From NCBI GenBank assembly GCA_009779745.1, contig WRDR01000004.1, positions 3,713 to 67,712 of the forward strand: DNA of 64,000 bases, written 5' to 3'. Below the pieces are notes generated by a model. That model was not told the origin of the DNA. It was given only the letters and a program-made list of their open reading frames with translations, and searched no databases. The position numbers were made by a program, and so were the translations under genes. Below, in pieces: positions 1 through 64,000 of the stretch (positions are counted from its first letter, which is position 1; each line of letters starts with the position of its first letter). This DNA is from Alphaproteobacteria bacterium. GTDB lineage: Bacteria; Pseudomonadota; Alphaproteobacteria; UBA9219.

Positions 1-302
1 ATTTTGCCTACAGACTGAGTACCGGTAGTACTTGCGCCCTTTTCAACCTTGGCAGCCCTTTTCAGAAAGTAAGCATTAGGCGGCTGCTTAGTGATGAAAG
101 TAAACGAGCGGTCGGAAAAAGCAGTAATAACAACAGGTATAGGCATACCTTTTTCGAGATTACCGGTTTTAGCATTGAACTGTTTACAGAACTCCATAAT
201 GTTGAGACCCCTCTGACCCAAAGCAGGACCGGTAGGAGGCGAAGCAGTGGCTTGTCCTGCAGGAAGTTGCAGTTTTATATAGCCGACAATTTCTTTTGCC
301 AT
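1..302 (-). CDS. rplK: 50S ribosomal protein L11, N-terminal ~100 aa; the gene continues off the left window edge
   Basis: The reverse complement of 241-302 translates to [47 protein letters not shown]…, matching the L11 N-terminal signature (AKK..YiKLQ..AG.A.P.PPvGPALGQ.GvNIMEFCK.FNAKT). This ORF is absent from the ORF track because it is truncated by the window edge. Confidence 0.85.
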
Positions 303-623
303 ATTTATTCTCCATATTAATAACAAAACACACGCCGGCAATCAGCCGGACAGCACAACACAGTGACAGGAAAGAATCTAAAAGACTATCCCCAAGAACA
401 ATTTATAAAGGACTCTGCCAAAACCACTCAATTAACGAAAACTTAACTTAATTAAAGTGATATTGTTACTAGATTCTATCCGTATAAAAATGTTCCGGCG
501 TGGTAAAAAGGCTTTCAACGGGGGGTTAAGTTTAACCTTGTATGTTGAAGACACCTGCCACACCTAGTTCACAAGTCAGTATCGTATAAACCCTTTTTTT
601 CTCAAAGTCCAGTACTATCAGCC

Positions 624-2390
624 ATGCTCCTTAAAAAACTAAATGAATCTGTCAGCAAAATCTTTATGAATCAAAGGGATACCAGTAGGAATTCGTCCCG
701 GAAAAGTGCTGTGAAAAAGAGCCCTCCAAGACCAATTAAGCCTAATCAAAACATTCTTAAGAAGCCTGCTCAAAAGCAGCCTCCCACAAAACCGGAAGTT
801 GTCTTTATAAAACCGGAAGAAGTTTTGCCCAAAGCTCTTGAAGCCCTGAACGCCAGAAACTTTTCAAAAACCGTTCAGATTCTCTCTCTTTTACCGACAA
901 CGTCCTATAATATACAGCATTTTCTGGCTAAAGGATTCGCGCTTCTGTCTTTGAACGAGAATCAAAAAGCAGCCGCCACTTTCCTCGAAGCAGCAGAGAG
1001 ATTTCCAAATCATGCTACGTTTTGGTTTAACCTAGGACTGGCGCAGGAAAATCTGGGCAATCTGAATGCCGCTATTTCAAGCTATCAAAGAAGCATTTTC
1101 ACAGAACCTAATATGTCTCTGCAAAAGCTGATGGCTCTCGGTAACATAGCCAATATATTTTTGAAGAAGAACGAGCCTCTTAAAGCGCAAACCAACATAG
1201 AGCAGGCATTATCCAGTTACGATGTTCTGTCTTCTATTAAGCCCTTAGAGACACAAGAGCCCAGAGTTAAGGCTCAGTTTCTGAATACATTAAGCCTGTC
1301 TCTTATGCGGCAGGGGCTGTATTCGGCGGCAATAAAGTATTTCTTAGAGGCTCACAAGCTGTATCCTGCGAGCGACCTTACGTTAGTGAACCTTGCAATT
1401 GCGTACTCCGATATTTTCGATTTTAAAAGTGCTCATTACTATTTTGCAAAAGCAATGGCAATTAAGGATACTCCGACAATACAGTACTATGACGGGCTTA
1501 CGTACCTGTTAGAGGGCGATTATAAAAAAGGCTTTCCGTTATTAGATAAAAAATTACAAGAGGCGGCAGCACTAAAAATAAAATCCGATATTCCGGTATG
1601 GAAAGGAGAAGATATTTCCGGCAAAAGCCTTTTGATAGTCTATGAACAGGGATTGGGCGATGTCATACACTTTGCGCGGTATCATGCGTTGCTGCCGAAG
1701 GACTGCGAGTTATTCTGGGTTATACCAAAATCTCTGGCCGGTTTGTTGAAGCCGTATCTCAGAGGCACTATCATAGAAGATGACAAGGTTGTAAGTTTTT
1801 TGCAGAACAAAAAATGCGATTTTTTCATTCCTATGTTTTCAATATGCAGCATAGCCGGATATGAAAAAGTGCCTCCTATAGCAATTAAAGCAAAAGATTT
1901 TCCGGAAAAGAAAAAAGTCTGTACTCTTGAAAATCCAAATATTCTTAAGGTGGGACTGATATGGCAAGGCTCCGGGACGAACAAAAGAGATTTTGAGCGT
2001 TCAATCCCGCTGGGCAAATTTTCCGCTTTGTTTGAAAACAAAAACATAGCGTTTTACGCTCCGTTCAAAGGCTATGATGAAGAAGGATTGAAGGACTATC
2101 CAATAGAATCTTTAAACCATGAGATTTCCGATTTCACAGATGCTATGCGGATATTTGACGAGCTGGACATAATAATAACCGTAGATACGGCAAGCGTTCA
2201 TCTGGCAGGCTCTATGGGTAAGAAAACTTTCCTGCTTTTGCCGAAATGTCCGGACTGGAGATGGGGTATAGACAAAGACACAACGGATTTATATCCGTCC
2301 GTAACAATCCTGCGGCAGGAAGAATTCAACAACTGGGACAGTGTTATAGCTAGGCTGGTGACGTTGGTGGAATGTGTAAAAAGTGTGTAG
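624..2390 (+). CDS. TPR-repeat protein with a C-terminal GT9 (heptosyltransferase-like) glycosyltransferase domain
   Basis: The N-terminal half contains TPR-like helical repeats (FWFNLGLAQENLGNLNAAISSYQRSI…). The C-terminal half has GT9-like motifs: EQGLGDVIHFARY, VGLIWQGSG, VDTASVHLAGSMGKKTFLLLP and DWRW. It is a paralog of the ORF at 31616-33409. Confidence 0.6.
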   Translation: MLLKKLNESVSKIFMNQRDTSRNSSRKSAVKKSPPRPIKPNQNILKKPAQKQPPTKPEVVFIKPEEVLPKALEALNARNFSKTVQILSLLPTTSYNIQHFLAKGFALLSLNENQKAAATFLEAAERFPNHATFWFNLGLAQENLGNLNAAISSYQRSIFTEPNMSLQKLMALGNIANIFLKKNEPLKAQTNIEQALSSYDVLSSIKPLETQEPRVKAQFLNTLSLSLMRQGLYSAAIKYFLEAHKLYPASDLTLVNLAIAYSDIFDFKSAHYYFAKAMAIKDTPTIQYYDGLTYLLEGDYKKGFPLLDKKLQEAAALKIKSDIPVWKGEDISGKSLLIVYEQGLGDVIHFARYHALLPKDCELFWVIPKSLAGLLKPYLRGTIIEDDKVVSFLQNKKCDFFIPMFSICSIAGYEKVPPIAIKAKDFPEKKKVCTLENPNILKVGLIWQGSGTNKRDFERSIPLGKFSALFENKNIAFYAPFKGYDEEGLKDYPIESLNHEISDFTDAMRIFDELDIIITVDTASVHLAGSMGKKTFLLLPKCPDWRWGIDKDTTDLYPSVTILRQEEFNNWDSVIARLVTLVECVKSV

Positions 2391-2417
2391 TGTTGAGAGT
2401 GGAGTTAGTACGTATTC

Positions 2418-5069
2418 CTATTTCTTTTTCTTAGAAGTCTTAGCTGCCGGCTTCTTTCCGGACGCATTCATCTTAGCAGCCTTTGCGTCCAAGAACTCTA
2501 TGGCGTTTTCTAGGGACAGATCTTCCGGATCATAATCCTTAGTAACTGTCGCCATTACTTTGCCCCACTTCACATAAGGACCGAAACGCCCTTTGTTCAA
2601 GGTAATCGGTTTGGAGTCCTTCGGATGCGCGCCCAGCTCTTTTGCAGAAGAACTGGCTCTCCTGCCCTTGGAAGGCTCAGACAACAAAGCAACTGCTCTG
2701 TTGACATCAACAGTCAAAACATCATCTTCCGGAGTCAAACTTCTGTATGCAGAACCCATTTTTACATACTCGCCAAAACGCCCTATATCCGCAGTTATTT
2801 TCTCATTGGTCTCAGGGTGGACTCCAACCTCTCTGGGCAGGGACAAAAGCGAAAGTGCAGTATCAAAGTCAATACTGGTCGGATCCAGTTTTTTCGGCAG
2901 GCTTGTTCTTTTCGGTTTAGGAGCCGCCTCTTTTTTGGTCTTCTTTGCTTTTTTTGGCTTATCTTCTTTCGGCTCTGCAGCAACGGCATCAAGCTGAACA
3001 TAAGCACCGTAAGGACCGACTCTCACGGAAACCATGGCTCCGGTAACAGGGTCAGTCCCAAGCTCTCTTGGAGCCATTTCATCTTTAGAGTCCCCTCCCC
3101 CCTGCACAGCCAAAGGTCTTGTATTCTTGCATTCCGGATAATTGGAACAGCCCAAGAAAGCCCCGAATTTACCCAGCTTCAAACCCATTCTGCCAGTCTT
3201 GCATACCGGACAAAGACGCAAATCTTTTTCCGGCTCACCCTCTTCTTTCGGGAAAAAGTGCTGCTCCAGAACCTTATCCAAAACATCAATAACATCCGAG
3301 ATTTTCAGCTCTTTAGTATCATCAACAGCCTTAGAAAAAGCCTTCCAGAAATCTCTCAATACTTCTTTCCATTTAAGCCGCCCTCCGGAAACATCGTCCA
3401 GCTTTTCTTCGAGGTCAGCAGTAAAATCATACTGTACATACTCTTTGAAAAATTCTTCAAGAAAAACAGTAACTATCCTGCCTCTGTCTTCCGGAACAAA
3501 ACGCTTCTTGTCCAACCGCACATAGTCCCTATCCTGCAGCACTTGCATAATGCTGGCGTAAGTAGAAGGTCTTCCAATGCCAAGCTCTTCCAGTTTCTTC
3601 ACCAGAGATGCTTCCGTGTATCTCGGCGGAGGCTGCGTAAAATGCTGCTCCTGAGTTATTTGCTTAGTCTCTAGCCCGTCCCCTTCCTCCATTTTCGGAA
3701 GTCTGGTATCACCGTACCCGTCATTACCCTTTTGACCGCCTATATCCGCGTCGTCGCTGCCCTCTCTGTAAACCTTGAGCCAGCCGTCAAACACTACGAC
3801 AGAACCTGCTGCCCTAAACATAGCCTTACAGTTTTCCCTGTTCGCACTATTACTGTCTATAATATCCACAGAAACCTGATCGAGAACAACGCTGGTCATC
3901 TGAGACGCAACAGCTTTCTGCCAGATAAGCGTATATAATTCCAACTGTTCCTTATTGAGATACTTTGCTACATATTCAGGCCGCCTGCTTATATCCGTAG
4001 GTCTTATAGCCTCATGCGCTTCTTGAGCATTCTTTGCTTTGTTCTTGTAAATTCTCGGCGAGGACGGCAAATACTGCTGTCCGTAATCTTTTTCTATGAC
4101 TGCCCTGGCACCGGCAATAGCCTCGGAAGACAAATACACTCCGTCCGTTCTCATGTAGGTTATGAGTCCCACAGTATCGCCGCCTATATCCACTCCCTCA
4201 TACAGACCCTGAGCAATCCGCATAGTGCGAGTCGCTCCCAAACCTAATTTCCTCGAAGCCTCTTGCTGTAGTGTAGACGTTGTAAAAGGAGGAGACGGAT
4301 TTCTCTTTGTCTGTTTCCTCTCTATATGAAATACCTTATACGACAATTTGCTGACGCTGTCCAAAGCAGCTTGAGCCTCTTCCTTAGTAGACAGCGTGAA
4401 TTTCTCAAGTTTCTTCCCGTCCAAAATCATAAGATACGAGGGTACTGTTCCTTTTTCCTTAGTAAGAAATTCCCCTTCTATGCTCCAGAACTCTTGAATC
4501 TGAAACTTTTCAATCTCTACTTCTCTATCGCAAATCAGCCGTAAGGCAACAGACTGCACTCTTCCCGCAGATCTGGAGCCCGGAAGTTTCCGCCATAAGA
4601 CTGGCGACAGCGAAAATCCCACCAAATAATCCAACGCTCTTCTTGCCATATACGCATCGACTAAATCGCTGTCTATTTCTCTCGGGTGAGATATGGCTTC
4701 CGTTACTGCCTTTTTCGTAATCTCGTTAAATGATACTCGCTTGATGCTTTTGTTTTTGTCCAAGCCCTTTTCATGCAGAATCTCTTTTATGTGCCATGCT
4801 ATAGCTTCTCCCTCTCTGTCAGGGTCGCTTGCCAGAAAAACAGAAGAAGCAGCTTTGACCGCCTTTGTTATTTCCGATACTGCCTTCTTAGCCTTCTCGT
4901 TGAACTCCCAGTCCATAGCAAAGTCTTCTTCCGGCCGCACAGACCCGTCTTTAGGCAGCAAATCCCGTACATGCCCGTAAGACGACAGAACCGCATAATC
5001 CTTTCCCAGATACTTATTCAGGGTTTTTGCTTTTGCAGGAGATTCAACTATGACAACTTTATCAGACAC
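2418..5069 (-). CDS. topA: DNA topoisomerase I
   Basis: The N-terminus MSDKVVIVESPAKAKTLNKYLGKDYAVLSSYGHVRDL is the TOPRIM signature, at a length of 883 aa. The C-terminus carries a Zn-ribbon (CPVCKTG…CSNYPEC) and a lysine-rich tail. Confidence 0.95.
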   Translation of the reverse strand: MSDKVVIVESPAKAKTLNKYLGKDYAVLSSYGHVRDLLPKDGSVRPEEDFAMDWEFNEKAKKAVSEITKAVKAASSVFLASDPDREGEAIAWHIKEILHEKGLDKNKSIKRVSFNEITKKAVTEAISHPREIDSDLVDAYMARRALDYLVGFSLSPVLWRKLPGSRSAGRVQSVALRLICDREVEIEKFQIQEFWSIEGEFLTKEKGTVPSYLMILDGKKLEKFTLSTKEEAQAALDSVSKLSYKVFHIERKQTKRNPSPPFTTSTLQQEASRKLGLGATRTMRIAQGLYEGVDIGGDTVGLITYMRTDGVYLSSEAIAGARAVIEKDYGQQYLPSSPRIYKNKAKNAQEAHEAIRPTDISRRPEYVAKYLNKEQLELYTLIWQKAVASQMTSVVLDQVSVDIIDSNSANRENCKAMFRAAGSVVVFDGWLKVYREGSDDADIGGQKGNDGYGDTRLPKMEEGDGLETKQITQEQHFTQPPPRYTEASLVKKLEELGIGRPSTYASIMQVLQDRDYVRLDKKRFVPEDRGRIVTVFLEEFFKEYVQYDFTADLEEKLDDVSGGRLKWKEVLRDFWKAFSKAVDDTKELKISDVIDVLDKVLEQHFFPKEEGEPEKDLRLCPVCKTGRMGLKLGKFGAFLGCSNYPECKNTRPLAVQGGGDSKDEMAPRELGTDPVTGAMVSVRVGPYGAYVQLDAVAAEPKEDKPKKAKKTKKEAAPKPKRTSLPKKLDPTSIDFDTALSLLSLPREVGVHPETNEKITADIGRFGEYVKMGSAYRSLTPEDDVLTVDVNRAVALLSEPSKGRRASSSAKELGAHPKDSKPITLNKGRFGPYVKWGKVMATVTKDYDPEDLSLENAIEFLDAKAAKMNASGKKPAAKTSKKKK

Positions 5070-5327
5070 TATTTTTTCCTTTTGTCTTTATGATTTATGC
5101 TATCTTTTATAGGCATACTTACATTAATACAAGAAATCTGTTTGTTTTTGACTTAAATCAAGAATAATCATTTATTGTACAACTAATCTTATTTAATTTT
5201 GGTTAATTAACACTATGCGATTAACATTGGTTTAATGTTTTAGATTAACTTTTAGTTATAATTTGTTGTAATTACTTTCATCTTTTTATGGTACTATATA
5301 ATTATAGATCCTAAAGGGAGAAGTGAT

Positions 5328-6638
5328 ATGACAGCACATAATCCATACATAGTCAGCCTTGTTGCGGATGGTGACGAAAACAAACAGAGTTTCTTAAACT
5401 TAGACATAAGTACTCTGCATATAGATTTTGCCAACCTTAAACCAGAAGAATTTGGATTAAGTCCTGCCGACTTGGACATAAGTCCTTATCTTGTCATATT
5501 CGACAAGAAATATGCGCTTTTGAAACAACTGCCTGATATTGTCAAAACATCAATCGAAGCAAACATTAAGGAGAAGCCAGAATTTGTTCAGGAGATAGAA
5601 TTTGATTCTACTTGCGACACTTTGAATCTAGACGAACTGCAAAAACTGCTCGCATCAGAAAACAGAAAAGACGAGTTACAATCTATACGCGGACTGAAGA
5701 GAATAGATGGAAAAGACAATACTGCCAATATAAAACTGTTCTCATATTTAAGCAGGGAATTGAAAGCAAAAGTATGCGCTGTTGTTGCATTGGAAAAGTA
5801 TTATCCAAACAGTGATGATTATAATAGAGACGATATGATTCACATTCGGGACTATATTGTGCAGAAAGTGGACAATATGGACAAAGCCGAAGTGAGTAGG
5901 CTGAAACCGGATAGCTTTACTAAAGCCGCTACACAAGAAGCAATGTACGAAGAAGCGGAAACTTTTTTTGAGGCTGAGCGAGTTAAAGCAGGTGCTACTC
6001 AAGAGCAACCCGGAGATAAGGAGGAACTAAGCAGTTTCTATTTGAACGGCACGGAATATAAATTTTATAATCTATTGACAGAAAACGCTCTTAAGTACGA
6101 AGGCGATAAAATGAATCATTGTGTTGGTGGGTATTGGTCTAAGGTGGAAACGAAGGAAGTAAGAATTATATCGCTTCGTGATGACAAGAACGAGCCACGC
6201 GCAACATTGGAAATTGATACTAAGACAAATACCATAATCCAGATTCAAGGCAGAAAAAACAAAAACATCGACGAAAAATATCATCAGATGATTCTTGATT
6301 TTGTTTCTGAGCCTAAGTGGGAGATTGAGGTGAATGATAGATTTTTCGAAAAAATCCCAGCGGTTCGTTTGAAAGATGGTAAGATAAAATTGTGGACTGA
6401 TCTCGATATAGAAGATGCACGCAATGGCAACTTCACACGAGATTATGGTAATTCTTCTATGCACACAGAACAACGAAAAAATGTAAACACTATCGTCGCA
6501 TTAGGAACTGACGATGATAAGTGGTTTCTCAACAACACCTTGATCCTAAATAACATAACACAAAAGTGGTTTGAGTTGTTGCCGGGTTCCCAAATAGCTG
6601 CAAAAAAAACACCTTTTAACCATACACATAGACGGTAA
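5328..6638 (+). CDS. PcfJ-like protein (mobile-element associated), probably the 5' part of a frameshifted gene
   Basis: The segment LKYEGDKMNHCVGGYWSKVETKEVRIISLRDDKNEPRATLEIDTKTNTIIQIQGRKNKN matches my recollection of the PcfJ-domain core (L..EG..M.HCV..Y…SLR…TLE…Q.RG..N). The stop codon follows an A8 run at 6602-6609, and frame +1 stays open from 6598 into the next ORF. Confidence 0.5.
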   Translation: MTAHNPYIVSLVADGDENKQSFLNLDISTLHIDFANLKPEEFGLSPADLDISPYLVIFDKKYALLKQLPDIVKTSIEANIKEKPEFVQEIEFDSTCDTLNLDELQKLLASENRKDELQSIRGLKRIDGKDNTANIKLFSYLSRELKAKVCAVVALEKYYPNSDDYNRDDMIHIRDYIVQKVDNMDKAEVSRLKPDSFTKAATQEAMYEEAETFFEAERVKAGATQEQPGDKEELSSFYLNGTEYKFYNLLTENALKYEGDKMNHCVGGYWSKVETKEVRIISLRDDKNEPRATLEIDTKTNTIIQIQGRKNKNIDEKYHQMILDFVSEPKWEIEVNDRFFEKIPAVRLKDGKIKLWTDLDIEDARNGNFTRDYGNSSMHTEQRKNVNTIVALGTDDDKWFLNNTLILNNITQKWFELLPGSQIAAKKTPFNHTHRR

Positions 6639-6738
6639 AACAGATCTTAATAAAGATATTGTTGACGCAATCATATGCAGCAATATAGACGAGCTTATAA
6701 TAAACGGGGATTATAATAATGCACACGACCAAAACAGC

Positions 6739-7317
6739 ATGCCTATAATACATGCAGAGGATACTATAAATACACTCAAGGAATGTGAACGTTTGATCAG
6801 GCAATCAAAAGATCTTGTCCGTGTTACGATAGGCGGTGTCAATAGTGAACAGACATATCATCTTGTGCAAGCGATCGTAGAGAATCCTTCAATAAAAAAT
6901 TTCAAGGCATACAAAATACTGACAGAGGCTGCTATAAATTTAGTTGCTAAAAGTAATAATATAACTACTTTTTCAACTTGCTCAGAAGTCTACAAAGGCC
7001 GTTCCCGCCACTACTCTGAAGAAATAATTAGCGAAAGCATAACGGTCATTCGTACAGCATTGGAAACCGGAGAAAACCATAATTTACATCAAGTGTTTTT
7101 TCAACATAGTCCGATTCCAGAACTGGAACCTCTGCTTGCAGACAACAGACAAAAAGCAACCCGAGTTGTATTTGCAGATGTTTCCGAGACAGAGCATAAA
7201 ATAGAGCCTGAGCAGCCGGATGGAAAGCTTCTGTTACACAATATGGCAATTTGTCCCCTCCAGACGACACGTCCACAAACGACAAATCGTCCCTCGCTAA
7301 CTTGTTATGTTATATAG
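6739..7317 (+). CDS. Hypothetical protein; likely the 3' part of the same PcfJ-like gene, separated by a frameshift
   Basis: The reading frame is open upstream to 6598 (LQKKHLLTIHIDGKTDLNKDIVDAIICSNIDELIINGDYNNAHDQNSMPIIHAED…). A 1-nt contraction of the A8 run at 6602-6609 would fuse it in frame with 5328-6638. Confidence 0.4.
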   Translation: MPIIHAEDTINTLKECERLIRQSKDLVRVTIGGVNSEQTYHLVQAIVENPSIKNFKAYKILTEAAINLVAKSNNITTFSTCSEVYKGRSRHYSEEIISESITVIRTALETGENHNLHQVFFQHSPIPELEPLLADNRQKATRVVFADVSETEHKIEPEQPDGKLLLHNMAICPLQTTRPQTTNRPSLTCYVI

Positions 7318-7398
7318 ATATTTTTGAATTATCTGTGCTGCCGCAGCATTCTGCAACACCACGATATAAAAAACGCAGGGATTTCCGGTGAGAACAAC

Positions 7399-7595
7399 CC
7401 TTGTCATTCCCGCTCCCTCCCTTGTCATTCCCGCGCAGGCGGGAATAGGGCAAACCTGCTGTAATCAAGCAATCTAGTTAGTACTATAACAACATAATAT
7501 TAAAAGAAAAACTCTATTCAAACGCCTCACTAATAAACTTACATTTTGTACCAACCTTGCCCACTCCCGCCTGCGCGGGAGTGACAATAGGGGGC
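7399..7595. repeat. MITE-like element: GC-rich inverted repeats with ATTCCC…GGGAAT stems flanking a ~100-bp AT-rich core
   Basis: The left arm is cccttgtcattcccgc(tccctcccttgtcattccc)gcgcaggcgggaataggg at 7399-7450. The right arm is cccactcccgcctgcgcgggagtgacaatagggg at 7560-7595, in inverted orientation. The left arm contains the perfect palindrome attcccgcgcaggcgggaat. The element sits in an otherwise AT-rich spacer. Confidence 0.6.
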
Positions 7596-7659
7596 TTGGA
7601 AATAACAACCGGAGGGACAGCAACCATCGCACCAACTCCTAACTCCACACTTCACACTC

Positions 7660-8787
7660 CTAACCAATCAACACCACCCTATTGCCCGTAACCCTCTGAG
7701 CTATGCCGGACAGCTCCAGTTCCGTAATCACCATAAACACAACATTTATCGGCAATGCACAGTCTCTGCCCAGTTCGTCAATATCAACCGGCGAGTAACT
7801 CATTTTAGACAATATCACCTCTCTGGCTTTAAGAACCGTATCATCATCAACACTTTCTATAATTGAAGGAATACTATCATCTTCAAAGAAACTCTCATTC
7901 CTCTGAAACAAATCAAAAGGTTTAGACTGAAGCCCTACTATAATATCCTGAACGCCTTCAGTAATATGAGCTCCCTGACGTATCAGCTCATTAGTGCCGC
8001 TGGCACGTGGATCTCGCGGAAACCCAGGCACTGCAAACACTTCTCTTCCCTGTTCCAACGCCTTGTTCGCAGTTATAAGAGAGCCTGATTTCCTGTTAGC
8101 CTCTACAACCGCGACTCCAAGACTTAAGCCTGAGATTATTCTGTTTCTTCTGGGAAAGGAGCTTTTAATAGGCTCTGTTCCCAAAGGTATCTCGGACACA
8201 ACACAGCCCTTAGTCTTCATAACTTCATACAGTTTATTATTAGACGCAGGATACACAACATCTACGCCTCCGGCAAAAACAGCTATAGTTCCGGTCTCTA
8301 TACTCGCCTCATGCACCGCAGTGTCAATACCCATAGCAAAGCCTGAAACCGTAACAAATTTGTGCTTGCCCAAATCGCTTGCCAGCGTCTTTGCCATTCC
8401 GATTCCATTGGTAGACGCATGTCTGGTTCCGACAATCGCCACACATTTTCTATGTAAAAGCTCTTCATTTCCCAGCACATATATAACAGGCGGAGCATCT
8501 TCCGTGTTATACAGCATTTCCGGATAGTCCTCATCGCACAACGGTATGCAGCGTCCGCCAATAGCTTTCAGCTTCTTTAGTTCCTCTATAACAGATTGTT
8601 CAGACGGAATTTTCAGAGGCTTTTGCAAACCGCGCCTTTCGAATGAAGGCAAAGCCTTAAATACAGAATCTGCTGTTTTGAATTTATTAATAAGATTGCA
8701 AAAAGTTATAGGACCTATTCTTTCTGTTCCGGCAAGCCTTATCCAATTTATCAGTTCCGAATCAGTCAGCTTTTGCTTTTGCATCAT
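7660..8787 (-). CDS. dprA: DNA processing protein DprA (Smf)
   Basis: The protein is 375 aa. The Rossmann-like DprA core is present (VAIVGTRHASTNG…VSGFAMGIDTAVHEASIETGTIAVFAGGVDVVYPASN). It lies upstream of topA on the same strand, the classic dprA-topA arrangement. Confidence 0.9.
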   Translation of the reverse strand: MMQKQKLTDSELINWIRLAGTERIGPITFCNLINKFKTADSVFKALPSFERRGLQKPLKIPSEQSVIEELKKLKAIGGRCIPLCDEDYPEMLYNTEDAPPVIYVLGNEELLHRKCVAIVGTRHASTNGIGMAKTLASDLGKHKFVTVSGFAMGIDTAVHEASIETGTIAVFAGGVDVVYPASNNKLYEVMKTKGCVVSEIPLGTEPIKSSFPRRNRIISGLSLGVAVVEANRKSGSLITANKALEQGREVFAVPGFPRDPRASGTNELIRQGAHITEGVQDIIVGLQSKPFDLFQRNESFFEDDSIPSIIESVDDDTVLKAREVILSKMSYSPVDIDELGRDCALPINVVFMVITELELSGIAQRVTGNRVVLIG

Positions 8788-9392
8788 ATTTTGATCCTTG
8801 GCTCAGTACCTTTCAAAAGCCTTCCTATGTTTCCTTTGTGCTTAAAGAAAATCAAAATAATCAACACAATAGATAAAGGTATTACTTCTATCCTGTCAAA
8901 TAACCATAAGCCTATAGGAATTAAAACAGAAACTAAAAGCGTAGCAAGCGAAGAAAGTCTGGTAATATAAGCTATAGGAATCCACAGCACCATAGTAGCA
9001 AGCGCAGTATACGGCGATAAAACCGCAAGCACGCCTATACCGGTCGCAACTCCTTTTCCTCCCTTGAATCCGAGCCACACCGGAAACATATGCCCCAAAA
9101 CAGCCGCAAGAGGCACGACAAATAAAATAAAAACATCACCCCAATCACTTAGCACATCTCCTAAAAGCAAAACAGAAAAACAAACGGCAGCCGCTCCTTT
9201 AAAAGCATCGCACAAAAGAGTTAATACTGCCAACGACTTATTGCCTGTTCTTAAAACATTGGTTGTACCGATATTTCCGGAACCTATCTTTCGAATGTCT
9301 CCATACCCAAACATCTTAGTTAGTATAAGCCCGAAAGGAATGCTGCCCAAAAGATACGCAGCAACAGTAACTATGGCAAAATCCATTCTCAA
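8784..9392 (-). CDS. plsY: Glycerol-3-phosphate acyltransferase PlsY
   Basis: The N-terminus AIVTVAAYLLGSIPFGLILTKMFGYGDIRKIGSGNIGTTNVLR is the PlsY signature. The protein is 202 aa and a membrane protein. Confidence 0.9.
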   Translation of the reverse strand: MRMDFAIVTVAAYLLGSIPFGLILTKMFGYGDIRKIGSGNIGTTNVLRTGNKSLAVLTLLCDAFKGAAAVCFSVLLLGDVLSDWGDVFILFVVPLAAVLGHMFPVWLGFKGGKGVATGIGVLAVLSPYTALATMVLWIPIAYITRLSSLATLLVSVLIPIGLWLFDRIEVIPLSIVLIILIFFKHKGNIGRLLKGTEPRIKI

Positions 9393-10354
9393 TTTTCCAT
9401 TCCTAACAAAGCGTGCAAAACAGCCATTCTCATCGCAACGCCGTTTTCTACCTGCTTGAGAATCATACTGTACTTCTCATCGTCAATAAGACTGCTAGAT
9501 ATTTCAACATCTCTGTTTACCGGTCCCGGGTGCAGAACTATCACGTCCTCTTTTGCAGCCTTAATATTCTCGTGATTCAGCCTGTATTCAAGAACATAAG
9601 AGTTAAGTTTTTGTCCGAAATCAAAGGCATCTGCTTTGTCTGAACGTATAAGCGTTCTTTCATTCTGGACTCTAAGCGTGATGATAACATCAGCCTCTCT
9701 TATGCCCTCTTTGAGGTCGTTGTAAATCTTCACGCCTATCTCTTCATAATAATCCTGAGAGATGAAATAGTCCGGAGCAACTATAGATATATCCGTTCCG
9801 AATTTCTGTAATAGCCGTATATTGGAACGGGCAACTCTGCTTCTGGCAACGTCTCCGCATATGGCGACTTTTAGTCCGGAAAGCGTGCCCTTGCGCTGAA
9901 AAATGGTCATAGCGTCCAAGAGAGCCTGCGTAGGGTGAAAGCTGATACCTGCCCCTGCGCTTATGACGTGAGCTTTCATATTGCCGGCAATAGTAGAAGG
10001 CAGAGCTTCCTCCGTGCATCTTATAACCAGAGCGTCTATGAGCATAGCGTCCAGAGTGGCGGCAGTATCAAGCATAGTCTCTCCTTTAGAGACAGAGCTT
10101 TGAGCAACCGGAATATTGACAACGTCCATTCCGAGTCTTTTGGCAGCTATCTCAAAAGAAGTACGAGTTCTGGTGGAGCTTTCCATGAAGAAATTGACTA
10201 CGGTTTTCCCGCAGTGATTATATATCTTCTTTTCAGACTGACGGTTTTGGACAGAGAAGTTATTAGCGAGCTCAATAAGCTCCGTTATTCCGGACGGAGA
10301 CAAATCAAAAACGTCAAGCAAGTCCTTAGTTTTAAAGATGTTTTGAATGGGCAT
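9389..10354 (-). CDS. pyrB: Aspartate carbamoyltransferase catalytic subunit
   Basis: The STRTRTSFEIAAKRLG carbamoyl-phosphate-binding motif and an HPGPVNRDVEI-like motif are present. The protein is 321 aa. Confidence 0.9.
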   Translation of the reverse strand: MPIQNIFKTKDLLDVFDLSPSGITELIELANNFSVQNRQSEKKIYNHCGKTVVNFFMESSTRTRTSFEIAAKRLGMDVVNIPVAQSSVSKGETMLDTAATLDAMLIDALVIRCTEEALPSTIAGNMKAHVISAGAGISFHPTQALLDAMTIFQRKGTLSGLKVAICGDVARSRVARSNIRLLQKFGTDISIVAPDYFISQDYYEEIGVKIYNDLKEGIREADVIITLRVQNERTLIRSDKADAFDFGQKLNSYVLEYRLNHENIKAAKEDVIVLHPGPVNRDVEISSSLIDDEKYSMILKQVENGVAMRMAVLHALLGMEN

Positions 10355-10441
10355 ATAGAGAGCCTCGTGAAGATTTTGTTGGTGTTTTCGAGCGATATGA
10401 GCTACTACTATAACACAACATAAACCGGTAGCGCACTAAAA

Positions 10442-11395
10442 ATGTCTAAATCAAAAAATTTTTTAATAGAACCTGCTGATGATGATATAAGATTGGATCG
10501 CTGGTTTAAAAGGCATGTTCCGGATCTGACTAACGGGCAGGTACAGAAACTGATACGTACCGGACAAATACGCATTGACGGACAACGAGCTTCCGCATCG
10601 CAGCATATCAAAGCAGGACAAGAACTAAGGCTGCCTCCGCTGGCAGCCGGCATGACGGAGAGTCATAGTGATGAGAACGCTTACAAACCTTCCTTCACGC
10701 ATAAAAAAAACGATATAAGAAAAATGACGATTTTTGAAGATGATTACGTGCTGGTTTTAAATAAGCCTCACGGTCTTGCAGTACAAGGCGGTACCGGAAT
10801 CAAAAAAAGCATAGACGATATGCTGGAGGCACTGACAGACGCAAAACAAGGCAAGCCTAAATTAGTTCATCGTCTGGACAGAGACACCAGCGGAATACTT
10901 GTAATAGCTAAAAACATACAATCCGCAATGAGTCTGACAAAAGCGTTCAGACAGAAAAACACTGAAAAAACATATTGGGGAATAACTATCGGCGTTCCGG
11001 GTATTTCAGAAGGAATCATAGACGCTCCTTTGGCGAAAACAGGAGAAAAATCTATGATTTCCGACTCGGAACCGAACGCTAAAAACGCAGTAACTCAGTA
11101 CAGAATCATTGATAAGGCAAAAAAACTAGCCGCATTTGTTGAAATGCAGCCTTTGACAGGCAGAACTCATCAGCTTCGCGTGCACATGGCGAGTCTTGGC
11201 ACTCCTCTGCTCGGAGACAGGCTGTATGCCCCGCATGAACATGCTTTATCCGCATTAAAAGATTCTATTCCAACAGGTACTCTGCACCTCCATGCACGCA
11301 AAATCATAATCCCCCACCCGCACAAAGGTCTCATAGATGTTACAGCCCCTCTAAGCAGTGATATGGCGAAAACGTTTAAGTGGTTTGGGTTTTAA
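10442..11395 (+). CDS. RluA-family 23S rRNA pseudouridine synthase (RluC/RluD-like)
   Basis: The N-terminus has an S4-like domain (RLDRWFKRHVPDLTNGQVQKLIRTGQIRIDGQ). The catalytic motif HRLDRDTSGILVIAKN is present. Confidence 0.85.
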   Translation: MSKSKNFLIEPADDDIRLDRWFKRHVPDLTNGQVQKLIRTGQIRIDGQRASASQHIKAGQELRLPPLAAGMTESHSDENAYKPSFTHKKNDIRKMTIFEDDYVLVLNKPHGLAVQGGTGIKKSIDDMLEALTDAKQGKPKLVHRLDRDTSGILVIAKNIQSAMSLTKAFRQKNTEKTYWGITIGVPGISEGIIDAPLAKTGEKSMISDSEPNAKNAVTQYRIIDKAKKLAAFVEMQPLTGRTHQLRVHMASLGTPLLGDRLYAPHEHALSALKDSIPTGTLHLHARKIIIPHPHKGLIDVTAPLSSDMAKTFKWFGF

Positions 11396-11469
11396 GTGAG
11401 TGTGAAGTGTGGAATTATCGTTAGTCTTATGCTATGCTGAGTCATATTTGATTCTATGGAGAAACCGCG

Positions 11470-13251
11470 ATGAAAACTGTTTTTAAAATAATCTTCTCTC
11501 TTGCTGCGCTCGTAGTAGTCGCACTCACAGCTCTTCTTATATATCTTCACACCTTAGACGCTAATATTTATAAAGCGCAAGTGTCTAAGCTCGTTGCAGA
11601 GAACACAGACTACTCCGTGTCGCTGAACGGAGACGTATCGTTTTCTTTCGGGCTGTCCGGCATAGAATTAAAACTGGAAGACGCTGTCCTCACAGAGAAA
11701 GCCAGCTCTTCCATGAACACATCAATAAAAAAGATGTATCTGGGCGTAAAGCTGATTCCGCTCTTGTCCAAAAAGCTGGAGATAAAGAATTTTAATCTTG
11801 ATGATACGGTAGTAACGCTGCAGAATAAGAGTGAAAAGCCTACTGTCATAGATATTACTTCCCTTACTCTGACTCCAAAAGGAAAGCATACCGCCATATC
11901 TTTATTGGCGTACTCGAACGGAATGCCTATTAGTCTTGGCATAACCACTGACCTTGAACATTTCATGAATCCGGACAAATTTTCTTTCAGCCTCGCCGGT
12001 ATGGTGTCGGACACAAAAATTACTGCATCCGGCAATGTTAGCCTGCTGTCTAAAAATGCAAAGATAACGGATTACTCTGTTGAAAACAGCCTGATGCCGG
12101 AGAATACTAAAATAGGCGGACATGCTGATATAAACTGGGGAAGTGCTGTTCCCAGCCTCACCGGCTCCATAGAAGGCAAAACAGTAAATCTTGCTAATCT
12201 TTTGTCCGGTCTTAACTCAAAAGCTGCCGCTAATAACAATGCACCTGCTGCGCAAGCACCATTGGCAAACGACAAAAACTACATGTTCAGCGGAGAACCT
12301 CTGCCTTTCGATGCTCTCAAGCAAATCAATTTTGATATTGACATCATCATAGACGAGCTGCAAATCGCCAAAGGAGCTATAAAAAACCTGCAAATGAACG
12401 GACATTTGAAAAATCAGGTTTTAAACATAGTGTCTAAAAAAGCAGAAATTGATGCAAAGCCTGTCTCTTTCAAAATACTGGTAAATGCAGCCAATTATCC
12501 GGCTCATGTGTCTGCGCTGTTCTCGGCAAACGATGTCGCAGTAGGAAGCGTTTTAAACCTCATGAATATGAATGCCTTTATTTCCGGAACAGGAACTGCT
12601 GAGGCTAACATTATGAGTTATGGCAATACTATGCACCAGCTTGCCTCTAACCTTGACGGTACTTTGCTCATCACTGCAATAAACGGTGAAATCTTCACCG
12701 GCAGGCTTGGGCAGGTTTCATCGGCACTAACCTCATTTTTAACTTCGGCAAAAAGCAAAAGCGAGACAAACGCTCTTAACTGTATGGCTGCAAGATTCAT
12801 AGCTAAAAACGGAATAGTCACGGATAATGGGATTCTGCTGGATTCCGCCGGGTTGACTGTATTCGGAAAAGGCAATGCTAATTTATTGACTGAGTCTTTG
12901 GCGTTCAGATTTTTGGCCAGAACAAAACTGGCAGCAGTCGTAGAAAGCATTACTCCGGCTCTGGAAGTAACCGGTTCTCTTAAGGAACCGAATTACTCGC
13001 TGAACGCAAGCCAGCTTGTAGCCTCTGTTGTTGACGGAGTCATAAACGGCCAGCTGCCCACCCAAGCAGGCGTACCTAATATGCTGACTCCGCCAAGAGA
13101 GGCTAATGAGCCTAACGCCTGCGTATATACTCTGGATAATATAGGCAGAGCCATGCCGTTAGCTAAAGACACGGATAGCCCGATAGAGAACGTAAAACAA
13201 ACTATCAAGGATACGGGGAGCAAGCTGCTGAAGGGACTGTTTAAGAAGTAG
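11470..13251 (+). CDS. AsmA-family outer-membrane assembly protein
   Basis: An N-terminal transmembrane anchor (IIFSLAALVVVALTALLIYL) is followed by an AsmA-like β-rich domain. The protein is 593 aa. Confidence 0.7.
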   Translation: MKTVFKIIFSLAALVVVALTALLIYLHTLDANIYKAQVSKLVAENTDYSVSLNGDVSFSFGLSGIELKLEDAVLTEKASSSMNTSIKKMYLGVKLIPLLSKKLEIKNFNLDDTVVTLQNKSEKPTVIDITSLTLTPKGKHTAISLLAYSNGMPISLGITTDLEHFMNPDKFSFSLAGMVSDTKITASGNVSLLSKNAKITDYSVENSLMPENTKIGGHADINWGSAVPSLTGSIEGKTVNLANLLSGLNSKAAANNNAPAAQAPLANDKNYMFSGEPLPFDALKQINFDIDIIIDELQIAKGAIKNLQMNGHLKNQVLNIVSKKAEIDAKPVSFKILVNAANYPAHVSALFSANDVAVGSVLNLMNMNAFISGTGTAEANIMSYGNTMHQLASNLDGTLLITAINGEIFTGRLGQVSSALTSFLTSAKSKSETNALNCMAARFIAKNGIVTDNGILLDSAGLTVFGKGNANLLTESLAFRFLARTKLAAVVESITPALEVTGSLKEPNYSLNASQLVASVVDGVINGQLPTQAGVPNMLTPPREANEPNACVYTLDNIGRAMPLAKDTDSPIENVKQTIKDTGSKLLKGLFKK

Positions 13252-13395
13252 TGTAGAGTGTAGAATTAGGCGTAAAGACAAAAAATGCAGAAATAACAAA
13301 GAATTATCCTTAATTCCACATTTCACATTTCACATTCCACATTCTCTTATTGACTTACAGTCCGTATTCACTTACATACTTCTAGTGTTTTGCAA

Positions 13396-13472
13396 GCGGG
13401 TGTAGCTCAGTTGGTTAGAGCGTCGGCCTGTCACGCCGAAGGTCGCGGGTTCGAGTCCCGTCACTCGCGCCA
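13396..13472 (+). tRNA. tRNA-Asp (GTC)
   Basis: The sequence folds by hand into a cloverleaf: acceptor gcgggtg/cactcgc, anticodon stem tcggc/gccga with loop cTGTCac (anticodon GTC), T-loop ttcgagt, and a 3' GCCA end. The length is 77 nt. Confidence 0.9.
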
Positions 13473-13492
13473 CGCTTGTACAGCGGTACCTC

Positions 13493-13945
13493 ATGTTCTC
13501 CTATAAAGAAAAGAAAACTCTCCCCTACTCTAACACAGAGCTGTTCTCTATAGTCGCGGATATAGAACGCTATCCTGAATTTCTGCCTTGGTGCAAGAGC
13601 GTAGACATTATCCAAAAAGAAAAAGATTCCGTCCTGTCAAAAGTGACCATAGGAAACAGCCTCATAGAGGGCTCTTATGTATGCAGAGTGAAATTCGTAA
13701 AAGGAAAAAGCATATACGTAGAATACGTATCCGGGCTGCTTTCTAATCTCCGAACAGAGTGGCGATTCAAATCAAAATCAAAAAAATCCACCACTGTGGA
13801 AATAGAGATAGAATTCGAATTTAAATCAAAAATACTAAATAAAGCAATGGCTACCGGACTCGACAGAGTTTCAAAAAAAATCATGTCTGCGTTTGAGGAA
13901 AGGGCGAAAAAAAATCCCTGCCCTCACAAGAAGAGCAGGGATTAG
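13493..13945 (+). CDS. SRPBCC-family protein (RatA/COQ10-like START-domain lipid-binding protein)
   Basis: The segment LPYSNTELFSIVADIERYPEFLPWCKSVDI… is typical of the RatA/YfjG/COQ10 family. The protein is 150 aa. Confidence 0.7.
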   Translation: MFSYKEKKTLPYSNTELFSIVADIERYPEFLPWCKSVDIIQKEKDSVLSKVTIGNSLIEGSYVCRVKFVKGKSIYVEYVSGLLSNLRTEWRFKSKSKKSTTVEIEIEFEFKSKILNKAMATGLDRVSKKIMSAFEERAKKNPCPHKKSRD

Positions 13946-13962
13946 GAAAACAGTAAATACTC

Positions 13963-14262
13963 TTATTTACCGATAAGATCTTTCAGTTCCTTAGCAGCGC
14001 GGAAAGCAATCTTCTTCTTAGCTGGGATCTGGATCTCTTCACCGGTAGCAGGATTGCGACCCTTGCGGGCAGCGCGCTTCTTGACCTGAAGAATACCTAA
14101 GCCAGCCATACGGATACGGTTGCCCTTTTTAAGATTCTTGGAAATTACAGTCACCATATCGCCGAACATCTCGTTAGCTTGTTTCTTAGAAATGCCGTAC
14201 TTATCGGCAATATCGGCAGAAATCTGTTTGAGAGTAACTGTAGGTTGTGTAGTTGTTGCCAT
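13963..14262 (-). CDS. HU-family DNA-binding protein
   Basis: This is a 99-aa HU/IHF fold (…GDMVTVISKNLKKGNRIRMAGLGILQVKKRAARKGRNPATGEEIQIPAKKKIAFRAAKELKD). It has an N-terminal MATTTQPT extension. Confidence 0.85.
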   Translation of the reverse strand: MATTTQPTVTLKQISADIADKYGISKKQANEMFGDMVTVISKNLKKGNRIRMAGLGILQVKKRAARKGRNPATGEEIQIPAKKKIAFRAAKELKDLIGK

Positions 14263-14532
14263 GTTTAGGCTCCATAATTAGAGGTTAAAAATAATGAATA
14301 AACATATCACAAAAAGCACTATTAGCAAGCAAAAGAAGCAAACTAATTACGGCTTTCTTCATATAAATGCACTAAATTTGATATTTTGCAATCATTCTTT
14401 GCAAACAATAAACAAAATAATTATCTGCACCGCAGTAAAATCACCGAAATTCAGACAAAGAAATGTTATCCTTGCAAAAAGAAGTAAGATGTAACATAAT
14501 GTGGTTTTACTGGAAGTTGCAGGGATTTTTTC

Positions 14533-14838
14533 ATGTCGATTGTAAGCGCATTTTTCTTATCTATACTCCAGCTTTTACTCCTTATCCTAGATCTTTACGT
14601 ATGGGTCATAATCGTGGGAGTTATCCTAAGCTGGCTGATACAATTTGGGGTTGTGAACGCTTATAATCGTGTAGTATCAGCCGTTATCTTGGCAATTTCA
14701 CGAATCACCGAGCCGGTTTTACAGCCGATTCGCAGGGTTCTGCCTAATACCGGCACTATAGATTTCTCACCTTTGGTACTCATATTCATAATATATTTTA
14801 TAAAACTATTCCTAGGCAACTTATTCGTAAGGTTATAA
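14533..14838 (+). CDS. YggT-family membrane protein
   Basis: The protein is 101 aa with a YggT pattern (YVWVIIVGVILSW…ISRITEPVLQPIRRVLPNTGTIDFSPLV). Confidence 0.75.
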   Translation: MSIVSAFFLSILQLLLLILDLYVWVIIVGVILSWLIQFGVVNAYNRVVSAVILAISRITEPVLQPIRRVLPNTGTIDFSPLVLIFIIYFIKLFLGNLFVRL

Positions 14839-14839
14839 C

Positions 14840-15691
14840 ATGACACATATCATAGACGGCAAAGAGATTTCGAAAGTGTTCAAGCAAGAGATGGCTGCTA
14901 AAATCAAGCAGAATAATTTATCTCCCGGTCTCGCAGTTATTCTCGTAGGACAAGATCCTGCAAGCGAGGTTTACGTGAGGAATAAAATCAATTCCGCAAA
15001 AGAAATAGGCATCAATTCCACAACTATAAAAATGCCGGAAGAAACGAGTCAGCAAGAACTACTAAGCAAGATTAAAGAACTCAATGAAGACAATAACGTT
15101 CACGGAATACTGGTGCAGCTGCCTTTGCCGAAACACATAAACGTACAAGATGTTATAATGGCAATTTCTCCTGAAAAAGACGTAGACGGTTTTCACCCTG
15201 TAAATGTAGGCAACCTGTATGCCGGCATTGAAGGCTTTGTTCCCTGCACTCCTAAGGCTTGTATGATTCTTCTGTCTAATGTGATGAATGATTTGACGGG
15301 CAAAAAGGCTTTGGTTATCGGCCGCTCCAATATAGTAGGCAAACCAGTTGCTCAATTATTGCTGCAAGCAAACTGCACTGTAACGTTAGCTCACTCAAAA
15401 ACAGTTGATTTGGTGCGCGAATGTGAAACGGCTGATATTATCATAGCAGCCGTTGGAATCCCGCATTTCGTAAAAGGACACTGGATAAAAGAAGGTGCTG
15501 TTGTAATTGACGTAGGCATTAATAGAATTCCAAATCCTGAAGATGCTGCGAAAACAAAACTCGTGGGAGACGTGGATTTTGAAGAGGCGAAGAAAAGAGC
15601 ATCTGCTATTACTCCGGTTCCCAGAGGCGTAGGACCTATGACAATAGCATGTCTTTTAGCTAATACTATAGACAGTGCTATACGTTCTTAA
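14840..15691 (+). CDS. folD: Bifunctional methylenetetrahydrofolate dehydrogenase/cyclohydrolase
   Basis: The N-terminus IIDGKEISKVFKQEMAAKI…LAVILVGQDPASEVYVRNKINSAKEIGI is the FolD signature. The protein is 283 aa. Confidence 0.9.
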   Translation: MTHIIDGKEISKVFKQEMAAKIKQNNLSPGLAVILVGQDPASEVYVRNKINSAKEIGINSTTIKMPEETSQQELLSKIKELNEDNNVHGILVQLPLPKHINVQDVIMAISPEKDVDGFHPVNVGNLYAGIEGFVPCTPKACMILLSNVMNDLTGKKALVIGRSNIVGKPVAQLLLQANCTVTLAHSKTVDLVRECETADIIIAAVGIPHFVKGHWIKEGAVVIDVGINRIPNPEDAAKTKLVGDVDFEEAKKRASAITPVPRGVGPMTIACLLANTIDSAIRS

Positions 15692-16406
15692 ATTGATTAA
15701 AATAGAATTTAACAAACGCCTTATACACATCTCTCATGTTAGGGCTAAGAGCCGTGAGGTTTTTATCAATAGTATCCTTATCATTTCGGACTAAGGGACC
15801 GGTCAGACTGTTTTTAGGATCTTTGCAAAAGTTCTCAAGCGTTTTTTGCAGATACAAAAAAGCAGCCTCCTGAGGAATGTTCAGGCTTTTAAAAACATTC
15901 AAACAGCTATTCCATAGTATGTTAGGAAAATTGCCGCTCATGACGCACAACGCATGATATAAAGGCTTGTTGTCATTATGCAGCTCGAATGCTGGATTAG
16001 GCAAAAAAGGAAAATGTTTTTTGAAGTTTGACTTAGAAGAAACTGCGAAAAAGATTTTTTTATAAAAATCGCTGTCATACAGCTCATGACCAAAAGTCAT
16101 CAAAGGATGCGCCGAAAGGACGTTTTTGATTACAGAGGCTCCTGAAAAATGATAAGCGGTATAGTTGAATCTGCTTATATGTTTGTCAAAAAATTCCTGT
16201 ATGGCAGAATCTTTAATAGGCAATAAAACTATCGGAGACGCAGCCTCTTTCATAGCCTCAAGCATAGATAACAATTGAGACTCAGAATTCTCTCTGCGAT
16301 TCCAAGATAAAAAAGGAACTTTCATCAAGTCAAAATAGGAATGCAAGTGTTTTGCGACTCTGCCGTTGCCTATTATAAGATAACTGGGTGTTTTATCCGT
16401 CTTCAT
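15678..16406 (-). CDS. Rossmann-like / DUF2520-domain protein (predicted oxidoreductase)
   Basis: The N-terminus has a Rossmann dinucleotide-binding pattern (YLIIGNGRVAKHL). The C-terminus has the DUF2520-like ALTGPlvRnDkdTI motif (LTGPLVRNDKDTIDKNL). Confidence 0.5.
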   Translation of the reverse strand: MKTDKTPSYLIIGNGRVAKHLHSYFDLMKVPFLSWNRRENSESQLLSMLEAMKEAASPIVLLPIKDSAIQEFFDKHISRFNYTAYHFSGASVIKNVLSAHPLMTFGHELYDSDFYKKIFFAVSSKSNFKKHFPFLPNPAFELHNDNKPLYHALCVMSGNFPNILWNSCLNVFKSLNIPQEAAFLYLQKTLENFCKDPKNSLTGPLVRNDKDTIDKNLTALSPNMRDVYKAFVKFYFNQFKNV

Positions 16407-17743
16407 ACCAATTTACCTTTCACGTTATTTAAAACAGCCTCATTAATAACAACCTCCCTCTCCTGCCCCAAAAGATTTTCTCTGATATTGCCCGTCAGTT
16501 CTATGAATGCCGGCTGCATATAGGGAGTCCTTCCGAATATTTTATCCCCATGTTTTCCGTTATCGTCAAACAAAATTTTAGTTTTCTTGCCTATCATGTT
16601 TCTGTTAAAAGCAAGCTGCTGAGAACGCAGCAGGTCTTGCAGTCTGTAAAGCCGCTCTTCTTTTATCTCTTCCGGAATCTGATTAGGCATATCTGCCGCA
16701 GGAGTGCCGGGACGGCTGCTGTACTTGAATGAAAACGCCTGAGCAAACCCTATTTCTTTTACTAAAGACAGCATATCTTCAAAATCTTTGTCTGTTTCTC
16801 CGGGAAATCCTGCTATAAAATCGGAAGACATAGCAATATCCGGTCTTTTTTTGCGTATGCGTTCTATGAGTCTTTTATAATAATCAGCATCATGTTTTCT
16901 GTTCATAGCCTTTAGAATTTTATCAGAGCCATGCTGAACCGGCAGATGAAAAAACGGCATCAATTTGGGCACATTTGCAAAACAATCTATGAGTTCTTCA
17001 GTAATATCCATCGGGTGAGAAGTCATAATACGAAGGCGTGTAAGCTCTTTTATATCAGCGATTTTATGAATGAGTCCGGATAGCGAATTAGTCTTTCCGT
17101 CTTTGCCGATACCATGATAGGCACTGACATTTTGACCCAGCAGAGTAATCTCTTTAACGCCTTGTTGAAGCAGGATATCAGCCTCTTTCATAATTGATTC
17201 TATAGGGCGGGAATACTCGGCACCTCTTGTATAGGGAACTACGCAATAGTGGCAGAATTTATCGCAGCCTTCCTGTACTGCAAGAAAAGCACTGACAGCA
17301 TTAGTTTTGTTTTCGGGAAGAAAATCAAACTTACTCTCCGGAGGAAACTCTGTGTCCACAACTTGAGAGTTTTGTTTAAGAACTACCTCTAACGCATTAG
17401 AAAACCTATGGTATGCTTGAGTTCCCAAGACTATGTCAACAAAAGGAACTCTTGATTTTATCTCGTCTCCGAGAGCCTGAGCAACACAGCCCGCAACAGC
17501 AATAACCATGCGCTGCCCTTTGGCTTTTTTTGCGTTTTTATAAGGGGTTAGCTTGCCAATTTCAGAAAATAGTTTAGCAGAGGCTTTTTCTCTGATATAA
17601 CACGTATTGAATATGACCAAATCAGCATCATCGGGTTTTTCCGTATCCTCATATTCCAACAGGCGCAGAATATCCTTCATGCGCTCTGCATCGTATACAT
17701 TCATCTGACAACCTATTGTACGGACGTGTACTTTTTTGATCAT
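16403..17743 (-). CDS. miaB: tRNA-2-methylthio-N6-dimethylallyladenosine synthase
   Basis: The N-terminal MTTase domain (VHVRTIGCQMNVYDAERM) and the radical-SAM CxxxCxxC motif (GCDKFCHYCVVPYTRG) are both present. The protein is 446 aa. Confidence 0.9.
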   Translation of the reverse strand: MIKKVHVRTIGCQMNVYDAERMKDILRLLEYEDTEKPDDADLVIFNTCYIREKASAKLFSEIGKLTPYKNAKKAKGQRMVIAVAGCVAQALGDEIKSRVPFVDIVLGTQAYHRFSNALEVVLKQNSQVVDTEFPPESKFDFLPENKTNAVSAFLAVQEGCDKFCHYCVVPYTRGAEYSRPIESIMKEADILLQQGVKEITLLGQNVSAYHGIGKDGKTNSLSGLIHKIADIKELTRLRIMTSHPMDITEELIDCFANVPKLMPFFHLPVQHGSDKILKAMNRKHDADYYKRLIERIRKKRPDIAMSSDFIAGFPGETDKDFEDMLSLVKEIGFAQAFSFKYSSRPGTPAADMPNQIPEEIKEERLYRLQDLLRSQQLAFNRNMIGKKTKILFDDNGKHGDKIFGRTPYMQPAFIELTGNIRENLLGQEREVVINEAVLNNVKGKLV

Positions 17744-17882
17744 AACAACTTTCCCAGATACTGTGTTCTGCTTCCTTATACTAAATTAAAAAAATCTTTG
17801 CAATTTTTTACTCAATTTCCGCCCTGCAACAAAATATATAACCAATAATAACTAATAAAAAAACAGGCGTTCAGCAGTCAAT

Positions 17883-17931
17883 TTTTTGTGCACCGTAGCA
17901 TCGATTTTGTGCACGCCAGCATCGATTTTTC
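17883..17931. promoter_or_regulatory. Tandem direct repeat (2 × ~24 bp: ttgtgcacNNNagcatcgatttt) in the miaB / ORF18031 intergenic region; candidate operator
   Basis: The region reads tttgtgcaccgtagcatcgattttgtgcacgccagcatcgatttt. Each unit contains the palindromes gtgcac and atcgat. Confidence 0.3.
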
Positions 17932-18030
17932 TAATTAGATTCATATTTTTAGTGTATACCGCATACACAGAATAAAGTTGTCAAAACAATCTGATTTCTT
18001 CGAACCAACACTTCAGCAAAGGAGGCTGCT

Positions 18031-18336
18031 ATGCCTAAAATGAGCAAGACGGAAAGACTCTTAAACCTGTATGAATTACAGTGCATAATGAGAGAGGAGA
18101 CCAAAACTAACGGGAATGCCGAAATCCATAACAATGGAAATGCGGCTGAGATTCCAATTGCTATGCAGTTTGCCCAATCTTTCTTAGAGACGCAAAGCTA
18201 TAAGAAATCGTATCAAGGCCTGATGAATATACCTGCTCAGCCTCTTCACCGGAGTATGACGGAGGCGCAGCGGAAGTCCACAAAGACCTCTTACAAAAGT
18301 AATTTTACCTTGCTAACGCCTTACCAAGGAGCATGA
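18031..18336 (+). CDS. Hypothetical small protein (101 aa)
   Basis: There is a GGAGG RBS 8 nt upstream of the ATG. A clean intrinsic terminator lies 75 nt downstream at 18411-18443. No recognisable domain was found. Confidence 0.45.
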   Translation: MPKMSKTERLLNLYELQCIMREETKTNGNAEIHNNGNAAEIPIAMQFAQSFLETQSYKKSYQGLMNIPAQPLHRSMTEAQRKSTKTSYKSNFTLLTPYQGA

Positions 18337-18410
18337 TGACGGAAGATATTGAAGCTCTCTCAATCAAATTCAGCTAATGAATAACAGCAGTTTATAACAA
18401 TCAATAAAGG

Positions 18411-18443
18411 ACGCAGCCGTTAAGCGGCTGCGTTTGTTTTTTA
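18411..18443 (+). terminator. Rho-independent terminator
   Basis: The hairpin acgcagccg-ttaa-gcggctgcgt is followed by ttgtttttt. Confidence 0.7.
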
Positions 18444-18512
18444 TTGCCCCAATTTAAAAATTATAGAATTATTCACTATTATTGTGAGATATTCCTAATT
18501 CCTAACTCCTAA

Positions 18513-19733
18513 TTGGGTGCAGCCATGAATAAAATGAATAAAGATCCTTTGTTCTTAACCTTAAGCCAAATTCCTCTTAAAGACAAAACAGTGCTGTTAC
18601 GAGCTGATTTGAATGTTCCGGTTGCGGACGGCAAGGTCTCGGACACTACGAGGCTGCAGAGGATTCTCCCTACGCTGCGGGAGCTGGCTAATTCCAGCGC
18701 AAAGACAGTCATCTTATCTCATTTCGGGAGACCGGAGGGACGCAGAGACGATAAATACAGTCTTCGCCCTGTGGCAAAAGAGCTGGAGAAAATATGGGGA
18801 GCACCCATAGGCTTCGTAGACGACTGCATAGGAAATACTGCAAGCAAAGCAGTAAAAGCCCTAAAGCCCGGAGAGATTCTAGTGCTGGAAAACACTCGCT
18901 TCCATGAAGCAGAAACTAAGAATTCGTCCGAGTTCGCTTCCGAGATAGCAAAACTGGGAGACGTGTATATAAATGACGCATTTTCAGTATCTCACAGAGC
19001 GCACGCTTCTACGGAAGCACTGGCACGGCTTATGCCAAGAGCTGCGGGAAGATTAATGGAAGAAGAAATTAATGCTCTTGAAAGCGCATTAACGAATCCG
19101 GCAAGACCATTGGCAGCTATAGTCGGAGGTTCTAAGATTTCCACTAAACTGGAGCTGCTGGAAAACCTGGTCGCCAAAGTTGATTATTTAGTCTTGGGCG
19201 GAGGAATGGCTAACACATTTTTAGCAGCGCAAGGACTGAACGTAGCTAAGTCGCTTATTGAAAAAAACATGATAGAAACAGCAAAAAGGATTGAAGACAA
19301 TGCTAAAAAGCATAACTGCGAGATAGTCCTGCCTTGCGATGCTGTTGTTTCAACGAAAATGGAACACGGAGCGCACACCGATACAGTCTCTGTTGATAAA
19401 GTACCTGCCGGGCATATGATACTGGATATCGGACCCGATACTGTGAACAAAATAGACGATGTGCTTTCTTTGTGTAAGACTATAGTTTGGAACGGACCCT
19501 TGGGAGCGTTTGAGTTCAAGCCGTTTGATTCCGGCACGAACGCCATAGCTCACATAGTAGGTGATTTAACTAAAGAAAACAATGTTATGTCCATAGCAGG
19601 AGGAGGAGATACCGTAGGAGCACTGATAAATTCCGGAGTGATTGATGAACTAAGCTACGTTTCCGTTTCCGGAGGAGCGTTTCTTGAGTGGCTGGAAGGA
19701 AAAACTCTTCCGGGAATCGAAGCACTAAAATAA
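18513..19733 (+). CDS. pgk: Phosphoglycerate kinase
   Basis: The PGK N-domain (KTVLLRADLNVPVADGKVSDTTRLQRILPTLREL) and C-domain (GGGMANTFLAAQG…IAGGGDT) are both present. The protein is 406 aa, and the true start may be a few codons downstream. Confidence 0.9.
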   Translation: MGAAMNKMNKDPLFLTLSQIPLKDKTVLLRADLNVPVADGKVSDTTRLQRILPTLRELANSSAKTVILSHFGRPEGRRDDKYSLRPVAKELEKIWGAPIGFVDDCIGNTASKAVKALKPGEILVLENTRFHEAETKNSSEFASEIAKLGDVYINDAFSVSHRAHASTEALARLMPRAAGRLMEEEINALESALTNPARPLAAIVGGSKISTKLELLENLVAKVDYLVLGGGMANTFLAAQGLNVAKSLIEKNMIETAKRIEDNAKKHNCEIVLPCDAVVSTKMEHGAHTDTVSVDKVPAGHMILDIGPDTVNKIDDVLSLCKTIVWNGPLGAFEFKPFDSGTNAIAHIVGDLTKENNVMSIAGGGDTVGALINSGVIDELSYVSVSGGAFLEWLEGKTLPGIEALK

Positions 19734-19954
19734 TGTGAAATTTGAAATGTGAAATGTGGAATTAGGGCTGCTGTAATAGAATCTTCCAATAAACAGAAAT
19801 AAGAGTGTGTTACGCATGATACTTAATGCTAAACTTTAATCACAATTATTTCTAACATTCAGAGTCTTGTTTATTTTAAATTTACTTTTGTTTAGCATCA
19901 TGTGAAGCTATACTGTTTTGTGATTCTATGAATTCTAATAACTATTAAGATTGT

Positions 19955-21988
19955 TTGCAGCTCATGTCCTTGTCTCACGCCAAAAAACATCTGTGTTTCG
20001 TCTCTCTTGCAGCTATTATGGTTACTGCCATGCCGGCCCCTGCTCAGAGCAGTATTCTGCAAACAAACCAAGACGATTCATTAACACCGCACGGATTCGT
20101 CAGCGGTGTTCCTCTGAAAGCCGGAGACTTGACTCTGGAAGATGTGATAAAAGCTAACACAAAAAATACTTCAAAACTTCCCAGAGCTCCTCAGATAAGC
20201 GGTGCCATGATATCCGAAGGTATGCAAACTATTATGCAGAGATATAAGATTGATAAGGCTGCATCTCAGGCCGGACCTATAATTCCCGTATCATCGACTC
20301 CTCCTGCGACTGATGCTGCCGTTGCTCAAGCTGACTCCTCTGTACCTGCCGGCACTGAAGCTATCCAATATGAACCCGGCACAGCCCCTAAAACTCTGGA
20401 TTCTTACACTCCCGCATCTGGTGCTGAAAGGGTAGTCCCTATATCTTCGCCGTCTGACTCGCCGGCACAGACTACCGAAACCAGCAAAGAGTGTTTTAAA
20501 AACGTAAAACGCTGGATTAAATCATGCGCTGATGCCGGGTATCCGGGTACTTTTGCAGGCAGAGTTGTCGGCGAGACTCGCGAGGTGTGCGATACAGGAG
20601 AGCTGAAAGATTTTTGGGTAGAAAATACTTGCAAGCCGGAAGGCGCAGCTCCTGTTAAAAATGAAACTATAGCTGTCTCTTCTGAAGAAAAAATCCAAAA
20701 GACAAACACTGTTGCTGAAGAGACTGAAAAAACCGAAGAGATAGCTCCTGTTAAATACAAGAAATCCGGAGGGTTTTTCTCGTTCATAACCGACTTTTTC
20801 GGAAGCGGAGACAGTGAAAGCGTGAAGCCTCAACCCGCCGAAGTACAAGCAGCACCAAGAGAAGAAGTCAAGACAGAGACTGTTTCAGTTCCTGCTGTCA
20901 GGCAGACTTCCTCGGTGCCGGATTTCTGCGGAGAGGCTTCCGAGATGCTGGCTTATGAAGCTCCTGTCAGGAATCTTTGCAGATTAGGAACAGCCTCGGA
21001 AGTAAGCGGACAAGGACCTTGGCATTGGACATGTACTAAAGACGGAGTCGCTTCCGAGTGCAAGACATTGTCTTTAGGCGGAATGCCGGCTCCTGTTGCG
21101 GAAAAAACTGCTGCGGCATCTCCGGCAGCCAGTGTCTTGTATGTAGGAGACAAAGAAAATACTGCTGATACAGCAGCAGCTGTTGAGAAGCCAGCAGAAA
21201 AACCAACAGCAGAGAAGCCTGTTTGCGGTTCTGTTGAAGCGTCTTTGAAGGCTCCCGGCGAAGGGCTTTGCGCTGTTGGAACTCCTACGAAAGTAAGCAC
21301 TAAAGGAAGCAACTGGACTTGGTCTTGCAGCAGCGGTACAAAAGTTTCCTGTAAGGCTCCTAAGATTATAAATGCTGCTTGCGGCAAGGCGGACAGCACG
21401 CTGGTATCTGCTGCGCCAAAAAACAACTTGTGTGCTTCCGGAACAGCAGGAGCCGTATCTAAGCACGAAAATCAATGGTCTTGGACTTGCAAGGGCGCAA
21501 ATACCGGCGCGGATGCCGAGTGTTTTGCGTTAGAAAAAGTAGAGGAAAAGAAGCCTGAGCCGGTAAGCACTCCTGCTCCTGTCAGCACCCCTGCCCCTGT
21601 TTCCGAGCCTATGAAAGCACCGGAAGCATCTCCGCAAGCAGCCGCTGAAACGAACTTGAATAAAGAAGACAGGGAACTTCTTGTTAACGGCGCTGTTATT
21701 TCTTTCTCTGAAGGCGACAAAGAATTAAAGCGCGCAGGCAAAAAGACTCTGGACCGTGCTGCGGTCCTGATGTCTTCTTCTAAGAATATAAAGCTGTCTC
21801 TTATGGGCTATGCCGGAGGTCTCAATATAACTGCCCGCGATGCAAAGAGGCTGTCGCTTGCAAGGACATTAGTCATACGTGATTACCTTGTATCAAAAGG
21901 CATTGAAGAAAGCCGCATAACAGTATTCGCTTGGGGGCTTTCTCCTGATGAAGATACAGAGCGCGTTGATTTAAAGTTCTCTGAATAA
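19955..21988 (+). CDS. OmpA-family outer-membrane / peptidoglycan-associated protein with three tandem Cys-rich modules
   Basis: An N-terminal signal peptide is followed by three ~45-aa modules of pattern C-G-x6-8-LC-x-GT-x4-S-x3-4-W-x-W-x-C-x6-8-C. Their anchors are CGEASEML…WHWTC…ECKT, CGSVEASL…WTWSC…SCKA and CGKADSTL…WSWTC…ECFA. A Pro-rich linker (PEPVSTPAPVSTPAPVSEP) follows. The C-terminus has an OmpA-like domain (…RLSLARTLVIRDYLVSKGIEESRITVFAWG). Confidence 0.65.
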   Translation: MQLMSLSHAKKHLCFVSLAAIMVTAMPAPAQSSILQTNQDDSLTPHGFVSGVPLKAGDLTLEDVIKANTKNTSKLPRAPQISGAMISEGMQTIMQRYKIDKAASQAGPIIPVSSTPPATDAAVAQADSSVPAGTEAIQYEPGTAPKTLDSYTPASGAERVVPISSPSDSPAQTTETSKECFKNVKRWIKSCADAGYPGTFAGRVVGETREVCDTGELKDFWVENTCKPEGAAPVKNETIAVSSEEKIQKTNTVAEETEKTEEIAPVKYKKSGGFFSFITDFFGSGDSESVKPQPAEVQAAPREEVKTETVSVPAVRQTSSVPDFCGEASEMLAYEAPVRNLCRLGTASEVSGQGPWHWTCTKDGVASECKTLSLGGMPAPVAEKTAAASPAASVLYVGDKENTADTAAAVEKPAEKPTAEKPVCGSVEASLKAPGEGLCAVGTPTKVSTKGSNWTWSCSSGTKVSCKAPKIINAACGKADSTLVSAAPKNNLCASGTAGAVSKHENQWSWTCKGANTGADAECFALEKVEEKKPEPVSTPAPVSTPAPVSEPMKAPEASPQAAAETNLNKEDRELLVNGAVISFSEGDKELKRAGKKTLDRAAVLMSSSKNIKLSLMGYAGGLNITARDAKRLSLARTLVIRDYLVSKGIEESRITVFAWGLSPDEDTERVDLKFSE

Positions 21989-21989
21989 A

Positions 21990-22166
21990 ATGAAACACAT
22001 CATACGACTGGCAACAGAATCCGATAGCGAAGCTATATTAAATATCTATGCGCCTTATGTGAGAGACACTGCTTTTTCTTTCGAGTACGAAGTTCCAACT
22101 GTTGCTGAATTTTCTCGTCGAATAAAAGAAATTTCTAAACAATATCCGTACGACACTTCACATTAA
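21990..22166 (+). pseudogene. Truncated GNAT (phosphinothricin-acetyltransferase-like) N-terminal fragment, 58 codons
   Basis: The ORF translates to MKHIIRLATESDSEAILNIYAPYVRDTAFSFEYEVPTVAEFSRRIKEISKQYPYDTSH*, the first ~1/3 of a PAT-type GNAT. It ends inside the dispersed repeat motif cacttcacatt. Confidence 0.5.
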
Positions 22167-22718
22167 ATGTTCAAGTAGTATCTTGAAACCTATCAATATC
22201 AGTATGATTCCGCCTGCAAGTTCTGCTTTTGATTTGAATTTCATGCCGAAAATACTGCCGATTTTTACACCGATCATAGATAAAACAAACGTAATAATAC
22301 CGATGGAAAGAGCAGCAGGCACAATATTAACTTGAAGAAAAGCAAACGACACTCCAACAGCTAACGCATCAATACTGGTCGCAATAGCCAGAGGAAACAT
22401 CGTTTTAAAATCTAACGGTTTTTCGGCGCTTTCAGAACAATTTTCTTTTTCGAAACTCTCCGCTATCATTTTTCCGCCGATAAAACATAGCAGGGCAAAT
22501 GCAATCCAATGGTCAAAAGCTGTAATCTTATCCGCAAACTGTGCTGCAAACACATAACCGATAATCGGCATAGCAGCCTGAAAAACACCGAAATACATAC
22601 CAATAATCAGTGATTTCTTGATAGTCACTCTCGCCATAGTCAAGCCAAAGCAAGTTGCTACGGCGAAAGCGTCCATTGAAAGCCCGACAGCGATTAAGAA
22701 TAGTAGTAATAAGCTCAT
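22158..22718 (-). CDS. mntP: Manganese efflux pump MntP
   Basis: The N-terminus MSLLLLFLIAVGLSMDAFAVAT and the internal duplicated DUF204 half (…LAIATSIDALAVGVSF) are both present. The protein is 186 aa. Confidence 0.85.
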   Translation of the reverse strand: MSLLLLFLIAVGLSMDAFAVATCFGLTMARVTIKKSLIIGMYFGVFQAAMPIIGYVFAAQFADKITAFDHWIAFALLCFIGGKMIAESFEKENCSESAEKPLDFKTMFPLAIATSIDALAVGVSFAFLQVNIVPAALSIGIITFVLSMIGVKIGSIFGMKFKSKAELAGGIILILIGFKILLEHLM

Positions 22719-22726
22719 TATATTTT

Positions 22727-22933
22727 CTATGCAATAATATCCGGAAGCAGCTTGCTTTCCGCTTTGACTATCTCGTCTCTCACTGTCAGCTTTCTCTTTT
22801 TAAGACGCTGAATCTGTATCATGTCCGGCACCGATAATCCGGAAAGCGCCTGTATGGCATCATCTAAATCACGATGCTCCCCCCGCAAAATAGTAAGCGT
22901 TTCTTTCAGCTTTTCTTGTTCAATCTTGTTCAT
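22727..22933 (-). CDS. DUF465 (YdcH-like) small protein
   Basis: The protein reads MNKIEQEKLKETLTILRGEHRDLDDAIQALS…DMIQIQRLKKRKLTVRDEIVKAESKL. The ORF-track start at 22996 adds a Cys-rich, low-complexity N-terminus that is probably not translated. Confidence 0.6.
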   Translation of the reverse strand: MNKIEQEKLKETLTILRGEHRDLDDAIQALSGLSVPDMIQIQRLKKRKLTVRDEIVKAESKLLPDIIA

Positions 22934-23032
22934 ACCGGACAATATACCACTTATCTTACACTGCACGCAACAACAAAGAAAAAGGCGATAGAGCATTCTA
23001 TCGCCTTTTTCACACTCATCTCACAAAAACTG

Positions 23033-23410
23033 TTACTTAAGTTCGACAGTAGCTCCGGCCGCTTCAAGAGCCTTCTTGAACTTCTCAGCATCAGCCTTGC
23101 TTACACCTTCCTTAACAGGCTTCGGCGCACCTTCGACCAAGTCCTTTGCTTCCTTCAGACCAAGTCCGGTAATGCCGCGAACTTCCTTAATGACTTCAAT
23201 CTTCTTGTCGCCTACGCCGGCAAGAACAACAGTAAACTCTGTCTTCTCTTCAGCCGCAGCAGCTTCACCGCCGCCGCCTCCGGCAACTGCTACAGCAACA
23301 GGAGCTGCAGCACTCACTCCCCACTTTTCCTCTAAAGCCTTGGACAGCTCCGCAGCCTCGAGTACGGTAAGAGTAGACAATTCTTCAACTAACTTTTCAA
23401 TCTTCGACAT
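23033..23410 (-). CDS. rplL: 50S ribosomal protein L7/L12
   Basis: The protein reads [32 protein letters not shown]…[40 protein letters not shown]. Confidence 0.95.
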
Positions 23411-23475
23411 AATTTTCTCCTTTTTTGTTAAACTATATTATAAAAACCTCTTGCTATTCAAAAACAGCAAAACCC

Positions 23476-24003
23476 TTAAGCTCCCTGCTTGCTTCTTGCC
23501 GACATAACCCTTGCCAGCTGACCCGCAGGAGCCTGAAGAACACCGGCAATCTTAGTCGCAGGTGCCTGAACCAAACCAATAATCTTTGCTCTAAGCTGAT
23601 CCAGAGAAGGCAGCGAAGCCAGCATTTTAACCTGCTGCGCCTCCATTAGCTCTCCGTTCATAACAGCTCCAACAACCTTGAAGCTCTCGTTTTTCTTAGA
23701 GAACTCTGCCGATACCTTAGCCGCAGCTACAGGATCCTTAGAAAAAGCAAGTACAGTCGGACCCTGCAAAAATTTCTCCAGCGCAGAGAACGGTCCCTTT
23801 TCAATCACCCGCTTTATCAGAGTATTTTTTGCTATCTTAAGCCCTACGCCTTCCGCCCGCATAGCAACTCTGAGAGATCTTGTTTGATCGGCATTAAGGC
23901 CCATCTGTTGATTTACAACGATGATAGAAGCATCTTTTATCTCATCACCAATTTCTTTGACTAGCTTTTCTTTTTCCAGCCTGTTTTCACTTAACTCGGA
24001 CAT
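23476..24003 (-). CDS. rplJ: 50S ribosomal protein L10
   Basis: The protein is 175 aa with the L10 fold. It lies directly upstream of rplL, separated by a 65-nt spacer. Confidence 0.9.
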   Translation of the reverse strand: MSELSENRLEKEKLVKEIGDEIKDASIIVVNQQMGLNADQTRSLRVAMRAEGVGLKIAKNTLIKRVIEKGPFSALEKFLQGPTVLAFSKDPVAAAKVSAEFSKKNESFKVVGAVMNGELMEAQQVKMLASLPSLDQLRAKIIGLVQAPATKIAGVLQAPAGQLARVMSARSKQGA

Positions 24004-24274
24004 ATTTTTCTCCTCAGTCCCTTTAATTAGGATTGTGATATTTCATATCGAGGAAAAACGGAGAATAGAAAGAAGGTACAAAAATATGCTCAGCCGCACC
24101 GGCTGCTATGATTTTTTATACTTACACTATCTATGCTGGTTATTAAGAGTTAAAACTCACCCGCAGTCTTCGATATGTCAATAACTTGAAAGAGGTGTTA
24201 CACGATACTTATGCAAAAAGCAAGCATTTTTTTAAATAATAAATAAGAATGCAGAAATATTTCTGCATTCTTCA

Positions 24275-24625
24275 TTAACCAATTTTCGGCATATCTTTCC
24301 CAGCCAAAACATGCACATGATAGTGCATTACTCTTTGTCCAGCATCATGTCCCGAATTAGTCAGCAGCTTAAACCCCTCTGTTATGCCGGCAGCTATAAC
24401 AGCCTTGTGTATGCCCTTATAGAAGCCGATAATCTCAGAATCATCTGCAACCTTTATAAAATCTACATAATCTCTGTACGGTCCCTTGGGAATCACTAAA
24501 AAATGTATGGCTGCTGCAGGCTCTATGTTATTAAAAGCAAGCACAAAATCGTCCTCATACACCACAGTGCACGGTGCTTCTTTCCTTAGAATCTTAGCAA
24601 ATATATTCTCGGAATCATAATTCAT
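24275..24625 (-). CDS. HIT-family (HinT-like) nucleotide hydrolase
   Basis: The histidine-triad motif HYHVHVLAG is present. The protein is 116 aa. Confidence 0.85.
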   Translation of the reverse strand: MNYDSENIFAKILRKEAPCTVVYEDDFVLAFNNIEPAAAIHFLVIPKGPYRDYVDFIKVADDSEIIGFYKGIHKAVIAAGITEGFKLLTNSGHDAGQRVMHYHVHVLAGKDMPKIG

Positions 24626-24908
24626 CTTAGTACCTTTCTTAATAAATACCCTTACAGAGGGTACTAAATATTTCTTATTTCTGCAAATAAAAAGGCGAGG
24701 AATTGATTTCCCCGCCTTAACTCATTATTTTTAGAGCATATTTCGGTTAGATATTACAGTAATACCGAGCAAAAATGAGATGAATGCTAGGAGCAAGTCC
24801 GCAGGAATATCGAATATATTTCTAGGGCTTGCGACAACGCAGTCGCTCATTTTTGCGAAGAGCCGACTTGTCCTCCGTAGCCTGAAGGGCGTAGGAGGAA
24901 GGCGTGTA

Positions 24909-25523
24909 TTATCTGGAATAGAACTCGATGACCAGATTCGGCTCCATAAGCACCGGATAAGGAACATCGCTCAATGCAGGAGTTCTCACAAAAACTCCCT
25001 TCATTTCCTTATGGTCTACAGTTATGTAGTCAGGCACATCACGTTCAGCCAACTCAACAGACACAAGAACCGCAGTCATCTGTTTCGCCTTAGAACGCAG
25101 TTCTATGGTGTCTCCGTCTCTCACCTGATAGGAAGGAATATTCACTCTTTTTCCGTTCACAAGCACATGCCCGTGATTAACAACCTGTCTGGCTGCGAAC
25201 ACTGTAGGCGCAAACTTCATGCGGTACACTACGGCATCAAGCCTGCGCTCCAGCAGTTGAATTAAAATCTCGCCGGTATTGCCGCGGCGGCGAGTGGCTT
25301 CCTGATAGTAACGTCTGAATTGACGCTCACCAATGTTGCCGTAATAGCCGCGCAGCTTTTGTTTAGCCCTTAACTGCACGCCGTAGTCAGAGAGCTTGCC
25401 GCGCGCCTGACCGTGCTGACCGGGACCGTAGTCTCTTTTATTTATAGGGCTTTTAGGTCTTCCCCAGATATTGGCTCCGAGTCTTCTGTCAATCTTGTAT
25501 TTCGCATTAATTCTTTTAGTCAT
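24909..25523 (-). CDS. rpsD: 30S ribosomal protein S4
   Basis: The N-terminus [39 protein letters not shown] is the S4 signature. The protein is 204 aa. Confidence 0.95.
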
Positions 25524-25706
25524 TACTTTATCTCTTACTTTAGATATTTGTCCCGATAGTCTTCCTGCCCGAATAATAATCCGCCAAGAAACGTGATGAA
25601 TTGCACCTATGCAACCACCCTCATTTTCGGAAATTGGCTTTCTTATAGGCGAAATTACGGCGAAAAGTCAATAGAAATGTGGAATTATTAGAAATTATAG
25701 TCAATT

Positions 25707-26450
25707 CTAAATTTTACATTCTAAATTACACAAAGGGCACTCTTCTTTTCCGGAAAAACTGCACTTATTCATGATGCCCTTATCGCAAAACTCGCATAAT
25801 GCCCTAGTACTAGGCATGATTACAGATCCTTTAGTCACAATAAATCCCTTATCTTTAAAGGTTTGCAGCGTCCTTGATAAAGTCTCCGGCTTTATGCCCA
25901 AGTACGAGGCTATATAAGACTTATCAAACGGCAGAACTATGTCTTGTCCGTTAGGATCTGTCATAAATCTTAGTTTCAATAAAAAGCGTCCTACTCTTTG
26001 AGTCGCAGTTTTCAGCGTCAGTCCTTCTATGTGATACCGCAGCTCTCTGCACCTCTCAGAGCACATATTAAGCATATTGGACGCAAAAATAATAGAATTC
26101 TTCTGAGCAGCGTTAACAGCCCCAACCGGTATAGATAAAACACTAACCTGCGTCAGAGCCTGAACGCTCACAGTAGATATTTCAAAATGTTCTCTGTTTA
26201 TAAAAGGTTCTGTAATAAATTCCCCTTGCCTGAACAATTGCAAAACAGTCTCTTGCCCTTCTTCATTGCCTCCGCACACTCCGCACCAGCCTTCCAATAC
26301 AACATAGTACTTAGAAATCTGATCGTCCTGAGACAGCAAAAAAGCCCCCTTAGAAAACTGCATCTTGCTAGATCCAGACAGCATCTCCTGCATTATATTC
26401 AATTCTACGTTTTTGAATATAGACAAAAAAGAATATCCTAAAAAATCCAT
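25707..26450 (-). CDS. Crp/Fnr-family transcriptional regulator with a C-terminal Cys-rich extension
   Basis: It has a cNMP-binding-like N-terminal domain and an HTH (SYIASYLGIKPETLSRTLQTFKDKGFI). After the HTH there is an unusual tail with seven Cys residues (CEFCDKGIMNKCSFSGKEECPLCNLEC). Confidence 0.65.
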   Translation of the reverse strand: MDFLGYSFLSIFKNVELNIMQEMLSGSSKMQFSKGAFLLSQDDQISKYYVVLEGWCGVCGGNEEGQETVLQLFRQGEFITEPFINREHFEISTVSVQALTQVSVLSIPVGAVNAAQKNSIIFASNMLNMCSERCRELRYHIEGLTLKTATQRVGRFLLKLRFMTDPNGQDIVLPFDKSYIASYLGIKPETLSRTLQTFKDKGFIVTKGSVIMPSTRALCEFCDKGIMNKCSFSGKEECPLCNLECKI

Positions 26451-26862
26451 AGCTTTTACCGCCTTTTTAAGGTAATACCTTAACTTGTTTTTCTTAATGT
26501 TCTACATTAGATTGTTTGGGCAATCATTTGTATGATATACATAATTTATATAGTAATACCAAATCCTCAGATAATGGATTTGATAATTCTCAACTCCGCA
26601 TGATCTATATCGCTATCACTTAGAGTATTGTCATTAACGCTTTTTTAAATAAATCTCAAGCCTTTTTTACAAACTCCCTATTCTATGCGTTTTTTAAAAA
26701 TCCCTGCTTGCAAAAATACAACACCCCCCAGATATACAATGGACGAATCAGCTATTTACTTGTTATATTTTCTTCTTAACTAGACAAATAACTATTATGT
26801 ATGTAACCTGTGGTGGTTGATTCTGTCTCCTTAATAATCGGATAAATCTGGGGTCCTGTACG

Positions 26863-28188
26863 ATGCTCTCTTACAAAAAATTAACTAAACATGGATATCT
26901 CGCTGCTGTATCCGCTCTCCTTCTTTCCGCAGCCGCCTATCCTTCTTTTGCTCTCGGTGCTGCTAAAAATCCCGAAAGCGGCTCCGTGACTCAGATTCTC
27001 AGCGAATCTTCCTTCCCCGCAGCCGATAATTCTTTCGCAGCCTCCTTGTTCAGCGGTACTGACCCCCTTGCAGGTCTCGACAAATCCTCCGGCACTCTCG
27101 TAGGCGACCGTACTTTGCTCCTGCGTGACGATGCCATAAAGCTCCGTAATTCCGTCAATCTCCACTCTAACGAATTTGCCATAATGCGCGCCGGCGGCGT
27201 TTCTGAAGCTGTTCAATACCACAGCACTGTCGCCGCTATCATAGCAAGATTGCAAAACGGCACTACCCGCGGAAACCCTATTCTGCTCCGCCAGTGGGAA
27301 GACGCTGACGCAGCCCTCAATGAGGTCATGTACTCCCTGAACAGACTCAACACCCTAGAACTGGCTACTAACAGTGATGCCTCCACTGCTTCCTATCTTA
27401 GGGATTCAGTCAATGCCACTTTTGATTTAGCCGGTGCTATTGACGAAGATCATGATGCTCTGCGCGCCGTAAAAGATGAAGTCGCCCGCATATCTATTCA
27501 TTTGGACTCTCTAAGGGAACAGATTAATAACGATATTCAAAGACAGTCTGCCTTTTTGTTGAATGAAAGATCTAATCTGCAATCTCTTGCTCTTTCTATC
27601 AGCCGCGGCGAGCTTATCACCAAACCGGATGTCACCCCTAAGCCGGCTCCTGCCAAGGCTCCGGAGGCTAGGATTTTAGAGACTAAGATTTCAGAGCCTG
27701 TGCTTCAAAATGCAGAGGTAACCCCTGTTGAACAGCGTCCTTTGTTCGCTACTGATAATGATTCTTTCAGGATTTCCGAGCCTACTGACCTTCCTATTTC
27801 TTCTTCGCCTGCGTACTCTTTGGATCCCGTGTCTGCGTCTGCTGCCAATGCCGGCGCAAAGAAGGAACAAATCAACTTGGGGCATTTGCTGGTAAGAATA
27901 CGCTTTGACCAGCCTAATGTCATATACGGACCTCAGCTTAATGAGGCTGTTGAGAATGCCTTGCAAAAAATGCCGGACAGTGATTTCTTTGTGCTGTCTA
28001 TGTACCCTTCGCTGGGAGACGCTGATTTGGTTGCTGAAAATCAACGCACTGCAAAGATGTATGCGGACGAAGTGCGGCGTGCTTTGATTCAGTCGGGTTT
28101 GAATCCGGCCAGAATTAATTTGATTAGCACAGGTTCCGGGACAATCTCGGTGCCGGAGGTTTTGGTTTATATCAAATCTGCCCAATAG
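26863..28188 (+). CDS. Exported hypothetical protein with a coiled-coil middle region and a possible OmpA-like C-terminal domain
   Basis: A signal peptide (LAAVSALLLSAAAYPSFALGAAKN) is present. The C-terminal segment …NQRTAKMYADEVRRALIQSGLNPARINLISTGSGT loosely resembles an OmpA/MotB peptidoglycan-binding motif. Confidence 0.35.
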   Translation: MLSYKKLTKHGYLAAVSALLLSAAAYPSFALGAAKNPESGSVTQILSESSFPAADNSFAASLFSGTDPLAGLDKSSGTLVGDRTLLLRDDAIKLRNSVNLHSNEFAIMRAGGVSEAVQYHSTVAAIIARLQNGTTRGNPILLRQWEDADAALNEVMYSLNRLNTLELATNSDASTASYLRDSVNATFDLAGAIDEDHDALRAVKDEVARISIHLDSLREQINNDIQRQSAFLLNERSNLQSLALSISRGELITKPDVTPKPAPAKAPEARILETKISEPVLQNAEVTPVEQRPLFATDNDSFRISEPTDLPISSSPAYSLDPVSASAANAGAKKEQINLGHLLVRIRFDQPNVIYGPQLNEAVENALQKMPDSDFFVLSMYPSLGDADLVAENQRTAKMYADEVRRALIQSGLNPARINLISTGSGTISVPEVLVYIKSAQ

Positions 28189-28190
28189 TT

Positions 28191-28619
28191 TTATCTGTAA
28201 GGATTTAATGGGGTCGGAAAAGAAAACATATCCGCTCTGGGCGTGATGGGAGTCTGGTAGCTTATCTGTATATTAGGCAGGGAAGCAATGTTCTGATATG
28301 GAGTAACAGGTGCGGGAATCGTATACATGGACGGTTCGGAAACCATGTCCAACTTAGGATATAATATAGGCGGCTCTCTGAACATGTCTGCTTCAACAAT
28401 CTTAGGAATCGGCAAAGTCATGGCATTGAGGTTAGGATCTATGGGCTGGGCAATCCAAAGATTCTGGGGCTCGTTGTCAATAGGCTCCGGAAAGTCGAAT
28501 CTGGATTCTATGAACATGCTGTCAGCAAGAGCAGCAGTCGCAAAAAAGAAACTCATCAAAAAACATAAAACAGGCATTTCTATATCCGTAAAATAGGTGT
28601 ATAATAGGGCATGATACAC
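28191..28619 (-). CDS. Hypothetical Pro-rich exported protein
   Basis: A hydrophobic N-terminus is followed by proline-rich repeats (PIPKIV…PAPVTPY…PITP). No domain was recognised. Confidence 0.3.
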   Translation of the reverse strand: MYHALLYTYFTDIEMPVLCFLMSFFFATAALADSMFIESRFDFPEPIDNEPQNLWIAQPIDPNLNAMTLPIPKIVEADMFREPPILYPKLDMVSEPSMYTIPAPVTPYQNIASLPNIQISYQTPITPRADMFSFPTPLNPYR

Positions 28620-28639
28620 AAAAAGAAATACTTTCGGAT

Positions 28640-29236
28640 ATGAAAAAACGCAGCTATTTGAAAATAATATTATTAACAGCCCTAATTATAGGGCTGATTT
28701 ACGCTGCGGACGGGCAGCTTATTAAAAGAGTTATACACTCTTTTGTGCCTGAAAATACGCATATAACAGATGCGCCGGCACATACGGAGATAGCGTTTTC
28801 GCCGAAGCAAGGAGCGCAGGAATTAACAATAAAAGTTGTGAACTCATCGAAAGAGAGCATAAAAATAGCAGCTTATTCGTTTACATCAAGACCTCTGGCA
28901 GAAAGCATAATAGCAGCGAATAAAAGAGGAGTGCAAGTTCAGGTAGTAGTTGATAAAAGTCAAGTTAAGAAAAACAGCAAATCAATAGTGGATCAGCTAT
29001 TGGAAGAGAAAATACCTATAAGAGTAGATTATAAGCACGCTATTCAGCATAATAAGTATATAATAGCAGACGGAAAAACCGTACAAACAGGGTCATTCAA
29101 CTATTCGGCGGCAGCGCAGAACAGAAACGCTGAAAACGTGATAGTATTGTGGAATATTCCGAAAATAGCGAAAATTTATGATGCAAATTGGGAAAATTTG
29201 TGGAATATATCTGAGCCAGTATATAGACTGCATTAA
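28640..29236 (+). CDS. Phospholipase-D-family endonuclease (Nuc-like)
   Basis: An N-terminal signal/TM segment is present, together with a single HKD motif (HNKYIIADGKTVQTGSFNYSAAA) and an earlier GVQVQVVVD strand, as in plasmid Nuc (pKM101) type nucleases. The protein is 198 aa. Confidence 0.7.
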   Translation: MKKRSYLKIILLTALIIGLIYAADGQLIKRVIHSFVPENTHITDAPAHTEIAFSPKQGAQELTIKVVNSSKESIKIAAYSFTSRPLAESIIAANKRGVQVQVVVDKSQVKKNSKSIVDQLLEEKIPIRVDYKHAIQHNKYIIADGKTVQTGSFNYSAAAQNRNAENVIVLWNIPKIAKIYDANWENLWNISEPVYRLH

Positions 29237-29244
29237 GGCATTAT

Positions 29245-29321
29245 GGCCCCGTAGCTCAGTTGGATAGAGCAACAGCCTTCTAAGCTGTGGGTCAGACGTT
29301 CGAATCGTCTCGGGGTCGCCA
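29245..29321 (+). tRNA. tRNA-Arg (TCT)
   Basis: The sequence folds by hand into a cloverleaf: acceptor ggccccg/cggggtc, anticodon stem acagc/gctgt with loop cTTCTaa (anticodon TCT), T-loop ttcgaat, and a 3' GCCA end. The length is 77 nt. Confidence 0.9.
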
Positions 29322-29327
29322 TTTTTT

Positions 29328-29362
29328 AAAATGGAAAATAGAAAATTGAAAATGGAAAATGA
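29328..29362 (+). repeat. GGAAAAT-type heptamer tandem array (5 units), left flank of clpS
   Basis: The array reads aaaatggaaaatagaaaattgaaaatggaaaatgaaaa. Confidence 0.8.
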
Positions 29363-29681
29363 AAACACCACCGGACATGCACCCACTCCCGACAACACCG
29401 CCTTAAAAGAACAAAAGGTTAAGCTCAAACGCCCTCCGTTGTATAAAGTTATTCTGCTGAATGATGATTATACTCCTATGGATTTTGTTGTAAGTATCAT
29501 TGTTTCTATTTTCAATAAGCCCGTTGATGCTGCAAAAGCCCTGATGCTCGAGATTCATAAAAATGGTAAGGCGGTCTGCGGAGTCTACCCCTTTGAGGTA
29601 GCCGAAACAAAAATGCTCCAAGTTCTTTCTATTGCCAAAGGCGAAGAGCACCCTCTCCAGTGCGTTATTGAGAAAGAGTGA
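29331..29681 (+). CDS. clpS: ATP-dependent Clp protease adaptor ClpS
   Basis: The segment YKVILLNDDYTPMDFVVSIIVSIFNKPVDAAKALMLEIHKNGKAVCGVYPFEVAETK is the ClpS signature. The first ~10 codons (MENRKLKMEN) are encoded by the GGAAAAT repeat array, so the true start may be at 29352. Confidence 0.85.
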   Translation: MENRKLKMENENTTGHAPTPDNTALKEQKVKLKRPPLYKVILLNDDYTPMDFVVSIIVSIFNKPVDAAKALMLEIHKNGKAVCGVYPFEVAETKMLQVLSIAKGEEHPLQCVIEKE

Positions 29682-29699
29682 TAGGAATGTAGAACTATC

Positions 29700-29724
29700 A
29701 ATTTTCCATTTTCCATTTTCAATT
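29700..29724 (-). repeat. Heptamer array in inverted orientation, right flank of clpS
   Basis: The array reads attttccattttccattttcaattt. Confidence 0.8.
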
Positions 29725-29745
29725 TATAGTGCTACCCTCTTCCCC

Positions 29746-30519
29746 ATGTATACTTACAACATAGAATCATTTCTCGCAGGGCATACCTTTGCTTTTTTAC
29801 TCCTGCTTTGCCGCATCGGTGCCTTTCTTATGGTAGTTCCCGGGTTCGGCGAGAAATTCGTTCCGGTGCGCATAAGAATGGTTTTCGCTTGCCTAATATG
29901 CTTGCTAATAGTCCCTCCTTTTGCTTCCTTAATGCCTCCTATTCCTCAGTCTACTGCGCTTCTCGCAGTTATCATCTTCAAAGAAATGCTAATAGGCGTT
30001 TTTTTCGGAATCCTAGTGCGTATGCTGCTCCTTACTCTCGATGCTGCAGGTGCTGTTATCGGTATGCATTCCGGACTCTCTAATGCCAACACTATGAACC
30101 CTGCTTTGATGTCTCAGAGCCAGCTCCCCAGTACTTTTCTCACTATGTCCGGCATTGTCATGATTTTTGTAATCGGGCTTGATCACTATCTAATCAAGAC
30201 TCTCATTGCTTTGTATAACTCCTTTCCTGTATCGGACGCTCCTTTGATGCTCGGCGATATGTCTAAAACCGTGATGACTACTGCAAGCAGAACTTTTAGT
30301 TTCGGCGCAAGCCTAGCTGCTCCTTTCTTCGTCATAGGGCTTTTAATCTATGCTACTACAGGCATTATTCAAAGACTCCTGCCCTCTATTCAGCTCTTCT
30401 TCCTTATGCTTCCTATTCAGATTTGGGGCGGTTTGGCTCTTATGCTTCTCACCGTTTCCGTAATTCTTTCCTTGTGGGTTCAGTTTTTTGAGAACTCTGT
30501 TTCTACTTTTTTTCTATAG
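29746..30519 (+). CDS. fliR: Flagellar biosynthetic protein FliR
   Basis: The protein reads MYTYNIESFLAGHTFAFLLLLCRIGAFLMVVPGFGEKFVPVRIRMVFACLI… and is a polytopic membrane protein of FliR length (257 aa). The ORF-track start at 29632 overlaps clpS and is rejected. Confidence 0.8.
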   Translation: MYTYNIESFLAGHTFAFLLLLCRIGAFLMVVPGFGEKFVPVRIRMVFACLICLLIVPPFASLMPPIPQSTALLAVIIFKEMLIGVFFGILVRMLLLTLDAAGAVIGMHSGLSNANTMNPALMSQSQLPSTFLTMSGIVMIFVIGLDHYLIKTLIALYNSFPVSDAPLMLGDMSKTVMTTASRTFSFGASLAAPFFVIGLLIYATTGIIQRLLPSIQLFFLMLPIQIWGGLALMLLTVSVILSLWVQFFENSVSTFFL

Positions 30520-30532
30520 TTAGAATTTCCAA

Positions 30533-31606
30533 ATGGCAGAGCAAAATCAAGACCAAGATCAAGACCAAAAAACAGAAGAAGCCTCTGACAAAAAACTCGA
30601 AGAGGCTCGGCAAAAGGGGCAAATTCCGGTAAGCAGAGAAGTCGCCTCTTGGGTCTCGCTTTTGGGCGTTCTGGTCATGGTCGCCTTTGTCTCACCTCAC
30701 GCAAGCGCATCGCTCGGCAAGTATTTAGGCTCTTTTTTAGAGTACTCTTATACAATTTCTCTCACGCAAACTAACTTTCAGGCTCTCTTTTTCAGCGTCA
30801 TAGGCAATCTGATTCTCATACTGGGCATAGCTTTCTGCGTTATGATAGTTTTCGTCATACTGGGTTATATGATTCAGACCGGGTTTTTTATGTCTTTGGA
30901 CTTACTGGAGCCTAATTTCTCTAAGCTGTCTCCGATAAACGGACTGAAAAAAATGTTTTCCATGCAGTCTGTTGTAGAACTTTTCAAATCCCTCCTTAAG
31001 CTTCTGCTTCTTGGAAGCGTTGCTTACTTGGTTCTCATGTCTCTGGCCAGAGAGTCAATGCACTTCTCAGGAGGCTCTTTGTCTCAAGTTATGCCGTTTT
31101 TATATGACAATCTGACTTTTCTGATAAAGATGCTGCTTTTAGTCTTTCTGGTCATAGCTGCGTTTGATTTGTTTTGGACTAGGTTTCAGTATTTCAGAAA
31201 ACTGCGCATGACAAAGACTGAAGTCAAGGAAGAGTACAAGCAGTCTGAAGGAGATCCTATGATTAAATCCAGACTCCGGCAGATACGAATGGAAAAATCC
31301 AGAAAGCGCATGATGGCTGAGGTACCTAAGGCGGATGTAGTCATTACTAACCCGACTCACTATGCCGTAGCCCTCAAGTATAATGCGCTCAAAATGAGAG
31401 CTCCCGTAGTTGTGGCAAAGGGCATTAATTTAATAGCCTTACGCATCAGGGAAGCAGCGGAAGAGCACAAAGTACCGATAGTAAGCAATCCGCCTCTTGC
31501 AAGAACACTGCATTCCAGCGTAGATATAGACGAAGAGATTCACATAGAGCATTACAAGGCTGTGGCAGAGATAATTTCTTATGTTTACAAGACGCGAAAA
31601 AAATAG
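30533..31606 (+). CDS. flhB: Flagellar biosynthetic protein FlhB
   Basis: The N-terminus has …EEASDKKLEEARQKGQIPVSREV. The conserved NPTH autocleavage site (VVITNPTHYAVAL) is present. The protein is 357 aa. Confidence 0.9.
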   Translation: MAEQNQDQDQDQKTEEASDKKLEEARQKGQIPVSREVASWVSLLGVLVMVAFVSPHASASLGKYLGSFLEYSYTISLTQTNFQALFFSVIGNLILILGIAFCVMIVFVILGYMIQTGFFMSLDLLEPNFSKLSPINGLKKMFSMQSVVELFKSLLKLLLLGSVAYLVLMSLARESMHFSGGSLSQVMPFLYDNLTFLIKMLLLVFLVIAAFDLFWTRFQYFRKLRMTKTEVKEEYKQSEGDPMIKSRLRQIRMEKSRKRMMAEVPKADVVITNPTHYAVALKYNALKMRAPVVVAKGINLIALRIREAAEEHKVPIVSNPPLARTLHSSVDIDEEIHIEHYKAVAEIISYVYKTRKK

Positions 31607-31615
31607 GAGTAAGTC

Positions 31616-33409
31616 ATGAATTTATTGCAATCAGCTATAGAAATTCAGTTAAAAGGAGACTTGTTAGAAGCAGAGAGTCTCTATCGGCAGGCTATCGGGC
31701 AAAACCCGAAGGATGCCGATGCCTATTCTCTTTTGGGAACAAACCTTGCAACGCAAAAACGGCACGAAGAAGCCATAGAGTGCATTAATGAGGCTCTTTC
31801 TTTGGATAATACCTCCGGACTTTTCTATTCCCACAAGGGAAATGTTCTTATGGCTGCAAATAGAATTGAGGAGTCTATCGAGGCGTTCAGAAAGGCTATA
31901 GAGCTTACGCCTGATGTAGATTTGTTTCATTTCAATCTGGGCAATGCCTTACGGGTGAATAAGGACTATAAGGGTGCAATCAAAGAGTATGAAAAGAGCC
32001 TGGAGCTGAACCCAAAACATATATTAGCGATGAATAACTTAGTGCTGTCCTTAGTGGAAGAAAAAAAGCTGAAAGAAGCATTATCTTATGCGTATAAAAT
32101 TGTATTTTTAGTTCCTAATTACGCAGAAGGCTGGGCAACGGTATCAAATGTTGAAGAGAAGCTGAAGAATTACAAAAAGGCTGAAGAAGCGGCTGAAAAA
32201 GCACTGGAGCTGGATCCGAAAAACTTAACGGCACTGTTCGGATATGGGATAATTATGCACAGGCTCAATCGGCCTGAAGAAGCTGTCCGGGCATATCAAA
32301 AAGCATTATCGATTGACAATACAAAAGCTGATTTTTGGCATAATTTATCAATGTCCTACCGCGCTCTCAACAAGCTGGAAGATGCAGAGACCGCAGCGCG
32401 AAAGGTAGTAGAAACGGCCGGAGAAGCACTGGACAATGACGATGATATTATGACTATAGATGAGACTAAGATAGGAGAAAGGCACTTCTCTCTTGCATTA
32501 GCGGAGCTGCTGCAAGGCAAGTATGAGAAAGGCTTTGCGAGATACAGGGCTAGGTTCAAAGCTATTGAAACATTGACTAGGCGTGAAATGCCGGCTCCTT
32601 TGTGGCAAGGCGAATCTTTAAAAGGAAAAGAGATTTTAATCTGCCACGAACAAGGTTACGGAGATACTATAATGATGGCCCGCTTTTTTCCTATTGTGAA
32701 AGAGATGGGAGCCAGAATAATTTTTAAAACCGAAAGACCCTTGCTGCGGCTCATGCAGACGATGGATTCCATAGACGAAGTCATAGCCTCCGACATGCCG
32801 GACCCTAAGACGGATTTTTACTGTCATACTTTTGATTTGCCTTATATTTTGAAGACTAATCTAGAGACGCTACCCAAGCATGCTCCGTATATAAACATAG
32901 ACTCTATACCTGATAACGTTGCTATTGAGTTTCCGGAAAAGCTCAAAGTAGGTATTGTATGGGGCGGAAGCCATAAACATAAAAATGATACCAACAGATC
33001 CATTTCACTGGAAGTTTTCAGCAAGCTCTTGGACGCAAAAGGAGCAACTTTCTACTCGCTTACCAAGGATCTTAAAAGCGGAGATTCGCATTTATTCGCA
33101 GAGCTTTTGAAGTCCGGTAAAATTAAACATCATATAGGCCCTCATTTAAAAGATTTTGTATATTCCGGAAAAATTATAAACAGACTTGATTTAGTTATCT
33201 CGTGCGACACTGCAACAGCTCATCTTGCCGGAGCCCTTGGAAAGCCGGTATGGATTTTACTGCCTTTTGATGCAGACTGGAGATGGCTTGCGGACAGAGA
33301 GGATTCCGTATGGTACCCGACAGCGCGGCTCTTCCGTCAGCCGTCTCCGGGAGACTGGGACAGTGCTATTGCTAAGGCGAAAGAGGCTTTAGAAATGTGG
33401 AATGAGTAG
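31616..33409 (+). CDS. TPR-repeat protein with a C-terminal GT9-like glycosyltransferase domain (candidate FlmG-like flagellin glycosyltransferase)
   Basis: There are ≥8 TPR motifs (AYSLLGTNLATQKRHEEAIECINEALSLDN…). The C-terminal domain has GT9-like motifs: HEQGYGDTIMMARFFP, VGIVWGGSHKH, CDTATAHLAGALGKPVWILLP and DWRW. It starts 10 nt after the flhB stop codon. Confidence 0.6.
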   Translation: MNLLQSAIEIQLKGDLLEAESLYRQAIGQNPKDADAYSLLGTNLATQKRHEEAIECINEALSLDNTSGLFYSHKGNVLMAANRIEESIEAFRKAIELTPDVDLFHFNLGNALRVNKDYKGAIKEYEKSLELNPKHILAMNNLVLSLVEEKKLKEALSYAYKIVFLVPNYAEGWATVSNVEEKLKNYKKAEEAAEKALELDPKNLTALFGYGIIMHRLNRPEEAVRAYQKALSIDNTKADFWHNLSMSYRALNKLEDAETAARKVVETAGEALDNDDDIMTIDETKIGERHFSLALAELLQGKYEKGFARYRARFKAIETLTRREMPAPLWQGESLKGKEILICHEQGYGDTIMMARFFPIVKEMGARIIFKTERPLLRLMQTMDSIDEVIASDMPDPKTDFYCHTFDLPYILKTNLETLPKHAPYINIDSIPDNVAIEFPEKLKVGIVWGGSHKHKNDTNRSISLEVFSKLLDAKGATFYSLTKDLKSGDSHLFAELLKSGKIKHHIGPHLKDFVYSGKIINRLDLVISCDTATAHLAGALGKPVWILLPFDADWRWLADREDSVWYPTARLFRQPSPGDWDSAIAKAKEALEMWNE

Positions 33410-38763
<5,354 letters not shown>

Positions 38764-38785
38764 TCAAATTTCCACTTTCAACTTT

Positions 38786-41700
38786 TCACATTTCGCTTTT
38801 TTCTTCGGCTTCTATCATCTGCGGCTTTTTCTGGCTCATTTCTACGTTCAAGCCCAAGGAACGAAGCTCCTTCACAAGCACGTTGAAAGATTCCGGAATG
38901 CCGGCTTCGAAATTATCCTCGCCTCTTATGATAGACTCATAAACCTTAGTGCGTCCTGAAACGTCATCGGATTTCACCGTGAGTATTTCCTGAAGCGTGT
39001 AAGCAGCACCGTATGCCTCAAGTGCCCACACTTCCATTTCTCCGAAGCGCTGTCCTCCGAACTGAGCCTTACCGCCCAGAGGCTGCTGAGTAACTAAAGA
39101 ATATGGTCCGATAGATCTTGCGTGAATCTTGTCATCAACCAAATGGTGCAGTTTCAGCATGTATATGTAGCCGACCGTAACGGGTCTATCGAATTTTTCT
39201 CCTGTTCTTCCGTCAATAAGATAGGTCTGACCTGTCTTATCAAGCCCTGCCTGTTCCAGCATGACCTCAATATCGGAACCTTTGGCTCCGTCAAATACCG
39301 GAGTTGCAAAAGGAATACCGGTCCTCAAATTAGCTGCAAGTTCCAATACCTGAACATCATTAAGCTTAGAAACGTCCTTGTTGTACATCTCGGCTCCGTA
39401 CACTTCTTTGAGTTTGCTTTTTACGTCATTCAAAGATATTAAAGCCTTTTCATTGCTCGCTTTCTGTCTTACCTGCTGTTCACAGTACCCGTCATAAACA
39501 GCAGCAACCTGCTTTCCGAGTCCGGCAGAAGCCCAGCCGAGATGAGTCTCTAAAATCTGACCTATGTTCATACGGGAAGGCACGCCCAAAGGATTAAGTA
39601 TAATATCCATAGGAGTTCCGTCTTCCATATAAGGCATATCTTCTATCGGAAGAATTCTGGAAACAACACCCTTGTTTCCGTGACGGCCTGCCATTTTGTC
39701 TCCGGGCTGCAGCTTGCGCTTCACAGCCACAAAAACCTTGACCATTTTCATCACTCCCGGAGGCAGCTCATCGCCGCGCTGTAATTTGGAAACCTTATCC
39801 TCAAATCTCTTTTTGAGAGCGTTAATCTGCTCGTCAAAAACAGCGGACAGCTTCTCAACCTGCTCCATAGTCTTGGCGTTCTTTACAGTAATCTGTCTCC
39901 ACAGAGAAGGAGCAAAAGAAGACAACGTCTCTTCGGTAATAGTGCTGTCCACAGGGAATTCCTTAGGACCTTTGTCCGCCTTCTTGCCTAAAATCAGCTC
40001 TTTCAAGTGGGCATAAAAACCGCGCTCTATGATATGACGCTCGTCATCTCTATCCTTTGCAAGACGCTCTATTTCCTGACGCTCAATAGCTATAGCGCGC
40101 TGGTCTTTTTCTACGCCTCTGCGGGAAAATACTCTCACCTCAACAATAGTTCCGTTCACTCCCGGAGGCAGCCTCAAACTGGTATCGCGCACATCGGCAG
40201 CCTTTTCTCCGAAAATAGCTCGGAGCAGCTTCTCTTCCGGAGTCATCGGACTTTCACCCTTGGGAGTAACTTTACCTACAAGAATATCTCCCGGATTGAC
40301 TTCCGCACCAATGTATACAATACCGGTTTCGTCTAAATTACGGAGAGCTTCCTCACCTACGTTGGGAATGTCTCTGGTGATTTCTTCCTGACCCAGTTTA
40401 GTATCGCGCGCCATCACCTCAAATTCCTCAATGTGAATAGAGGTGAACACATCGTCTTTCACAATACGCTCGGATATAAGTATAGAATCCTCATAGTTGT
40501 ACCCGTTCCAAGGCATGAATGCGCAAAGCACGTTGCGCCCCAGTGCCAATTCTCCGAGTTCGGTAGCAGGACCGTCAGCAATAATATCGTCTTTGCTAAT
40601 CCTGTCGCCAACTTTGACTATAGGCTTCTGAGTTATACAAGTGCTCTGATTTGAACGCTGGAATTTCAGAAGATTGTAAATGTCAACGGAAGGAGCGGAA
40701 GCATCTTGTACCTGATCGGCACGAATGACTATGCGGGTGGCATCAACCTGATCAACAACACCGGAACGCTTGGCTACAATAGTGACTCCGGAATCTCTTG
40801 CAACAACAGACTCCATGCCCGTGCCTACAAGAGGAGCATCGTTATGCAGCAAAGGCACAGCCTGACGCTGCATGTTGGAGCCCATCAAAGCTCTGTTGGC
40901 GTCATCGTTCTCTAAGAAAGGAACAAGAGCCGCCGCAACGGATACTATCTGTTTAGGAGAAACATCTATCAAATCCACATTCTCAACAGGCACAACCATA
41001 ATATCGCCGTCCGTACGGACTATGACGGTCTCGTCAACAATCTTGTTGTTCTTGTCCAGCTCAACATTAGCCTGAGCAATATTGTGCTTGCCCTCTTCCA
41101 TAGCGGACAAATACACTATTTCATCAGTAACCTTGCCGTTCTTGACCTTGCGGTACGGACTCTCGATAAAGCCGTACTGATTGACTCTGGCGTAGGTTGC
41201 CAAAGAGCTGATAAGACCGATGTTCGGACCTTCGGGAGTTTCAATAGGACATATGCGCCCATAGTGTGTCGGGTGCACGTCACGGACTTCAAAGCCTGCG
41301 CGTTCTCTGGTAAGACCGCCGGGTCCTAATGCAGAGACTCTGCGCTTATGAGTAATCTCGGACAAAGGATTAGTCTGATCCATAAACTGAGAAAGCTGAG
41401 ACGAACCAAAGAATTCTCTCACCGCAGCAGCCGCAGGTTTCGCATTTATTAAATCATGCGGCATCATAGTGTCAATCTCAATAGAACTCATGCGTTCACG
41501 TATGGCGCGTTCCATACGCACAAGACCTATGCGATACTGATTCTCCATAAGCTCGCCCACAGAGCGTACGCGCCTGCTGCCCAAGTGGTCAATATCGTCC
41601 ACCTCGCCGTGCCCGTCTTTAAGCCCGCACATAATCTTGAGAATTTTGATAATATCCTCTTTCCTTAGAGTCCTTATCTGATCATCGGTATCAAACCCAA

Positions 41701-43057
41701 GCCTAGAATTCATCTTGACTCTTCCGACCGAAGACAAATCATATCTCTCTAAGCTAAAGAACAAAGAGTGGAACAGATTATCAGCAGACTCCAGCGTAGG
41801 AGGCTCACCCGGACGCATGACTCTGTAAATGTCCAGCAATGCCTCTTCTCTTGTAGTGTTCTTGTCCGCAGCCAGAGTATCGCGCATGTAAGATCCGACG
41901 TTCACATTGTCGATACCAAGCACGGAAATCTCTTTGCCGCCCATTTTTTCGAAAATGTCCAGCTTTTCCTTTGTAATCTCGTCTCCGGCTTCGAACAGAA
42001 TCTCTCCGTTATTCTCGTCTACTATGTCAACGGAAACAAACTTCCCGATGAGTTCGTCTTCTTGTATTAATATCTCTTTAAGCCCGTTGTCCGTGAGCTT
42101 AGTCAGCAGTCTCGGCGTAACCTTAGTTCCGGCCTCTACAACAGCCTTGCCGGTCTTAGCGTTGACTAAATCATTTAAGAGCTTCAGCCCCTTATAGCTG
42201 TCTGCAACGAACGGAGTAGACCAGCCGCTCTTAGCCTTCTTATAAAGAACAGCCTCATAAAAGCCTGCTAAAATTTCTTCCTTGGACATTCCCTGCACTT
42301 CGTGGAGTTCCAAGGGTCTGCCTTCTTTCTTACGCTTTGCGCGCAGCTTTTCCGTACTCGCGGAATCCAGCGCATACAAAATAGTAGTGGCAGGCAGCTT
42401 TCTTCTTCTGTCAATACGGGCGTATGCCAAATCCTTGGCATCGAACTCGAAATCCAACCAAGAGCCGCGGTACGGAATGATTCTGGCAGAGAACAAATAC
42501 TTTCCGGACGAATGAGACTTTCCGCCGTCATGATCAAAGAAAACGCCCGGGCTGCGGTGCATTTGGCTTACGATAACGCGTTCGGTTCCGTTAATGATGA
42601 AGGTTCCGTTTGCAGTCATAAGAGGCATATCGCCCATATAAACATCTTGTTCTTTGATGTCTCTGATAGACTTCATGCCTGTATTTTCCTCGACATCGAA
42701 TACGGTCAGACGCAAAGTAACTTTAAGCGAGGCGGAGAATGTTACTCCGCGCTGCTGGCACTCTTCCACGTCATATTTAGGCTGCTCCAGCTCGTAAGCC
42801 AGAAAATCCAAAACCGCCCGCCCTGAGAAATCCGCTATAGGAAAAGCAGATGCCAGAACATCTTGCAGACCTTTTCTTTCTCTTTTGTTCGCAGGAATAT
42901 CCATTTGAAGAAACTCGTCATAGGAGCGTCTTTGAACATCGATAAGGTTTGGCATCTCTGCTATTTCAGAGATACGTCCGAAACTTTTACGAATCCTTTT
43001 TCTTCCTGTGAATGAGTTGCTTGGGTTGATGCTGAGTAGTGCGCCGTTAGTCGCCAT
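38786..43057 (-). CDS. rpoB: DNA-directed RNA polymerase subunit beta
   Basis: The protein is 1423 aa. The N-terminus …[35 protein letters not shown] is alpha-type. A 480-bp AT-rich upstream region is not preceded by rplL. Confidence 0.97.
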
Positions 43058-43536
43058 GCTTTGCCCCTCAAAACTGCTGCGTCCGGGTCTTTTAGCTAAA
43101 AATACAAGCGGACATTATCTTAAAAGCAAGACACGCACGCAAAAAAGCCGGAACGTTGTTATGTTTATATCTTTTGCTTAAAAAACGAACAAAAGACCGC
43201 TTCCCAATGATAGGATAAAATTGTATATCATTGAGCGGTAGCGCCTTTCTAGCAAATTGTCCCACAGAATATGAACTGAACTTAACAATATTGCAAGCAC
43301 AAAGTTTTGTTGTATTTCAGTGGGTTATGCTTTTTACCTTATTTCTTTACATAAAAACAGGCAAATTTTCATCTTTTTTTAATCAATTATTTTAGAGCGT
43401 TTATTATGCAGATTCTATATATGAAAGTAAAAACAGAGGCTGAATATTAACCAATATCGTGTCATAATACAACAATAAATAAAAGCACTAATATATTTAT
43501 AAATTATATCAAACATACATTTAAGAAGATAAATCA

Positions 43537-44493
43537 ATGTCTCAGATTAATGATTTAAAAAACATCATAGATAATAATAAGGACTTGCACCTTTTGCAAG
43601 AAAAGATAGCTGAAGCCAAAAAAGCCGGAAAGCCCGTTTTGGTGATAGTAGGAGAGGATCATACTATCCCTGTTTCCGCCAACTTGGAAATTTGTATTGC
43701 CAAAATTGCCAAAGACTCGGGCTTTAAGTCAGCTGCTATTGAGTTGAACAAAGAACAACTAAAAATAGCGGAAGAACAGCCCGCTAGTAGGAGAGTGGAA
43801 GTAGGCGCACATTACACTATTCCTGTCCTGAAGGGCATTGGAATAAAATGCACTCCTATGGATTCGTCCTTAAATAGAGATACGGCGAATAGAGAAAACC
43901 ATATGAGCAACGTAATATCGAACATTAATGAAGATGCAATATGTATCACTGGTATGTTGCATGTACCTTATTTAGCCGAGAAACTGAAAGAAAAATTCAC
44001 TGTTGTGTCTGTTTTGCTTCCGTCTCCAAAACTTGAGATGAATATGTCAGGAGAAGATACTGAGAGGAAAAATTGGCTATTAGATAAAAGAAATGATTTA
44101 TTGCGCTTTAGTCCAGCCCCCCCCCCCCTCAATATACCGAAGTATGGTGCTATTGCACAGGCAATTTTTGATGAACAATCTCTCTCCAAAATCGCAGAGG
44201 CACTTAATTTTGAAGAGCATATAAGGAACTTGCCCGACAGAGCAAAATTAGATAAACTCGACAAGCATATACAAGAGAGTTACTTCAAAATCATTCAAAG
44301 TGTGGTTGGAGGAACAGCTCCTGATACACAAGAGCCTACGAGAATGGTTTCGCCATTAACAGGCTTTCGAAGTGCGGGAAGAAATTTGGTGTCCATAAAT
44401 TTGGATAAACCAAAACATCCTGATGAAAGCAAAAAATTAGATAAGGAAATGTATGAGCAAATGCTGAAGCTTTGCGATACCTTGAAGAAGTAA
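43537..44493 (+). CDS. Hypothetical protein with an in-frame poly-C(12) tract; weak Tiki/TraB/ChaN-like GxxH…GxxH pattern
   Basis: The protein is 318 aa. A C12 homopolymer at 44117-44128 encodes SPAPPPLN. The possible paired motifs are VLVIVGEDHT and ITGMLHVPYL. No confident homology was found. Confidence 0.45.
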   Translation: MSQINDLKNIIDNNKDLHLLQEKIAEAKKAGKPVLVIVGEDHTIPVSANLEICIAKIAKDSGFKSAAIELNKEQLKIAEEQPASRRVEVGAHYTIPVLKGIGIKCTPMDSSLNRDTANRENHMSNVISNINEDAICITGMLHVPYLAEKLKEKFTVVSVLLPSPKLEMNMSGEDTERKNWLLDKRNDLLRFSPAPPPLNIPKYGAIAQAIFDEQSLSKIAEALNFEEHIRNLPDRAKLDKLDKHIQESYFKIIQSVVGGTAPDTQEPTRMVSPLTGFRSAGRNLVSINLDKPKHPDESKKLDKEMYEQMLKLCDTLKK

Positions 44494-44548
44494 GCACAAT
44501 AGTAATGTTTTTAAAATGATAGGGTTGTGACCATTGACCACTGCCCCG

Positions 44549-44594
44549 TCAGTCGCTTCGCGACTGCCACCCCTTCGCCAGCGAAGGGGAATAT
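44549..44594. repeat. Compound hairpin element (cagtcgcttcgcgactg + palindrome ccccttcgccagcgaagggg, with ATTCCCC…GGGGAAT ends) between the convergent 43537 gene and uvrD
   Basis: This is a near-perfect palindrome. A second copy, tattccccttcgccagcgaaggggaata, lies at 55658-55685. Confidence 0.7.
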
Positions 44595-46567
44595 GCACTC
44601 ACTCCTAAACTCCTCACTTCTTGATTGTACTCATCTCCATTTCCAATTTTCCATTTTACATTTTCCATTTTCTCAATGTGCTCCTCCGGCAGTTCGTCTA
44701 TAAACCTAGACGGAACAGGTCTTATCCAGTGCCCATACAAAAATCTGTTTGCTGCGCATGATATGTATGCCTTCTTTTTTGCTCTGGTTATTCCCACATA
44801 TGCAAGCCTTCTTTCTTCTTCCAGCCCTGCTATTCCGTGCTCATCTATGGCTCTTTTGCTGGGAAACAAATCTTCTTCCCACCCGGGCAGAAACACTATT
44901 TCAAATTCCAGCCCCTTGGCTCCGTGCAGCGTCATGATGCTGACCTGATCTCCGAACGTGTTTTCAGCCGCCTCCATAACAAGGCTCACATGCTCAAGAA
45001 ACGCATTTATGTTTTCGAACTCCGATATAGCATGTATAAGCTCTTTCAGGTTTTCTATCCTGGATTCGGACTCCGGCGACTTATCCGCAACAAGAGCCGC
45101 CATATATCCGGACTCATCAAGCACCATTTCTGCCACTTCCGAATGAGGCAGCGAAGAAAGAAGCCCCCTCCACCTCTGAAAGCCTTTCACAAAGTCTGAT
45201 AAAGAGTGTTTTAATTTCGGCTTAAGAGTATCGGTTTCAATCAACTGTCCTGCCGCAGCCATCAAAGAAATATTATACTCTCTCGCAGTACTTTGTATAA
45301 TCTTCAATGACGCTTCGCCTATTCCTCTTTTGGGCGTATTGATTATTCTCTCAAATCCCAAATCATTATCGGAAGACACTAATAACCGCAGATACGCTAT
45401 AGCGTCCCGTATCTCTGCCCTCTCGTAAAATCTGGCTCCTACCAGCACTCTGTACGGCAGTCCGATTTGAATAAAACGCTCTTCAATAACTCTGGTCTGA
45501 AACCCTGCCCTGACCATAACCGCTATTTCGTTAAGCCTAGTTCCTCTGTTATTCAAAAGCTCTGTCTCATCGGATATGTATCTGGTTTCCTCTCTGTCAT
45601 CAAAAAAACTCTGCACAGAAACTTTTTCGCCGTCCTCTGCCGCTGTCCACAGAGTCTTTCCCAGCCGCATATTGTTATTAGAAATCAAACCGGACGCCGC
45701 ACCCAGTATATGTCCTCCGGATCTATAATTCTGTTCAAGCCTTATGACTTTTGCATTAGGGAAATCCTCTTCAAACCTAAGAATATTTCCAACTTCTGCG
45801 CCCCTCCACCCGTATATAGACTGATCCTCATCTCCCACACAGCAAATGTTCTTATGCGATTGCGCCAAAAGCCTCAGCCATAAATACTGTACGGTATTCG
45901 TATCCTGATACTCGTCTACCATAATGTACTTAAACCTGCGCTGCACAGAAGCCAGAATATCCGGATTCTCTCTAAGCACAGTCAAATGATGCAAAAGCAA
46001 ATCTCCGAAATCGCACGCATTTAAAGTCTTCAGCCTTTCCTGATACGTGTCATACACCGCTCCCATTTTGCCGTCTGCAAACGAACCCTTTTCATTCATA
46101 ACGTCCTTAGGCAGCCTAAACTTATCCTTCCACCTGTTGATTATCGCGGCTGCAATCTTCGGCTGATATTTTTTCTCGTCTATGTCCAACGCCAAGAATA
46201 TCTGTTTAACCAGCCGTATCTGGTCGTCCTCGTTCAGAATAGTAAAATTATCTCTCAAGCCCACAAGCCCTGCATGAGGTCTGAGCAGCCTCAACGCCAA
46301 AGAGTGAAACGTACCGATAAACCAGCCGTCTACAGACATAGACAGGAGCTCGGAAACTCTGTTCTTTATCTCGTTCGCAGATTTGTTGGTAAATGTGACT
46401 CCCAGTATCTGAGACGGGAAAACATTTTCGGTTTTCAGCAGATGCACGAACCTAACAGTAAGAACTTTAGTCTTTCCTGTCCCTGCTCCGGCCAAAACAA
46501 GCACCGGACCTTCCGTGGCTTTAACTGCCTCTTGCTGAGCAGGATTTAGGGAGTCTAGGTATTTCAT
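44549..46567 (-). CDS. uvrD: UvrD/Rep-family ATP-dependent DNA helicase
   Basis: The Walker A motif (VLAGAGTGKTKVLTVR), DEYQDTN and helicase motifs III-VI are present. The protein is 672 aa. The C-terminal codons (…KWKIGNGDEY…) are encoded by the GGAAAAT repeat array, so the true stop may be assigned with less certainty. Confidence 0.9.
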   Translation of the reverse strand: MKYLDSLNPAQQEAVKATEGPVLVLAGAGTGKTKVLTVRFVHLLKTENVFPSQILGVTFTNKSANEIKNRVSELLSMSVDGWFIGTFHSLALRLLRPHAGLVGLRDNFTILNEDDQIRLVKQIFLALDIDEKKYQPKIAAAIINRWKDKFRLPKDVMNEKGSFADGKMGAVYDTYQERLKTLNACDFGDLLLHHLTVLRENPDILASVQRRFKYIMVDEYQDTNTVQYLWLRLLAQSHKNICCVGDEDQSIYGWRGAEVGNILRFEEDFPNAKVIRLEQNYRSGGHILGAASGLISNNNMRLGKTLWTAAEDGEKVSVQSFFDDREETRYISDETELLNNRGTRLNEIAVMVRAGFQTRVIEERFIQIGLPYRVLVGARFYERAEIRDAIAYLRLLVSSDNDLGFERIINTPKRGIGEASLKIIQSTAREYNISLMAAAGQLIETDTLKPKLKHSLSDFVKGFQRWRGLLSSLPHSEVAEMVLDESGYMAALVADKSPESESRIENLKELIHAISEFENINAFLEHVSLVMEAAENTFGDQVSIMTLHGAKGLEFEIVFLPGWEEDLFPSKRAIDEHGIAGLEEERRLAYVGITRAKKKAYISCAANRFLYGHWIRPVPSRFIDELPEEHIEKMENVKWKIGNGDEYNQEVRSLGVSAYSPSLAKGWQSRSD
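44636..44672 (-). repeat. Heptamer array (inverted orientation) within / after the uvrD 3' end
   Basis: The array reads ctccatttccaattttccattttacattttccattttc. Confidence 0.8.
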
Positions 46568-46588
46568 GTCATCAGAATTAAAGGTTAG

Positions 46589-46613
46589 GAATGGAAAATT
46601 GAAAATGGAAAAT
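46589..46613 (+). repeat. Heptamer array, left flank of the four-helix-bundle gene
   Basis: The array reads ggaatggaaaattgaaaatggaaaatt. Confidence 0.8.
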
Positions 46614-46993
46614 TATTTTATATTTTTAGCGGTTTTATTGACTATTGCCGTGAGCAATTTCTCCAGTTCAACACAATCATTATAAATTGACTCTTTCATT
46701 TTAGAGTCAATATAATCAGTTGCAGCAAGTAATTTAATCCAATATTTTGTTTCGCTGCATTCTTTAAGTGAAATATTCATTTTCATCAAAAAGTCTTTTT
46801 TGCTTTGCCCTTGCTGAACCTCTGAAACGTTCGCTCCAATACTTGTACCACTTCTTAAAATCTGTTTCGACAAAACATATTCTTTCTTGTTATTAGCCAA
46901 ATATTGATATAATTTGACAATCCTAACAGCAAAAGCAAAACTTTTATCACTAACAATATTTTCTTTTTTTAATTTTCCATTTTCCATTTTCAA
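46613..46993 (-). CDS. Four-helix-bundle protein (23S rRNA intervening-sequence protein family, TIGR02436-like)
   Basis: The segment KSFAFAVRIVKLYQYL…QILRSGTSIGANVSEVQQGQSKKDF…ISLKECSETKYWIKLL is the signature of this family. The gene is bracketed by inverted GGAAAAT arrays. Confidence 0.7.
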   Translation of the reverse strand: MKMENGKLKKENIVSDKSFAFAVRIVKLYQYLANNKKEYVLSKQILRSGTSIGANVSEVQQGQSKKDFLMKMNISLKECSETKYWIKLLAATDYIDSKMKESIYNDCVELEKLLTAIVNKTAKNIK

Positions 46994-47004
46994 TTTTCCA
47001 TTTT
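46971..47004 (-). repeat. Heptamer array (inverted), right flank of the four-helix-bundle gene
   Basis: The array reads taattttccattttccattttcaattttccatttttt. Confidence 0.8.
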
Positions 47005-48051
47005 TTCAACAGCACAAACAGCCCTGTTCCTGCCGAGCTGTTTTGCCTTATACAATGCCGTGTCCGCCCGCGCAATGAAAGACAGGACATCTTCCTGCTT
47101 TGAGAGTTCCGCAACACCCAGCGAAATTGTAACGGTTCCAAGAACAACATTAGCTCCGCGCTTAGTAATCTTCTTAGTCGCAAGACTTGTCCTTAGAACC
47201 TCTGCAACGCGCTCTGCCGAATGCAGCGGCGTGTCCGGCAGTATGATAACGAACTCTTCTCCGCCATATCTGGCAATCACGTCTTTTCCCTTTAGGTTTT
47301 CAACCAGCGTCCTTGCAACCAAACGCAGCACTTGGTCTCCTACTATGTGTCCGTGAGTGTCGTTGAATTTTTTGAAATGGTCTATGTCTATCATGAGCAA
47401 AGAAAGAGGCATCTGAGACTGCCTGCTCTCATCAACCAAACGAACGCTTTCCTGATCAAAATAGCTCCTGTTCCATAACTCGGTCAAACCGTCTACCTGA
47501 GCTTTGCGGTGAGCCTTATTAAAATCGCTGCGGGCAACAGCAAGCTGTTCCGAAGCACTGTCAAGCTCTTGCTGAAGCTGTTTGTTTTGAACCATAATCT
47601 TACGGGTGTCTTCCGCTATACTGGCAACAGCCTCTCTTAAAAATTCTATAGAATTGCTTCCTTTCAGCTTTCCGGAAAAATCACTTAATCTGTCTCCGAA
47701 TTTATCGTTCTCTTCCGCGTTTGCAGCCAGCATATTCAGCATTTTCGAGATTTCTTTATTGAGCACTTCGTCTACATTTTTAATAATCTCTATTTCATTA
47801 TTTACAAATATATACTTGTTGCACAAAAGGACGCACATAGGCTGAGTCATGCCGCCCTCTGCGGCTATTTTATCGAATTCCCTGTTAAGCTCCGGATTAT
47901 TGCCGAGAATCCGCTCGTAATACACGGCATAGACCTGAGGAGTAGGCTCCAGCCCGTCCTTTGCTATGGCTTCCAAGGCATATCTTGAAACCACTTTGCA
48001 AGTAGTAACATTTACCTCTATGTTGTCGTGATTTTTGTCTAAAATATCCAA
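46990..48051 (-). CDS. GGDEF-domain diguanylate cyclase with an N-terminal domain of unknown type
   Basis: The GGEEF active-site motif (RYGGEEFVIIL) and RxxD-like context are present. The protein is 353 aa with a coiled-coil linker. Confidence 0.8.
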   Translation of the reverse strand: MDILDKNHDNIEVNVTTCKVVSRYALEAIAKDGLEPTPQVYAVYYERILGNNPELNREFDKIAAEGGMTQPMCVLLCNKYIFVNNEIEIIKNVDEVLNKEISKMLNMLAANAEENDKFGDRLSDFSGKLKGSNSIEFLREAVASIAEDTRKIMVQNKQLQQELDSASEQLAVARSDFNKAHRKAQVDGLTELWNRSYFDQESVRLVDESRQSQMPLSLLMIDIDHFKKFNDTHGHIVGDQVLRLVARTLVENLKGKDVIARYGGEEFVIILPDTPLHSAERVAEVLRTSLATKKITKRGANVVLGTVTISLGVAELSKQEDVLSFIARADTALYKAKQLGRNRAVCAVEKMEN

Positions 48052-48149
48052 AATTCATCTCCGTTTTTCGAACGCCTAAGAATCACTATAACACATTAAT
48101 GCGGAATGTGAAATTAGGAATGAGGAAATAGAAATTAAAAAATTATAGC

Positions 48150-48392
48150 ATTTACCGAAAATCTGGTTTATAGCTATCAACGTGGCAGACTTGTATAGTA
48201 CTGACGACTGCCATGAGGACTGAAACCCTCACCTCAGTTACTCCGTATGGTAGCGGAGCCGTAAAATACCCTCCAACTTCGGTTGGAGGGTCGCAAAATA
48301 AGGCGGCTCGTCCGCCGAATATGCACACTATCCTGAGGATAGGTTTCAGCCTCCAACCGCTTATCGTCAGGGCGGAATCACTCGGAGGAAGC
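48150..48392 (+). other. Highly structured ~240-nt leader / candidate RNA element upstream of the XRE pseudogene
   Basis: A perfect 9-bp hairpin with a UUCG tetraloop (ccctccaac-ttcg-gttggaggg) and the hairpin ggcgg-ctcgt-ccgcc are present. A long-range stem forms between gaggactgaaaccctcacctcag and cctgaggataggtttcagcctc. The element ends in the SD GGAGG 6 nt before the ATG at 48393. Confidence 0.35.
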
Positions 48393-48715
48393 ATGGACAA
48401 AAAACTGGAAGAACGAAAGCTTAATATTACATTTGGCAAAGCCATGAAAGTTGCCAGACTTGCAAAAGGCTTGTCTCAAGAAGATGTAGCGGAAAAACGC
48501 ATATCAGGGATATCCTTAAAGGAGAAACAGATAACGATAAAATCGTTGATATCATTTACGATGTAATATGTGCTGTTGACGGCTTGGTGCCAGCGTTTAT
48601 TATTAATCCTTATTCCGGTTGCTTTATCCTATATTCAGGACCGGATCAAAAGTTCTCGGAAGCAGAAATGTTGAAGGATTTTATTGGTACAAAAGTATAC
48701 AACCCTAAATTATAG
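48393..48715 (+). pseudogene. XRE-family HTH regulator, frameshifted
   Basis: The protein reads MDKKLEERKLNITFGKAMKVARLAKGLSQEDVAEK, then a +1 shift at the A5 run (48493-48497) leads into HIRDILKGETDNDKIVDIIYDVICAV…KL*. Restoring one A gives a contiguous HTH (…GLSQEDVAEKTHIRDILKGE…). Confidence 0.55.
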
Positions 48716-48784
48716 AAATTCGACAGATTAAGAAGCAACAGCTCCAGAGCCAAAAAACAGGCAAAAGAAAAAACGCCTCCGGCA

Positions 48785-51644
<2,860 letters not shown>

Positions 51645-51651
51645 TTAAAAC

Positions 51652-52431
51652 ATGCACATAGAAAAAGTCTGGGAACAAATAAAAATATCTGCGAAGCGTA
51701 TGGCGGAAGAGTCTCCTATACTGGCTAAGCTGGCTGAATCTGTTGTGCTTAACAGCCCTGATTTTAAAACTGCTCTCGGAAGAGTTCTATCCAGATACAA
51801 CAATGATACAACTGTTACTGCCGGCCAGTTGTTTGATTTGTTTGAATCTGTGTACTCTAAAGCTCCGGATATCATAGAGGCTGCTGCGTACGATATTCTG
51901 GCGGTACTGGACAGAGACCCGGCAGCGACCGATATAGCATATCCCTTTTTTCACTTCAAAGGCTTTCACGCCTTGCAAACATACCGCATATCTAATTTTC
52001 TGTGGAAGCAGGGACAGAAAGATACTGCCGTATTCCTGCAAAACAGAAGCAGCATGTTATATTCCGTAGACATTCACCCGGCTGCGAAAATAGGCAAAGG
52101 GATTTTGCTGGATCATGCGCACAGCGTAGTCATAGGAGAAACTGCGGTTATAGAGGATAATGTGTCTATGCTGCATGAAACAACGCTGGGCGGCAACGGC
52201 AAGGACAGAGGCGACAGGCACCCGAAGGTTCGGCAGGGCGTAGTCATAGGCGCAGGAGCAAAAATACTGGGCAACGTCACAATAGGCAAGAATTCCAGCA
52301 TAGCCTCCGGCAGTGTCGTGCTGGAAAATGTTGAGGAAAACACCACTGTGGCAGGAGTACCTGCAAAACTGGTAGGAAAAGCAAAACACGCTATGCCTTC
52401 CATGGAAATGGATCATACTTTGCCGTTATAA
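51652..52431 (+). CDS. cysE: Serine O-acetyltransferase
   Basis: The SATase N-terminal domain plus a hexapeptide-repeat C-terminus (GETAVIEDNVSMLHETTLGG…RHPKVRQGVVIGAGAKILGNVTIGKNSSIASGSVV) are present. The protein is 259 aa. Confidence 0.85.
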   Translation: MHIEKVWEQIKISAKRMAEESPILAKLAESVVLNSPDFKTALGRVLSRYNNDTTVTAGQLFDLFESVYSKAPDIIEAAAYDILAVLDRDPAATDIAYPFFHFKGFHALQTYRISNFLWKQGQKDTAVFLQNRSSMLYSVDIHPAAKIGKGILLDHAHSVVIGETAVIEDNVSMLHETTLGGNGKDRGDRHPKVRQGVVIGAGAKILGNVTIGKNSSIASGSVVLENVEENTTVAGVPAKLVGKAKHAMPSMEMDHTLPL

Positions 52432-52432
52432 A

Positions 52433-52466
52433 GGAAAGGAAAATGAAAAATTGAAAATGGAAAATA
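52433..52466 (+). repeat. Heptamer array downstream of cysE
   Basis: The array reads ggaaaggaaaatgaaaaattgaaaatggaaaat. Confidence 0.8.
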
Positions 52467-52520
52467 TGTAAAAATTACAAATTGTTAACAGACTATTCCT
52501 AATTCCTAATTTCACTTTTA

Positions 52521-52554
52521 ATTTTCCATTTTCTATTTTCCATTTTCCATTTTA
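52521..52554 (-). repeat. Heptamer array (inverted) upstream of the Hsp70-like gene
   Basis: The array reads ttaattttccattttctattttccattttccatttta. It forms an inverted pair with 52433-52466 around a 55-bp spacer. Confidence 0.8.
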
Positions 52555-52603
52555 TATAATTATGCTATAAAGCTATGTTTATAATAAATAAATGGAAATA
52601 TAA

Positions 52604-55174
52604 ATGTACATAGGAATCGACTTAGGCACCTCAAACAGCTCTATAGCAGGCATTATTGACGGTAAACCCAGAGTTTTCCGCCCGGCAGACGGAGGCGAAG
52701 TTCTGCCCTCTATGATATATTTCGATAAAAGAAACCACAGATTGTTCGGACGCAGAGCATATGACAAAGCGTTAATATCTCCTGAAAATGTGATTTCCGG
52801 GTTTAAAAGGCTTATGGGTTCGGCAACTAAACTGGAAGTCAAATCGCTGAAACAGGAACTGTCGCCCGAAGAATGTGCCGCAGAAATCATAAGACAGCTT
52901 CTGGCTCAAGCCCAAACTGAAACAGGCAATGAGAAAATAGACGGAGCAGTCATTACTATTCCGGCATCTTTCAATCAGACGCAATCTCAGGCAACATTAA
53001 AAGCAGCGCAAATGGCCGGGCTCGAAAGAGTGGACCTTTTGCAGGAACCAATAGCAGCCGCTATAGCCTCTATGCAGGGCGCAAAGAGATCCGGAAAGTT
53101 TATAATATACGACCTCGGCGGAGGAACTTTCGACATAGCTCTGGCACAAGCAATGAACGGAGACGTGACTATACTGGCGCATCAAGGCATCAACATGCTG
53201 GGCGGGCGTGATTTTGACAGAATGATAGTGAAGAATATCGTAAGACCTTGGCTTGAGAAAATGTTCTCATTGCCTAAGGGTTTTGCTGCGAAAAAAGAGT
53301 ATGTAAAAGTGCTCAGAATAGCGCAGCTCGCAGCGGAAAAAGCAAAGATAGATTTATCTTCAATGGACAGCACCAGCATCATAGCCTCTGATGAAGAAAT
53401 AGGAGTGCAGGACCAGAACGGCTTGGAAATGTATCTGGACATACCGCTTTCTAAGGAACAGTTTAACGAGATAATCCGCCCTTACGTACTGAAGACCATA
53501 GATGTTATACGCAATATGTGCGAAGAAGCGGAGGTAAAGACTACGGACATAGACCGCATAGTCTTCATAGGAGGCTCCAGCAAAATACCTCTGATACGGG
53601 ATATAGTCGCCGCAGAACTGGATATTGCCGCAGATATGAAAACAGATCCCATGACTACTGTCGCAATAGGAGCTGCTTATTACTGCGAGAGCAGAGAGTG
53701 GTCTGTTGATAATAAAAGCTCTTCCGGTGCCGCTAAGAAAGCAACAGTATCGCAAGATGCGAAAGATAAGAAGTTTGAAATATCATATGCGTTCACTGCA
53801 AGAACTCCTAATGATAAATCTGAAATAACAGTGATATTGTCTAAGGAAAAGCCCGCAGATTTTAAGATAAAAATAAAGAATCAAGAGTGGGATTCCGGAA
53901 GCCTGCCTCTTATGGACGAACTCACAATACAGATTCCTCTGAATAATATAGGCGATAATGTTTTTGAAGCTCTAATTTTTGACAAGAACGGAAATGAACA
54001 GTCCGAGTATACTCAGAACATAACTATCAAAAGGCTTATAGCTACTGCCTCACAGATTCCCGCAGGGCATACCATAGCGATAAAAGTACGCAATCCGGAA
54101 ATTCAAACTGAAAATAAGCTGGTGAATATAATTACTAAGGGCGAGCTGCTCCCTACGCAAGGCGAGTGTTTTTTCGAGAGCACTAGGACTCTTAATCCGG
54201 GCAGGACCGGAAGCATAAGTTTCGAGCTGTTTCAGGTAGAGTATCAGGAAAACATAAATCTCAACTTGTGCATAGGAGCGTTTAGAATAGAAGCCTCCGA
54301 CTTGCCACCTAATACAAAAATAGAAAAAGGAACTCCGCTGATTTTTACGTGGGACATGAGCGAGAGCGGGATTCTGGAAGCGACAGTAACAATAAAAGCA
54401 TCGGACAGTAAAATAATAGAGCTGAAAACTCCTAAATTTTATGCGCCTCAGGCAGGACAGGTTTCTTTTGCAGGAGAAAGCGGCGTTACCTTTTCCAGAG
54501 AATTGATGAAGCGCGCATCTGAAGATTTAGGCGACCTCATAGCGGCAACAGGTCCTGATGCAGGAGCGGAAGTGAACATTTTAAAGATAAAACTGCAGGA
54601 ACAGGAAGAGCTGATTAATGACAATCCCAGTGATCCGGAAATCATATGCAAGATATGTGAAGAGATACGCTTCATACGTCAGGATATAGCAAAAATCGGC
54701 AAGATGTATTTCAAGGCTATGATGATACGAAGGCTTGGAAAACTGGAGGCGGTATTCAACAGAGTCGCAGGAGAGTTTGCCAGTGAAAAAGAGAAACAGT
54801 CTTTTAATACTTACAAAGATAAAATACACGATATACTCGATGAAATACATATAAAAGCAGATATTGACGGCAATTCGGCTATGGTATTAAAAGTGAAGAA
54901 GTATAAGGCGAAGATGAAGAGCCTGTTCTTCTCGATAGCATGGCGCAACGATGAATACATCAAGACTTGGTTTGAAAAGCTGGTTGAAGAAAAGTATATG
55001 TTTACGGATAAAACAGCTTATGAAGAGCTTCTCCGTCTTGGAAATGAGAGCATAGAAAAAGGCAATTTTGATAATCTGAGAGACATAGTGAAAAAATTGC
55101 TGGACGAGAGGATTTCTCTGAACGTGAGCGAAACCGCCGATGAGCTTGCGAATATAATCGCGAAGGCGGAGTAA
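52604..55174 (+). CDS. Atypical Hsp70-family protein: a canonical N-terminal actin-like ATPase domain fused to a ~480-aa non-canonical C-terminal region
   Basis: The Hsp70 NBD motifs are present: IGIDLGTSNS, IIYDLGGGTFDIAL and VFIGGSSKIPLIRD. No recognisable DnaK substrate-binding or lid sequence follows residue ~375. Instead there is a β-rich segment followed by a K/E-rich helical C-terminus. The total length is 856 aa, against ~640 for DnaK. Confidence 0.75.
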   Translation: MYIGIDLGTSNSSIAGIIDGKPRVFRPADGGEVLPSMIYFDKRNHRLFGRRAYDKALISPENVISGFKRLMGSATKLEVKSLKQELSPEECAAEIIRQLLAQAQTETGNEKIDGAVITIPASFNQTQSQATLKAAQMAGLERVDLLQEPIAAAIASMQGAKRSGKFIIYDLGGGTFDIALAQAMNGDVTILAHQGINMLGGRDFDRMIVKNIVRPWLEKMFSLPKGFAAKKEYVKVLRIAQLAAEKAKIDLSSMDSTSIIASDEEIGVQDQNGLEMYLDIPLSKEQFNEIIRPYVLKTIDVIRNMCEEAEVKTTDIDRIVFIGGSSKIPLIRDIVAAELDIAADMKTDPMTTVAIGAAYYCESREWSVDNKSSSGAAKKATVSQDAKDKKFEISYAFTARTPNDKSEITVILSKEKPADFKIKIKNQEWDSGSLPLMDELTIQIPLNNIGDNVFEALIFDKNGNEQSEYTQNITIKRLIATASQIPAGHTIAIKVRNPEIQTENKLVNIITKGELLPTQGECFFESTRTLNPGRTGSISFELFQVEYQENINLNLCIGAFRIEASDLPPNTKIEKGTPLIFTWDMSESGILEATVTIKASDSKIIELKTPKFYAPQAGQVSFAGESGVTFSRELMKRASEDLGDLIAATGPDAGAEVNILKIKLQEQEELINDNPSDPEIICKICEEIRFIRQDIAKIGKMYFKAMMIRRLGKLEAVFNRVAGEFASEKEKQSFNTYKDKIHDILDEIHIKADIDGNSAMVLKVKKYKAKMKSLFFSIAWRNDEYIKTWFEKLVEEKYMFTDKTAYEELLRLGNESIEKGNFDNLRDIVKKLLDERISLNVSETADELANIIAKAE

Positions 55175-55234
55175 TTCCACACTTCACATTAAAAAGAAAC
55201 ATTGACTTGTTGGATGTTTAATCATACCCTCCTA

Positions 55235-55501
55235 TTCGAATGCGGGGTACCCCCGTATTCTGAGTGCCTTAATTGGTGCAAGAGAGCATTAAACAGCTCA
55301 TACTAAACGCGGTACAGGAGCTACCGTTAAGTTAAGGAATACCCGCGCCTGGCGGTAGTGTCCTTTTGCCTGTGCTCCTCGGTCCTTTGTGGTCGGGGAG
55401 CCTGTGGTGTATGTTCAGAGGCTTGCCTTAAAGACCACGGGGTCATTCGTTTAGTATGATTGTTTAACTCTCCGGCCACCCTTTTAGGGTGGCTTTGTTT
55501 T
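55235..55501 (+). ncRNA. Candidate structured RNA (riboswitch-like leader or sRNA) ending in an intrinsic terminator
   Basis: A long-range 10-bp pairing forms between catactaaac (55300) and gtttagtatg (55451). Internal hairpins include cggta-caggagc-taccg and cgcc-tgg-cgg. The terminator hairpin gccaccc-tttta-gggtggc plus tttgtttt lies at 55475-55501, directly before the SD and ATG of a 35-aa peptide ORF. Confidence 0.35.
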
Positions 55502-55526
55502 ACGTGTAAACATGAAGGAGAATAAA

Positions 55527-55634
55527 ATGAAAACAGCACAATCTAAATTTCCGAGCAAAACCTTTTTAGCAACTCTTGCCCTTGTATTTTTCGTTGCTTA
55601 TGTTGTTTATTTTATTAAGTATTTGCTAAGCTAG
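55527..55634 (+). CDS. Small hydrophobic peptide (35 aa), putative single-pass membrane peptide
   Basis: A strong SD (aaggag) lies 7 nt before the ATG. The peptide reads MKTAQSKFPSKTFLATLALVFFVAYVVYFIKYLLS. It is below the ORF-track size cutoff. Confidence 0.35.
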   Translation: MKTAQSKFPSKTFLATLALVFFVAYVVYFIKYLLS

Positions 55635-55657
55635 ATTGAAAGGGTGAGCTGTCGACG

Positions 55658-55685
55658 TATTCCCCTTCGCCAGCGAAGGGGAATA
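55658..55685. repeat. Palindromic hairpin tattccccttcgccagcgaaggggaata (second copy of the element at 44570-44589)
   Basis: Over 24 nt it is near-identical to the 44.5-kb copy. It lies between convergent genes (peptide ORF + / dapB −). Confidence 0.7.
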
Positions 55686-55729
55686 TTCTCTCACAGCAAC
55701 CACCAATTCCTAATTCCATATTTCAAATT

Positions 55730-56461
55730 TCACATTACCTCTTCCAGCCCGTACAGCAGCGTTTTCTTCCCAACTATATTCTTAGCTGCCAGCCTTATGC
55801 CTGCACTGAAAGAAGACCTGTCCGAAGAATCATGCTCTATCGACAACGTTTGCCCTGTGTCTCCAAAAATCACTTTTTCTTGGGCTATTACTCCTGTTCT
55901 TCTTATCGAGTGAATCCTTACTCCTCTTACTTCTCCTCCACGGAATTCATTAATCTCGCCAAGCTCCCCGGGCACCTGCATAGCCGCCTCTGCCCTGCCC
56001 TCTGCTATCAGCTCCGCAGTCCTTACCGCAGTTCCGGACGGCGCATCCAGCTTTTTCTCATGATGAGATTCTATAATCTCTACGTAAGGCATGTACTTCG
56101 CAGCTTCCTTTGCAAACTTCATTAACAGCACCGCACCTATCGCAAAATTAGGAACGATAATTCCTCCGATTTTTTTTTCATCACATACTTTTCTTAAAGA
56201 CGCAACCTGCTCTCCGGTAAAACCGCTAGTCCCGATTACCGGCTGCGCTCCGGCATTGATAATCTTCAAAAAATTCTCATGCCCCAGCCCTGCAAATGTA
56301 AAGTCTATCACAACCTGCGGTTTATAAGCCTTTATTGCTTCTTCCAGATTATCCTCTTTATCAGTCTGCCCAACCAGCGCAAAATCAGAGTCAGAAGAAA
56401 TAGCTCCGGCAGCCAAAGTCCCCATACGCCCCTTAGCTCCATTTATCAAAACAGAAATCAT
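55730..56461 (-). CDS. dapB: 4-hydroxy-tetrahydrodipicolinate reductase
   Basis: The N-terminus MISVLINGAKGRMGTLAAGAI (NAD(P)-binding) and the C-terminal DapB domain (EIIESHHEKKLDAPSGTA) are present. The protein is 243 aa. Confidence 0.9.
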   Translation of the reverse strand: MISVLINGAKGRMGTLAAGAISSDSDFALVGQTDKEDNLEEAIKAYKPQVVIDFTFAGLGHENFLKIINAGAQPVIGTSGFTGEQVASLRKVCDEKKIGGIIVPNFAIGAVLLMKFAKEAAKYMPYVEIIESHHEKKLDAPSGTAVRTAELIAEGRAEAAMQVPGELGEINEFRGGEVRGVRIHSIRRTGVIAQEKVIFGDTGQTLSIEHDSSDRSSFSAGIRLAAKNIVGKKTLLYGLEEVM

Positions 56462-56473
56462 GATATACCTCTT

Positions 56474-56758
56474 TTAATGATTAGTCCGATACCGGTTGTT
56501 TTCTTGTATCAAAGACAGCACATTATCATACCTATCCCAATAAGACAACTCAGATACTGTATGCTCATTTATCCCTTCGAACACCTCCAGAGTTCTTAAA
56601 ACCGCCACTGCGTCCATAAATCCAAGCCCATGCACCAACCCCTCAAAATCTGTCAGCTTAGACTCTTCTTCATCAAAAAAATACAACGGTTCTTCAACAG
56701 CCATGTCTTTAAAAACCAAGCTGTCTTCAACTTTAAACTTCTTATTACTATTTTTCAT
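56474..56758 (-). CDS. Hypothetical acidic protein (94 aa)
   Basis: No motif was recognised. It lies between dapB and a divergent GNAT gene. Confidence 0.3.
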   Translation of the reverse strand: MKNSNKKFKVEDSLVFKDMAVEEPLYFFDEEESKLTDFEGLVHGLGFMDAVAVLRTLEVFEGINEHTVSELSYWDRYDNVLSLIQENNRYRTNH

Positions 56759-56898
56759 AAATAAATCTCACTATTTTTCGAATCGAAACATGCAAATCGA
56801 TGCAGTAACAGTATGAATCCCTCTGCATAAAAATCAACAAGCCTCTTTTACATTATCCACAATTTTGTGGTAGAGTGTATTGGAAGGGAGAATTACTC

Positions 56899-57198
56899 AT
56901 GACGGATAAAATAGAATATAAATTAGACGAAGCCGACAACAGCGTTGGCGCATATCTGGACAACAAAAAAATCGGTGAGCTTAATTTCACAACAGAATAT
57001 CCCTCGATTCTGGCAATCACTCGAACTTGGACAGATGATGAATTCCGGGGACGCGGCATAGGAGCCGAATTAGTACGCTATATAGCAGAGTATGCGCGTA
57101 AAAATGAAAAAAAGATAATATCGAAGTGCAGCTTTGCGGTAACGTTCTTCAAAAACAACCCTGCATTTCAAGACTTAGAGTATAAAGAGTCTACTTAG
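56899..57198 (+). CDS. Small GNAT-family N-acetyltransferase
   Basis: The acetyl-CoA-binding pattern DDEFRGRGIGAELVRYIAEYAR is present. The protein is 99 aa from the ATG with a GGAAGGGAG SD; the ORF-track start at 56875 is upstream of the SD. Confidence 0.7.
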   Translation: MTDKIEYKLDEADNSVGAYLDNKKIGELNFTTEYPSILAITRTWTDDEFRGRGIGAELVRYIAEYARKNEKKIISKCSFAVTFFKNNPAFQDLEYKEST

Positions 57199-57517
57199 TA
57201 ACCCACTCGCCTTTGGCATTCTGGTATTTAGACCCAGCAGGCAGTTTGGCTATTATCTCTTCAGCAGCCAGCTTTGCGACTATGTCAACAGGCTGACCGT
57301 TTTCTTTGGATATTTTCGCATATGCAGCCTGTCTTTGAGCGTTTACGCCGGCGACAAAACTTGCTACTTCAGCGTCCTTAGATATAGCCGTAACAAATCC
57401 GTTTAGATTCTCACCCACAAGACCGCTTTTGCGCGCTTGCTGTAAATCCATAGCCTGCGCCGCTGTTGCACACATAAAAAACAGCATTGCCGCTGCCAGA
57501 AACATTTTGAACTTCAT
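57191..57517 (-). CDS. ydbL: YdbL-family (DUF1318) periplasmic protein
   Basis: A signal peptide plus LQQARKSGLVGENLNGFV…GVNAQRQAAYAKIS…YQNAKGEWV are present. It is the third gene of a ydbH-ynbE-ydbL-type operon. Confidence 0.7.
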   Translation of the reverse strand: MKFKMFLAAAMLFFMCATAAQAMDLQQARKSGLVGENLNGFVTAISKDAEVASFVAGVNAQRQAAYAKISKENGQPVDIVAKLAAEEIIAKLPAGSKYQNAKGEWVTK

Positions 57518-57538
57518 TTATTTTCTCCTTCTCAAAAA

Positions 57539-57727
57539 CTAGAATATATTAGGATTATCAGCAATCGCTTTTCTTACGTCCTGCTGTATTTCTACTTTAA
57601 CGTGCTGCTCTATTTTCACGTTCAGGTTAATCTCTATGGGCTTATCCGGAGCCTCTACTTTTACCGTAGGAGAACACGCAGCCATTCCTAAGACCATGAC
57701 AGTTATAGCCAATAAATTAATATTCAT
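57539..57727 (-). CDS. ynbE: YnbE-family lipoprotein
   Basis: The protein is 62 aa with a lipobox (LGMAAC) and repeats VKVEAPDKPIEINLNVKIEQHVKVEIQ, typical of YnbE. Confidence 0.7.
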   Translation of the reverse strand: MNINLLAITVMVLGMAACSPTVKVEAPDKPIEINLNVKIEQHVKVEIQQDVRKAIADNPNIF

Positions 57728-57728
57728 A

Positions 57729-59180
57729 TCAAATTCCCATTTCTTTTGTTTGCTGCAACAATTTTTGAGGCTTTGTTAACAGCATAAAATTTTGTTGAAT
57801 CAGGTTTATCATATCGCCTTGAAGGTTAACATTTAATTTAACAGGTCTGCCGTTTTCTACAACAGGATTATTGCCCTCTATCTTCATTTTTATGACCATT
57901 TCGCCGGAAGGCAGAGTATCCAGCTCCAAGACCAGAGCAGAAAAATGAAAATTCTGAACTATGTTTCTTACCAGCTCCACAGCTACGTTGTCTCCCGGGA
58001 TATACTCAGGCGGCAAGGTTAGGGTTCCGGGCTCTATAGCCTTTAAAATTCCGTTATGAACCAGTATGTTATTATCCTCTGTAAATGTGATAGGTAATTT
58101 CCCGGATATTTTGCCGGTTATGGATATTTTGTCCTCCAGCATTGTTTTTAACAGCTCCTCCGCTGAAACAGCCTCAACGTTCAGCGTAAACTTTATGCTT
58201 TTATTCTTGCCCGAATCACCCATAGGTATAGAAATCTTACTCGCAGAAAAAAAGCCTCCTCCGAAAGCATAGTTTATCTTGTCTATGTTCAATATCTGTT
58301 TGTTCGGCTCATGAATTAAATCAAAATTCACGCTGAATGCGTTGTTTTCTCCTAATAATTTCCCTTTATATTTCGCATATATTCCCGAATCTTTTTTCTG
58401 TTCAACACTAAGCGTGCCGTCTCCTGAAAACAGCGGAATATCTATGTCTCCTGCCTCTACCTTAGCTTCCGATATTTTCAAGTTCCCGGACCAGCCGAAT
58501 TTCTCTATATCAGCAAAATTTCTAACAGTACTCTTTCCTTCTCCTGTCAAACTCTTAATCGTACCTTTTAATTCATCAAATTTAAAAGATGCGCTATTTA
58601 CTTCAAAAGTATCAAACATCTCACCTATGGCAATACTCGGCACCTCCAGTTCAAAATTCTCAGACTTCGCCTGTACTCCTGAAATATTTATTCCTTTCAG
58701 AATGATGTCTTCTAATTTTAATCCGTTATGCTCAAAATATGATTCAACCTTTTCAATTGCCGTATCAATTTCAGCCGCATTCACAAAAATATTTGTTATT
58801 TCTGCTTTTGAAAAATCAAAAGGAGCCGTGATACGGGCTGCCCCTGCTGTTACAGCTTCAGACAAAAAGAACAATTCTGACAAGCTAATCGTCTCTTCTA
58901 TGAGATTCGGATACACTCTGCCGACTGAAAACCTGTTCCCGTCCAGTTTCAACTCTATGCCGTCAACTTCCAACTCAAATAAATTAAACTTGGAAACTTT
59001 GAAGCTTACGTCCTCGTGCCCCATGCCTTCAAGCGTTTGTTTTAACGGCTTTTCTATTAAAGTATCCAAAAACACTGCCGAATACCCCAGAACCCACACA
59101 AACACGACAAATGCAGCAACCGTAAACAGTTCTCCGAATATTCTTGCTTTTAAAAAGAATTTTGCTCCTTTATCCCACAC
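57729..59180 (-). CDS. ydbH: YdbH-like (AsmA-like / dicarboxylate-transport domain) membrane-anchored protein
   Basis: An N-terminal TM anchor is followed by a β-rich domain. Its position directly upstream of ynbE-ydbL mirrors E. coli ydbH-ynbE-ydbL. The protein is 483 aa, shorter than E. coli YdbH. Confidence 0.55.
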   Translation of the reverse strand: MWDKGAKFFLKARIFGELFTVAAFVVFVWVLGYSAVFLDTLIEKPLKQTLEGMGHEDVSFKVSKFNLFELEVDGIELKLDGNRFSVGRVYPNLIEETISLSELFFLSEAVTAGAARITAPFDFSKAEITNIFVNAAEIDTAIEKVESYFEHNGLKLEDIILKGINISGVQAKSENFELEVPSIAIGEMFDTFEVNSASFKFDELKGTIKSLTGEGKSTVRNFADIEKFGWSGNLKISEAKVEAGDIDIPLFSGDGTLSVEQKKDSGIYAKYKGKLLGENNAFSVNFDLIHEPNKQILNIDKINYAFGGGFFSASKISIPMGDSGKNKSIKFTLNVEAVSAEELLKTMLEDKISITGKISGKLPITFTEDNNILVHNGILKAIEPGTLTLPPEYIPGDNVAVELVRNIVQNFHFSALVLELDTLPSGEMVIKMKIEGNNPVVENGRPVKLNVNLQGDMINLIQQNFMLLTKPQKLLQQTKEMGI

Positions 59181-60600
59181 GCGACACCCTCTCTGTTACT
59201 TCTCGTTGTCCCAGTATTTCCGCAGCCTTAAAAATAGGAGGCGAGACAGTGCTTCCGCTCAAAGCCACTCTGAACGGCTGTGCCACGGCTCCCAATTTGA
59301 CTCCTTTGGTATCTGCGTATTCTCTGAATATGTTTTCTATATTCTCTGATGTAAAGTCTTTCATGTTCTTCAAAGACTCCAAAATATCTTTCAAATACGG
59401 TTTTCCTTCATTCAATACTTTCAAAGATTTCTCATCAAACTCAAAAGCTCCGGAGTGAAACAAAAACTCTGCGGACTTTGCCAATTCTACTAATGTTTGC
59501 GCTCTTATTTTCAAATCAGGCATTGCCTTTAGAAGCATCTCTTTTTCACATTGAGACAGCTCTTTATCGATAAGAGAAACTAAATCCGCATCATCTTTTA
59601 CTTTAATATAATGAGCGTTCAGATTGTTCAGCTTGGCAAAATCAAATCTCGCAGGAGATTTTCCTACGGATTCAAGATTAAACCATTCCAGTGCCTGCGC
59701 ATCAGAAATTATCTCATCATCTCCATGCGACCAGCACAGCCTTAAAAGATAGTTCCTCAGCGTTTCAGGCAAATAGCCTTTTTCTTTATAGTCGCCTACG
59801 GCAGGAGCTCCGTGTCTCTTAGACAATTTTGCACCGTCCGGTCCCAGTATCATCGGCAAATGAGCAAATACCGGTGCTTCCCAGCCCATAGCATTATATA
59901 TGTGCACCTGACGGAAAGTATTAGTCATGTGATCATCGCCGCGGATAACATGAGTAATACCCATGTCGTAATCATCAACAACAACCGCCAGCATGTATGT
60001 AGGCGTGCCGTCCGACCTTACCAGTATCATGTCATCAAGCTGTGCGTTTTCTACGGTAATTTTTCCCATAACAGCATCTTCTACGACTGTTGCTCCTGTC
60101 AGAGGCGTTTTGAGTCTTATGACTGGTTTTACTCCTTTTGGAGCTTCTTTAGGGTCTCTGTCTCTCCATCTTCCGTCATATTTCTGAGGCAGACCTTTTT
60201 CTTTTTGTTCCGCCCTCATAATTTCCAGCTCTTCAGGCGAGGCATAACAATAATAAGCCGCTCCGCGTTCTATCATTTTCAAGGCAGCCTGTCTGTGGCG
60301 TTCTCTTTGGTCGTACTGAGAATAGTATTCTCTTTTATTGCCCTTATCGTCCGTATAGTCCTTGTTATCCCAATCCAGCCCCAGCCACTGCATACCCTCT
60401 ATGATAGTCGCAATGGATTCGGGCGTAGATCTTGCTCTGTCAGTATCTTCCACGCGCAGAAGGAACTTCCCATTATTATGCCGCGCATAGAGCCAAGCAA
60501 ACAACGCAGTTCTGGCTCCTCCTATGTGCAAGAACCCGGTAGGAGACGGCGCAAATCTTGTTACAACTGTTTTTTTATTAGACACTTTATCACTTCCCAA
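59170..60600 (-). CDS. gltX: Glutamate--tRNA ligase
   Basis: The HIGH motif (TRFAPSPTGFLHIGGARTALFAWLYAR) and KMSKS (KLSKRHG) are present. The protein is 476 aa. Confidence 0.95.
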   Translation of the reverse strand: MGSDKVSNKKTVVTRFAPSPTGFLHIGGARTALFAWLYARHNNGKFLLRVEDTDRARSTPESIATIIEGMQWLGLDWDNKDYTDDKGNKREYYSQYDQRERHRQAALKMIERGAAYYCYASPEELEIMRAEQKEKGLPQKYDGRWRDRDPKEAPKGVKPVIRLKTPLTGATVVEDAVMGKITVENAQLDDMILVRSDGTPTYMLAVVVDDYDMGITHVIRGDDHMTNTFRQVHIYNAMGWEAPVFAHLPMILGPDGAKLSKRHGAPAVGDYKEKGYLPETLRNYLLRLCWSHGDDEIISDAQALEWFNLESVGKSPARFDFAKLNNLNAHYIKVKDDADLVSLIDKELSQCEKEMLLKAMPDLKIRAQTLVELAKSAEFLFHSGAFEFDEKSLKVLNEGKPYLKDILESLKNMKDFTSENIENIFREYADTKGVKLGAVAQPFRVALSGSTVSPPIFKAAEILGQREVTERVSRVG

Positions 60601-60637
60601 TTACTATTGTATTCTTTTCATATGAACCGATTTCACA

Positions 60638-62779
60638 ATGTACAAGACTTATCGCTCATTTTCAACGGTTCTTTCACGCCTCTATGAACAGGAAAAGCAC
60701 TCTTTCAGACATTTTCTGTCCGTAGTATTCATCGCAGGGATTATATGCTATTTTTACCTGCCGTTCGAGCCATCTCTGTGGATTTTTGCCGCAACTGCCT
60801 TTTTGACAGCCCTATACTTTTTGCTTAACCATATAAACTCGCACCGCAATTTTGTATATCCTGTTTCTGTAGTTGTATTAGTCCTCTGCTTGTTTCTTAC
60901 AGGCATTTCCGCTTCCAAGATTGAAAACATGCTGGATAGTGCTCAAATCTTGGAAACAGATGTTGAGAATAAAAAGATTTCCGGAACTGTCGATAGAGTC
61001 GATGTTCTGCCGGACGGAATCAAAGTCACGTTATTAAATCCCAAAATCGAAAGCATACCTATCGATAAAACTCCGAAAAAGATTAGAGTCCGCTTCAAAG
61101 AATTATCTCTTTCAGAAACTCCGAAAGCCGGCTCTGTTATAGGATTTACCGGCTCTTTGAAAGCTGTAAGCGAAAAAGCTGCTCCAATGACTAATGATTT
61201 CAGGCGACAATATTACTATGATCAACTGGGCGCAAGCGGCTGGAGCGACAGCAATATCAAAATCATAAGTGACGCTAAACCTGCTGATACCGGGATTCTT
61301 GACAGTTTCAATTTCACTCTTGAGAACGCCAGAAAAATAATAGCCAAAAGAGTTTACGAACGTTTATCCGGAGATGTTGCCGCTGTTACTGCCGCCAAAA
61401 TGACAGGCGAACAGTCAATGATTTCCGAAGAAACTAATGAGGCTATGCGGGTCTCAGGGCTAATCCACCTGCTTGCTACGTCAGGTGCTAACGTTACTAT
61501 TATGGGACTGCTTATCTATTTCCCTATACGCTTACTCCTAGCTCTTTTCCCGCCTATAGCCTTACGTTACAACATCAAGAAAATAGCGGCTTTCGGTGCT
61601 ATTCTTTCTGCTGCGGGATTCACTTTTCTTGTCGGAGCCAATGCCGCAACTGTCCGCTCTCTTGTCATGGTCATCATTGCTATGATTGCTGTTTTCATAG
61701 ACAGGCACACTACTTCTTTGCAAATCGTCATCTCTTCCGCAGTTATCGGATTACTTCTGGTTCCTTCTGCTGCAATCGGTGCCAGCTTTCAAATGTCTTT
61801 TGCGGCAGTGTTTTGTCTCATTGCTCTTTCCTATTCCGAATCTCAAAAACGTTATGCTCTGGAAGAAAAGCCTTTTCTTATACTTTTATCTTTGTTAATT
61901 CCGGTCTGGATTATTATTCGTACTTCTATTATTTCTACTGTGTCTATTGCTCCCTTTTCTATTTTTCATTTTAATGCTTTTTCTCTTTACGGCATTCTCG
62001 CAAACATAGTTGCCGTGCCAATCACCAGCTTCTGTATCATGCCTTGGACTATTTTTGCTTATTTATCTATTCCTTTTGGTCTCGAAGGCTTTTTCATAGA
62101 TATGGCTGCTGTGGGCAATGCCTTTACCATTGCTATTGCTCACGCTGTTGCCGGTTTAGAGCATTCTACGTTTTATGCCTCTTACATGCCGCCTTTCTCT
62201 TTAGTTCTTATTTCTCTAGGCGGCTTTGCTTTCTGCATCTTTAAAAGCAATATCAAGTTTATTTTTCTTATCCCTGTTGTATTAGGTTTTCTCTATCCAT
62301 TATATACTCCTTTGCCGGATATTCTTGTTTCTCCTTCAAGAACTATGGTTGGCGTTTTTACAAATTCTCAATTAATCATCTTCGGCAAAAGAGAAAAATT
62401 CATTCTGTCTCAGTGGCAGCAAATCCTAGCTAATCCCGATACTATCAACTCTTCAGCTATTCCAGACGTGTCAGCCGAGACTCATGATAAGGGCTGCTCT
62501 AAGGATTTTTGTTTTATAACTGTTAATGATTATACTGTTTTTGCGCCTGTTTCTGAAAAATCTATTTCTCATTTGTGCAGGAGCTTTGACCCGGACAAGC
62601 ACATAATTTTAAACACTTTGGATACTCCGTCTTGTCTTGACGGCATAAAATCTCAGAACATAATCCAGACTCAAAAACTGGATTCTTCCAGAGGAGCAGC
62701 CGTTTTCTTTCTGAATAAAGATGGTATACGAGCGGAGTTTTCTGATGAGCGTGCTTACGAAAGACCTTGGAGTCCTTAG
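60638..62779 (+). CDS. comEC: ComEC/Rec2-family DNA internalisation channel protein
   Basis: It is polytopic with a competence-domain motif (VSGLIHLLATSGANVTIMGLLIY). The protein is 713 aa. Confidence 0.75.
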   Translation: MYKTYRSFSTVLSRLYEQEKHSFRHFLSVVFIAGIICYFYLPFEPSLWIFAATAFLTALYFLLNHINSHRNFVYPVSVVVLVLCLFLTGISASKIENMLDSAQILETDVENKKISGTVDRVDVLPDGIKVTLLNPKIESIPIDKTPKKIRVRFKELSLSETPKAGSVIGFTGSLKAVSEKAAPMTNDFRRQYYYDQLGASGWSDSNIKIISDAKPADTGILDSFNFTLENARKIIAKRVYERLSGDVAAVTAAKMTGEQSMISEETNEAMRVSGLIHLLATSGANVTIMGLLIYFPIRLLLALFPPIALRYNIKKIAAFGAILSAAGFTFLVGANAATVRSLVMVIIAMIAVFIDRHTTSLQIVISSAVIGLLLVPSAAIGASFQMSFAAVFCLIALSYSESQKRYALEEKPFLILLSLLIPVWIIIRTSIISTVSIAPFSIFHFNAFSLYGILANIVAVPITSFCIMPWTIFAYLSIPFGLEGFFIDMAAVGNAFTIAIAHAVAGLEHSTFYASYMPPFSLVLISLGGFAFCIFKSNIKFIFLIPVVLGFLYPLYTPLPDILVSPSRTMVGVFTNSQLIIFGKREKFILSQWQQILANPDTINSSAIPDVSAETHDKGCSKDFCFITVNDYTVFAPVSEKSISHLCRSFDPDKHIILNTLDTPSCLDGIKSQNIIQTQKLDSSRGAAVFFLNKDGIRAEFSDERAYERPWSP

Positions 62780-62836
62780 AGAAAGTGTGGAATTGGTGTA
62801 AATATTCTTAACTCCACTCTCAACACTCCACACTTT

Positions 62837-63448
62837 TCATTCCGCTTTCTTCTTCCTAAGAGCTCTTTTCGGCTTCTCAGGTTTCTTCTCAGAATCTTCA
62901 GAAGCTGCTTCAACAACTACCTCTTCAGAAACCTCTTCTTCGGCCTTAGCCGCCTTTTTACTTACGCTCTTCTCTTTCTTAGCCTGAACTTCCGCTTCTT
63001 CCGCAGAACGCGCCACGTTCACAACAATTGTAACCGTAACCTCAGGGTGCAGCTTTATTCTCACGTCGAAAAGCCCCAGCGTCTTAATAGGCGTGTCTAT
63101 CAGCACTTGCAGTCTGGACAGCTTGTATCCTTTTTCTTCCGCAATCTCCACGACATCCTTTGCTGTCACAGAGCCGAACAACTGCCCCATTTCACTGGCC
63201 TGACGCACAACAACCAGAGTCATACCCTGTATTTGTTTGCCTAATTCTTCGGCTAAAACACGCAGCTCTGCATTGCTTGCTTCAATATCGGCTCTCTGCT
63301 TCTCAAAAAACGCTAAGTTTTCTTTAGTAGCTCTCAGCGCCTTTTTCTTCGGCAGCAAATAGTTGCGCGCAAATCCGGGACGAACTTTAACAGTCTGACC
63401 CAATACTCCGAGTCTTTCGATTTTTTCTAATAAAATAACTTCTATCAT
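62837..63448 (-). CDS. rplI: 50S ribosomal protein L9, with a long K/E-rich C-terminal tail
   Basis: The N-terminus MIEVILLEKIERLGVLGQTVKVRPGFARNYLLPKKKALRATKENL is the L9 signature. A ~50-aa charged C-terminal extension is present. Confidence 0.9.
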   Translation of the reverse strand: MIEVILLEKIERLGVLGQTVKVRPGFARNYLLPKKKALRATKENLAFFEKQRADIEASNAELRVLAEELGKQIQGMTLVVVRQASEMGQLFGSVTAKDVVEIAEEKGYKLSRLQVLIDTPIKTLGLFDVRIKLHPEVTVTIVVNVARSAEEAEVQAKKEKSVSKKAAKAEEEVSEEVVVEAASEDSEKKPEKPKRALRKKKAE

Positions 63449-63483
63449 GACTACTTATCTCCTTTAACGGAAAAATGCTAAGA

Positions 63484-63780
63484 TTAGTTAGCGTTTCCTC
63501 TTCTGTCTAAATACGGTAAAAGCGCAATAAACCTAGCGCGCTTGATAGCCTGCGCCAGTTCACGCTGTTTCTTTGCAGATACTGATGTTATATGGCTCGG
63601 CATTATCTTGCCGCGCTCGGATATAAACCTTTTCAGCATATTCACATCTTTATAATCAATCTTGATTGCATCTTTACCGGAAAAAGGACACGTTTTGCGG
63701 GAACGCTTAAAACCTCCGAAATTATTGGAAGTCAAAAGATTCCTGTCCTTGTAACTCTTGTCATTACCTTGCGTTCTCAT
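63484..63780 (-). CDS. rpsR: 30S ribosomal protein S18
   Basis: The motif …[40 protein letters not shown] is the S18 signature. Confidence 0.9.
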
Positions 63781-63783
63781 AGG

Positions 63784-64000
63784 TTACTCTCCTTTACTAT
63801 CAACAGAAACATCGGCCGTTTTCACAGCACGGGTTCTTCCGCTTGTACTTCTGTCAGGTTTTTCACCGGATAAAAAATTATCCGTGCGTTCTTCTTTTCT
63901 TAGAATCACGGAAGGAGCCGTCTCAAGCTCTTCTACGCGTATAGTCATAAAACGCAGCACGTCTTCACTGAGTCTCATGTTGCGTTCCATTTCCGTTATA
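63784..64000 (-). CDS. rpsF: 30S ribosomal protein S6, C-terminal part; the N-terminus lies beyond the window end
   Basis: The segment …LRFMTIRVEELETAP… resembles the S6 core RFNDAVIRSMVMR region. It is followed by an acidic/basic tail in the rpsF-rpsR-rplI order. Confidence 0.7.
   Translation of the reverse strand, partial: ITEMERNMRLSEDVLRFMTIRVEELETAPSVILRKEERTDNFLSGEKPDRSTSGRTRAVKTADVSVDSKGE

Follow-up and report, generated by a model that had tools for sequence, protein, structure and literature searches.

The closest described relatives of the locus analyzed here are the PcfJ-like proteins of plasmids and tailed phages, recognized by Pfam family PF14284, which is named after PcfJ of the Enterococcus faecalis plasmid pCF10. 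The PcfJ domain was present on 138 plasmids. The family that it defines is very large, as an exhaustive HMMER search matched 2,502 cluster representatives, and it has invariant polar residues and the motifs E-G-x2-M-x-H-C-V-G-x-Y, S-L-R-D, P-H-x-T-x-E, and Q-x2-G-x2-N. Almost nothing was found in the literature on PcfJ function, and no solved structure of the domain was found. In AT-rich endosymbionts, transcriptional slippage is documented to rescue frameshifts in poly(A) runs. A run of eight A lies at the short end of the documented slippage sites, which usually have at least nine A or T. Among extragenic repeats, the Neisseria REP (ATTCCCGCGCAGGCGGGAATC) occurs in 241 copies in N. meningitidis 2594 and a spacing of <130 bp is the operational criterion for a REPIN (bioRxiv 10.1101/2021.07.10.451892).

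Analysis of a window of DNA from an uncultured alphaproteobacterium (the whole stretch of 64,000 nucleotides) indicated that the gap between dprA and topA probably holds a horizontally acquired PcfJ-domain gene that once had about 662 codons and is now split by a one-base frame change (Table 1). The gap extends from 5070 to 7659 (2,590 bp) and its content was limited to ORF1 and ORF2, without an integrase or transposase. The flanking TopA displayed the Toprim, Topoisom_bac, zinc ribbon, and C-terminal repeat domains in Pfam and 41% identity with E. coli TopA. ORF1 has a Shine-Dalgarno (GGGAG at 5316-5320, read from the sequence) 7 nt 5' of its ATG, and the AT-rich region that separates it from topA putatively carries promoters for both genes. 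As 2.6 kb of opposite-strand genes lie between dprA and topA, transcription of topA would therefore have to start within the new 258-bp AT-rich region or else depend on antisense read-through. An Rfam scan of 4900-7900 gave no match. The positions that a first-pass annotation had given for topA, dprA, ORF1, the A8 run, and the +1 frame all held on re-checking.

Table 1. Features of the dprA-topA region, with positions in the window.
Feature	Position	Strand	Description
topA	2418-5069	-	DNA topoisomerase I, 883 aa, GTG start; Pfam Topoisom_bac E 8.7e-123
topA/ORF1 divergent intergenic region	5070-5327	none	258 bp, AT-rich, GC 0.225
ORF1	5328-6638	+	436 aa, PcfJ-domain protein
Pfam PcfJ match	6021-6293	+	aa 232-322 of ORF1
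Bridge	6598-6738	+	47 codons open in ORF2 frame, coding-like codon usage
A8 homopolymer	6602-6609	+	reads GCA AAA AAA ACA in ORF1 frame
ORF2	6739-7317	+	192 aa from first ATG
REPIN-like inverted pair of REP hairpins	7398-7608	none	between convergent 3' ends of ORF2 and dprA
dprA	7660-8787	-	375 aa; Pfam DNA_processg_A E 4.7e-71, DprA_N, DprA_WH
plsY and pyrB	8784-9392 and 9389-10354	same as dprA	dprA comes after both

The earlier assignment of ORF1 to the PcfJ family was confirmed by its match to PF14284 (54.9 bits, E 1.1e-14, gathering cut-off 25 bits), by matches of its model to PcfJ-like proteins of phages, and by the retention of 19 of the 20 invariant or near-invariant columns in an alignment of 116 sequences. 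The family motifs were located at E258-G-x2-M-x-H264-C265-V-G-x-Y269, S282-L-R-D285, P290-R291-x-T293-x-E295, and Q305-x2-G308-x2-N311, where the sole conserved-column exception was the arginine at 291 in place of a histidine present in 112 of the 116 aligned sequences. Family homology spanned roughly aa 165-390, including a core at aa ~165-372 that was modeled with confidence by AF2 (pLDDT 87.7), and no relatives were detected for the N-terminal ~160 aa and the tail at ~390-436. The exhaustive HMMER search used the A7 fusion described below as query, and the best 150 of its 2,502 matches were all confined to the core. Foldseek comparison of the core with BFVD gave 30 matches at E<=1e-3, which mostly carry PcfJ-like names and reach down to E 4.8e-10. 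The same comparison with the PDB gave nothing at E<=1e-3, and the top sub-threshold matches were consistently GNAT acetyltransferases (HAT1 E 0.012, TM about 0.3), which constitutes a lead only. Given invariant E, C, S, and T residues, near-invariant H, R, D, Q, and N residues, and a faint GNAT-like fold, the PcfJ core may represent a putative enzyme-like module, and the variable C-terminal module joined to it in relatives a putative targeting module.

The closest homologs of ORF1 were found on phage-like contigs with DnaB, Acb2/Tad1, HNH, and methylase. The GC content of the insert was 0.378 compared to 0.464 in topA and 0.438 in dprA, and the codon score of ORF1 (0.186) was lower than that of any of 26 resident genes (lowest 0.21). 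Phage and plasmid records gave no match to the insert at the DNA level, and examination of its surroundings for a target-site duplication or terminal repeats revealed no convincing flanking direct repeat. Synteny was compared by a contig scan with an alignment of TopA from the window and from E. coli, which provided 80 proteobacterial loci; an earlier contig scan based on DprA had found no relatives. In 52 of the 80 loci, dprA immediately preceded topA in the same orientation, with a gap that was mostly 0-700 bp (<750 bp in 42 of the 52) and that narrowed to 39-79 bp where TopA was most closely related. A PcfJ gene between dprA and topA was absent from all 52 loci with that order. Such short PcfJ-free gaps elsewhere therefore support the first-pass view of the segment as a lineage-specific insertion into the conserved dprA>topA pair, dated only against the distant relatives that the comparison reaches (TopA identity <=61%). 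A PcfJ gene of a phage or plasmid family would have entered this normally short gap on the opposite strand, and in Proteobacteria lineage-specific genes appear to have landed repeatedly between dprA and topA.

The palindromic element next to dprA had been described as a MITE-like marker of the insert edge, a description that the analysis did not support. The element consists of two copies of a cosmopolitan REP hairpin in inverted orientation, located between convergent genes, and it gives no information on the insert boundary. Its inverted-repeat arms (7401-7449 and 7560-7608) are 78% complementary and contain one hairpin each, namely ATTCCCGC-GCAG-GCGGGAAT at 7427-7446 in + orientation and ACTCCCGC-CTGC-GCGGGAGT at 7563-7582 (as read on the + strand) in - orientation. 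Both hairpins have an 8-bp stem that is preserved by a compensatory T-A to C-G change between them, and a half-REP of 16 nt occurs twice (7398-7413 and 7419-7434). The first hairpin was identical to the Neisseria REP master sequence at 20 of 21 bases, a 23-mer of the REP had at least 120 exact matches in metagenome contigs, and the spacing of the two inverted hairpins (about 115 nt) is within the <130 bp of a REPIN. The pair was the only copy within the 64 kb, where tblastn with E. coli RayT found no RAYT transposase; RAYT was also not found in the REP-bearing loci searched.

The geometry of the reading frames around the A8 run was as the first-pass annotation had claimed, with the ORF1 stop TAA (6636-6638) starting 27 nt past the last A and the +1 frame open from 6598 to 7317 after a TAG at 6595-6597. 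Both frames are open in only 38 nt (6598-6635) and the A8 run falls inside this overlap. Removal of one A (A7) generates a product of 662 aa, consistent with the roughly 660 aa predicted earlier, and the junction of this conceptual fusion would contain …IAAKKHLLTIHIDGK…. A frame break at a homopolymer run is an ordinary kind of event. The A8 run alone is not diagnostic, since A8 and T9 runs were also identified in frame within intact housekeeping genes of the same genome. The cluster of the 436-aa protein had a single member and no intact A7 allele was present among about 15 billion proteins, while a search of the fusion protein against a word index of 5.8 billion proteins retrieved only the 436-aa self match.

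Codon usage was scored for the bridge and ORF2. The bridge contained no ATG, GTG, or TTG, and no Shine-Dalgarno was identified within it or before the ORF2 ATG at 6739. Its 43 codons past the A8 run (6610-6738) scored +0.195 per codon compared to -1.05 and -1.55 in the other frames, and this margin of 1.24 exceeded 92% of the true in-frame windows, all off-frame windows of real genes (638/638), and 99.98% of shuffles. The best-scoring frame switched from 0 to +1 in the scoring window 6588-6677, with stop codons scored as neutral. A 141-nt segment of the same composition was open in a given frame in 2.6% of shuffles, and the 47-codon start-less leader was the third longest among 50 ORFs (median 9.5 codons). 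ORF2, which NCBI calls as 174 aa from a TTG at 6793, scored +0.055 per codon compared to -0.76 and -0.67 off frame, a weaker signal than that of ORF1, and a 717-nt frame of the same composition was open in none of 20,000 shuffles.

Searches of ORF2 in Pfam, PHROG, NCBIfam, and PADLOC gave no family match, and ORF2 alone retrieved only itself from the protein word index. Among the HMMER matches listed (best 150 of 2,502), no homolog extended over the final ~45 residues of ORF1, the junction, or ORF2; a single HMMER alignment of low confidence (P0025) reached aa 462. The AF2 model of the C-terminal part was of low confidence. A degenerate leucine-rich-repeat (LRR) module was tried as an identity for ORF2 and rejected, as a repeat HMM built from the C-terminal LPxNLxVxGxLxL repeats of the homologs, which themselves score up to 61 bits, scored the C-terminal part of the window no better than shuffles. 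We propose that ORF2 once formed the C-terminal part of the PcfJ-domain gene and has been displaced from it. The frameshift that the first-pass annotation had suggested is supported indirectly by the codon-usage switch at the A8 run and by a coding-like bridge that has neither start codon nor Shine-Dalgarno, and homology lent it no support past ~aa 390.

In the interpretation that we consider probable, the ancestral gene would have been a single frame of about 662 codons in which a one-base frame change occurred within the 38-nt overlap, with the A8 run as the mutated site (A7 to A8) in all probability. Translation would now end at codon 436, such that the truncated product would retain the entire conserved PcfJ core and lose the C-terminal ~226 residues (bridge and ORF2), whose position is occupied in relatives by a variable and often leucine-rich-repeat module. 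As the downstream frame is still open and coding-like, the break may be recent or the distal part may occasionally be expressed. An unlikely alternative is that two independent genes are present, a 436-aa PcfJ protein with its natural end at 6638 and another gene of 174-192 aa, with a coincidental overlap at the A8 run. Two genes are indeed called by the ENA, JGI, NCBI, and Logan gene callers, many PcfJ family members are about 220-450 aa, and the PcfJ domain is at the C-terminal end in PHROG families; in addition, no PcfJ protein has a C-terminus homologous to ORF2, and a weak AAGGA lies 10 nt 5' of the TTG at 6793. However, a separate gene would leave the strongly coding 43 codons before the ORF2 ATG with no canonical start to translate them and the ATG itself with no Shine-Dalgarno, and a leader open back into ORF1 has only a ~2.6% chance.

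It is decidedly improbable that the break is functional, with RNA-polymerase or replication slippage on A8, or a +1 ribosomal shift on AAA-AAA-A, giving a minority 662-aa protein beside the 436-aa form, such that the A8 run would act as a setter of the expression ratio or as a phase-variable switch. Equally doubtful is a maintained slippage site that would yield mostly the 436-aa core and a small or switchable 662-aa fraction with a lineage-specific C-terminal module, as an isoform or phase switch on a domesticated phage or plasmid gene in a host-associated alphaproteobacterium. The shift site is the only long homopolymer in the gene and the distal 239 codons are fully open and coding-like. 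The A8 allele is also fixed in seven assemblies, which says little given their clonality (100% identity over 2.6 kb). Slippage is opposed by a run shorter than the usual documented sites, by the codon ACA after the run with no stop or obvious pause codon as at +1 sites, and by the lack of significant downstream RNA structure (6590-6720 fold z -1.56, with 11 of 200 shuffles folding as well). Furthermore, a -1 shift at A8 ends after three codons and no orthologs were found in which the frameshift could be conserved. A spurious extra A from sequencing or assembly, the real gene being an intact A7, has a very slim chance: homopolymers are error-prone on some platforms, but all seven assemblies, which cover at least six samples and no fewer than three pipelines (MEGAHIT-style k141 contigs, JGI, and Logan), agree on A8 and are 100% identical around the run.

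The probable origin of both ORFs from a single frame-broken gene matters mainly for annotation, in that two public genes labeled "hypothetical" and "PcfJ domain-containing" would be best represented as a single frameshifted gene. The locus itself would deserve experimental attention only if the A8 run were a working slippage switch.

Compared to the Neisseria REP/REPIN, the hairpin pair near dprA is similar in sequence (20/21 bases), in its inverted arrangement about 115 nt apart, and in its extragenic location between convergent genes, and differs in being one pair in 64 kb of an alphaproteobacterial host with no RAYT homolog in the window. The broken frame resembles homopolymer frameshift pseudogenes and slippage-rescued endosymbiont genes in its break at an A-run, an AT-leaning genome, and an open downstream frame, and differs in that the run here has only eight A. 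The phage proteins that combine PcfJ and LRR (P0007, P0023, P0025, and P0013) share with the locus a helical N-terminal segment, the PcfJ core, and ~40-60 residues of linker, with a best identity of 44-51% over the core. C-terminal to the core, these proteins carry LPxNLxVxGxLxL repeats that match the PDB LRR protein 8z5u (E 5e-11), whereas the C-terminal part in the window fails the LRR repeat profile. Unlike the PcfJ proteins of plasmids and tailed phages, ORF1 is chromosomal, located between housekeeping genes, interrupted in its frame, without relatives in its N-terminal ~160 aa and past ~aa 390, and altered from His to Arg at 291, while its domain match, conserved motifs, and predicted core fold are those of the plasmid and phage family.

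The locus carries a PcfJ-domain gene that was acquired horizontally, was most likely cut short by a frameshift at a homopolymer, and sits in an intergenic site that seems to be used recurrently. Re-reading of the sequence reproduced the first-pass coordinates for topA, dprA, the PcfJ-domain reading frame (ORF1), its A8 run, and the +1 frame leading into a downstream reading frame (ORF2), with dprA and topA separated by 2,590 bp. Deletion of one A from the run gave a 662-aa conceptual product (the A7 fusion) with the junction peptide ...QIAAKKHLLTIHIDGK...; the C-terminal peptide of ORF1 is ...KTPFNHTHRR. Adjoining topA, the start assigned to a TPR-repeat protein (624-2390, +) differs among public records, giving either 588 aa or 559 aa.

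Table. Coordinates and feature lists for the dprA-topA locus (window positions)
Feature	Position	Strand	Remarks
topA	2418-5069	-	full domain set
ORF1	5328-6638	+	436 aa; PF14284 PcfJ match
A8 run	6602-6609	+	ORF1 TAA begins 27 nt beyond run
ORF2	ATG 6739	+	192 aa; within +1 frame open 6598-7317
Hairpin 1	7427-7446		ATTCCCGC-GCAG-GCGGGAAT
Hairpin 2	7563-7582		ACTCCCGC-CTGC-GCGGGAGT
dprA	7660-8787	-	full domain set; plsY and pyrB upstream of dprA
Other A8/T9 runs, in frame	10703-10710, 13873-13880, 13907-13914, 56170-56178		intact conserved genes: rluD-like pseudouridine synthase, Polyketide_cyc protein, dapB
Residues retained in ORF1			E258, G259, M262, H264, C265, V266, Y269, I280, S282, L283, R284, D285, P290, T293, E295, Q305, G308, N311, Y318
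Loci with dprA-topA gap 1.2-4.3 kb (10/52)			L014, L027, L046, L047, L065, L076, L078, L082, L083, L087; unrelated lineage-specific genes

The proposed PcfJ family membership was confirmed by the PF14284 profile (54.9 bits, E 1.1e-14; Pfam cut-off 25 bits). Used as the query in an exhaustive HMMER search against 1.84 billion cluster representatives, the A7 fusion drew 2,502 matches at E<=1e-3; two self matches aside, alignments among the matches listed were confined to the core (approximately aa 136-390), the sole exception being a low-confidence alignment to the homolog P0025 that reached aa 462. ORF1 retained 19 of 20 invariant or near-invariant residues in a 116-sequence alignment, and at codon 291 (window 6198-6200) Arg replaces the near-invariant His of P-H-x-T-x-E found in 112/116 family members, a change that might stem from relaxed selection or from a diverged function. 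The AlphaFold prediction was confident only over aa ~165-372 (pLDDT >90 when modeled at full length, 87.7 when the core was modeled alone). In BFVD, 30 phage proteins resembled the core model at E<=1e-3, mostly named PcfJ-like and of 182-1,403 aa, and no solved structure in the PDB was significantly similar to it. The top PDB structural matches were consistently but weakly GNAT acetyltransferases (HAT1 E 0.012, TM ~0.3), such that a GNAT-like resemblance of the modeled core is only a lead; essentially nothing on PcfJ function was found in the literature.

The insert between the two genes (5070-7659) had a GC content of 0.378 compared to 0.464 in topA, 0.438 in dprA, and 0.431 across the window. 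At 0.186 per codon, ORF1 had a lower codon-usage score than any of 26 resident genes (mean 0.283, sd 0.039, lowest value 0.21). The closest homologs with readable contigs, P0007 and P0152, were neighbored by small unannotated ORFs, DnaB, an Acb2/Tad1-like protein, HNH, and a DNA methylase, which is a phage-like gene context. On the phage-like contig L092 (8001-10977), the end of P0007 (439 aa, PcfJ plus leucine-rich repeats) overlaps by 11 nt the next ORF, which is 555 aa long, belongs to no Pfam family, and lacks similarity to ORF2. The PcfJ domain was also identified by tblastn on 138 plasmids, 132 of them from Enterococcus and the others from Komagataeibacter, Shinella, Sphingopyxis, and Rhizorhabdus. 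Neither an integrase nor a transposase was present in the insert, no convincing direct repeats flanked it, and a DNA-level search of phage and plasmid records with the insert gave no match. The most fitting description is a small islet gained by horizontal transfer rather than a recognisable mobile element.

The dprA-topA spacing was compared across 80 loci from a TopA-alignment scan, a DprA-based scan of genome contigs having given no relatives. In 52 loci dprA was the immediate upstream neighbor of topA and co-oriented with it; the approximate gap measured <=100 bp in 16 of these, 100-750 bp in another 26, and >1.2 kb in the other 10. The most TopA-similar loci keeping dprA (58-61% identity; Nitrospirillum, a Magnetospirillum MAG, and two other MAGs, one labelled Solirubrobacterales) had gaps of 39-73 bp and none of the compared loci contained a PcfJ homolog; the insertion into the dprA-topA pair suggested by the first-pass annotation is therefore supported, in a comparison limited to distant relatives (TopA identity <=61%). 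Large gaps occurred in Bradyrhizobium (3.4-4.3 kb), Caulobacter (1.9 kb), Xanthomonadales (3.0-3.5 kb), and a Magnetospirillum MAG (1.4 kb), with unrelated genes inside: several ORFs of 100-350 aa in Bradyrhizobium and Caulobacter, and one ORF with the conserved N-terminus MKESILDVLLYLFEHYF in Xanthomonadales. Judging from these loci, lineage-specific genes seem to have entered the gap repeatedly. Because 2.6 kb of opposite-strand genes separate topA from dprA, topA would have to be driven from the AT-rich (GC 0.225) 258-bp divergent region 5070-5327 or by antisense read-through.

When trained on 26 long ORFs from the window, a codon model preferred frame 0 across ORF1 and the +1 frame from the 6588-6677 window onward, even with stop codons scored as neutral. 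The 43 bridge codons between the A8 run and the ORF2 ATG scored +0.195 per codon in the ORF2 frame compared to -1.05 and -1.55 in the other two frames, a margin larger than in any of 638 off-frame windows taken from real genes and in 99.98% of shuffles. The bridge contained no ATG, GTG, or TTG and no Shine-Dalgarno preceded the ORF2 ATG, while ORF1 has GGGAG 7 nt upstream. The 47-codon start-less leader of ORF2 was the third longest among 50 ORFs (median 9.5 codons), and a segment of its composition stays open in 2.6% of shuffles. The frame switch, the coding-like start-less bridge, and the missing Shine-Dalgarno favor a single ancestral gene, and two independent genes appear rather unlikely. 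In the simplest reading, translation would formerly have run from ORF1 into the +1 frame, with the frame change falling within 6598-6635, where the A8 run stands out as the place prone to mutation. Homology did not discriminate between one gene and two: ORF2 had no relatives in a word-indexed search of 5.8 billion proteins or among the HMMER matches listed, and no family in Pfam, PHROG, NCBIfam, or PADLOC. The proposed frameshift is supported indirectly, by codon usage; comparison of the A7 fusion with homologs gave no listed match aligning ORF2. In many relatives the PcfJ core is followed by leucine-rich repeats, and the family profile matched the PDB leucine-rich repeat protein 8z5u (E 5e-11); such an identity was rejected for the C-terminal part encoded in the window, which a repeat HMM built from those relatives scored no better than shuffles.

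A plain and fairly recent frameshift of a single gene is the probable explanation. Some continuing function is favored by the distal 239 codons, which are still open (0/20,000 shuffles stayed open) and weakly coding-like, but a maintained slippage site or phase switch at the A8 run is improbable, as the homopolymer is only eight A's long, the codon following it in frame 0 is an unremarkable ACA, no significant RNA structure lies downstream (z -1.56), a -1 shift terminates after three codons, and A8/T9 runs also occur in frame within intact housekeeping genes of the same genome. No intact allele or ortholog of the ORF1-ORF2 gene was identified in the collections searched, and the evidence does not separate a recent break from a working slippage site. 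That the extra A is an assembly artefact is very improbable, since the contigs encoding the 436-aa protein from ENA (two samples), JGI 3300010882 (the same contig as NCBI GCA_009779165.1 WREV01000056.1, "MAG: Alphaproteobacteria bacterium"), and three Logan assemblies were 100% identical to the window over 5070-7660 with A8 in every one. These samples carry one clone and their agreement is therefore uninformative on conservation. The case is ordinary overall and the first-pass interpretation largely holds for the frameshifted gene and its insertion. Elsewhere in this 43% GC genome, a C12 homopolymer (44117-44128) lies inside a 318-aa ORF (43537-44493, +) with no Pfam or NCBIfam family and is a candidate phase-variable tract.

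The palindromic element beside dprA had been considered a MITE-like marker of the insert edge, a role that was rejected. Its inverted repeat arms (7401-7449 and 7560-7608) comprise two 8-bp-stem hairpins in opposite orientation, the second with a compensatory T-A to C-G change, and the sequence at 7401-7608 is a REPIN-like element, i.e., an inverted pair of REP hairpin repeats, in a convergent intergenic region. The window held this single REP pair and no homolog of the REP-associated transposase RAYT. The 23-mer GTCAYTCCCGCGCAGGCGGGART recurred without mismatch at least 120 times in metagenome contigs with GC of 0.36-0.70 (loci L093-L212), with conservation around it limited to ~29 nt and plus/minus pairs 57-178 nt apart in 8 of 13 multi-copy loci. 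A near-identical ~29-nt hairpin across genomes of such different GC is remarkable. Hairpin 1 was identical at 20 of 21 bases to the REPIN-forming REP master sequence of Neisseria, present in 241 copies in N. meningitidis 2594 (bioRxiv 10.1101/2021.07.10.451892).

Follow-up and report, generated by a model that had tools for sequence, protein, structure and literature searches.

Genes of the fliR-flhB-winA block

Two genes of the flagellar export apparatus are followed by a gene for a TPR protein with a glycosyltransferase domain, here called winA, in the window, the whole 64-kb stretch of DNA that was analysed. The three genes are arranged head to tail on one strand. The first, fliR (29746..30519, + strand), encodes the flagellar type III export gate subunit of 257 aa (Pfam PF01311, Bac_export_1, E 8e-51; TIGR01400, E 2e-45). 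Public gene calling on the identical contig gives the same start and length, and the protein shares 50-55% identity with FliR of the relatives L011-L014. The second, flhB (30533..31606, + strand), encodes the export switch protein of 357 aa (Pfam PF01312, Bac_export_2, E 5e-123), which scores 407 bits against TIGR00328 and thus exceeds the cutoff of 349 bits. The NPTH autocleavage motif can be read from its translation. FlhB is identical to a protein on record as FlhB of an Alphaproteobacteria MAG, and its named close matches all come from unclassified MAGs.

The third gene, winA (31616..33409, + strand), is a full ORF of 597 aa, characterised here by its AlphaFold model, its homology to FlmG and its orthologs. 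The flhB stop codon ends at 31606 and the ATG of winA lies at 31616, which leaves a gap of 9 nt and bears out the original observation that the ORF directly follows flhB in the same orientation. At the junction (31605..31615, + strand), an AGGAG ribosome-binding site that overlaps the flhB stop can be read from the sequence, and no terminator-like site was found between the two genes. This operon-like packing suggests that fliR, flhB and winA are co-transcribed. A frameshifted or spurious winA ORF was rejected because of the identical public gene call and the high confidence of the model. A tblastn search of the window gave no match to fliQ. A scan for the CtrA box TTAA-N7-TTAA returned 5 matches, not significantly more than the 3.3 expected, and the region upstream of fliR has none of them.

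Architecture and putative active site of the winA product

The full-length AlphaFold model of winA has a pLDDT of 95.9 and a pTM of 0.90. Residues 3-267 (31622..32416, + strand) form a TPR superhelix, in which DSSP on the model counts 16 helices, that is, 8 TPR hairpins, with capping helices in addition. Together with the match to Pfam TPR_2 (E 8e-44) among the Pfam TPR families, this upholds the claim of at least eight repeats. Residues ~287-597 (32474..33406, + strand; pLDDT 96.0) form a GT-B glycosyltransferase domain according to Foldseek and hhalign; in the full-length model, the GT-B domain extends from about residue 339 to 597. The best Foldseek matches of this domain are 3tov, a GT9 protein (E 1.7e-9), and the LPS heptosyltransferases WaaF (1psw, 8.6e-8) and WaaC (2h1h, 2.4e-6), followed by TibC (4rap, 1e-5, TM 0.52); GT41 and epimerase folds rank below GT9. 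When the whole protein is used for the fold search, SPINDLY, OGT and consensus 8-repeat TPR proteins come out best. In hhalign, the domain matches a three-sequence GT9 profile of WaaC, WaaF and WaaU with a probability of 96% (E 1.7e-9); this profile was needed for the whole domain, as comparison with WaaC or WaaF singly aligned just the 35-44-residue donor motif. The Pfam GT9 model (PF01075) gives 17.0 bits for winA and 17.9 for the C-terminal domain alone, below the cutoff of 22. Thus the GT9-like nature of winA, as originally proposed, is established by fold and profile comparison, and not by a passing Pfam match.

Sequence searches separate this domain from the characterised GT9 enzymes. 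A PDB search with a 17-sequence family profile found no WaaC, WaaF or TibC chain at E <= 10, which agrees with the expectation that in sequence the domain stands apart from LPS heptosyltransferases. A PDB sequence search with the single winA C-terminal domain returned nothing relevant, and a profile in which the TPR columns were kept matched TPR proteins only and is uninformative on the GT domain. In the PDB sequence search, the matches to OGT are confined to the TPR region. Membership of winA in GT41/OGT was rejected on the fold rank and the absent GT41 Pfam match. The TPR region also gives sub-threshold matches to the SycD/LcrH and SctY chaperone models. No signal peptide is evident in winA, and the protein is probably cytoplasmic. 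Its family comprises 39,772 representative clusters, and its members commonly occur in many copies; in one source, a homolog bears the name 'ADP-heptose:LPS heptosyltransferase'.

The residues expected in an active enzyme are present. The motif E345-Q-G-Y-G-D350 (32648..32665, + strand) contains Asp350 as the putative catalytic base, and its Q, G, G and D do not vary across 67-92 family members. In hhalign, G349-D350 aligns with G12-D13 of WaaC, where Asp13 is the implicated catalytic base (bioRxiv 10.1101/2021.06.16.448588). The donor-sugar motif C530-D-T-A-T-A-H-L-A-G539 (33203..33232, + strand) aligns with V-D261-T262-G-L-S-H266-L of WaaC, an enzyme in which Asp261 and His266 bind heptose hydroxyls and Thr262 binds phosphate (bioRxiv 10.1101/2021.06.16.448588). 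The corresponding Asp531, Thr532 and His536 of winA are invariant across the 67-member A3 alignment. A DWRW motif follows at residue 554. The four cysteines of winA are scattered, and no CxxC motif is formed.

Several known systems share part of this design. WaaC (HepI) and WaaF (HepII) resemble winA in the GT-B fold, in the Gly-Asp catalytic-base motif and in the D-T-x-x-x-H donor motif, but identity in structural and profile alignments is 9-16% and they have no TPR domain. The bacterial autotransporter heptosyltransferases (BAHT) TibC and Aah have a GT9-like fold and O-glycosylate a protein in the cytoplasm that is exported later; TibC, however, is an iron-containing dodecamer without TPRs (entry descriptions of 4rap and 4rb4). 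OGT and SPINDLY, which modify cytoplasmic proteins, also fuse a TPR substrate-binding domain to a glycosyltransferase, but their catalytic domain belongs to GT41 and matches the winA GT domain much more poorly than GT9 does. Maf-1, a flagellin glycosyltransferase, differs in having a GT-A domain with a C-terminal TPR (bioRxiv 10.1101/2023.12.03.569772). The cyanobacterial pilin Ogt was considered as a TPR + GT9 comparison and discarded when it turned out to be GT41.

FlmG, winB and the genomic neighbourhood

The closest characterised relative of winA is FlmG, whose TPR domain (1-313) binds flagellin and whose GT domain (309-596) glycosylates it with pseudaminic or legionaminic acid as the sugar donor (PMC7591256). 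The FlmG of Caulobacter crescentus (CCNA_01524, 596 aa, taken from L001:1354-3144) shares 24% identity with winA over 506 aa in BLASTP (E 3e-25), and the alignment is collinear across both domains. FlmG, as known from C. crescentus and Brevundimonas subvibrioides, and winA are alike in size, in the order of an N-terminal TPR and a C-terminal GT-B domain, in the lack of an evident signal peptide, in weak Pfam GT9 scores below the cutoff and in the linkage of their genes to flagellar genes. However, flmG adjoins three flagellin genes in L001, whereas winA adjoins fliR-flhB. Identity between the GT domains is ~30%, compared with 48-53% between winA and its true orthologs. A neighbour-joining tree built from 233 GT domains places winA within a clade of 39 members (bootstrap 75) that is far removed from FlmG, and the nearest neighbours of FlmG are other sequences. 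Judged by their sequences, winA and its paralog winB are thus homologous to FlmG but not its orthologs, and belong to a separate clade. FlmG itself has been described as restricted to Caulobacterales (bioRxiv 10.1101/2023.12.03.569772). Of the earlier view of winA as an FlmG-type enzyme, the architecture and the true homology stand, and orthology does not.

The sugar pockets differ as well. The donor-site motifs D-T-A-x-x-H, R-S, DWRW and R-Q of winA and winB are replaced at the same positions of FlmG by S-N-A-T-I-N, Q-F, S-W-T-R and V-T. Since the pocket of winA has the residues of WaaC and not those of FlmG, a pseudaminic or legionaminic acid donor is not to be assumed, and the donor sugar of winA may be neither of the two. 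Pathway genes for these nonulosonic acids, which had been suggested as a check on the donor, were absent among the scanned window ORFs of >=150 aa, and the window showed no gene of a heptose pathway. The 64-kb stretch is also devoid of genes for flagellin, hook, chaperones or sugar-nucleotide biosynthesis.

The paralog winB (624..2390, + strand; 588 aa) begins with a basic N-terminal tail of ~75 aa, followed by TPRs and the same GT domain. BLASTP gives 28% identity to winA over 545 aa (E 9e-47) and a collinear match to FlmG (E 7e-21), and the original report of a paralog with the same architecture was right. So were the motifs quoted in it, which lie at residues 530 (CDTATAHLAG) and 554 (DWRW) of winA and at 341 (EQGLGD), 520 (VDTASVHLAG) and 544 (DWRW) of winB. 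The C-terminal domain of winB reaches 13.0 bits against Pfam GT9 (PF01075), again below the cutoff of 22. Its GT domain retains all invariant family residues, and winB would be a second active-looking enzyme of the winA type. It is flanked by a divergent rplK on one side and a convergent topA on the other, with no flagellar genes nearby. Two paralogs in one genome were originally taken as a sign of protein O-glycosylation; this is weak evidence, because the family is commonly multi-copy.

Linkage of winA to flhB, which was also predicted for relatives, recurs in some and is lost in others. The order fliQ-fliR-flhB-TPR-GT is found in L011, L013 and L014, related metagenomic lineages in which the gaps are 6-44 nt, FlhB is 59-62% identical to FlhB of the window and the TPR-GT protein is 46-50% identical to winA. 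The genes flanking the block in these three lineages differ from those in the window. In L002, the block is interrupted, the ortholog lying two genes downstream of flhB on the same strand; in L003, it is relocated and follows comEC; and no TPR-GT gene follows flhB in L012 or in L097/L098. Among the orthologs, the TPR domain (43-46% identity) is conserved nearly as well as the GT domain (48-53%), which would be expected if it has a conserved protein partner. Other members of the 39-sequence clade adjoin a P-type ATPase gene, cytochrome bd genes or a peptide-modification-like cluster. In the wider family, neither flhB nor fliR was near any of the 80 other loci sampled, and 4 of 80 had a flagellin gene in the flank, where less than one is expected by chance according to a rough estimate that is not a test.

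Possible roles of winA

We propose, with a probability of about one half, that winA glycosylates proteins in the cytoplasm and that its target is a substrate of flagellar export, probably flagellin, the donor being possibly non-sialic. The gene would be transcribed together with the early export-gate genes fliR and flhB, and this co-expression would fit the timing of flmG in Caulobacter, which is turned on by CtrA alongside early basal-body genes (PMC7591256). The eight N-terminal TPRs would bind the protein substrate, and the GT9-like GT-B domain would move a sugar from a nucleotide-sugar onto the bound protein. In this reaction, Asp350 would be the general base, and the donor would be held by Asp531, Thr532 and His536. 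The likeliest substrate would be a cargo of flagellar type III export, above all flagellin, and would receive the sugar in the cytoplasm ahead of export, as flagellin does from FlmG in Caulobacter. The transfer of function from FlmG to winA is by analogy only, because winA is not an FlmG ortholog and the sugar-pocket residues of FlmG differ. The lack of flagellin genes in the window, the incomplete linkage to flhB and the varied neighbours of other clade members also speak against the proposal.

A more specific form of this proposal is that, in an uncultured alphaproteobacterial lineage, a branch of the FlmG superfamily with a heptosyltransferase-type pocket has been wired into the fliQ/fliR-flhB operon, and puts a heptose-like or other non-sialic sugar on flagellin or another flagellar export substrate. 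In this full form we consider it unlikely. If it is true, it would represent a chemistry of flagellar glycosylation and a gene arrangement that are undescribed for FlmG-class enzymes, which are now thought to be limited to Caulobacterales (bioRxiv 10.1101/2023.12.03.569772) and to pseudaminic or legionaminic acid. No characterised TPR + GT9 flagellar enzyme besides FlmG was found in the literature, and FlmG is the sole characterised member found of a TPR + GT9-like family of ~40,000 representative clusters. If the flhB-linked clade glycosylates flagellar proteins, TPR-guided cytoplasmic protein glycosylation would be far wider than reported and would not be limited to sialic-acid-like sugars. 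The window is a compact test case, with one gene in an early flagellar operon and one unlinked paralog. Overall, winA is a plausible lead in a very large and mostly unstudied family, with nothing unexpected for a specialist.

Other roles have to be weighed against the proposed modification of a flagellar export substrate. The enzyme may glycosylate a non-flagellar protein, its place after flhB being an inherited gene order of one alphaproteobacterial lineage without functional meaning. The varied non-flagellar neighbours of members of the same clade, the broken or absent linkage in L002, L003, L012 and L097, the absence of flhB and fliR from the flanks of all 80 sampled loci of the wider family and the isolated position of winB are all in line with this idea. 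However, the fliR-flhB-TPR-GT block has been kept at ~48% protein identity with tight spacing while the genes on either side changed, and FlmG, the sole characterised relative, acts on flagellin. We regard a non-flagellar protein substrate as possible but somewhat doubtful. Another idea is that winA is a heptosyltransferase-type enzyme for a non-protein acceptor, such as the LPS core or another glycan, with TPRs serving for scaffolding or localisation only. The acceptor of WaaC and WaaF is Kdo2-lipid A. These enzymes are, with a GT9 protein, the best solved-structure matches of winA, their catalytic and heptose-binding residues are kept, and the heptosyltransferase name given to one homolog agrees with such a role. 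Yet winA has no match to WaaC, WaaF or TibC at the sequence level, falls short of the Pfam GT9 cutoff and is much nearer to the protein glycosyltransferase FlmG. The fusion of eight TPRs to a GT-B domain is also how OGT, SPINDLY and FlmG are built, all of them protein glycosyltransferases, and TibC demonstrates that the GT9 fold serves protein acceptors too. We consider a glycan acceptor improbable.

Finally, winA might be without catalytic activity and serve the flagellar export apparatus as a chaperone of the TPR type or an assembly factor. TPR proteins act as type III secretion chaperones, the sub-threshold chaperone-model matches lie in the TPR region of winA, and the gene directly follows those of the export gate. 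This role is very improbable, as winA has all the invariant family residues, including those aligned with the catalytic base and the donor-binding residues of WaaC, and on the same residues an inactive pseudo-enzyme was rejected. Moreover, conservation among the winA orthologs is slightly higher in the GT domain than in the TPR domain.

The fliR-flhB-winA block in the window and in relatives

Three consecutive genes occupy the plus strand, fliR (29746-30519; Bac_export_1, E 8e-51), flhB (30533-31606; Bac_export_2, E 5e-123, with TIGR00328 above cutoff) and winA (31616-33409), a 597-aa ORF coding for a TPR and GT9-like protein. The ORF list and the family scans agree on this arrangement, as the original prediction had it. 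The last base of the flhB stop codon is 31606; there TAGGAGTAAGTCATG has an AGGAG ribosome-binding site spanning the stop, 6 nt from the ATG of winA. A regional scan gave no terminator-like site between flhB and winA, and terminator-like matches around the three genes are not commoner than in shuffled sequence. Since an HD-domain gene (33410-34612) converges on winA with zero spacer, winA is the last gene of its transcription unit. On the other side, clpS and a tRNA-Arg gene lie upstream of fliR. clpS (29331-29681) sits between the arms of an inverted repeat of 23-25 nt, which is built from a GAAAATGGAAAAT-type unit and whose arms are 92-96% complementary. Its left arm (29325-29365) overlaps the first clpS codons, and its right arm (29698-29725), shortly before fliR, coincides in part with a promoter-like match (29703-29730). 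clpS takes the place held by fliQ before fliR in five of five relatives (L011, L012, L013, L014 and L097), and fliQ was not detectable anywhere in the 64-kb window.

The window comes from a metagenome-assembled 'Alphaproteobacteria bacterium'. An identical FlhB in the same gene order is found on one 116.8-kb contig and on two 17-kb contigs from other samples. In the three relatives L011, L013 and L014, fliQ-fliR-flhB is followed 6-44 nt downstream by a winA ortholog of 581-592 aa (46-50% identical; FlhB 59-62% identical). These loci have only this block in common with the window: clpS stands upstream of it in the window and fliQ in the relatives, and downstream are the HD-domain gene and rpoC in the window, and Ysc84-like, adenylosuccinate-lyase-family and NAD-synthase-family genes in L011 and L013. 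While its surroundings changed, the block has held about 48% protein identity and a tight spacing, and in winA orthologs conservation of the TPR domain comes close to that of the catalytic domain. Together these features argue for functional coupling of winA with the flagellar export machinery.

Conservation of the flhB linkage, against which the original prediction was to be judged, is only partial. In L002, the winA ortholog (48% identical) is on the flhB strand with two genes between, one of them for pyruvate kinase. No winA-type gene follows flhB in L012 (FlhB 60%) or in L097/L098 (FlhB 51% identical), and in L003 a frameshifted ortholog has been relocated to a place after gltX-comEC. This L003 copy (7376-9173) is split near 8125, by pseudogenization or by an assembly error.

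Fold, donor pocket and relation to FlmG

The full-length AlphaFold model of winA (67 aligned sequences) has a mean pLDDT of 95.9 and a pTM of 0.90. Residues 3-267 form 16 helices, that is, eight TPR hairpins, in agreement with the at least eight repeats first claimed; a short helical connector and two Rossmann-like halves follow. When residues 287-597 were modelled separately (pLDDT 96.0), the best solved-structure matches were all GT9 enzymes, namely a Veillonella GT9 protein (3tov, E 1.7e-9), WaaF (1psw), WaaC (2h1h, 2gt1) and the protein heptosyltransferase TibC (4rap, 4rb4). O-GlcNAc-transferase-type and epimerase folds scored clearly lower. For whole winA, the best fold matches are SPINDLY and OGT, driven by the TPRs; these eukaryotic TPR-plus-GT-B protein glycosyltransferases have the same layout. 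At the level of sequence the tie to GT9 is faint: the Pfam GT9 score is 17 bits (cutoff 22), and a PDB search with the family profile returned no WaaC, WaaF or TibC chain at E <= 10. Profile-profile alignment of the winA family with WaaC/WaaF/WaaU covers 248 columns (probability 96%, E 1.7e-9) and, with the fold matches, backs the predicted GT-B/GT9-like domain. winB (624-2390; 588 aa) is indeed the paralog that had been proposed, with 28% identity to winA across 545 residues (E 9e-47). Its residues 1-75 (624-850) form a disordered-looking, K/P/S-rich N-terminal extension absent from winA and FlmG.

In the profile-profile alignment, the invariant G349-D350 of winA falls on G12-D13 of WaaC, and C-D531-T532-A-T-A-H536-L-A-G falls on V-D261-T262-G-L-S-H266-L. 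In WaaC, Asp13 is implicated as the catalytic base, Asp261 and His266 bind heptose hydroxyls, and Thr262 contacts the phosphate (bioRxiv 10.1101/2021.06.16.448588). The aligned residues are invariant or nearly so in 67-92 family members and are present in both winA and winB, so both enzymes appear fit for catalysis. A hydrophobic segment is missing from both N-termini, from which we infer a cytoplasmic location.

The Caulobacter flagellin glycosyltransferase FlmG has 596 aa, with TPR at 1-313 and GT at 309-596 (PMC7591256), and its donor is pseudaminic or legionaminic acid. Its gene was retrieved from a Caulobacter vibrioides genome through a 20-base published cloning-primer sequence (PMC7591256), and lies on the minus strand (L001:1354-3144) beside three flagellin genes. 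winA (24% identity over 506 residues, E 3e-25) and winB (E 7e-21) are each collinear with FlmG over both domains, and FlmG shares with winA a sub-threshold match to Pfam GT9. The FlmG-like architecture of the original prediction therefore reflects true homology; it does not extend to orthology. The GT domain of FlmG is about 30% identical to that of winA, against 48-53% for winA orthologs. A neighbour-joining tree built on 233 GT domains places winA in a 39-member clade (bootstrap 75%) that winB joins weakly (bootstrap 18%), with FlmG far from it. winA as an ortholog of FlmG was ruled out on these two grounds. By sequence, the GT domains do not cluster with LPS heptosyltransferases, an outcome in line with the original prediction. 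The pocket also differs. winA and winB keep the heptosyltransferase-type pocket, but the sugar-pocket residues conserved in the family are replaced in FlmG: D-T...H by S-N...N, R-S by Q-F, DWRW by S-W-T-R and R-Q by V-T. Judging from these residues, the donor sugar of FlmG should not be carried over to winA and winB.

Family breadth and the probable substrate

A word-indexed search with the winA GT domain gave more than 5,600 matches (best 52% identical), whose source names span a range between 'TPR repeat-containing glycosyltransferase family protein' and 'ADP-heptose:LPS heptosyltransferase'. When 1.84 billion cluster representatives were scanned exhaustively with HMMER, 39,772 proteins passed E <= 0.001 and 17,182 passed E <= 1e-30. 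Of the 150 best HMMER matches (P0241-P0390), most have 1,000-3,100 aa and 2-6 GT-domain copies, as fused module repeats, and tandem arrays of up to four TPR-GT copies occur at some metagenomic loci. Multiple copies being common in the family, the two paralogs are unremarkable and are weak evidence for protein O-glycosylation. The enzyme class itself is already known, both as FlmG and as the TPR-containing glycosyltransferase family named by NCBI; it gains two further members from the window, and existing knowledge is not overturned. The modest novelty lies in a clade linked to fliQ/fliR-flhB beyond Caulobacterales, the order to which FlmG has been described as confined (bioRxiv 10.1101/2023.12.03.569772), together with its heptosyltransferase-type pocket. 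From this combination, non-sialic flagellar glycosylation follows as a lead that can be tested.

We favour a flagellar protein, most likely flagellin, as the substrate of winA, with a probability of roughly 0.5. Co-transcription with the early export-gate genes would make the enzyme ready before flagellin is made, which fits the timing in Caulobacter, where CtrA switches on flmG along with early basal-body genes (PMC7591256). A flagellin gene flanks four of 80 wider-family loci (L050, L072, L079 and L084; 38-44% identity), where a rough estimate, not a formal test, expects fewer than one by chance. None of these 80 has flhB or fliR in its flanks. The assignment is not firm, since the flhB linkage is not universal, gene contexts across the family are diverse, family scans of the 64-kb window found neither flagellin genes nor a sugar pathway, and orthology with FlmG fails. 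A non-flagellar protein substrate, with the place after flhB merely inherited gene order, is a less probable but serious reading. Distant members of the winA clade adjoin P-type ATPase or cytochrome bd genes, and P0019 (ENA ERZ22666135), also of this clade, lies between Nif11/nitrile-hydratase-alpha-type leader peptides and a radical SAM gene with a C39-peptidase ABC transporter, a setting which suggests that some members glycosylate ribosomal peptides. Mere inheritance of gene order accords poorly with a block retained amid changed surroundings. A non-protein acceptor, or a non-catalytic role despite the conserved pocket, would share the small probability that is left.

Two of the flagellin-flanked loci have further features. 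L084 carries four paralogous TPR-GT9-like genes in about 6 kb (942-6613), with a 278-aa flagellin gene (8326-9162) 1.7 kb from the nearest copy. In L072, a 549-aa flagellin gene (2982-4631) lies about 1.4 kb from the GT-domain match of its TPR-GT copy (6001-6939).

Surroundings of winB and other features

winB is flanked by divergent rplK and convergent topA. A CtrA-box-like TTAA-N7-TTAA stands at 432-446, 178 nt upstream of its start codon; the window has five such sites where 3.3 are expected, which leaves this one not significant by itself. In the window the rplKAJL-rpoBC cluster, usually one contiguous set, is broken up into minus-strand pieces in non-canonical order, rplK (about 1-300), rplJ (23476-24003) and rpoC, rpoB (34609-43057), with unrelated genes between. 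A 441-aa ORF (26863-28188) has a signal-peptide-like N-terminus; it matched no NCBIfam family, and its OmpA-like C-terminal match is sub-threshold (17 bits, cutoff 27). Another TTAA-N7-TTAA lies upstream of this ORF, at 26634-26648.

Follow-up and report, generated by a model that had tools for sequence, protein, structure and literature searches.

A C12 homopolymer between the predicted TIKI-fold domain and the C-terminal tail of a termite-gut alphaproteobacterial protein: a candidate contingency locus

The locus and its host

The gene considered here is an open reading frame of 318 codons on the forward strand (43537..44493) of the window, by which we mean the whole 64 kb stretch of DNA that was analysed, with a GC content of 43.1%. 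Translation from a second possible start, a TTG at 43594, yields the 299-aa product called by NCBI (MCL2473660.1 / MCL2505121.1). The preliminary description of this DNA placed the gene divergent from rpoB and upstream of a palindromic hairpin element, and the arrangement is as described. The rpoB gene lies on the minus strand (38786-43057) and is separated from the 318-aa ORF by an intergenic region (43058..43536), AT-rich in base composition. A scan for promoter and terminator consensus sequences around the ORF returned no forward-strand site upstream of it, and no more sites in total than were found in shuffled sequences. Downstream, a hairpin scan resolved two GC-rich hairpins (44550-44566 and 44570-44589, spanning 44548..44589) that overlap the last codons of a convergent uvrD-like ORF, the second of which recurs at 55662-55694.

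The nearest genomes by UvrD (63–68% identity) are uncultured Rhodospirillales-like metagenome-assembled genomes (MAGs), and the order ligA–GGDEF–uvrD–rpoB is kept in the nine nearest syntenic genomes. The spacer between uvrD and rpoB, 1.49 kb long here, ranges in those nine from 505 to 3081 bp and carries unrelated ORFs; a homologue of the 318-aa gene is absent from it in all nine. GC content of the gene is 39% compared with 44% in neighboring genes, and two homologous genes elsewhere also fall below their flanks in GC. One homologue adjoins an integrase fragment, RhuM genes, and an ankyrin-repeat gene, the last with only faint Pfam matches. The 318-aa gene is a low-GC, lineage-specific accessory gene inserted in a variable uvrD–rpoB spacer, and it was probably acquired horizontally.

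One of the contigs identical to the window across the homopolymer discussed below belongs to WREV00000000, which is the MAG Lab288P4_bin14 of Hervé et al. 2020 (PMC7024585 supplements). This MAG derives from Labiotermes labralis (hindgut compartment P4), a soil-feeding species of the higher termites, the group that lacks gut flagellates, and is classified as Alphaproteobacteria; Reyranellales; Reyranellaceae; PMB07 group (PMC7024585). It comprises 1.17 Mb at 72% completeness, 43.4% GC, and ~9.6x coverage, with an estimated genome size of ~1.5–1.7 Mb, and a sister MAG from the P3 compartment reaches ~35x coverage (PMC7024585). A Rickettsiales host was considered and rejected, as UvrD is closest to its counterparts in Rhodospirillales-like MAGs and in Azospirillum, and the MAG is classed in the Reyranellaceae.

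A predicted TIKI-fold domain in a sparse protein family

The 318-aa protein had no Pfam match even at E-values up to 10 and no NCBIfam family, the sole NCBIfam match (TIGR02530, E 0.11) being at chance level. A word-indexed protein search returned the identical protein only. Exhaustive phmmer comparison against 1.84 billion cluster representatives recovered 16 remote homologues (best 31% identity, weakest E ~7e-4), to which a profile search added two for a total of 18. The ten homologues from the phmmer set that were looked up are all clusters with a single member, from metagenome assemblies, and across the family all members looked up are singletons or near-singletons from metagenome or MAG assemblies. 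The homologues share residues ~14–160 or 14–226 of the protein, and the family is sparse and fast-evolving. The protein had been called an orphan; it is one only in a loose sense, as its domain is shared by 18 remote homologues.

Structure was predicted from a family alignment of 18 sequences (the query, the 16 homologues, and a second domain copy from homologue P0004), which replaced a single-sequence AlphaFold prediction that was discarded at pLDDT 35. The resulting AF2 model predicts a TIKI/ChaN/Ere-fold domain at residues ~20–192 (43594..44112, + strand), within which pLDDT is mostly >90. Its alpha/beta fold has the parallel beta-sheet core common to ChaN, Ere, HopBA1, RRSP, and PMT. Fold-search matches, with their scores, were ChaN (2g5g, 14.1), EreC (6xcq, 12.8), a Bcr135/136-type protein (2qgm, 12.0), HopBA1 (5t09, 11.9), a second Bcr135/136-type protein (2rad, 11.6), a TraB protein (8bqs, 10.3), and RRSP (5w6l, 9.5). 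The paper on the RRSP structure (PMC6254334) names exactly these matched proteins as members of the TIKI superfamily. A Foldseek search against a viral library gave nothing meaningful, and a profile search against PDB sequences gave chance matches only, such as PMS1 and TIM.

The catalytic motif of the TIKI superfamily was reportedly defined by Sanchez-Pulido & Ponting and by Bazan et al., both in 2013. Conserved residues in the present family fall in the motifs V-G-E-x-H, x-x-E, R-E-x-x-M, and G-x-x-H. The first G-E-x-H motif (G39 E40 D41 H42; 43651..43662, + strand) retains E40 in 16 of the 18 aligned sequences and G39 and H42 in 17; a conserved glutamate, E69 (43741..43743, + strand), is present in 16 of the 18 domain sequences; and the second motif (G139 M L H142; 43951..43962, + strand) retains its histidine in 17. 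R119 of the R-E-x-x-M motif (43891..43893, + strand) is invariant throughout the alignment, as is K32. E40, H42, E69, R119, and H142, each found in at least 16 of 18 sequences, correspond to the 2His/2Glu catalytic set defined in the RRSP structure paper (PMC6254334) together with the arginine. Curated models of the TIKI/TraB/PrgY/GumN/ChaN/Ere superfamily did not recognize the query, which had no significant match to PF01963, PF04187, or Ere. Sub-threshold scores to TraB_PrgY_gumN were found in three of the 18 family sequences, the best (8e-5) lying below the gathering score.

On the modelled fold and the conserved motifs, we assign the 318-aa protein to the TIKI/TraB/ChaN/Ere superfamily, at superfamily level only, and regard its domain as a predicted hydrolase domain in which the catalytic set E-x-H / E / R / H is complete. 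The resemblance had been described as weakly Tiki/TraB/ChaN-like; the fold search and the conserved catalytic residues confirm that description at the level of fold and motifs, and the protein fits no curated sequence family. This protein is shorter than TIKI/TraB/ChaN/Ere proteins, with a helical N-terminal extension and a C-terminal tail that are peculiar to it. Sequence identity between the predicted enzyme and either HopBA1, a type III effector of Pseudomonas syringae, or RRSP, a MARTX Ras/Rap1 endopeptidase, is ~12–14%. In contrast to the setting of those two proteins, the only export genes in the window are the flagellar FliR and FlhB, and a dedicated system for delivering effectors is not encoded there. 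No N-terminal signal peptide was apparent by eye.

The C12 tract, its linker, and its length

Base run and translation agree that positions 44117..44128 (+ strand) are twelve consecutive C residues in frame within the ORF, as first described, where GCC CCC CCC CCC CTC encodes A-P-P-P-L (residues 194–198). No other G or C run in the 64 kb window exceeds 6 nt, and another 8.8 kb of this contig is free of G/C runs of 7 or more, which leaves a single such tract in ~73 kb. The initial view that the tract is statistically out of place is borne out by the chance expectation for C runs of at least 12: an iid model predicts 1.3e-3, a first-order Markov model 6e-4, and extension from the observed CCC seeds 4e-5.

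Proline coding does not account for the run. CCC makes up 12% of proline codons in the 29 confident genes of the window (CCT 46%, CCG 34%), and CCC-CCC is used at none of the 22 other PP/PPP sites in the same genes. The probability that A-P-P-P-L would be spelled with 12 C is ~2e-4 under the codon usage of the genome. The tract is therefore not a by-product of a need for proline but a DNA-level feature. Such over-representation relative to composition and codon usage may be a sign of selection for mutability.

The frame set by twelve C is the authentic one. From 44128 onward, 121 codons are open in this frame (p ~1e-4; one of 10,000 shuffles), the remaining two frames contain 7 and 11 stops, and the ~30 residues that follow the tract align with homologues. 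When frames were recalculated for one C fewer or more, as the preliminary description had proposed, C11 led to a TAA stop at 44222..44224 (+ strand) and a product of 228 aa, and C13 to a TGA stop at 44169..44171 (+ strand) and a product of 211 aa. The alternative C-terminal tails produced by the frameshifts are 13 and 30 aa long and have no recognizable features. C9 and C15 remain in frame.

The tract encodes the middle of a disordered linker, as indicated by the end of sequence homology and by the model. BLASTP homology to homologues P0003 and P0020 stops at residues 192–195, and the AF2 model has a strand at 188–190, pLDDT <50 at 195–203, and then a helix. We delimit the inter-domain linker as the 10 residues PAPPPLNIPK (193–202; 44113..44142, + strand), followed by the C-terminal tail (residues 203–318; 44143..44490, + strand). 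The first 25–35 residues of the tail are weakly conserved in the family, and beyond the first ~30 phmmer detected no homologue among the 1.84 billion cluster representatives. This tail of ~120 residues is lineage-specific and, in the model, helical. The tract follows directly on the end of the conserved catalytic domain, 61% of the way through the ORF. Variants with 11 or 13 C would therefore lose only the tail and keep that domain whole. The expectation that the gene is ON at C12 and truncated at C11 or C13 thus stands as to truncation, since both changes shorten the product, but not as to a simple OFF state.

Comparison with homologues places constraints on the history of this site. Linker length is equal in the closest homologue, P0003, where the aligned stretch in a domain-trimmed alignment is RFSTVQEFAYPRQWEL, so there is no trace of recent expansion. 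An earlier alignment (A1) had presented PPP as an insertion relative to homologues; this was rejected on the basis of the domain-trimmed alignment and the equal linker length. No proline run or homopolymer occurs at the tract site in the 18 remote homologues, and the four homologue genes that were checked are free of G/C runs of 6 or more. The same four loci do carry a C9 and several C6/G6 runs elsewhere.

Six contigs are 100% identical across the tract, and all read C12 with the tract internal to the contig. They are the window itself, GCA_009779165.1 WREV01000027, JGI 3300010882, ENA ERZ27257295 and ERZ27257304, and Logan SRR10512951; the five others match the window at 100% identity over 3.2–21 kb. 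Together they represent at least four samples or assemblies and differing pipelines (JGI, MEGAHIT k141, Logan). A single A4/A3 indel at 54029 between a JGI contig of the neighboring region and the ENA re-assembly indicates that the assemblies are not copies of one another. These six assemblies represent the consensus, or majority allele, of one near-clonal population, the two traceable ones sharing one termite colony, and in that consensus there is no variation in tract length and no contig break at the tract. Likewise, no truncated variant or split ORF was found in protein collections (~15 billion sequences, via cluster representatives), no relatives were found by protein scans of genome and metagenome contig collections, and no length variants were found in metagenome contigs using exact flanks with a variable gap. 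Look-up of the exact protein is biased towards C12, as it returns in-frame copies only.

Homopolymers are prone to sequencing and assembly errors, and the MAG from the P4 compartment is covered only ~9.6x. An artefact had been named as one way in which the description could fail. The recurrence of C12 inside all six contigs from differing pipelines and the four-colour chemistry of the source libraries (Illumina HiSeq 2000/2500) argue against it. So does the frame, as only lengths of 0 mod 3 keep the 121 codons open and the first 30 residues of that stretch align with homologues. We consider an artefact extremely unlikely; the tract and its length are real, given the identical contigs, the frame, and the match to homologues.

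Slippage and competing explanations

G/C tracts longer than 7 nt are classed as hypermutable, with rates of 1e-5 to 1e-2 per division (PMC4235727 Table 1), and cases are known in which a simple sequence repeat late in the ORF changes the length of the protein (PMC4235727). C12 belongs to this length class, and its placement is such that a change in length shifts the reading frame. If it behaves accordingly, replication slippage at C12 would occur at some 1e-5 to 1e-2 per division, and C11 and C13 cells, making a tail-less enzyme of 228 or 211 aa, would arise continually in the population. Such cells could revert, and full-length C12 would be the majority state. The result would be a translational phase-variation switch acting on a C-terminal module, perhaps one that serves targeting, secretion, or regulation, and not on the catalytic domain. 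The type of gene fits contingency loci, in that it is accessory, lower in GC, absent from the spacer in nine syntenic genomes, and part of a sparse family. The idea of a slipped-strand switch is supported in part, by length class, intragenic site, and frameshift at a single C, with the amendment that only the tail is affected and that this is not a simple ON/OFF locus. We regard C12 as a credible, unproven candidate contingency locus, for which we infer hypermutability, reversibility, and any adaptive value. That the tract is truly slippage-prone, with stochastic and reversible production of the C-terminal module and full length as the majority state, is the reading that we favor, at about even odds.

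The main rival is an incidental homopolymer, which we hold to be a serious but lesser possibility. The linker would simply be proline-rich, its C residues having arisen by drift, mutational bias, or one past slippage event, with purifying selection holding C12; variants may arise but would be merely deleterious, without adaptive switching. Several observations support this account and at the same time count against a switch: all six assemblies are C12, the tract is alone in ~73 kb with no multi-locus phasome evident, and the linker matches that of the closest homologue in length. Over-long tracts in other species are not all variable either; in Bordetella, 6 of 9 tested were polymorphic among 90 strains. 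PPP would be structurally harmless in a disordered linker, and the position of the tract at 61% of the ORF, leaving the catalytic domain intact, is atypical for classical ON/OFF loci. An incidental origin does not readily explain the improbable spelling with 12 C (~2e-4) or the lack of CCC-CCC at every other PP/PPP site. Moreover, a tract that was a mere liability would be expected to be interrupted by synonymous changes, as we reason from PMC4235727.

The tract could instead act at the level of RNA, if RNA polymerase slips on it or if stalling at PPP helps ribosomes to shift frame; an invariant gene would then yield full-length and tail-less isoforms in a fixed mixture. In other bacteria, long homopolymers are an established cause of transcriptional slippage. 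The constancy of C12 fits a non-genetic mechanism, and both shifted frames end soon, giving defined short isoforms with the whole catalytic domain, but their tails of 13 and 30 aa lack recognizable features. We think RNA-level slippage improbable, and it is compatible with the switch reading rather than exclusive of it. Gene decay, in which a horizontally acquired accessory gene under relaxed selection accumulates a slippery tract as it turns into a pseudogene, would suit the GC content below that of the neighbors, the lack of close relatives, and the variable spacer. It is very hard to reconcile with an ORF intact over 318 codons, conserved catalytic residues, a downstream frame that is open at p ~1e-4, and sequence identity in all assemblies, and we give it little credence. 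The most elaborate form of the switch hypothesis holds that C12 is an evolved contingency switch in a non-pathogenic, uncultured bacterium. Without silencing the gene, it would separate, in a reversible way, a predicted TIKI-fold protease/esterase of an undescribed family from a C-terminal module for targeting or secretion. We regard this as unlikely, though less so than RNA-level slippage or decay. If it were true, cells would alternate between a delivered (or localized) and a retained enzyme, and a gut symbiont would thus show modular phase variation in an effector-like enzyme.

Relation to known systems and significance

Phase variation via homopolymer slippage is textbook knowledge in a few mucosal pathogens and, to our knowledge, is poorly documented in environmental or insect-gut symbionts known only from MAGs. 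C12 resembles the poly-G/C contingency loci of Campylobacter jejuni, Neisseria, Haemophilus, and Bordetella pertussis in being a G/C homopolymer above the ~7–8 nt threshold, within the ORF of an accessory gene, where one base more or less shifts the frame. It differs from them in that a single length is seen in all six assemblies and only one tract occurs in ~73 kb. Whereas those tracts usually have a 5′-proximal ON/OFF arrangement, C12 sits late in the ORF, beyond the catalytic domain, and a change in its length would exchange or delete a C-terminal module without silencing the protein. The host is an uncultured termite-gut alphaproteobacterium rather than a mucosal pathogen, and the product shows no signal peptide by eye and is no obvious surface structure.

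Transcriptional slippage on homopolymers is known from reduced symbiont genomes and from the programmed cases dnaX and mxiE, mostly on A/T runs. The present locus shares with these systems a long intragenic homopolymer, a small genome (~1.5–1.7 Mb), and defined short products, and differs in that its run is of C.

The system is thus a candidate for a well-known contingency class, and the protein a new, uncurated branch of a known superfamily. Interest in the tract is modest pending demonstrated read-level heterogeneity. If its length is fixed, it would be a mere curiosity of codon choice in a linker. If it varies, it would allow heterogeneity within populations of an uncultured Reyranellaceae lineage to be followed cheaply in reads, and would be an example of a switch that edits domain architecture rather than shutting a gene off. 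Aside from the tract, the analysis defines a small TIKI-fold family undetected by Pfam and NCBIfam, made up of the query, 18 metagenomic homologues, and a shorter gene call of identical sequence. The family has kept its catalytic residues, and HopBA1 and RRSP, both injected effectors, are among its nearest relatives by structure.

Possible replacement of the uvrD 3' end, and its repeats

The UvrD-like ORF (44549–46567, minus strand, 671 residues) ends in a region, 44549–44680, in which a heptamer array (read as KMENVKWKIGNG) and a palindromic element encode the final 25–35 codons. When this ORF was compared by tblastn with relatives, the alignment ended at about residue 631–648 of 671. Directly downstream of that point the relatives encode a conserved segment, ..GDRVxHEKFGxGxVRRV..DKLEVAF.., which was not seen in the UvrD-like ORF of the window. 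Together, the repeat-encoded last codons and the segment not seen here suggest that the UvrD C-terminus was replaced, either through repeat invasion or through insertion of the accessory gene, the TIKI-like 318-aa ORF in the uvrD–rpoB spacer.

Two copies of the GC-rich palindrome CCCCTTCGCCAGCGAAGGGGAATAT lie in the window, at 44570–44602 and 55662–55694, and share 94% identity across 33 nt. This recurrence gives the element the look of a dispersed hairpin of the REP type. The one 3' of the TIKI-like ORF folds jointly with a second hairpin (44550–44566) at −34.8 kcal/mol, with a z score of −3.1.

The window is also dotted with short tandem arrays of 7-nt period, each of 3–7 copies, at 13313–13344, 18491–18514, 19732–19762, 25703–25727, 29328–29365, 29701–29725, 34545–34623, 38764–38785, 44636–44672, 46590–46613, 46958–47004, 48098–48127, 51615–51638 and 52438–52553. 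The unit TGGAAAA/TTTTCCA accounts for at least nine sites, and those of its arrays compared with ORF coordinates lie at gene boundaries; further units include ATTCCAC, ATTCCTA, AATGTGA, GAGAGTG and TCTCAAC, among others. This pattern is similar to that of the STRR heptamer repeats of cyanobacteria. Since seven is not a multiple of three, a change in heptamer copy number within the ends of ORFs would also shift the reading frame.

Gene order around rpoBC

In the window and in nine related MAGs with syntenic ligA–GGDEF–uvrD–rpoB order, the gene preceding rpoB (38786–43057) is uvrD. The gene rplJ (23476–24003) lies ~15 kb from rpoBC (rpoC, 34609–38745), and thus the usual rplKAJL–rpoBC cluster is split here. 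This arrangement looks like a feature of the clade.

Between the GGDEF gene and uvrD lies a four-helix-bundle protein gene (46613–46993, minus strand; PF05635, 23S_rRNA_IVP; TIGR02436, E 1e-31), flanked on both sides by TGGAAAA heptamer arrays (46590–46613 and 46958–47004). It may be another small inserted gene, because GGDEF and uvrD almost adjoin in at least one relative.

Remote homologues of the TIKI-like protein

Remote metagenomic homologues of the 318-aa protein were examined at three loci, L090 (6001–7203), L008 and L009, and in individual proteins. At L008 and L009 the homologue genes have a GC content 8–9 points under that of their flanks. The domain is present twice, in tandem, in protein P0004, and P0010 is without the catalytic residues, reading S-E-D-Q with Q in place of Glu and T..Y at the second motif. 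The gene for P0020, on a 2.1-Mb contig, has as its neighbours two RhuM genes, a fragment of a phage integrase and an ankyrin-repeat gene, the last with faint Pfam matches.

Other genes of the window

An atypical Hsp70/actin-fold protein of 856 aa is encoded at 52604–55174 (plus strand). Its match to DnaK/HscA ATPase models is limited to residues ~1–360 and falls far under cut-offs, and the ~500-aa C-terminal part had no match among the NCBIfam and Pfam models scanned. Within this ORF, at position 54029 (position 2697 of locus L094), the P4 hindgut assembly JGI 3300010882 carries A3 vs A4 in the window and in the ENA and Logan assemblies, and the gene is consequently broken into calls of 478 and 350 aa. 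A3 reflects either a mistake in assembly or a frameshift allele present as a minority in the P4 sample.

A PcfJ-like gene (5328–6638, plus strand; PF14284) adjoins topA and dprA. The name of the family goes back to a gene on the conjugative plasmid pCF10, and the copy here is possibly a mobile-element remnant. At 29632–31606 (plus strand) lie the genes for FliR and FlhB, of flagellar (or type III) export, and after them the gene for a large TPR protein; on the strength of these genes, the source organism is probably motile.

What the first reader, a model, noticed from the sequence alone, without database searches (positions are those of the whole stretch)
52604..55174. Atypical 856-aa Hsp70: canonical ATPase domain fused to an unrelated ~480-aa C-terminal region
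The N-terminal ~375 aa carry all Hsp70/actin-fold phosphate and adenosine motifs (IGIDLGTSNS, DLGGGTFDIAL, GGSSKIPLI). From residue ~380 there is no DnaK substrate-binding β-sandwich or lid signature. Instead there is a long β-rich segment followed by a K/E-rich α-helical tail. No adjacent dnaJ or grpE is present. The gene is isolated between cysE and a structured-RNA region, and repeat arrays lie immediately upstream. Non-canonical Hsp70-like ATPases of this architecture are poorly characterised. This one could be a specialised chaperone or the ATPase part of an uncharacterised, possibly symbiosis-related or defence-related, system.
Basis: partly seen in the sequence, partly recalled or inferred. 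Interest (0 to 1): 0.55.

Follow-up and report, generated by a model that had tools for sequence, protein, structure and literature searches.

The report
Long Hsp70 paralog with extra domain
This gene encodes a member of a rare, unstudied branch of the Hsp70 chaperone family that keeps the ATPase and a divergent client-binding domain, adds an extra beta-sandwich domain and a long helical tail, and probably works beside the normal DnaK, while distant relatives sit in small gene cassettes on mobile elements.

Summary
The 856-aa ORF (52604-55174, +) is real, and its N-terminal Hsp70 ATPase domain is confirmed with all catalytic residues intact. The claim that the C-terminal 480 aa are unrelated to Hsp70 is wrong. 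A deep-family profile, two AlphaFold models and Foldseek all show that residues ~490-613 form a divergent Hsp70 substrate-binding beta domain followed by a lid-like helical region. Three features are unusual. A ~100-aa beta-sandwich is inserted between the ATPase and the substrate-binding domain. The helical domain is about twice the DnaK length. The residues DnaK uses for J-domain contact and interdomain allostery are replaced (R167D, R151S, K155L, D481S). The architecture is fixed in a rare family (~250 clusters at the 50% level) that has no Pfam model for its C-terminal part and that I could not find described. The window's clade is a standalone chromosomal gene of uncultured Micavibrio-like Alphaproteobacteria, and relatives also carry a canonical DnaK. 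Deeper branches sit in mobile 3-4 gene cassettes (large protein, small protein, Hsp70-like, often an AAA ATPase). Best reading: a specialised, non-canonical Hsp70 chaperone descended from such a cassette. It is a new variant of a known kind, of moderate interest.

The parts
52604..55174 (+). Complete gene for the 856-aa long Hsp70 paralog (stop codon 55172-55174)
   Evidence: ORF list. More than 100 full-length homologs of 840-878 aa at 49-56% identity. The identical protein is found on 5 metagenomic contigs.
52604..53692 (+). Residues 1-363: Hsp70/actin-fold nucleotide-binding domain, predicted to be catalytically competent
   Evidence: Pfam PF00012 over residues 3-362, E 1.6e-68. The equivalents of DnaK D8, K70, E171, D194, T199 and D201 are invariant in 88 family members. 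Identity is 31-33% to E. coli DnaK, HscA and HscC.
53693..53737 (+). Residues 364-378: low-confidence, poorly conserved connector
   Evidence: pLDDT is about 52 here and falls below 50 at residues 375-379. Identity is 23-31% and the segment is gapped in the deep family.
53738..54034 (+). Residues 379-477: inserted seven-strand beta-sandwich domain with no counterpart in DnaK, HscA or HscC
   Evidence: AF2 strands 379-477, pLDDT mostly 79-92. Present in all deep-family members, gap fraction 0.02. Not a detectable duplicate of SBD-beta (hhalign 3%). Only a sub-threshold Pfam Cadherin-like hit, seen in 2 of 41 members.
54071..54442 (+). Residues 490-613: divergent Hsp70 substrate-binding beta domain (SBD-beta)
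   Evidence: hhalign of the family profile against authentic E. coli SBDs: DnaK 80% (E 1.4e-5), HscA 64%, HscC 55%. hmmsearch second domain on M. tuberculosis DnaK 6w6e_I, i-E 4.2e-5. Foldseek of the C-terminal model: the top 46 hits are all Hsp70 SBDs, and beta-only superpositions have RMSD ~4 A over 127-137 columns. DnaK K414, P419 and F426 are kept, and V436 and I438 stay hydrophobic.
54473..55108 (+). Residues 624-835: nine-helix domain. Its first helices align with the Hsp70 lid (SBD-alpha); the remainder has no detectable relative.
   Evidence: AF2 helices 624-835. The HMM alignment runs to DnaK residue 575. Foldseek SBD hits span 230-300 columns, which includes lid helices. Taken alone, the domain is not detectably similar in sequence to the DnaK lid (hhalign 0.3%).
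55109..55171 (+). Residues 836-856: C-terminal tail ending in the conserved motif ...ELANIIAKAE (family consensus ELATIVKA)
   Evidence: A hydrophobic-hydrophobic-basic motif occurs in the last 10 residues of 115/116 close and 21/43 deep members, against 12-18% in control windows. AF2 predicts a short strand at residues 851-853.
52432..52603 (.). AT-rich upstream intergenic region (presumed promoter) with the heptamer array ATTTTCC x4.7 at 52521-52553 and inverse GGAAAAT-type copies at about 52437-52466
   Evidence: TRF and direct reading of the sequence. Function not tested.
55474..55494 (+). Intrinsic-terminator-like hairpin followed by a T-run, ~300 nt after the stop codon. It is a possible end of the transcript, so the structured stretch 55215-55505 could be a 3' UTR or a separate small RNA.
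   Evidence: Terminator scan. RNA fold z = -5.81. No Rfam family. Whether it belongs to this gene is not established.

Best explanation
The gene encodes a specialised, non-canonical Hsp70-type chaperone that works beside the organism's ordinary DnaK. Shown or strongly indicated: it has a catalytically intact Hsp70 ATPase domain, a divergent but recognisable peptide-binding SBD-beta with a largely hydrophobic pocket, and a lid-like helical domain. These sit in a fixed architecture that also includes a ~100-aa beta-sandwich inserted at the NBD-SBD junction and a doubled helical domain. Inferred: it binds and releases extended polypeptide segments in an ATP-dependent cycle. Its coupling and partner use differ from DnaK, because the residues DnaK uses to contact the J-domain and to dock the SBD on the NBD (R167, R151, K155, D481) are replaced, and because a whole domain interrupts the normally indel-intolerant junction. 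The extra beta-sandwich and the long helical domain would provide client or partner recognition. The conserved hydrophobic-basic C-terminal tail may be a docking or pseudo-substrate motif. In evolutionary terms, the window's clade is a standalone, chromosomally fixed descendant of a family whose other branches are encoded in mobile 3-4 gene cassettes (large protein, small protein, Hsp70-like, often an AAA ATPase).
For: Domain assignment: Pfam and NCBIfam cover only the NBD. SBD-beta is supported by the deep profile, by the AF2 models with pLDDT 80.6 and 81.7, and by Foldseek, where the full model matches full-length DnaK, BiP, Ssb and Sse1 over 600-830 columns and the C-terminal model returns Hsp70 SBDs as all top 46 hits. 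Catalytic residues are invariant, J and allosteric residues are replaced, and pocket residues are kept. The architecture is fixed: about 250 clusters at the 50% level, nearly all ~830-850 aa with the C-terminal region at residues ~385-840, and all domains are present in the deep family. It is a paralog, not the housekeeping DnaK: 31% identity to EcDnaK, and the DnaK equivalog scores 249 bits against a cutoff of 822. L016 carries both this gene and a canonical DnaK that is 65.6% identical to EcDnaK. DnaK orthologs are listed on contigs of exactly the same lengths as six long-Hsp70 contigs. It is standalone in housekeeping context, between cysE and dapB, with no recurrent co-chaperone neighbour. 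The NJ tree nests the window's clade among cassette-borne members. Published work says Hsp70 function is sensitive to indels at interdomain contacts, and that HscC, which has such indels, lacks DnaK-like refolding activity (PMC8910936).
Against: No experimental data exist for any member. The structures are predictions, and the relative domain positions could not be inspected because no coordinates were accessible. The SBD-beta sequence signal is modest (80% hhalign probability; HMM i-E 4e-5) and is absent with the shallow close-family profile. Most of the helical domain and the insert have no identified relatives, so their roles are guesses. The loss of R167, R151 and K155 could mean that ATP hydrolysis is not coupled to substrate binding at all. 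The tree is neighbour-joining without support values. Presence of a canonical DnaK in the window's own genome was not shown directly.
Confidence: 0.6

Rival explanations
1. The protein is still a conflict or defence component: a single-gene remnant of the mobile Hsp70-like + AAA cassette that senses or remodels invader proteins, and not a housekeeping-type chaperone.
For: Distant relatives sit next to integrase, Prim-Pol and BrnT/CopG toxin-antitoxin genes and in predicted prophages. Their AAA partner resembles the defence ATPases IetA and TRIP13 (E 1e-31). P0128 weakly hits the PADLOC candidate PDC-M61B (E 4e-5, NBD region only).
Against: The window protein has no PADLOC hit. None of the cassette partners is in the window or in the 55 close loci. 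The neighbours are core genes (ligA, cysE, dapB, gltX). The gene is found in 52 species representatives of one lineage and none of its subfamily occurs in viral contigs, a pattern of vertical inheritance and not of an island.
Confidence: 0.15
2. It is a bacterial analogue of Hsp110/Grp170: an Hsp70-family protein that mainly holds substrates and/or acts as a nucleotide-exchange factor for the canonical DnaK, without running its own J-driven cycle.
For: It has an enlarged SBD region and a long helical domain, as Hsp110 does. DnaK's allosteric and J-contact residues are lost while nucleotide-binding residues are kept. Sse1 structures are among the Foldseek hits (E 6e-26, 828 columns). It coexists with a canonical DnaK in relatives.
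Against: DnaK, BiP and Ssb structures score better than Sse1. The extra domain lies before SBD-beta, not inside it as in Hsp110. In the tree with E. coli DnaK, HscA and HscC the family forms its own separate clade. No interaction data exist.
Confidence: 0.1
3. One reading: a canonical ATPase fused to an unrelated ~480-aa region of novel fold, with no substrate-binding domain.
For: Single-sequence and shallow-profile searches find nothing for residues 363-856. The insert and most of the helical domain do lack identifiable relatives.
Against: SBD-beta is detected by profile and by fold. Key SBD residues are conserved.
Confidence: 0.03
4. It is simply the organism's divergent housekeeping DnaK.
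For: No other dnaK lies in the 64-kb window.
Against: It is 31% identical to EcDnaK, whereas the true DnaK of a close relative is 65.6% identical. The two genes coexist on L016 and, by matching contig lengths, on five other contigs. It falls far below the DnaK equivalog cutoff. No dnaJ or grpE is linked.
Confidence: 0.02

Closest known systems
DnaK (canonical bacterial Hsp70)
   Same: Same NBD fold with all catalytic residues. SBD-beta fold with K414, P419, F426 and hydrophobic pocket positions retained. A helical lid follows. DnaK gives the best sequence and structure matches of any solved protein.
   Different: Only 31% NBD identity. A ~100-aa beta-sandwich is inserted at the NBD-SBD junction. 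The helical domain is ~210 aa, about twice the DnaK lid. The changes R167D, R151S, K155L, N170Q and D481S are present. No dnaJ-grpE linkage. It coexists with a true DnaK in relatives.
HscC (E. coli specialised Hsp70, partner DjlC)
   Same: A divergent, non-essential Hsp70 paralog with altered interdomain regions. It is reported not to refold DnaK clients or to complement a dnaK deletion (PMC8910936 citing Kluck et al. 2002). NBD identity to the query is similar (31%).
   Different: HscC is short (556 aa) with deletions, not a domain insertion. It is encoded next to its J-protein DjlC. The query has no J-protein neighbour, and in the tree the family forms its own clade apart from HscC.
HscA (Fe-S cluster chaperone)
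   Same: Highest pairwise NBD identity (33%). The HscA SBD structure 1u00 is among the fold hits.
   Different: No hscB, iscU or fdx neighbourhood. HscA model scores are far below cutoff (224 against 708 bits). The extra domains are absent from HscA.
Hsp110 / Sse1 / Grp170 (eukaryotic large Hsp70 relatives)
   Same: A large Hsp70-family protein with an enlarged C-terminal half and presumably altered allostery. Sse1 appears among the Foldseek hits.
   Different: Known only from eukaryotes (my own knowledge). Its insertion lies within SBD-beta and not before it. It matches less well than DnaK. Nothing here indicates common descent.
CnuD, the Hsp70-like NBD/SBD + HEAT-like helical protein of Type III CoCoNuT (McrBC-type) systems (PMC11090510)
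   Same: An Hsp70-like NBD/SBD joined to a helical domain and encoded in defence or mobile contexts, like the cassette-borne relatives of this gene.
   Different: CnuD is described with degenerate ATPase motifs and McrB/McrC partners. This family has invariant catalytic residues and no McrBC neighbours. Sequence relationship was not tested because no CnuD sequence was at hand.
YegD (short actin/Hsp70-like ATPase without an SBD)
   Same: Hsp70-family NBD.
   Different: 25% identity. YegD has no SBD. The model score is 68 against a cutoff of 331 bits.

Membership tests
Hsp70 superfamily (Pfam PF00012) | Actin-fold NBD matching the family model above its gathering score | tested here: met
   231.8 bits against a cutoff of 20.6, residues 3-362.
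Hsp70 superfamily (Pfam PF00012) | Catalytic residues (DnaK D8, K70, E171, D194, T199, D201) | tested here: met
   Present in the query; five of the six are identical in all 88 aligned family members, and D8 in 87 of 88 with one gap.
Hsp70 superfamily (Pfam PF00012) | C-terminal substrate-binding beta domain | tested here: met
   hhalign 80% (E 1.4e-5) to EcDnaK SBD. HMM second domain i-E 4.2e-5 on 6w6e_I. Foldseek top 46 hits are all Hsp70 SBDs. This rests on a profile and on predicted structures, not on an experiment.
Hsp70 superfamily (Pfam PF00012) | Alpha-helical lid (SBD-alpha) following SBD-beta | tested here: inconclusive
   Helices start at residue 624. The HMM and Foldseek alignments extend into lid helices, but the helical domain alone shows no sequence similarity to the DnaK lid (0.3%) and is about twice as long.
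Hsp70 superfamily (Pfam PF00012) | Short conserved hydrophobic interdomain linker directly joining NBD and SBD | tested here: not met
   A low-confidence connector plus a ~100-aa beta-sandwich (residues 364-489) separates the two domains.
DnaK (NCBIfam TIGR02350 / NF001413 equivalogs) | Score at or above the curated equivalog cutoff | tested here: not met
   248.9 against 822.55 bits, and 238.9 against 648 bits; the match covers the NBD only.
DnaK (NCBIfam TIGR02350 / NF001413 equivalogs) | J-domain contact and allosteric residues (R167, N170, R151, K155, D481) | tested here: not met
   D, Q, S, L and S in the query; the same residues are the commonest at each position across the 88 aligned family members.
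DnaK (NCBIfam TIGR02350 / NF001413 equivalogs) | Being the genome's housekeeping Hsp70, usually linked to dnaJ and grpE | tested here: not met
   No dnaJ or grpE in the window. In relatives a separate canonical DnaK exists. The window's own complete genome could not be examined.
HscA (TIGR01991) | Equivalog cutoff and isc/hscB/fdx neighbourhood | tested here: not met
   224.5 against 708.55 bits. The neighbours are cysE and dapB.
HscC subfamily | Close sequence relationship to HscC and an adjacent DjlC-type J-protein | tested here: not met
   31% NBD identity, no better than to DnaK or HscA. The family is a separate clade in the NJ tree. No J-domain is in the window.
Hsp110/Grp170 | Large Hsp70 relative acting as a nucleotide-exchange factor for Hsp70 | not testable with these tools
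   Only structural resemblance could be scored, and it is weaker than to DnaK. The activity needs biochemistry.
Known or candidate anti-phage defence systems (PADLOC-DB 2.0) | Match to a defence-system protein model and to its partner genes | tested here: not met
   No PADLOC hit for the window protein at E <= 1. Cassette partners are absent from the window.
CoCoNuT CnuD Hsp70-like proteins | Association with McrB/McrC-type genes and degenerate ATPase motifs | tested here: not met
   No McrBC-like neighbours in the window or in the cassette loci. Catalytic residues are intact. Direct sequence comparison was not done.

The most novel reading that the evidence does not exclude
The long-Hsp70 family is the core ATPase of an undescribed mobile 3-4 gene system: a large, partly membrane-anchored protein, a ~120-aa protein, the Hsp70-like protein, and often an IetA-like AAA ATPase. 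In this reading the system brings its own non-canonical co-factors and acts in inter-genome conflict. The window's gene is then a domesticated orphan of that system, which now works as a J-protein-independent chaperone, perhaps self-regulated by its conserved hydrophobic-basic C-terminal tail acting as a built-in pseudo-substrate.
Probability: 0.3. Interest if true: 0.7.

Novelty: new variant of a known kind. Interest (0 to 1): 0.5.

Why it matters
Hsp70 allostery depends on a short linker and on an indel-intolerant NBD-SBD interface. A conserved family that places a whole folded domain at that junction, replaces the J-domain and docking residues, and still keeps every catalytic residue and a peptide-binding domain is therefore a natural experiment in how an Hsp70 can be re-wired. 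If the cassette-borne relatives prove to be a conflict system built around an Hsp70 and an AAA ATPase, that would add a chaperone-based mechanism to the known repertoire of mobile-element functions. The standalone copy in predatory-type Micavibrio-like Alphaproteobacteria would then be an example of domestication. For annotation, these genes are currently labelled 'molecular chaperone DnaK' or 'Hsp70 family protein', and the first label is misleading.

Tried and rejected
1. Single-sequence phmmer of residues 363-856 against PDB sequences gave only chance-level antibody hits.
2. The close-family C-terminal profile (A3) against PDB gave nothing. Only the deep profile A2 worked.
3. PADLOC on the window protein gave nothing.
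4. Rfam at gathering and relaxed thresholds found no family for the downstream structured region. ARAGORN found no tmRNA.
5. tblastn found neither the 224-aa neighbour of relatives nor any cassette partner in the window.
6. My impression from memory that the cassette's small protein is GrpE-like and the large protein's N-terminus is J-like was tested. hhalign aligned the expected regions but with probability below 1%, so neither claim is made.
7. The insert as a duplicated SBD-beta was rejected (hhalign 3%).
8. Pfam 'Cadherin-like' as a name for the insert is sub-threshold and seen in only 2 of 41 members, so it is not used.
9. A viral-contig scan with a deep C-terminal alignment failed because the tool found no conserved stretch. 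The close-family scan found no viral members.
11. Organism names for distant members could not be obtained.
12. My typed E. coli DnaK differed from the authentic sequence at one NBD residue. The SBD was identical and the comparison was repeated with authentic sequences.
Full report
**The observation.** The window has an 856-aa ORF at 52604..55174 on the + strand with an ATG start. Pfam HSP70 matches residues 3-362 only (E 1.6e-68). NCBIfam models for DnaK and HscA also match only the N-terminal ~360 residues and score far below their cutoffs: DnaK 248.9 against 822.55 bits, HscA 224.5 against 708.55, and the YegD-type model 68.5 against 331. The identical protein occurs on five metagenomic contigs. 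The longest is 116,767 bp and has the same neighbours as the window. A 100%-identical fragment is labelled 'MAG: Alphaproteobacteria bacterium'.

**Surroundings.**
- Upstream lie ligA (-) and cysE (+, 51652-52431). Downstream, and convergent, lies dapB (-, 55730-56461). After that come a GNAT gene, the ydbL/ynbE/ydbH-like trio and gltX.
- No second Hsp70, J-domain or GrpE is detectable anywhere in the 64 kb.
- The 172-bp upstream spacer is AT-rich. It holds a heptamer array ATTTTCC x4.7 (52521-52553) and inverse GGAAAAT-type copies about 60 bp further upstream.
- The 555-bp downstream gap has no long ORF. Positions 55215-55505 fold far better than shuffled sequence (z = -5.81, 0 of 200 shuffles) and end in a terminator-like hairpin at 55474-55494. 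No Rfam family matches, and the element is single-copy.

**The C-terminal half is not unrelated to Hsp70.** Single-sequence searches of residues 363-856 find nothing, and neither does a profile of the close family alone. A profile that includes distant family members gives a different answer.
- hhalign against the authentic E. coli SBDs gives 80% probability (E 1.4e-5) for DnaK, 64% for HscA and 55% for HscC. Query residues ~488-597 align to DnaK residues ~396-490.
- hmmsearch of the full-family profile against PDB sequences gives a second significant domain on M. tuberculosis DnaK (6w6e_I, i-E 4.2e-5). It aligns profile positions 504-708 to DnaK residues 381-575.
- AlphaFold2 models of the whole protein (pLDDT 80.6) and of residues 376-856 alone (pLDDT 81.7) agree on the layout:

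| Residues | Element |
|---|---|
| 1-363 | NBD |
| 364-378 | poorly predicted connector |
| 379-477 | seven-strand beta-sandwich |
| 490-613 | eight-strand beta domain (SBD-beta) |
| 624-835 | nine helices |
| 836-856 | short tail with a strand at 851-853 |

- Foldseek with the full model returns full-length DnaK, BiP, Ssb and Sse1 with 600-830 aligned columns (E down to 6e-34).
- With the NBD removed, all 46 significant hits are Hsp70 substrate-binding domains. Beta-only superpositions have RMSD ~4 A over 127-137 columns.
- DnaK K414, P419 and F426 are conserved, and pocket positions V436 and I438 stay hydrophobic.

**What is unusual.**
1. A folded ~100-aa beta-sandwich sits between the NBD and SBD-beta, where canonical Hsp70s have only a short hydrophobic linker. 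It is present in every family member examined (gap fraction 0.02). It is not a detectable duplicate of SBD-beta, and it has no reliable Pfam assignment.
2. The helical domain is about twice the length of the DnaK lid. Beyond its first helices it has no detectable relative.
3. All ATPase catalytic residues are invariant, but the residues DnaK uses to contact the J-domain and to dock the SBD are replaced: R167D, N170Q, R151S, K155L and D481S.
4. The extreme C-terminus carries a conserved hydrophobic-hydrophobic-basic motif (…ELANIIAKAE; family consensus ELATIVKA). It occurs in 115/116 close and 21/43 deep members, against 12-18% in control windows.

Published work on bacterial Hsp70 indels reports that function is highly sensitive to indels and that interdomain-contact regions avoid them. 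It also reports that HscC, which breaks this rule, lacks DnaK-like refolding activity (PMC8910936).

**The family.**
- Full-length homologs of 840-878 aa at 49-56% identity are numerous in metagenomes.
- Searching residues 376-856 alone against 1.84 billion cluster representatives gives only 250 hits. Nearly all are ~830-850-aa proteins with the match at residues ~385-840, and no ordinary DnaK appears in the list.
- The NBD is 31-33% identical to E. coli DnaK, HscA and HscC and 25% to YegD.
- In a neighbour-joining tree (no support values) the family is a single clade apart from those three.
- A scan of species-representative genomes found the close subfamily in 52 species. All are MAGs labelled Alphaproteobacteria, Rhodospirillaceae, 'Bdellovibrionales' or Micavibrio. 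NCBI still files Micavibrio under Bdellovibrionales, so these labels are consistent with one Micavibrio-like alphaproteobacterial lineage. That last step is an inference.

**Not the only DnaK.**
- In L016, a close relative, the long gene (4837-7359, +) and a canonical DnaK (11240-13159, -; 65.6% identical to E. coli DnaK) lie 4 kb apart.
- Using that DnaK as a query, its orthologs (84-93% identical to each other) are listed on contigs of exactly the same lengths as contigs carrying the long gene: 77,306; 160,873; 530,650; 889,751; 1,069,489; and 1,248,920 bp.
- The length match is a proxy for being on the same contig. L016 is direct evidence. The window's own genome could not be checked beyond its 64 kb.

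**Gene context of the close clade.**
- No co-chaperone or other partner is consistently linked.
- The only recurrent neighbour is a 224-aa ORF 43-127 bp downstream on the same strand in all but one case (L044: 732 bp), present in 19 of 48 loci with enough flank.
- That ORF is a very conserved hypothetical protein confined to the same lineage. It has no Pfam or PADLOC match and is absent from the window.

**Gene context of distant branches.**
- P0128, P0139, P0164, P0134/P0275 and P0222, plus two predicted prophage contigs, show a recurrent cassette. It consists of a 565-657-aa protein (an 823-aa TPR protein in the P0222 locus), a 114-125-aa protein immediately upstream, the Hsp70-like gene, and in several cases a 463-476-aa AAA ATPase starting within a few bases of the stop codon.
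- In the four loci compared directly (L060, L065, L066, L067), the large, small and AAA partners are homologous between loci.
- The AAA protein resembles the IetA and TRIP13 defence ATPases (E 1e-31).
- Integrase, Prim-Pol and BrnT/CopG genes lie nearby.
- P0241 has a variant context with a 219-aa ORF and a double-AAA protein.
- None of these partners is in the window or in the close loci. The close subfamily is absent from viral contigs. The nearest outgroup of the window's clade (P0123) is also standalone.
- The simplest reading is that the cassette is ancestral and the alphaproteobacterial clade kept only the Hsp70-like gene.
- My impressions that the small protein is GrpE-like and the large one J-like were tested and not supported.

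**Mechanism.**
- Shown or strongly indicated: an intact Hsp70 ATPase, a peptide-binding-type beta domain and a lid-like helical region, in a protein under clear constraint across all its domains.
- Inferred: an ATP-driven bind-and-release cycle on extended polypeptides, with non-canonical coupling and partner use. The inserted domain and the long helical domain would then serve client or partner recognition.
- Speculative: the C-terminal motif as a pseudo-substrate or docking peptide.
- Rivals:
  - a surviving defence function;
  - an Hsp110-like holdase or exchange factor for DnaK;
  - the sole housekeeping DnaK, which contradict for relatives.

**Comparison and novelty.** It works most like a specialised Hsp70 paralog such as HscC, but it fails the membership tests for DnaK, HscA, HscC and YegD. 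It is larger, in the manner of Hsp110, without evidence of common descent. Defence-linked Hsp70-like proteins with helical extensions have been described in CoCoNuT systems (CnuD; PMC11090510), but those have degenerate ATPase motifs and McrBC partners, which do not fit here. I found no paper describing this architecture. The paper library is limited to open-access texts, so prior description elsewhere cannot be excluded. Verdict: a real feature, a new variant of a known kind, of moderate interest.

Noticed in passing
window 55215-55505 (+): A GC-richer stretch of ~290 nt between the convergent Hsp70-like and dapB genes folds much better than shuffled sequence (MFE -119.7 kcal/mol, z = -5.81). 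It ends in a terminator-like hairpin at 55474-55494. No Rfam family, tRNA or tmRNA matches, and it is single-copy in the window. It could be a long 3' UTR or an unclassified small RNA.
   Followed up: partly
window 55512-55634 (+): A 40-aa ORF (MKENKMKTAQSKFPSKTFLATLALVFFVAYVVYFIKYLLS) follows directly after the terminator, preceded by AAGGAG. It has a hydrophobic, transmembrane-like C-terminal half and may be a small membrane protein.
   Followed up: no
window 52432-52603: The very AT-rich spacer before the gene contains ATTTTCC x4.7 (52521-52553) and oppositely oriented GGAAAAT-type copies at about 52437-52466, which together form an imperfect inverted arrangement of heptamers. It may be a regulatory site. 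No match to the simple sigma-70 consensus scan on the + strand lies within the spacer.
   Followed up: partly
L060 5637-11928; L065 2632-8632; L066 6996-13060; L067 3510-8334; L070 54-6197; L071 and L072: Distant relatives of the window protein sit in a conserved, apparently mobile cassette: a 565-657-aa unknown protein (a hydrophobic, transmembrane-like stretch near residue 500 in L060; an 823-aa TPR protein instead in L070), a 114-125-aa unknown protein, the Hsp70-like protein (831-845 aa) and often an IetA/TRIP13-like AAA ATPase (463-476 aa). Integrase, Prim-Pol and BrnT/CopG genes lie nearby, and two copies are in predicted prophage contigs. The cassette is not in PADLOC as a system.
   Followed up: partly
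L001 12598-13272; L002 12609-13283; 17 further loci: A 224-aa hypothetical protein with no Pfam or PADLOC match, 68-88% identical across its homologs, follows the long Hsp70 gene on the same strand in 19 of 48 related loci (43-127 bp downstream in all but L044, 732 bp). It is confined to the same alphaproteobacterial MAG lineage and is absent from the window. It could be a lineage-specific partner or client.
   Followed up: partly
L002 14008-17690: In one relative, cobT/cobS-like (vWA + AAA_5) genes and a 195-aa J-domain protein lie 1.5-5 kb downstream of the long Hsp70 gene. From my own knowledge this trio is a common alphaproteobacterial arrangement, so the proximity is probably coincidental.
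   Followed up: no
window about 46613-46987 (-): A 124-aa protein of the '23S rRNA intervening-sequence protein' family (PF05635) is encoded between a UvrD-type helicase and a GGDEF protein (converted from L062 coordinates).
   Followed up: no
window 57191-59180 (-): A ydbH-like (PF11739), ynbE-like lipoprotein (PF13617) and ydbL-like (DUF1318) gene trio is intact just downstream of dapB.
   Followed up: no
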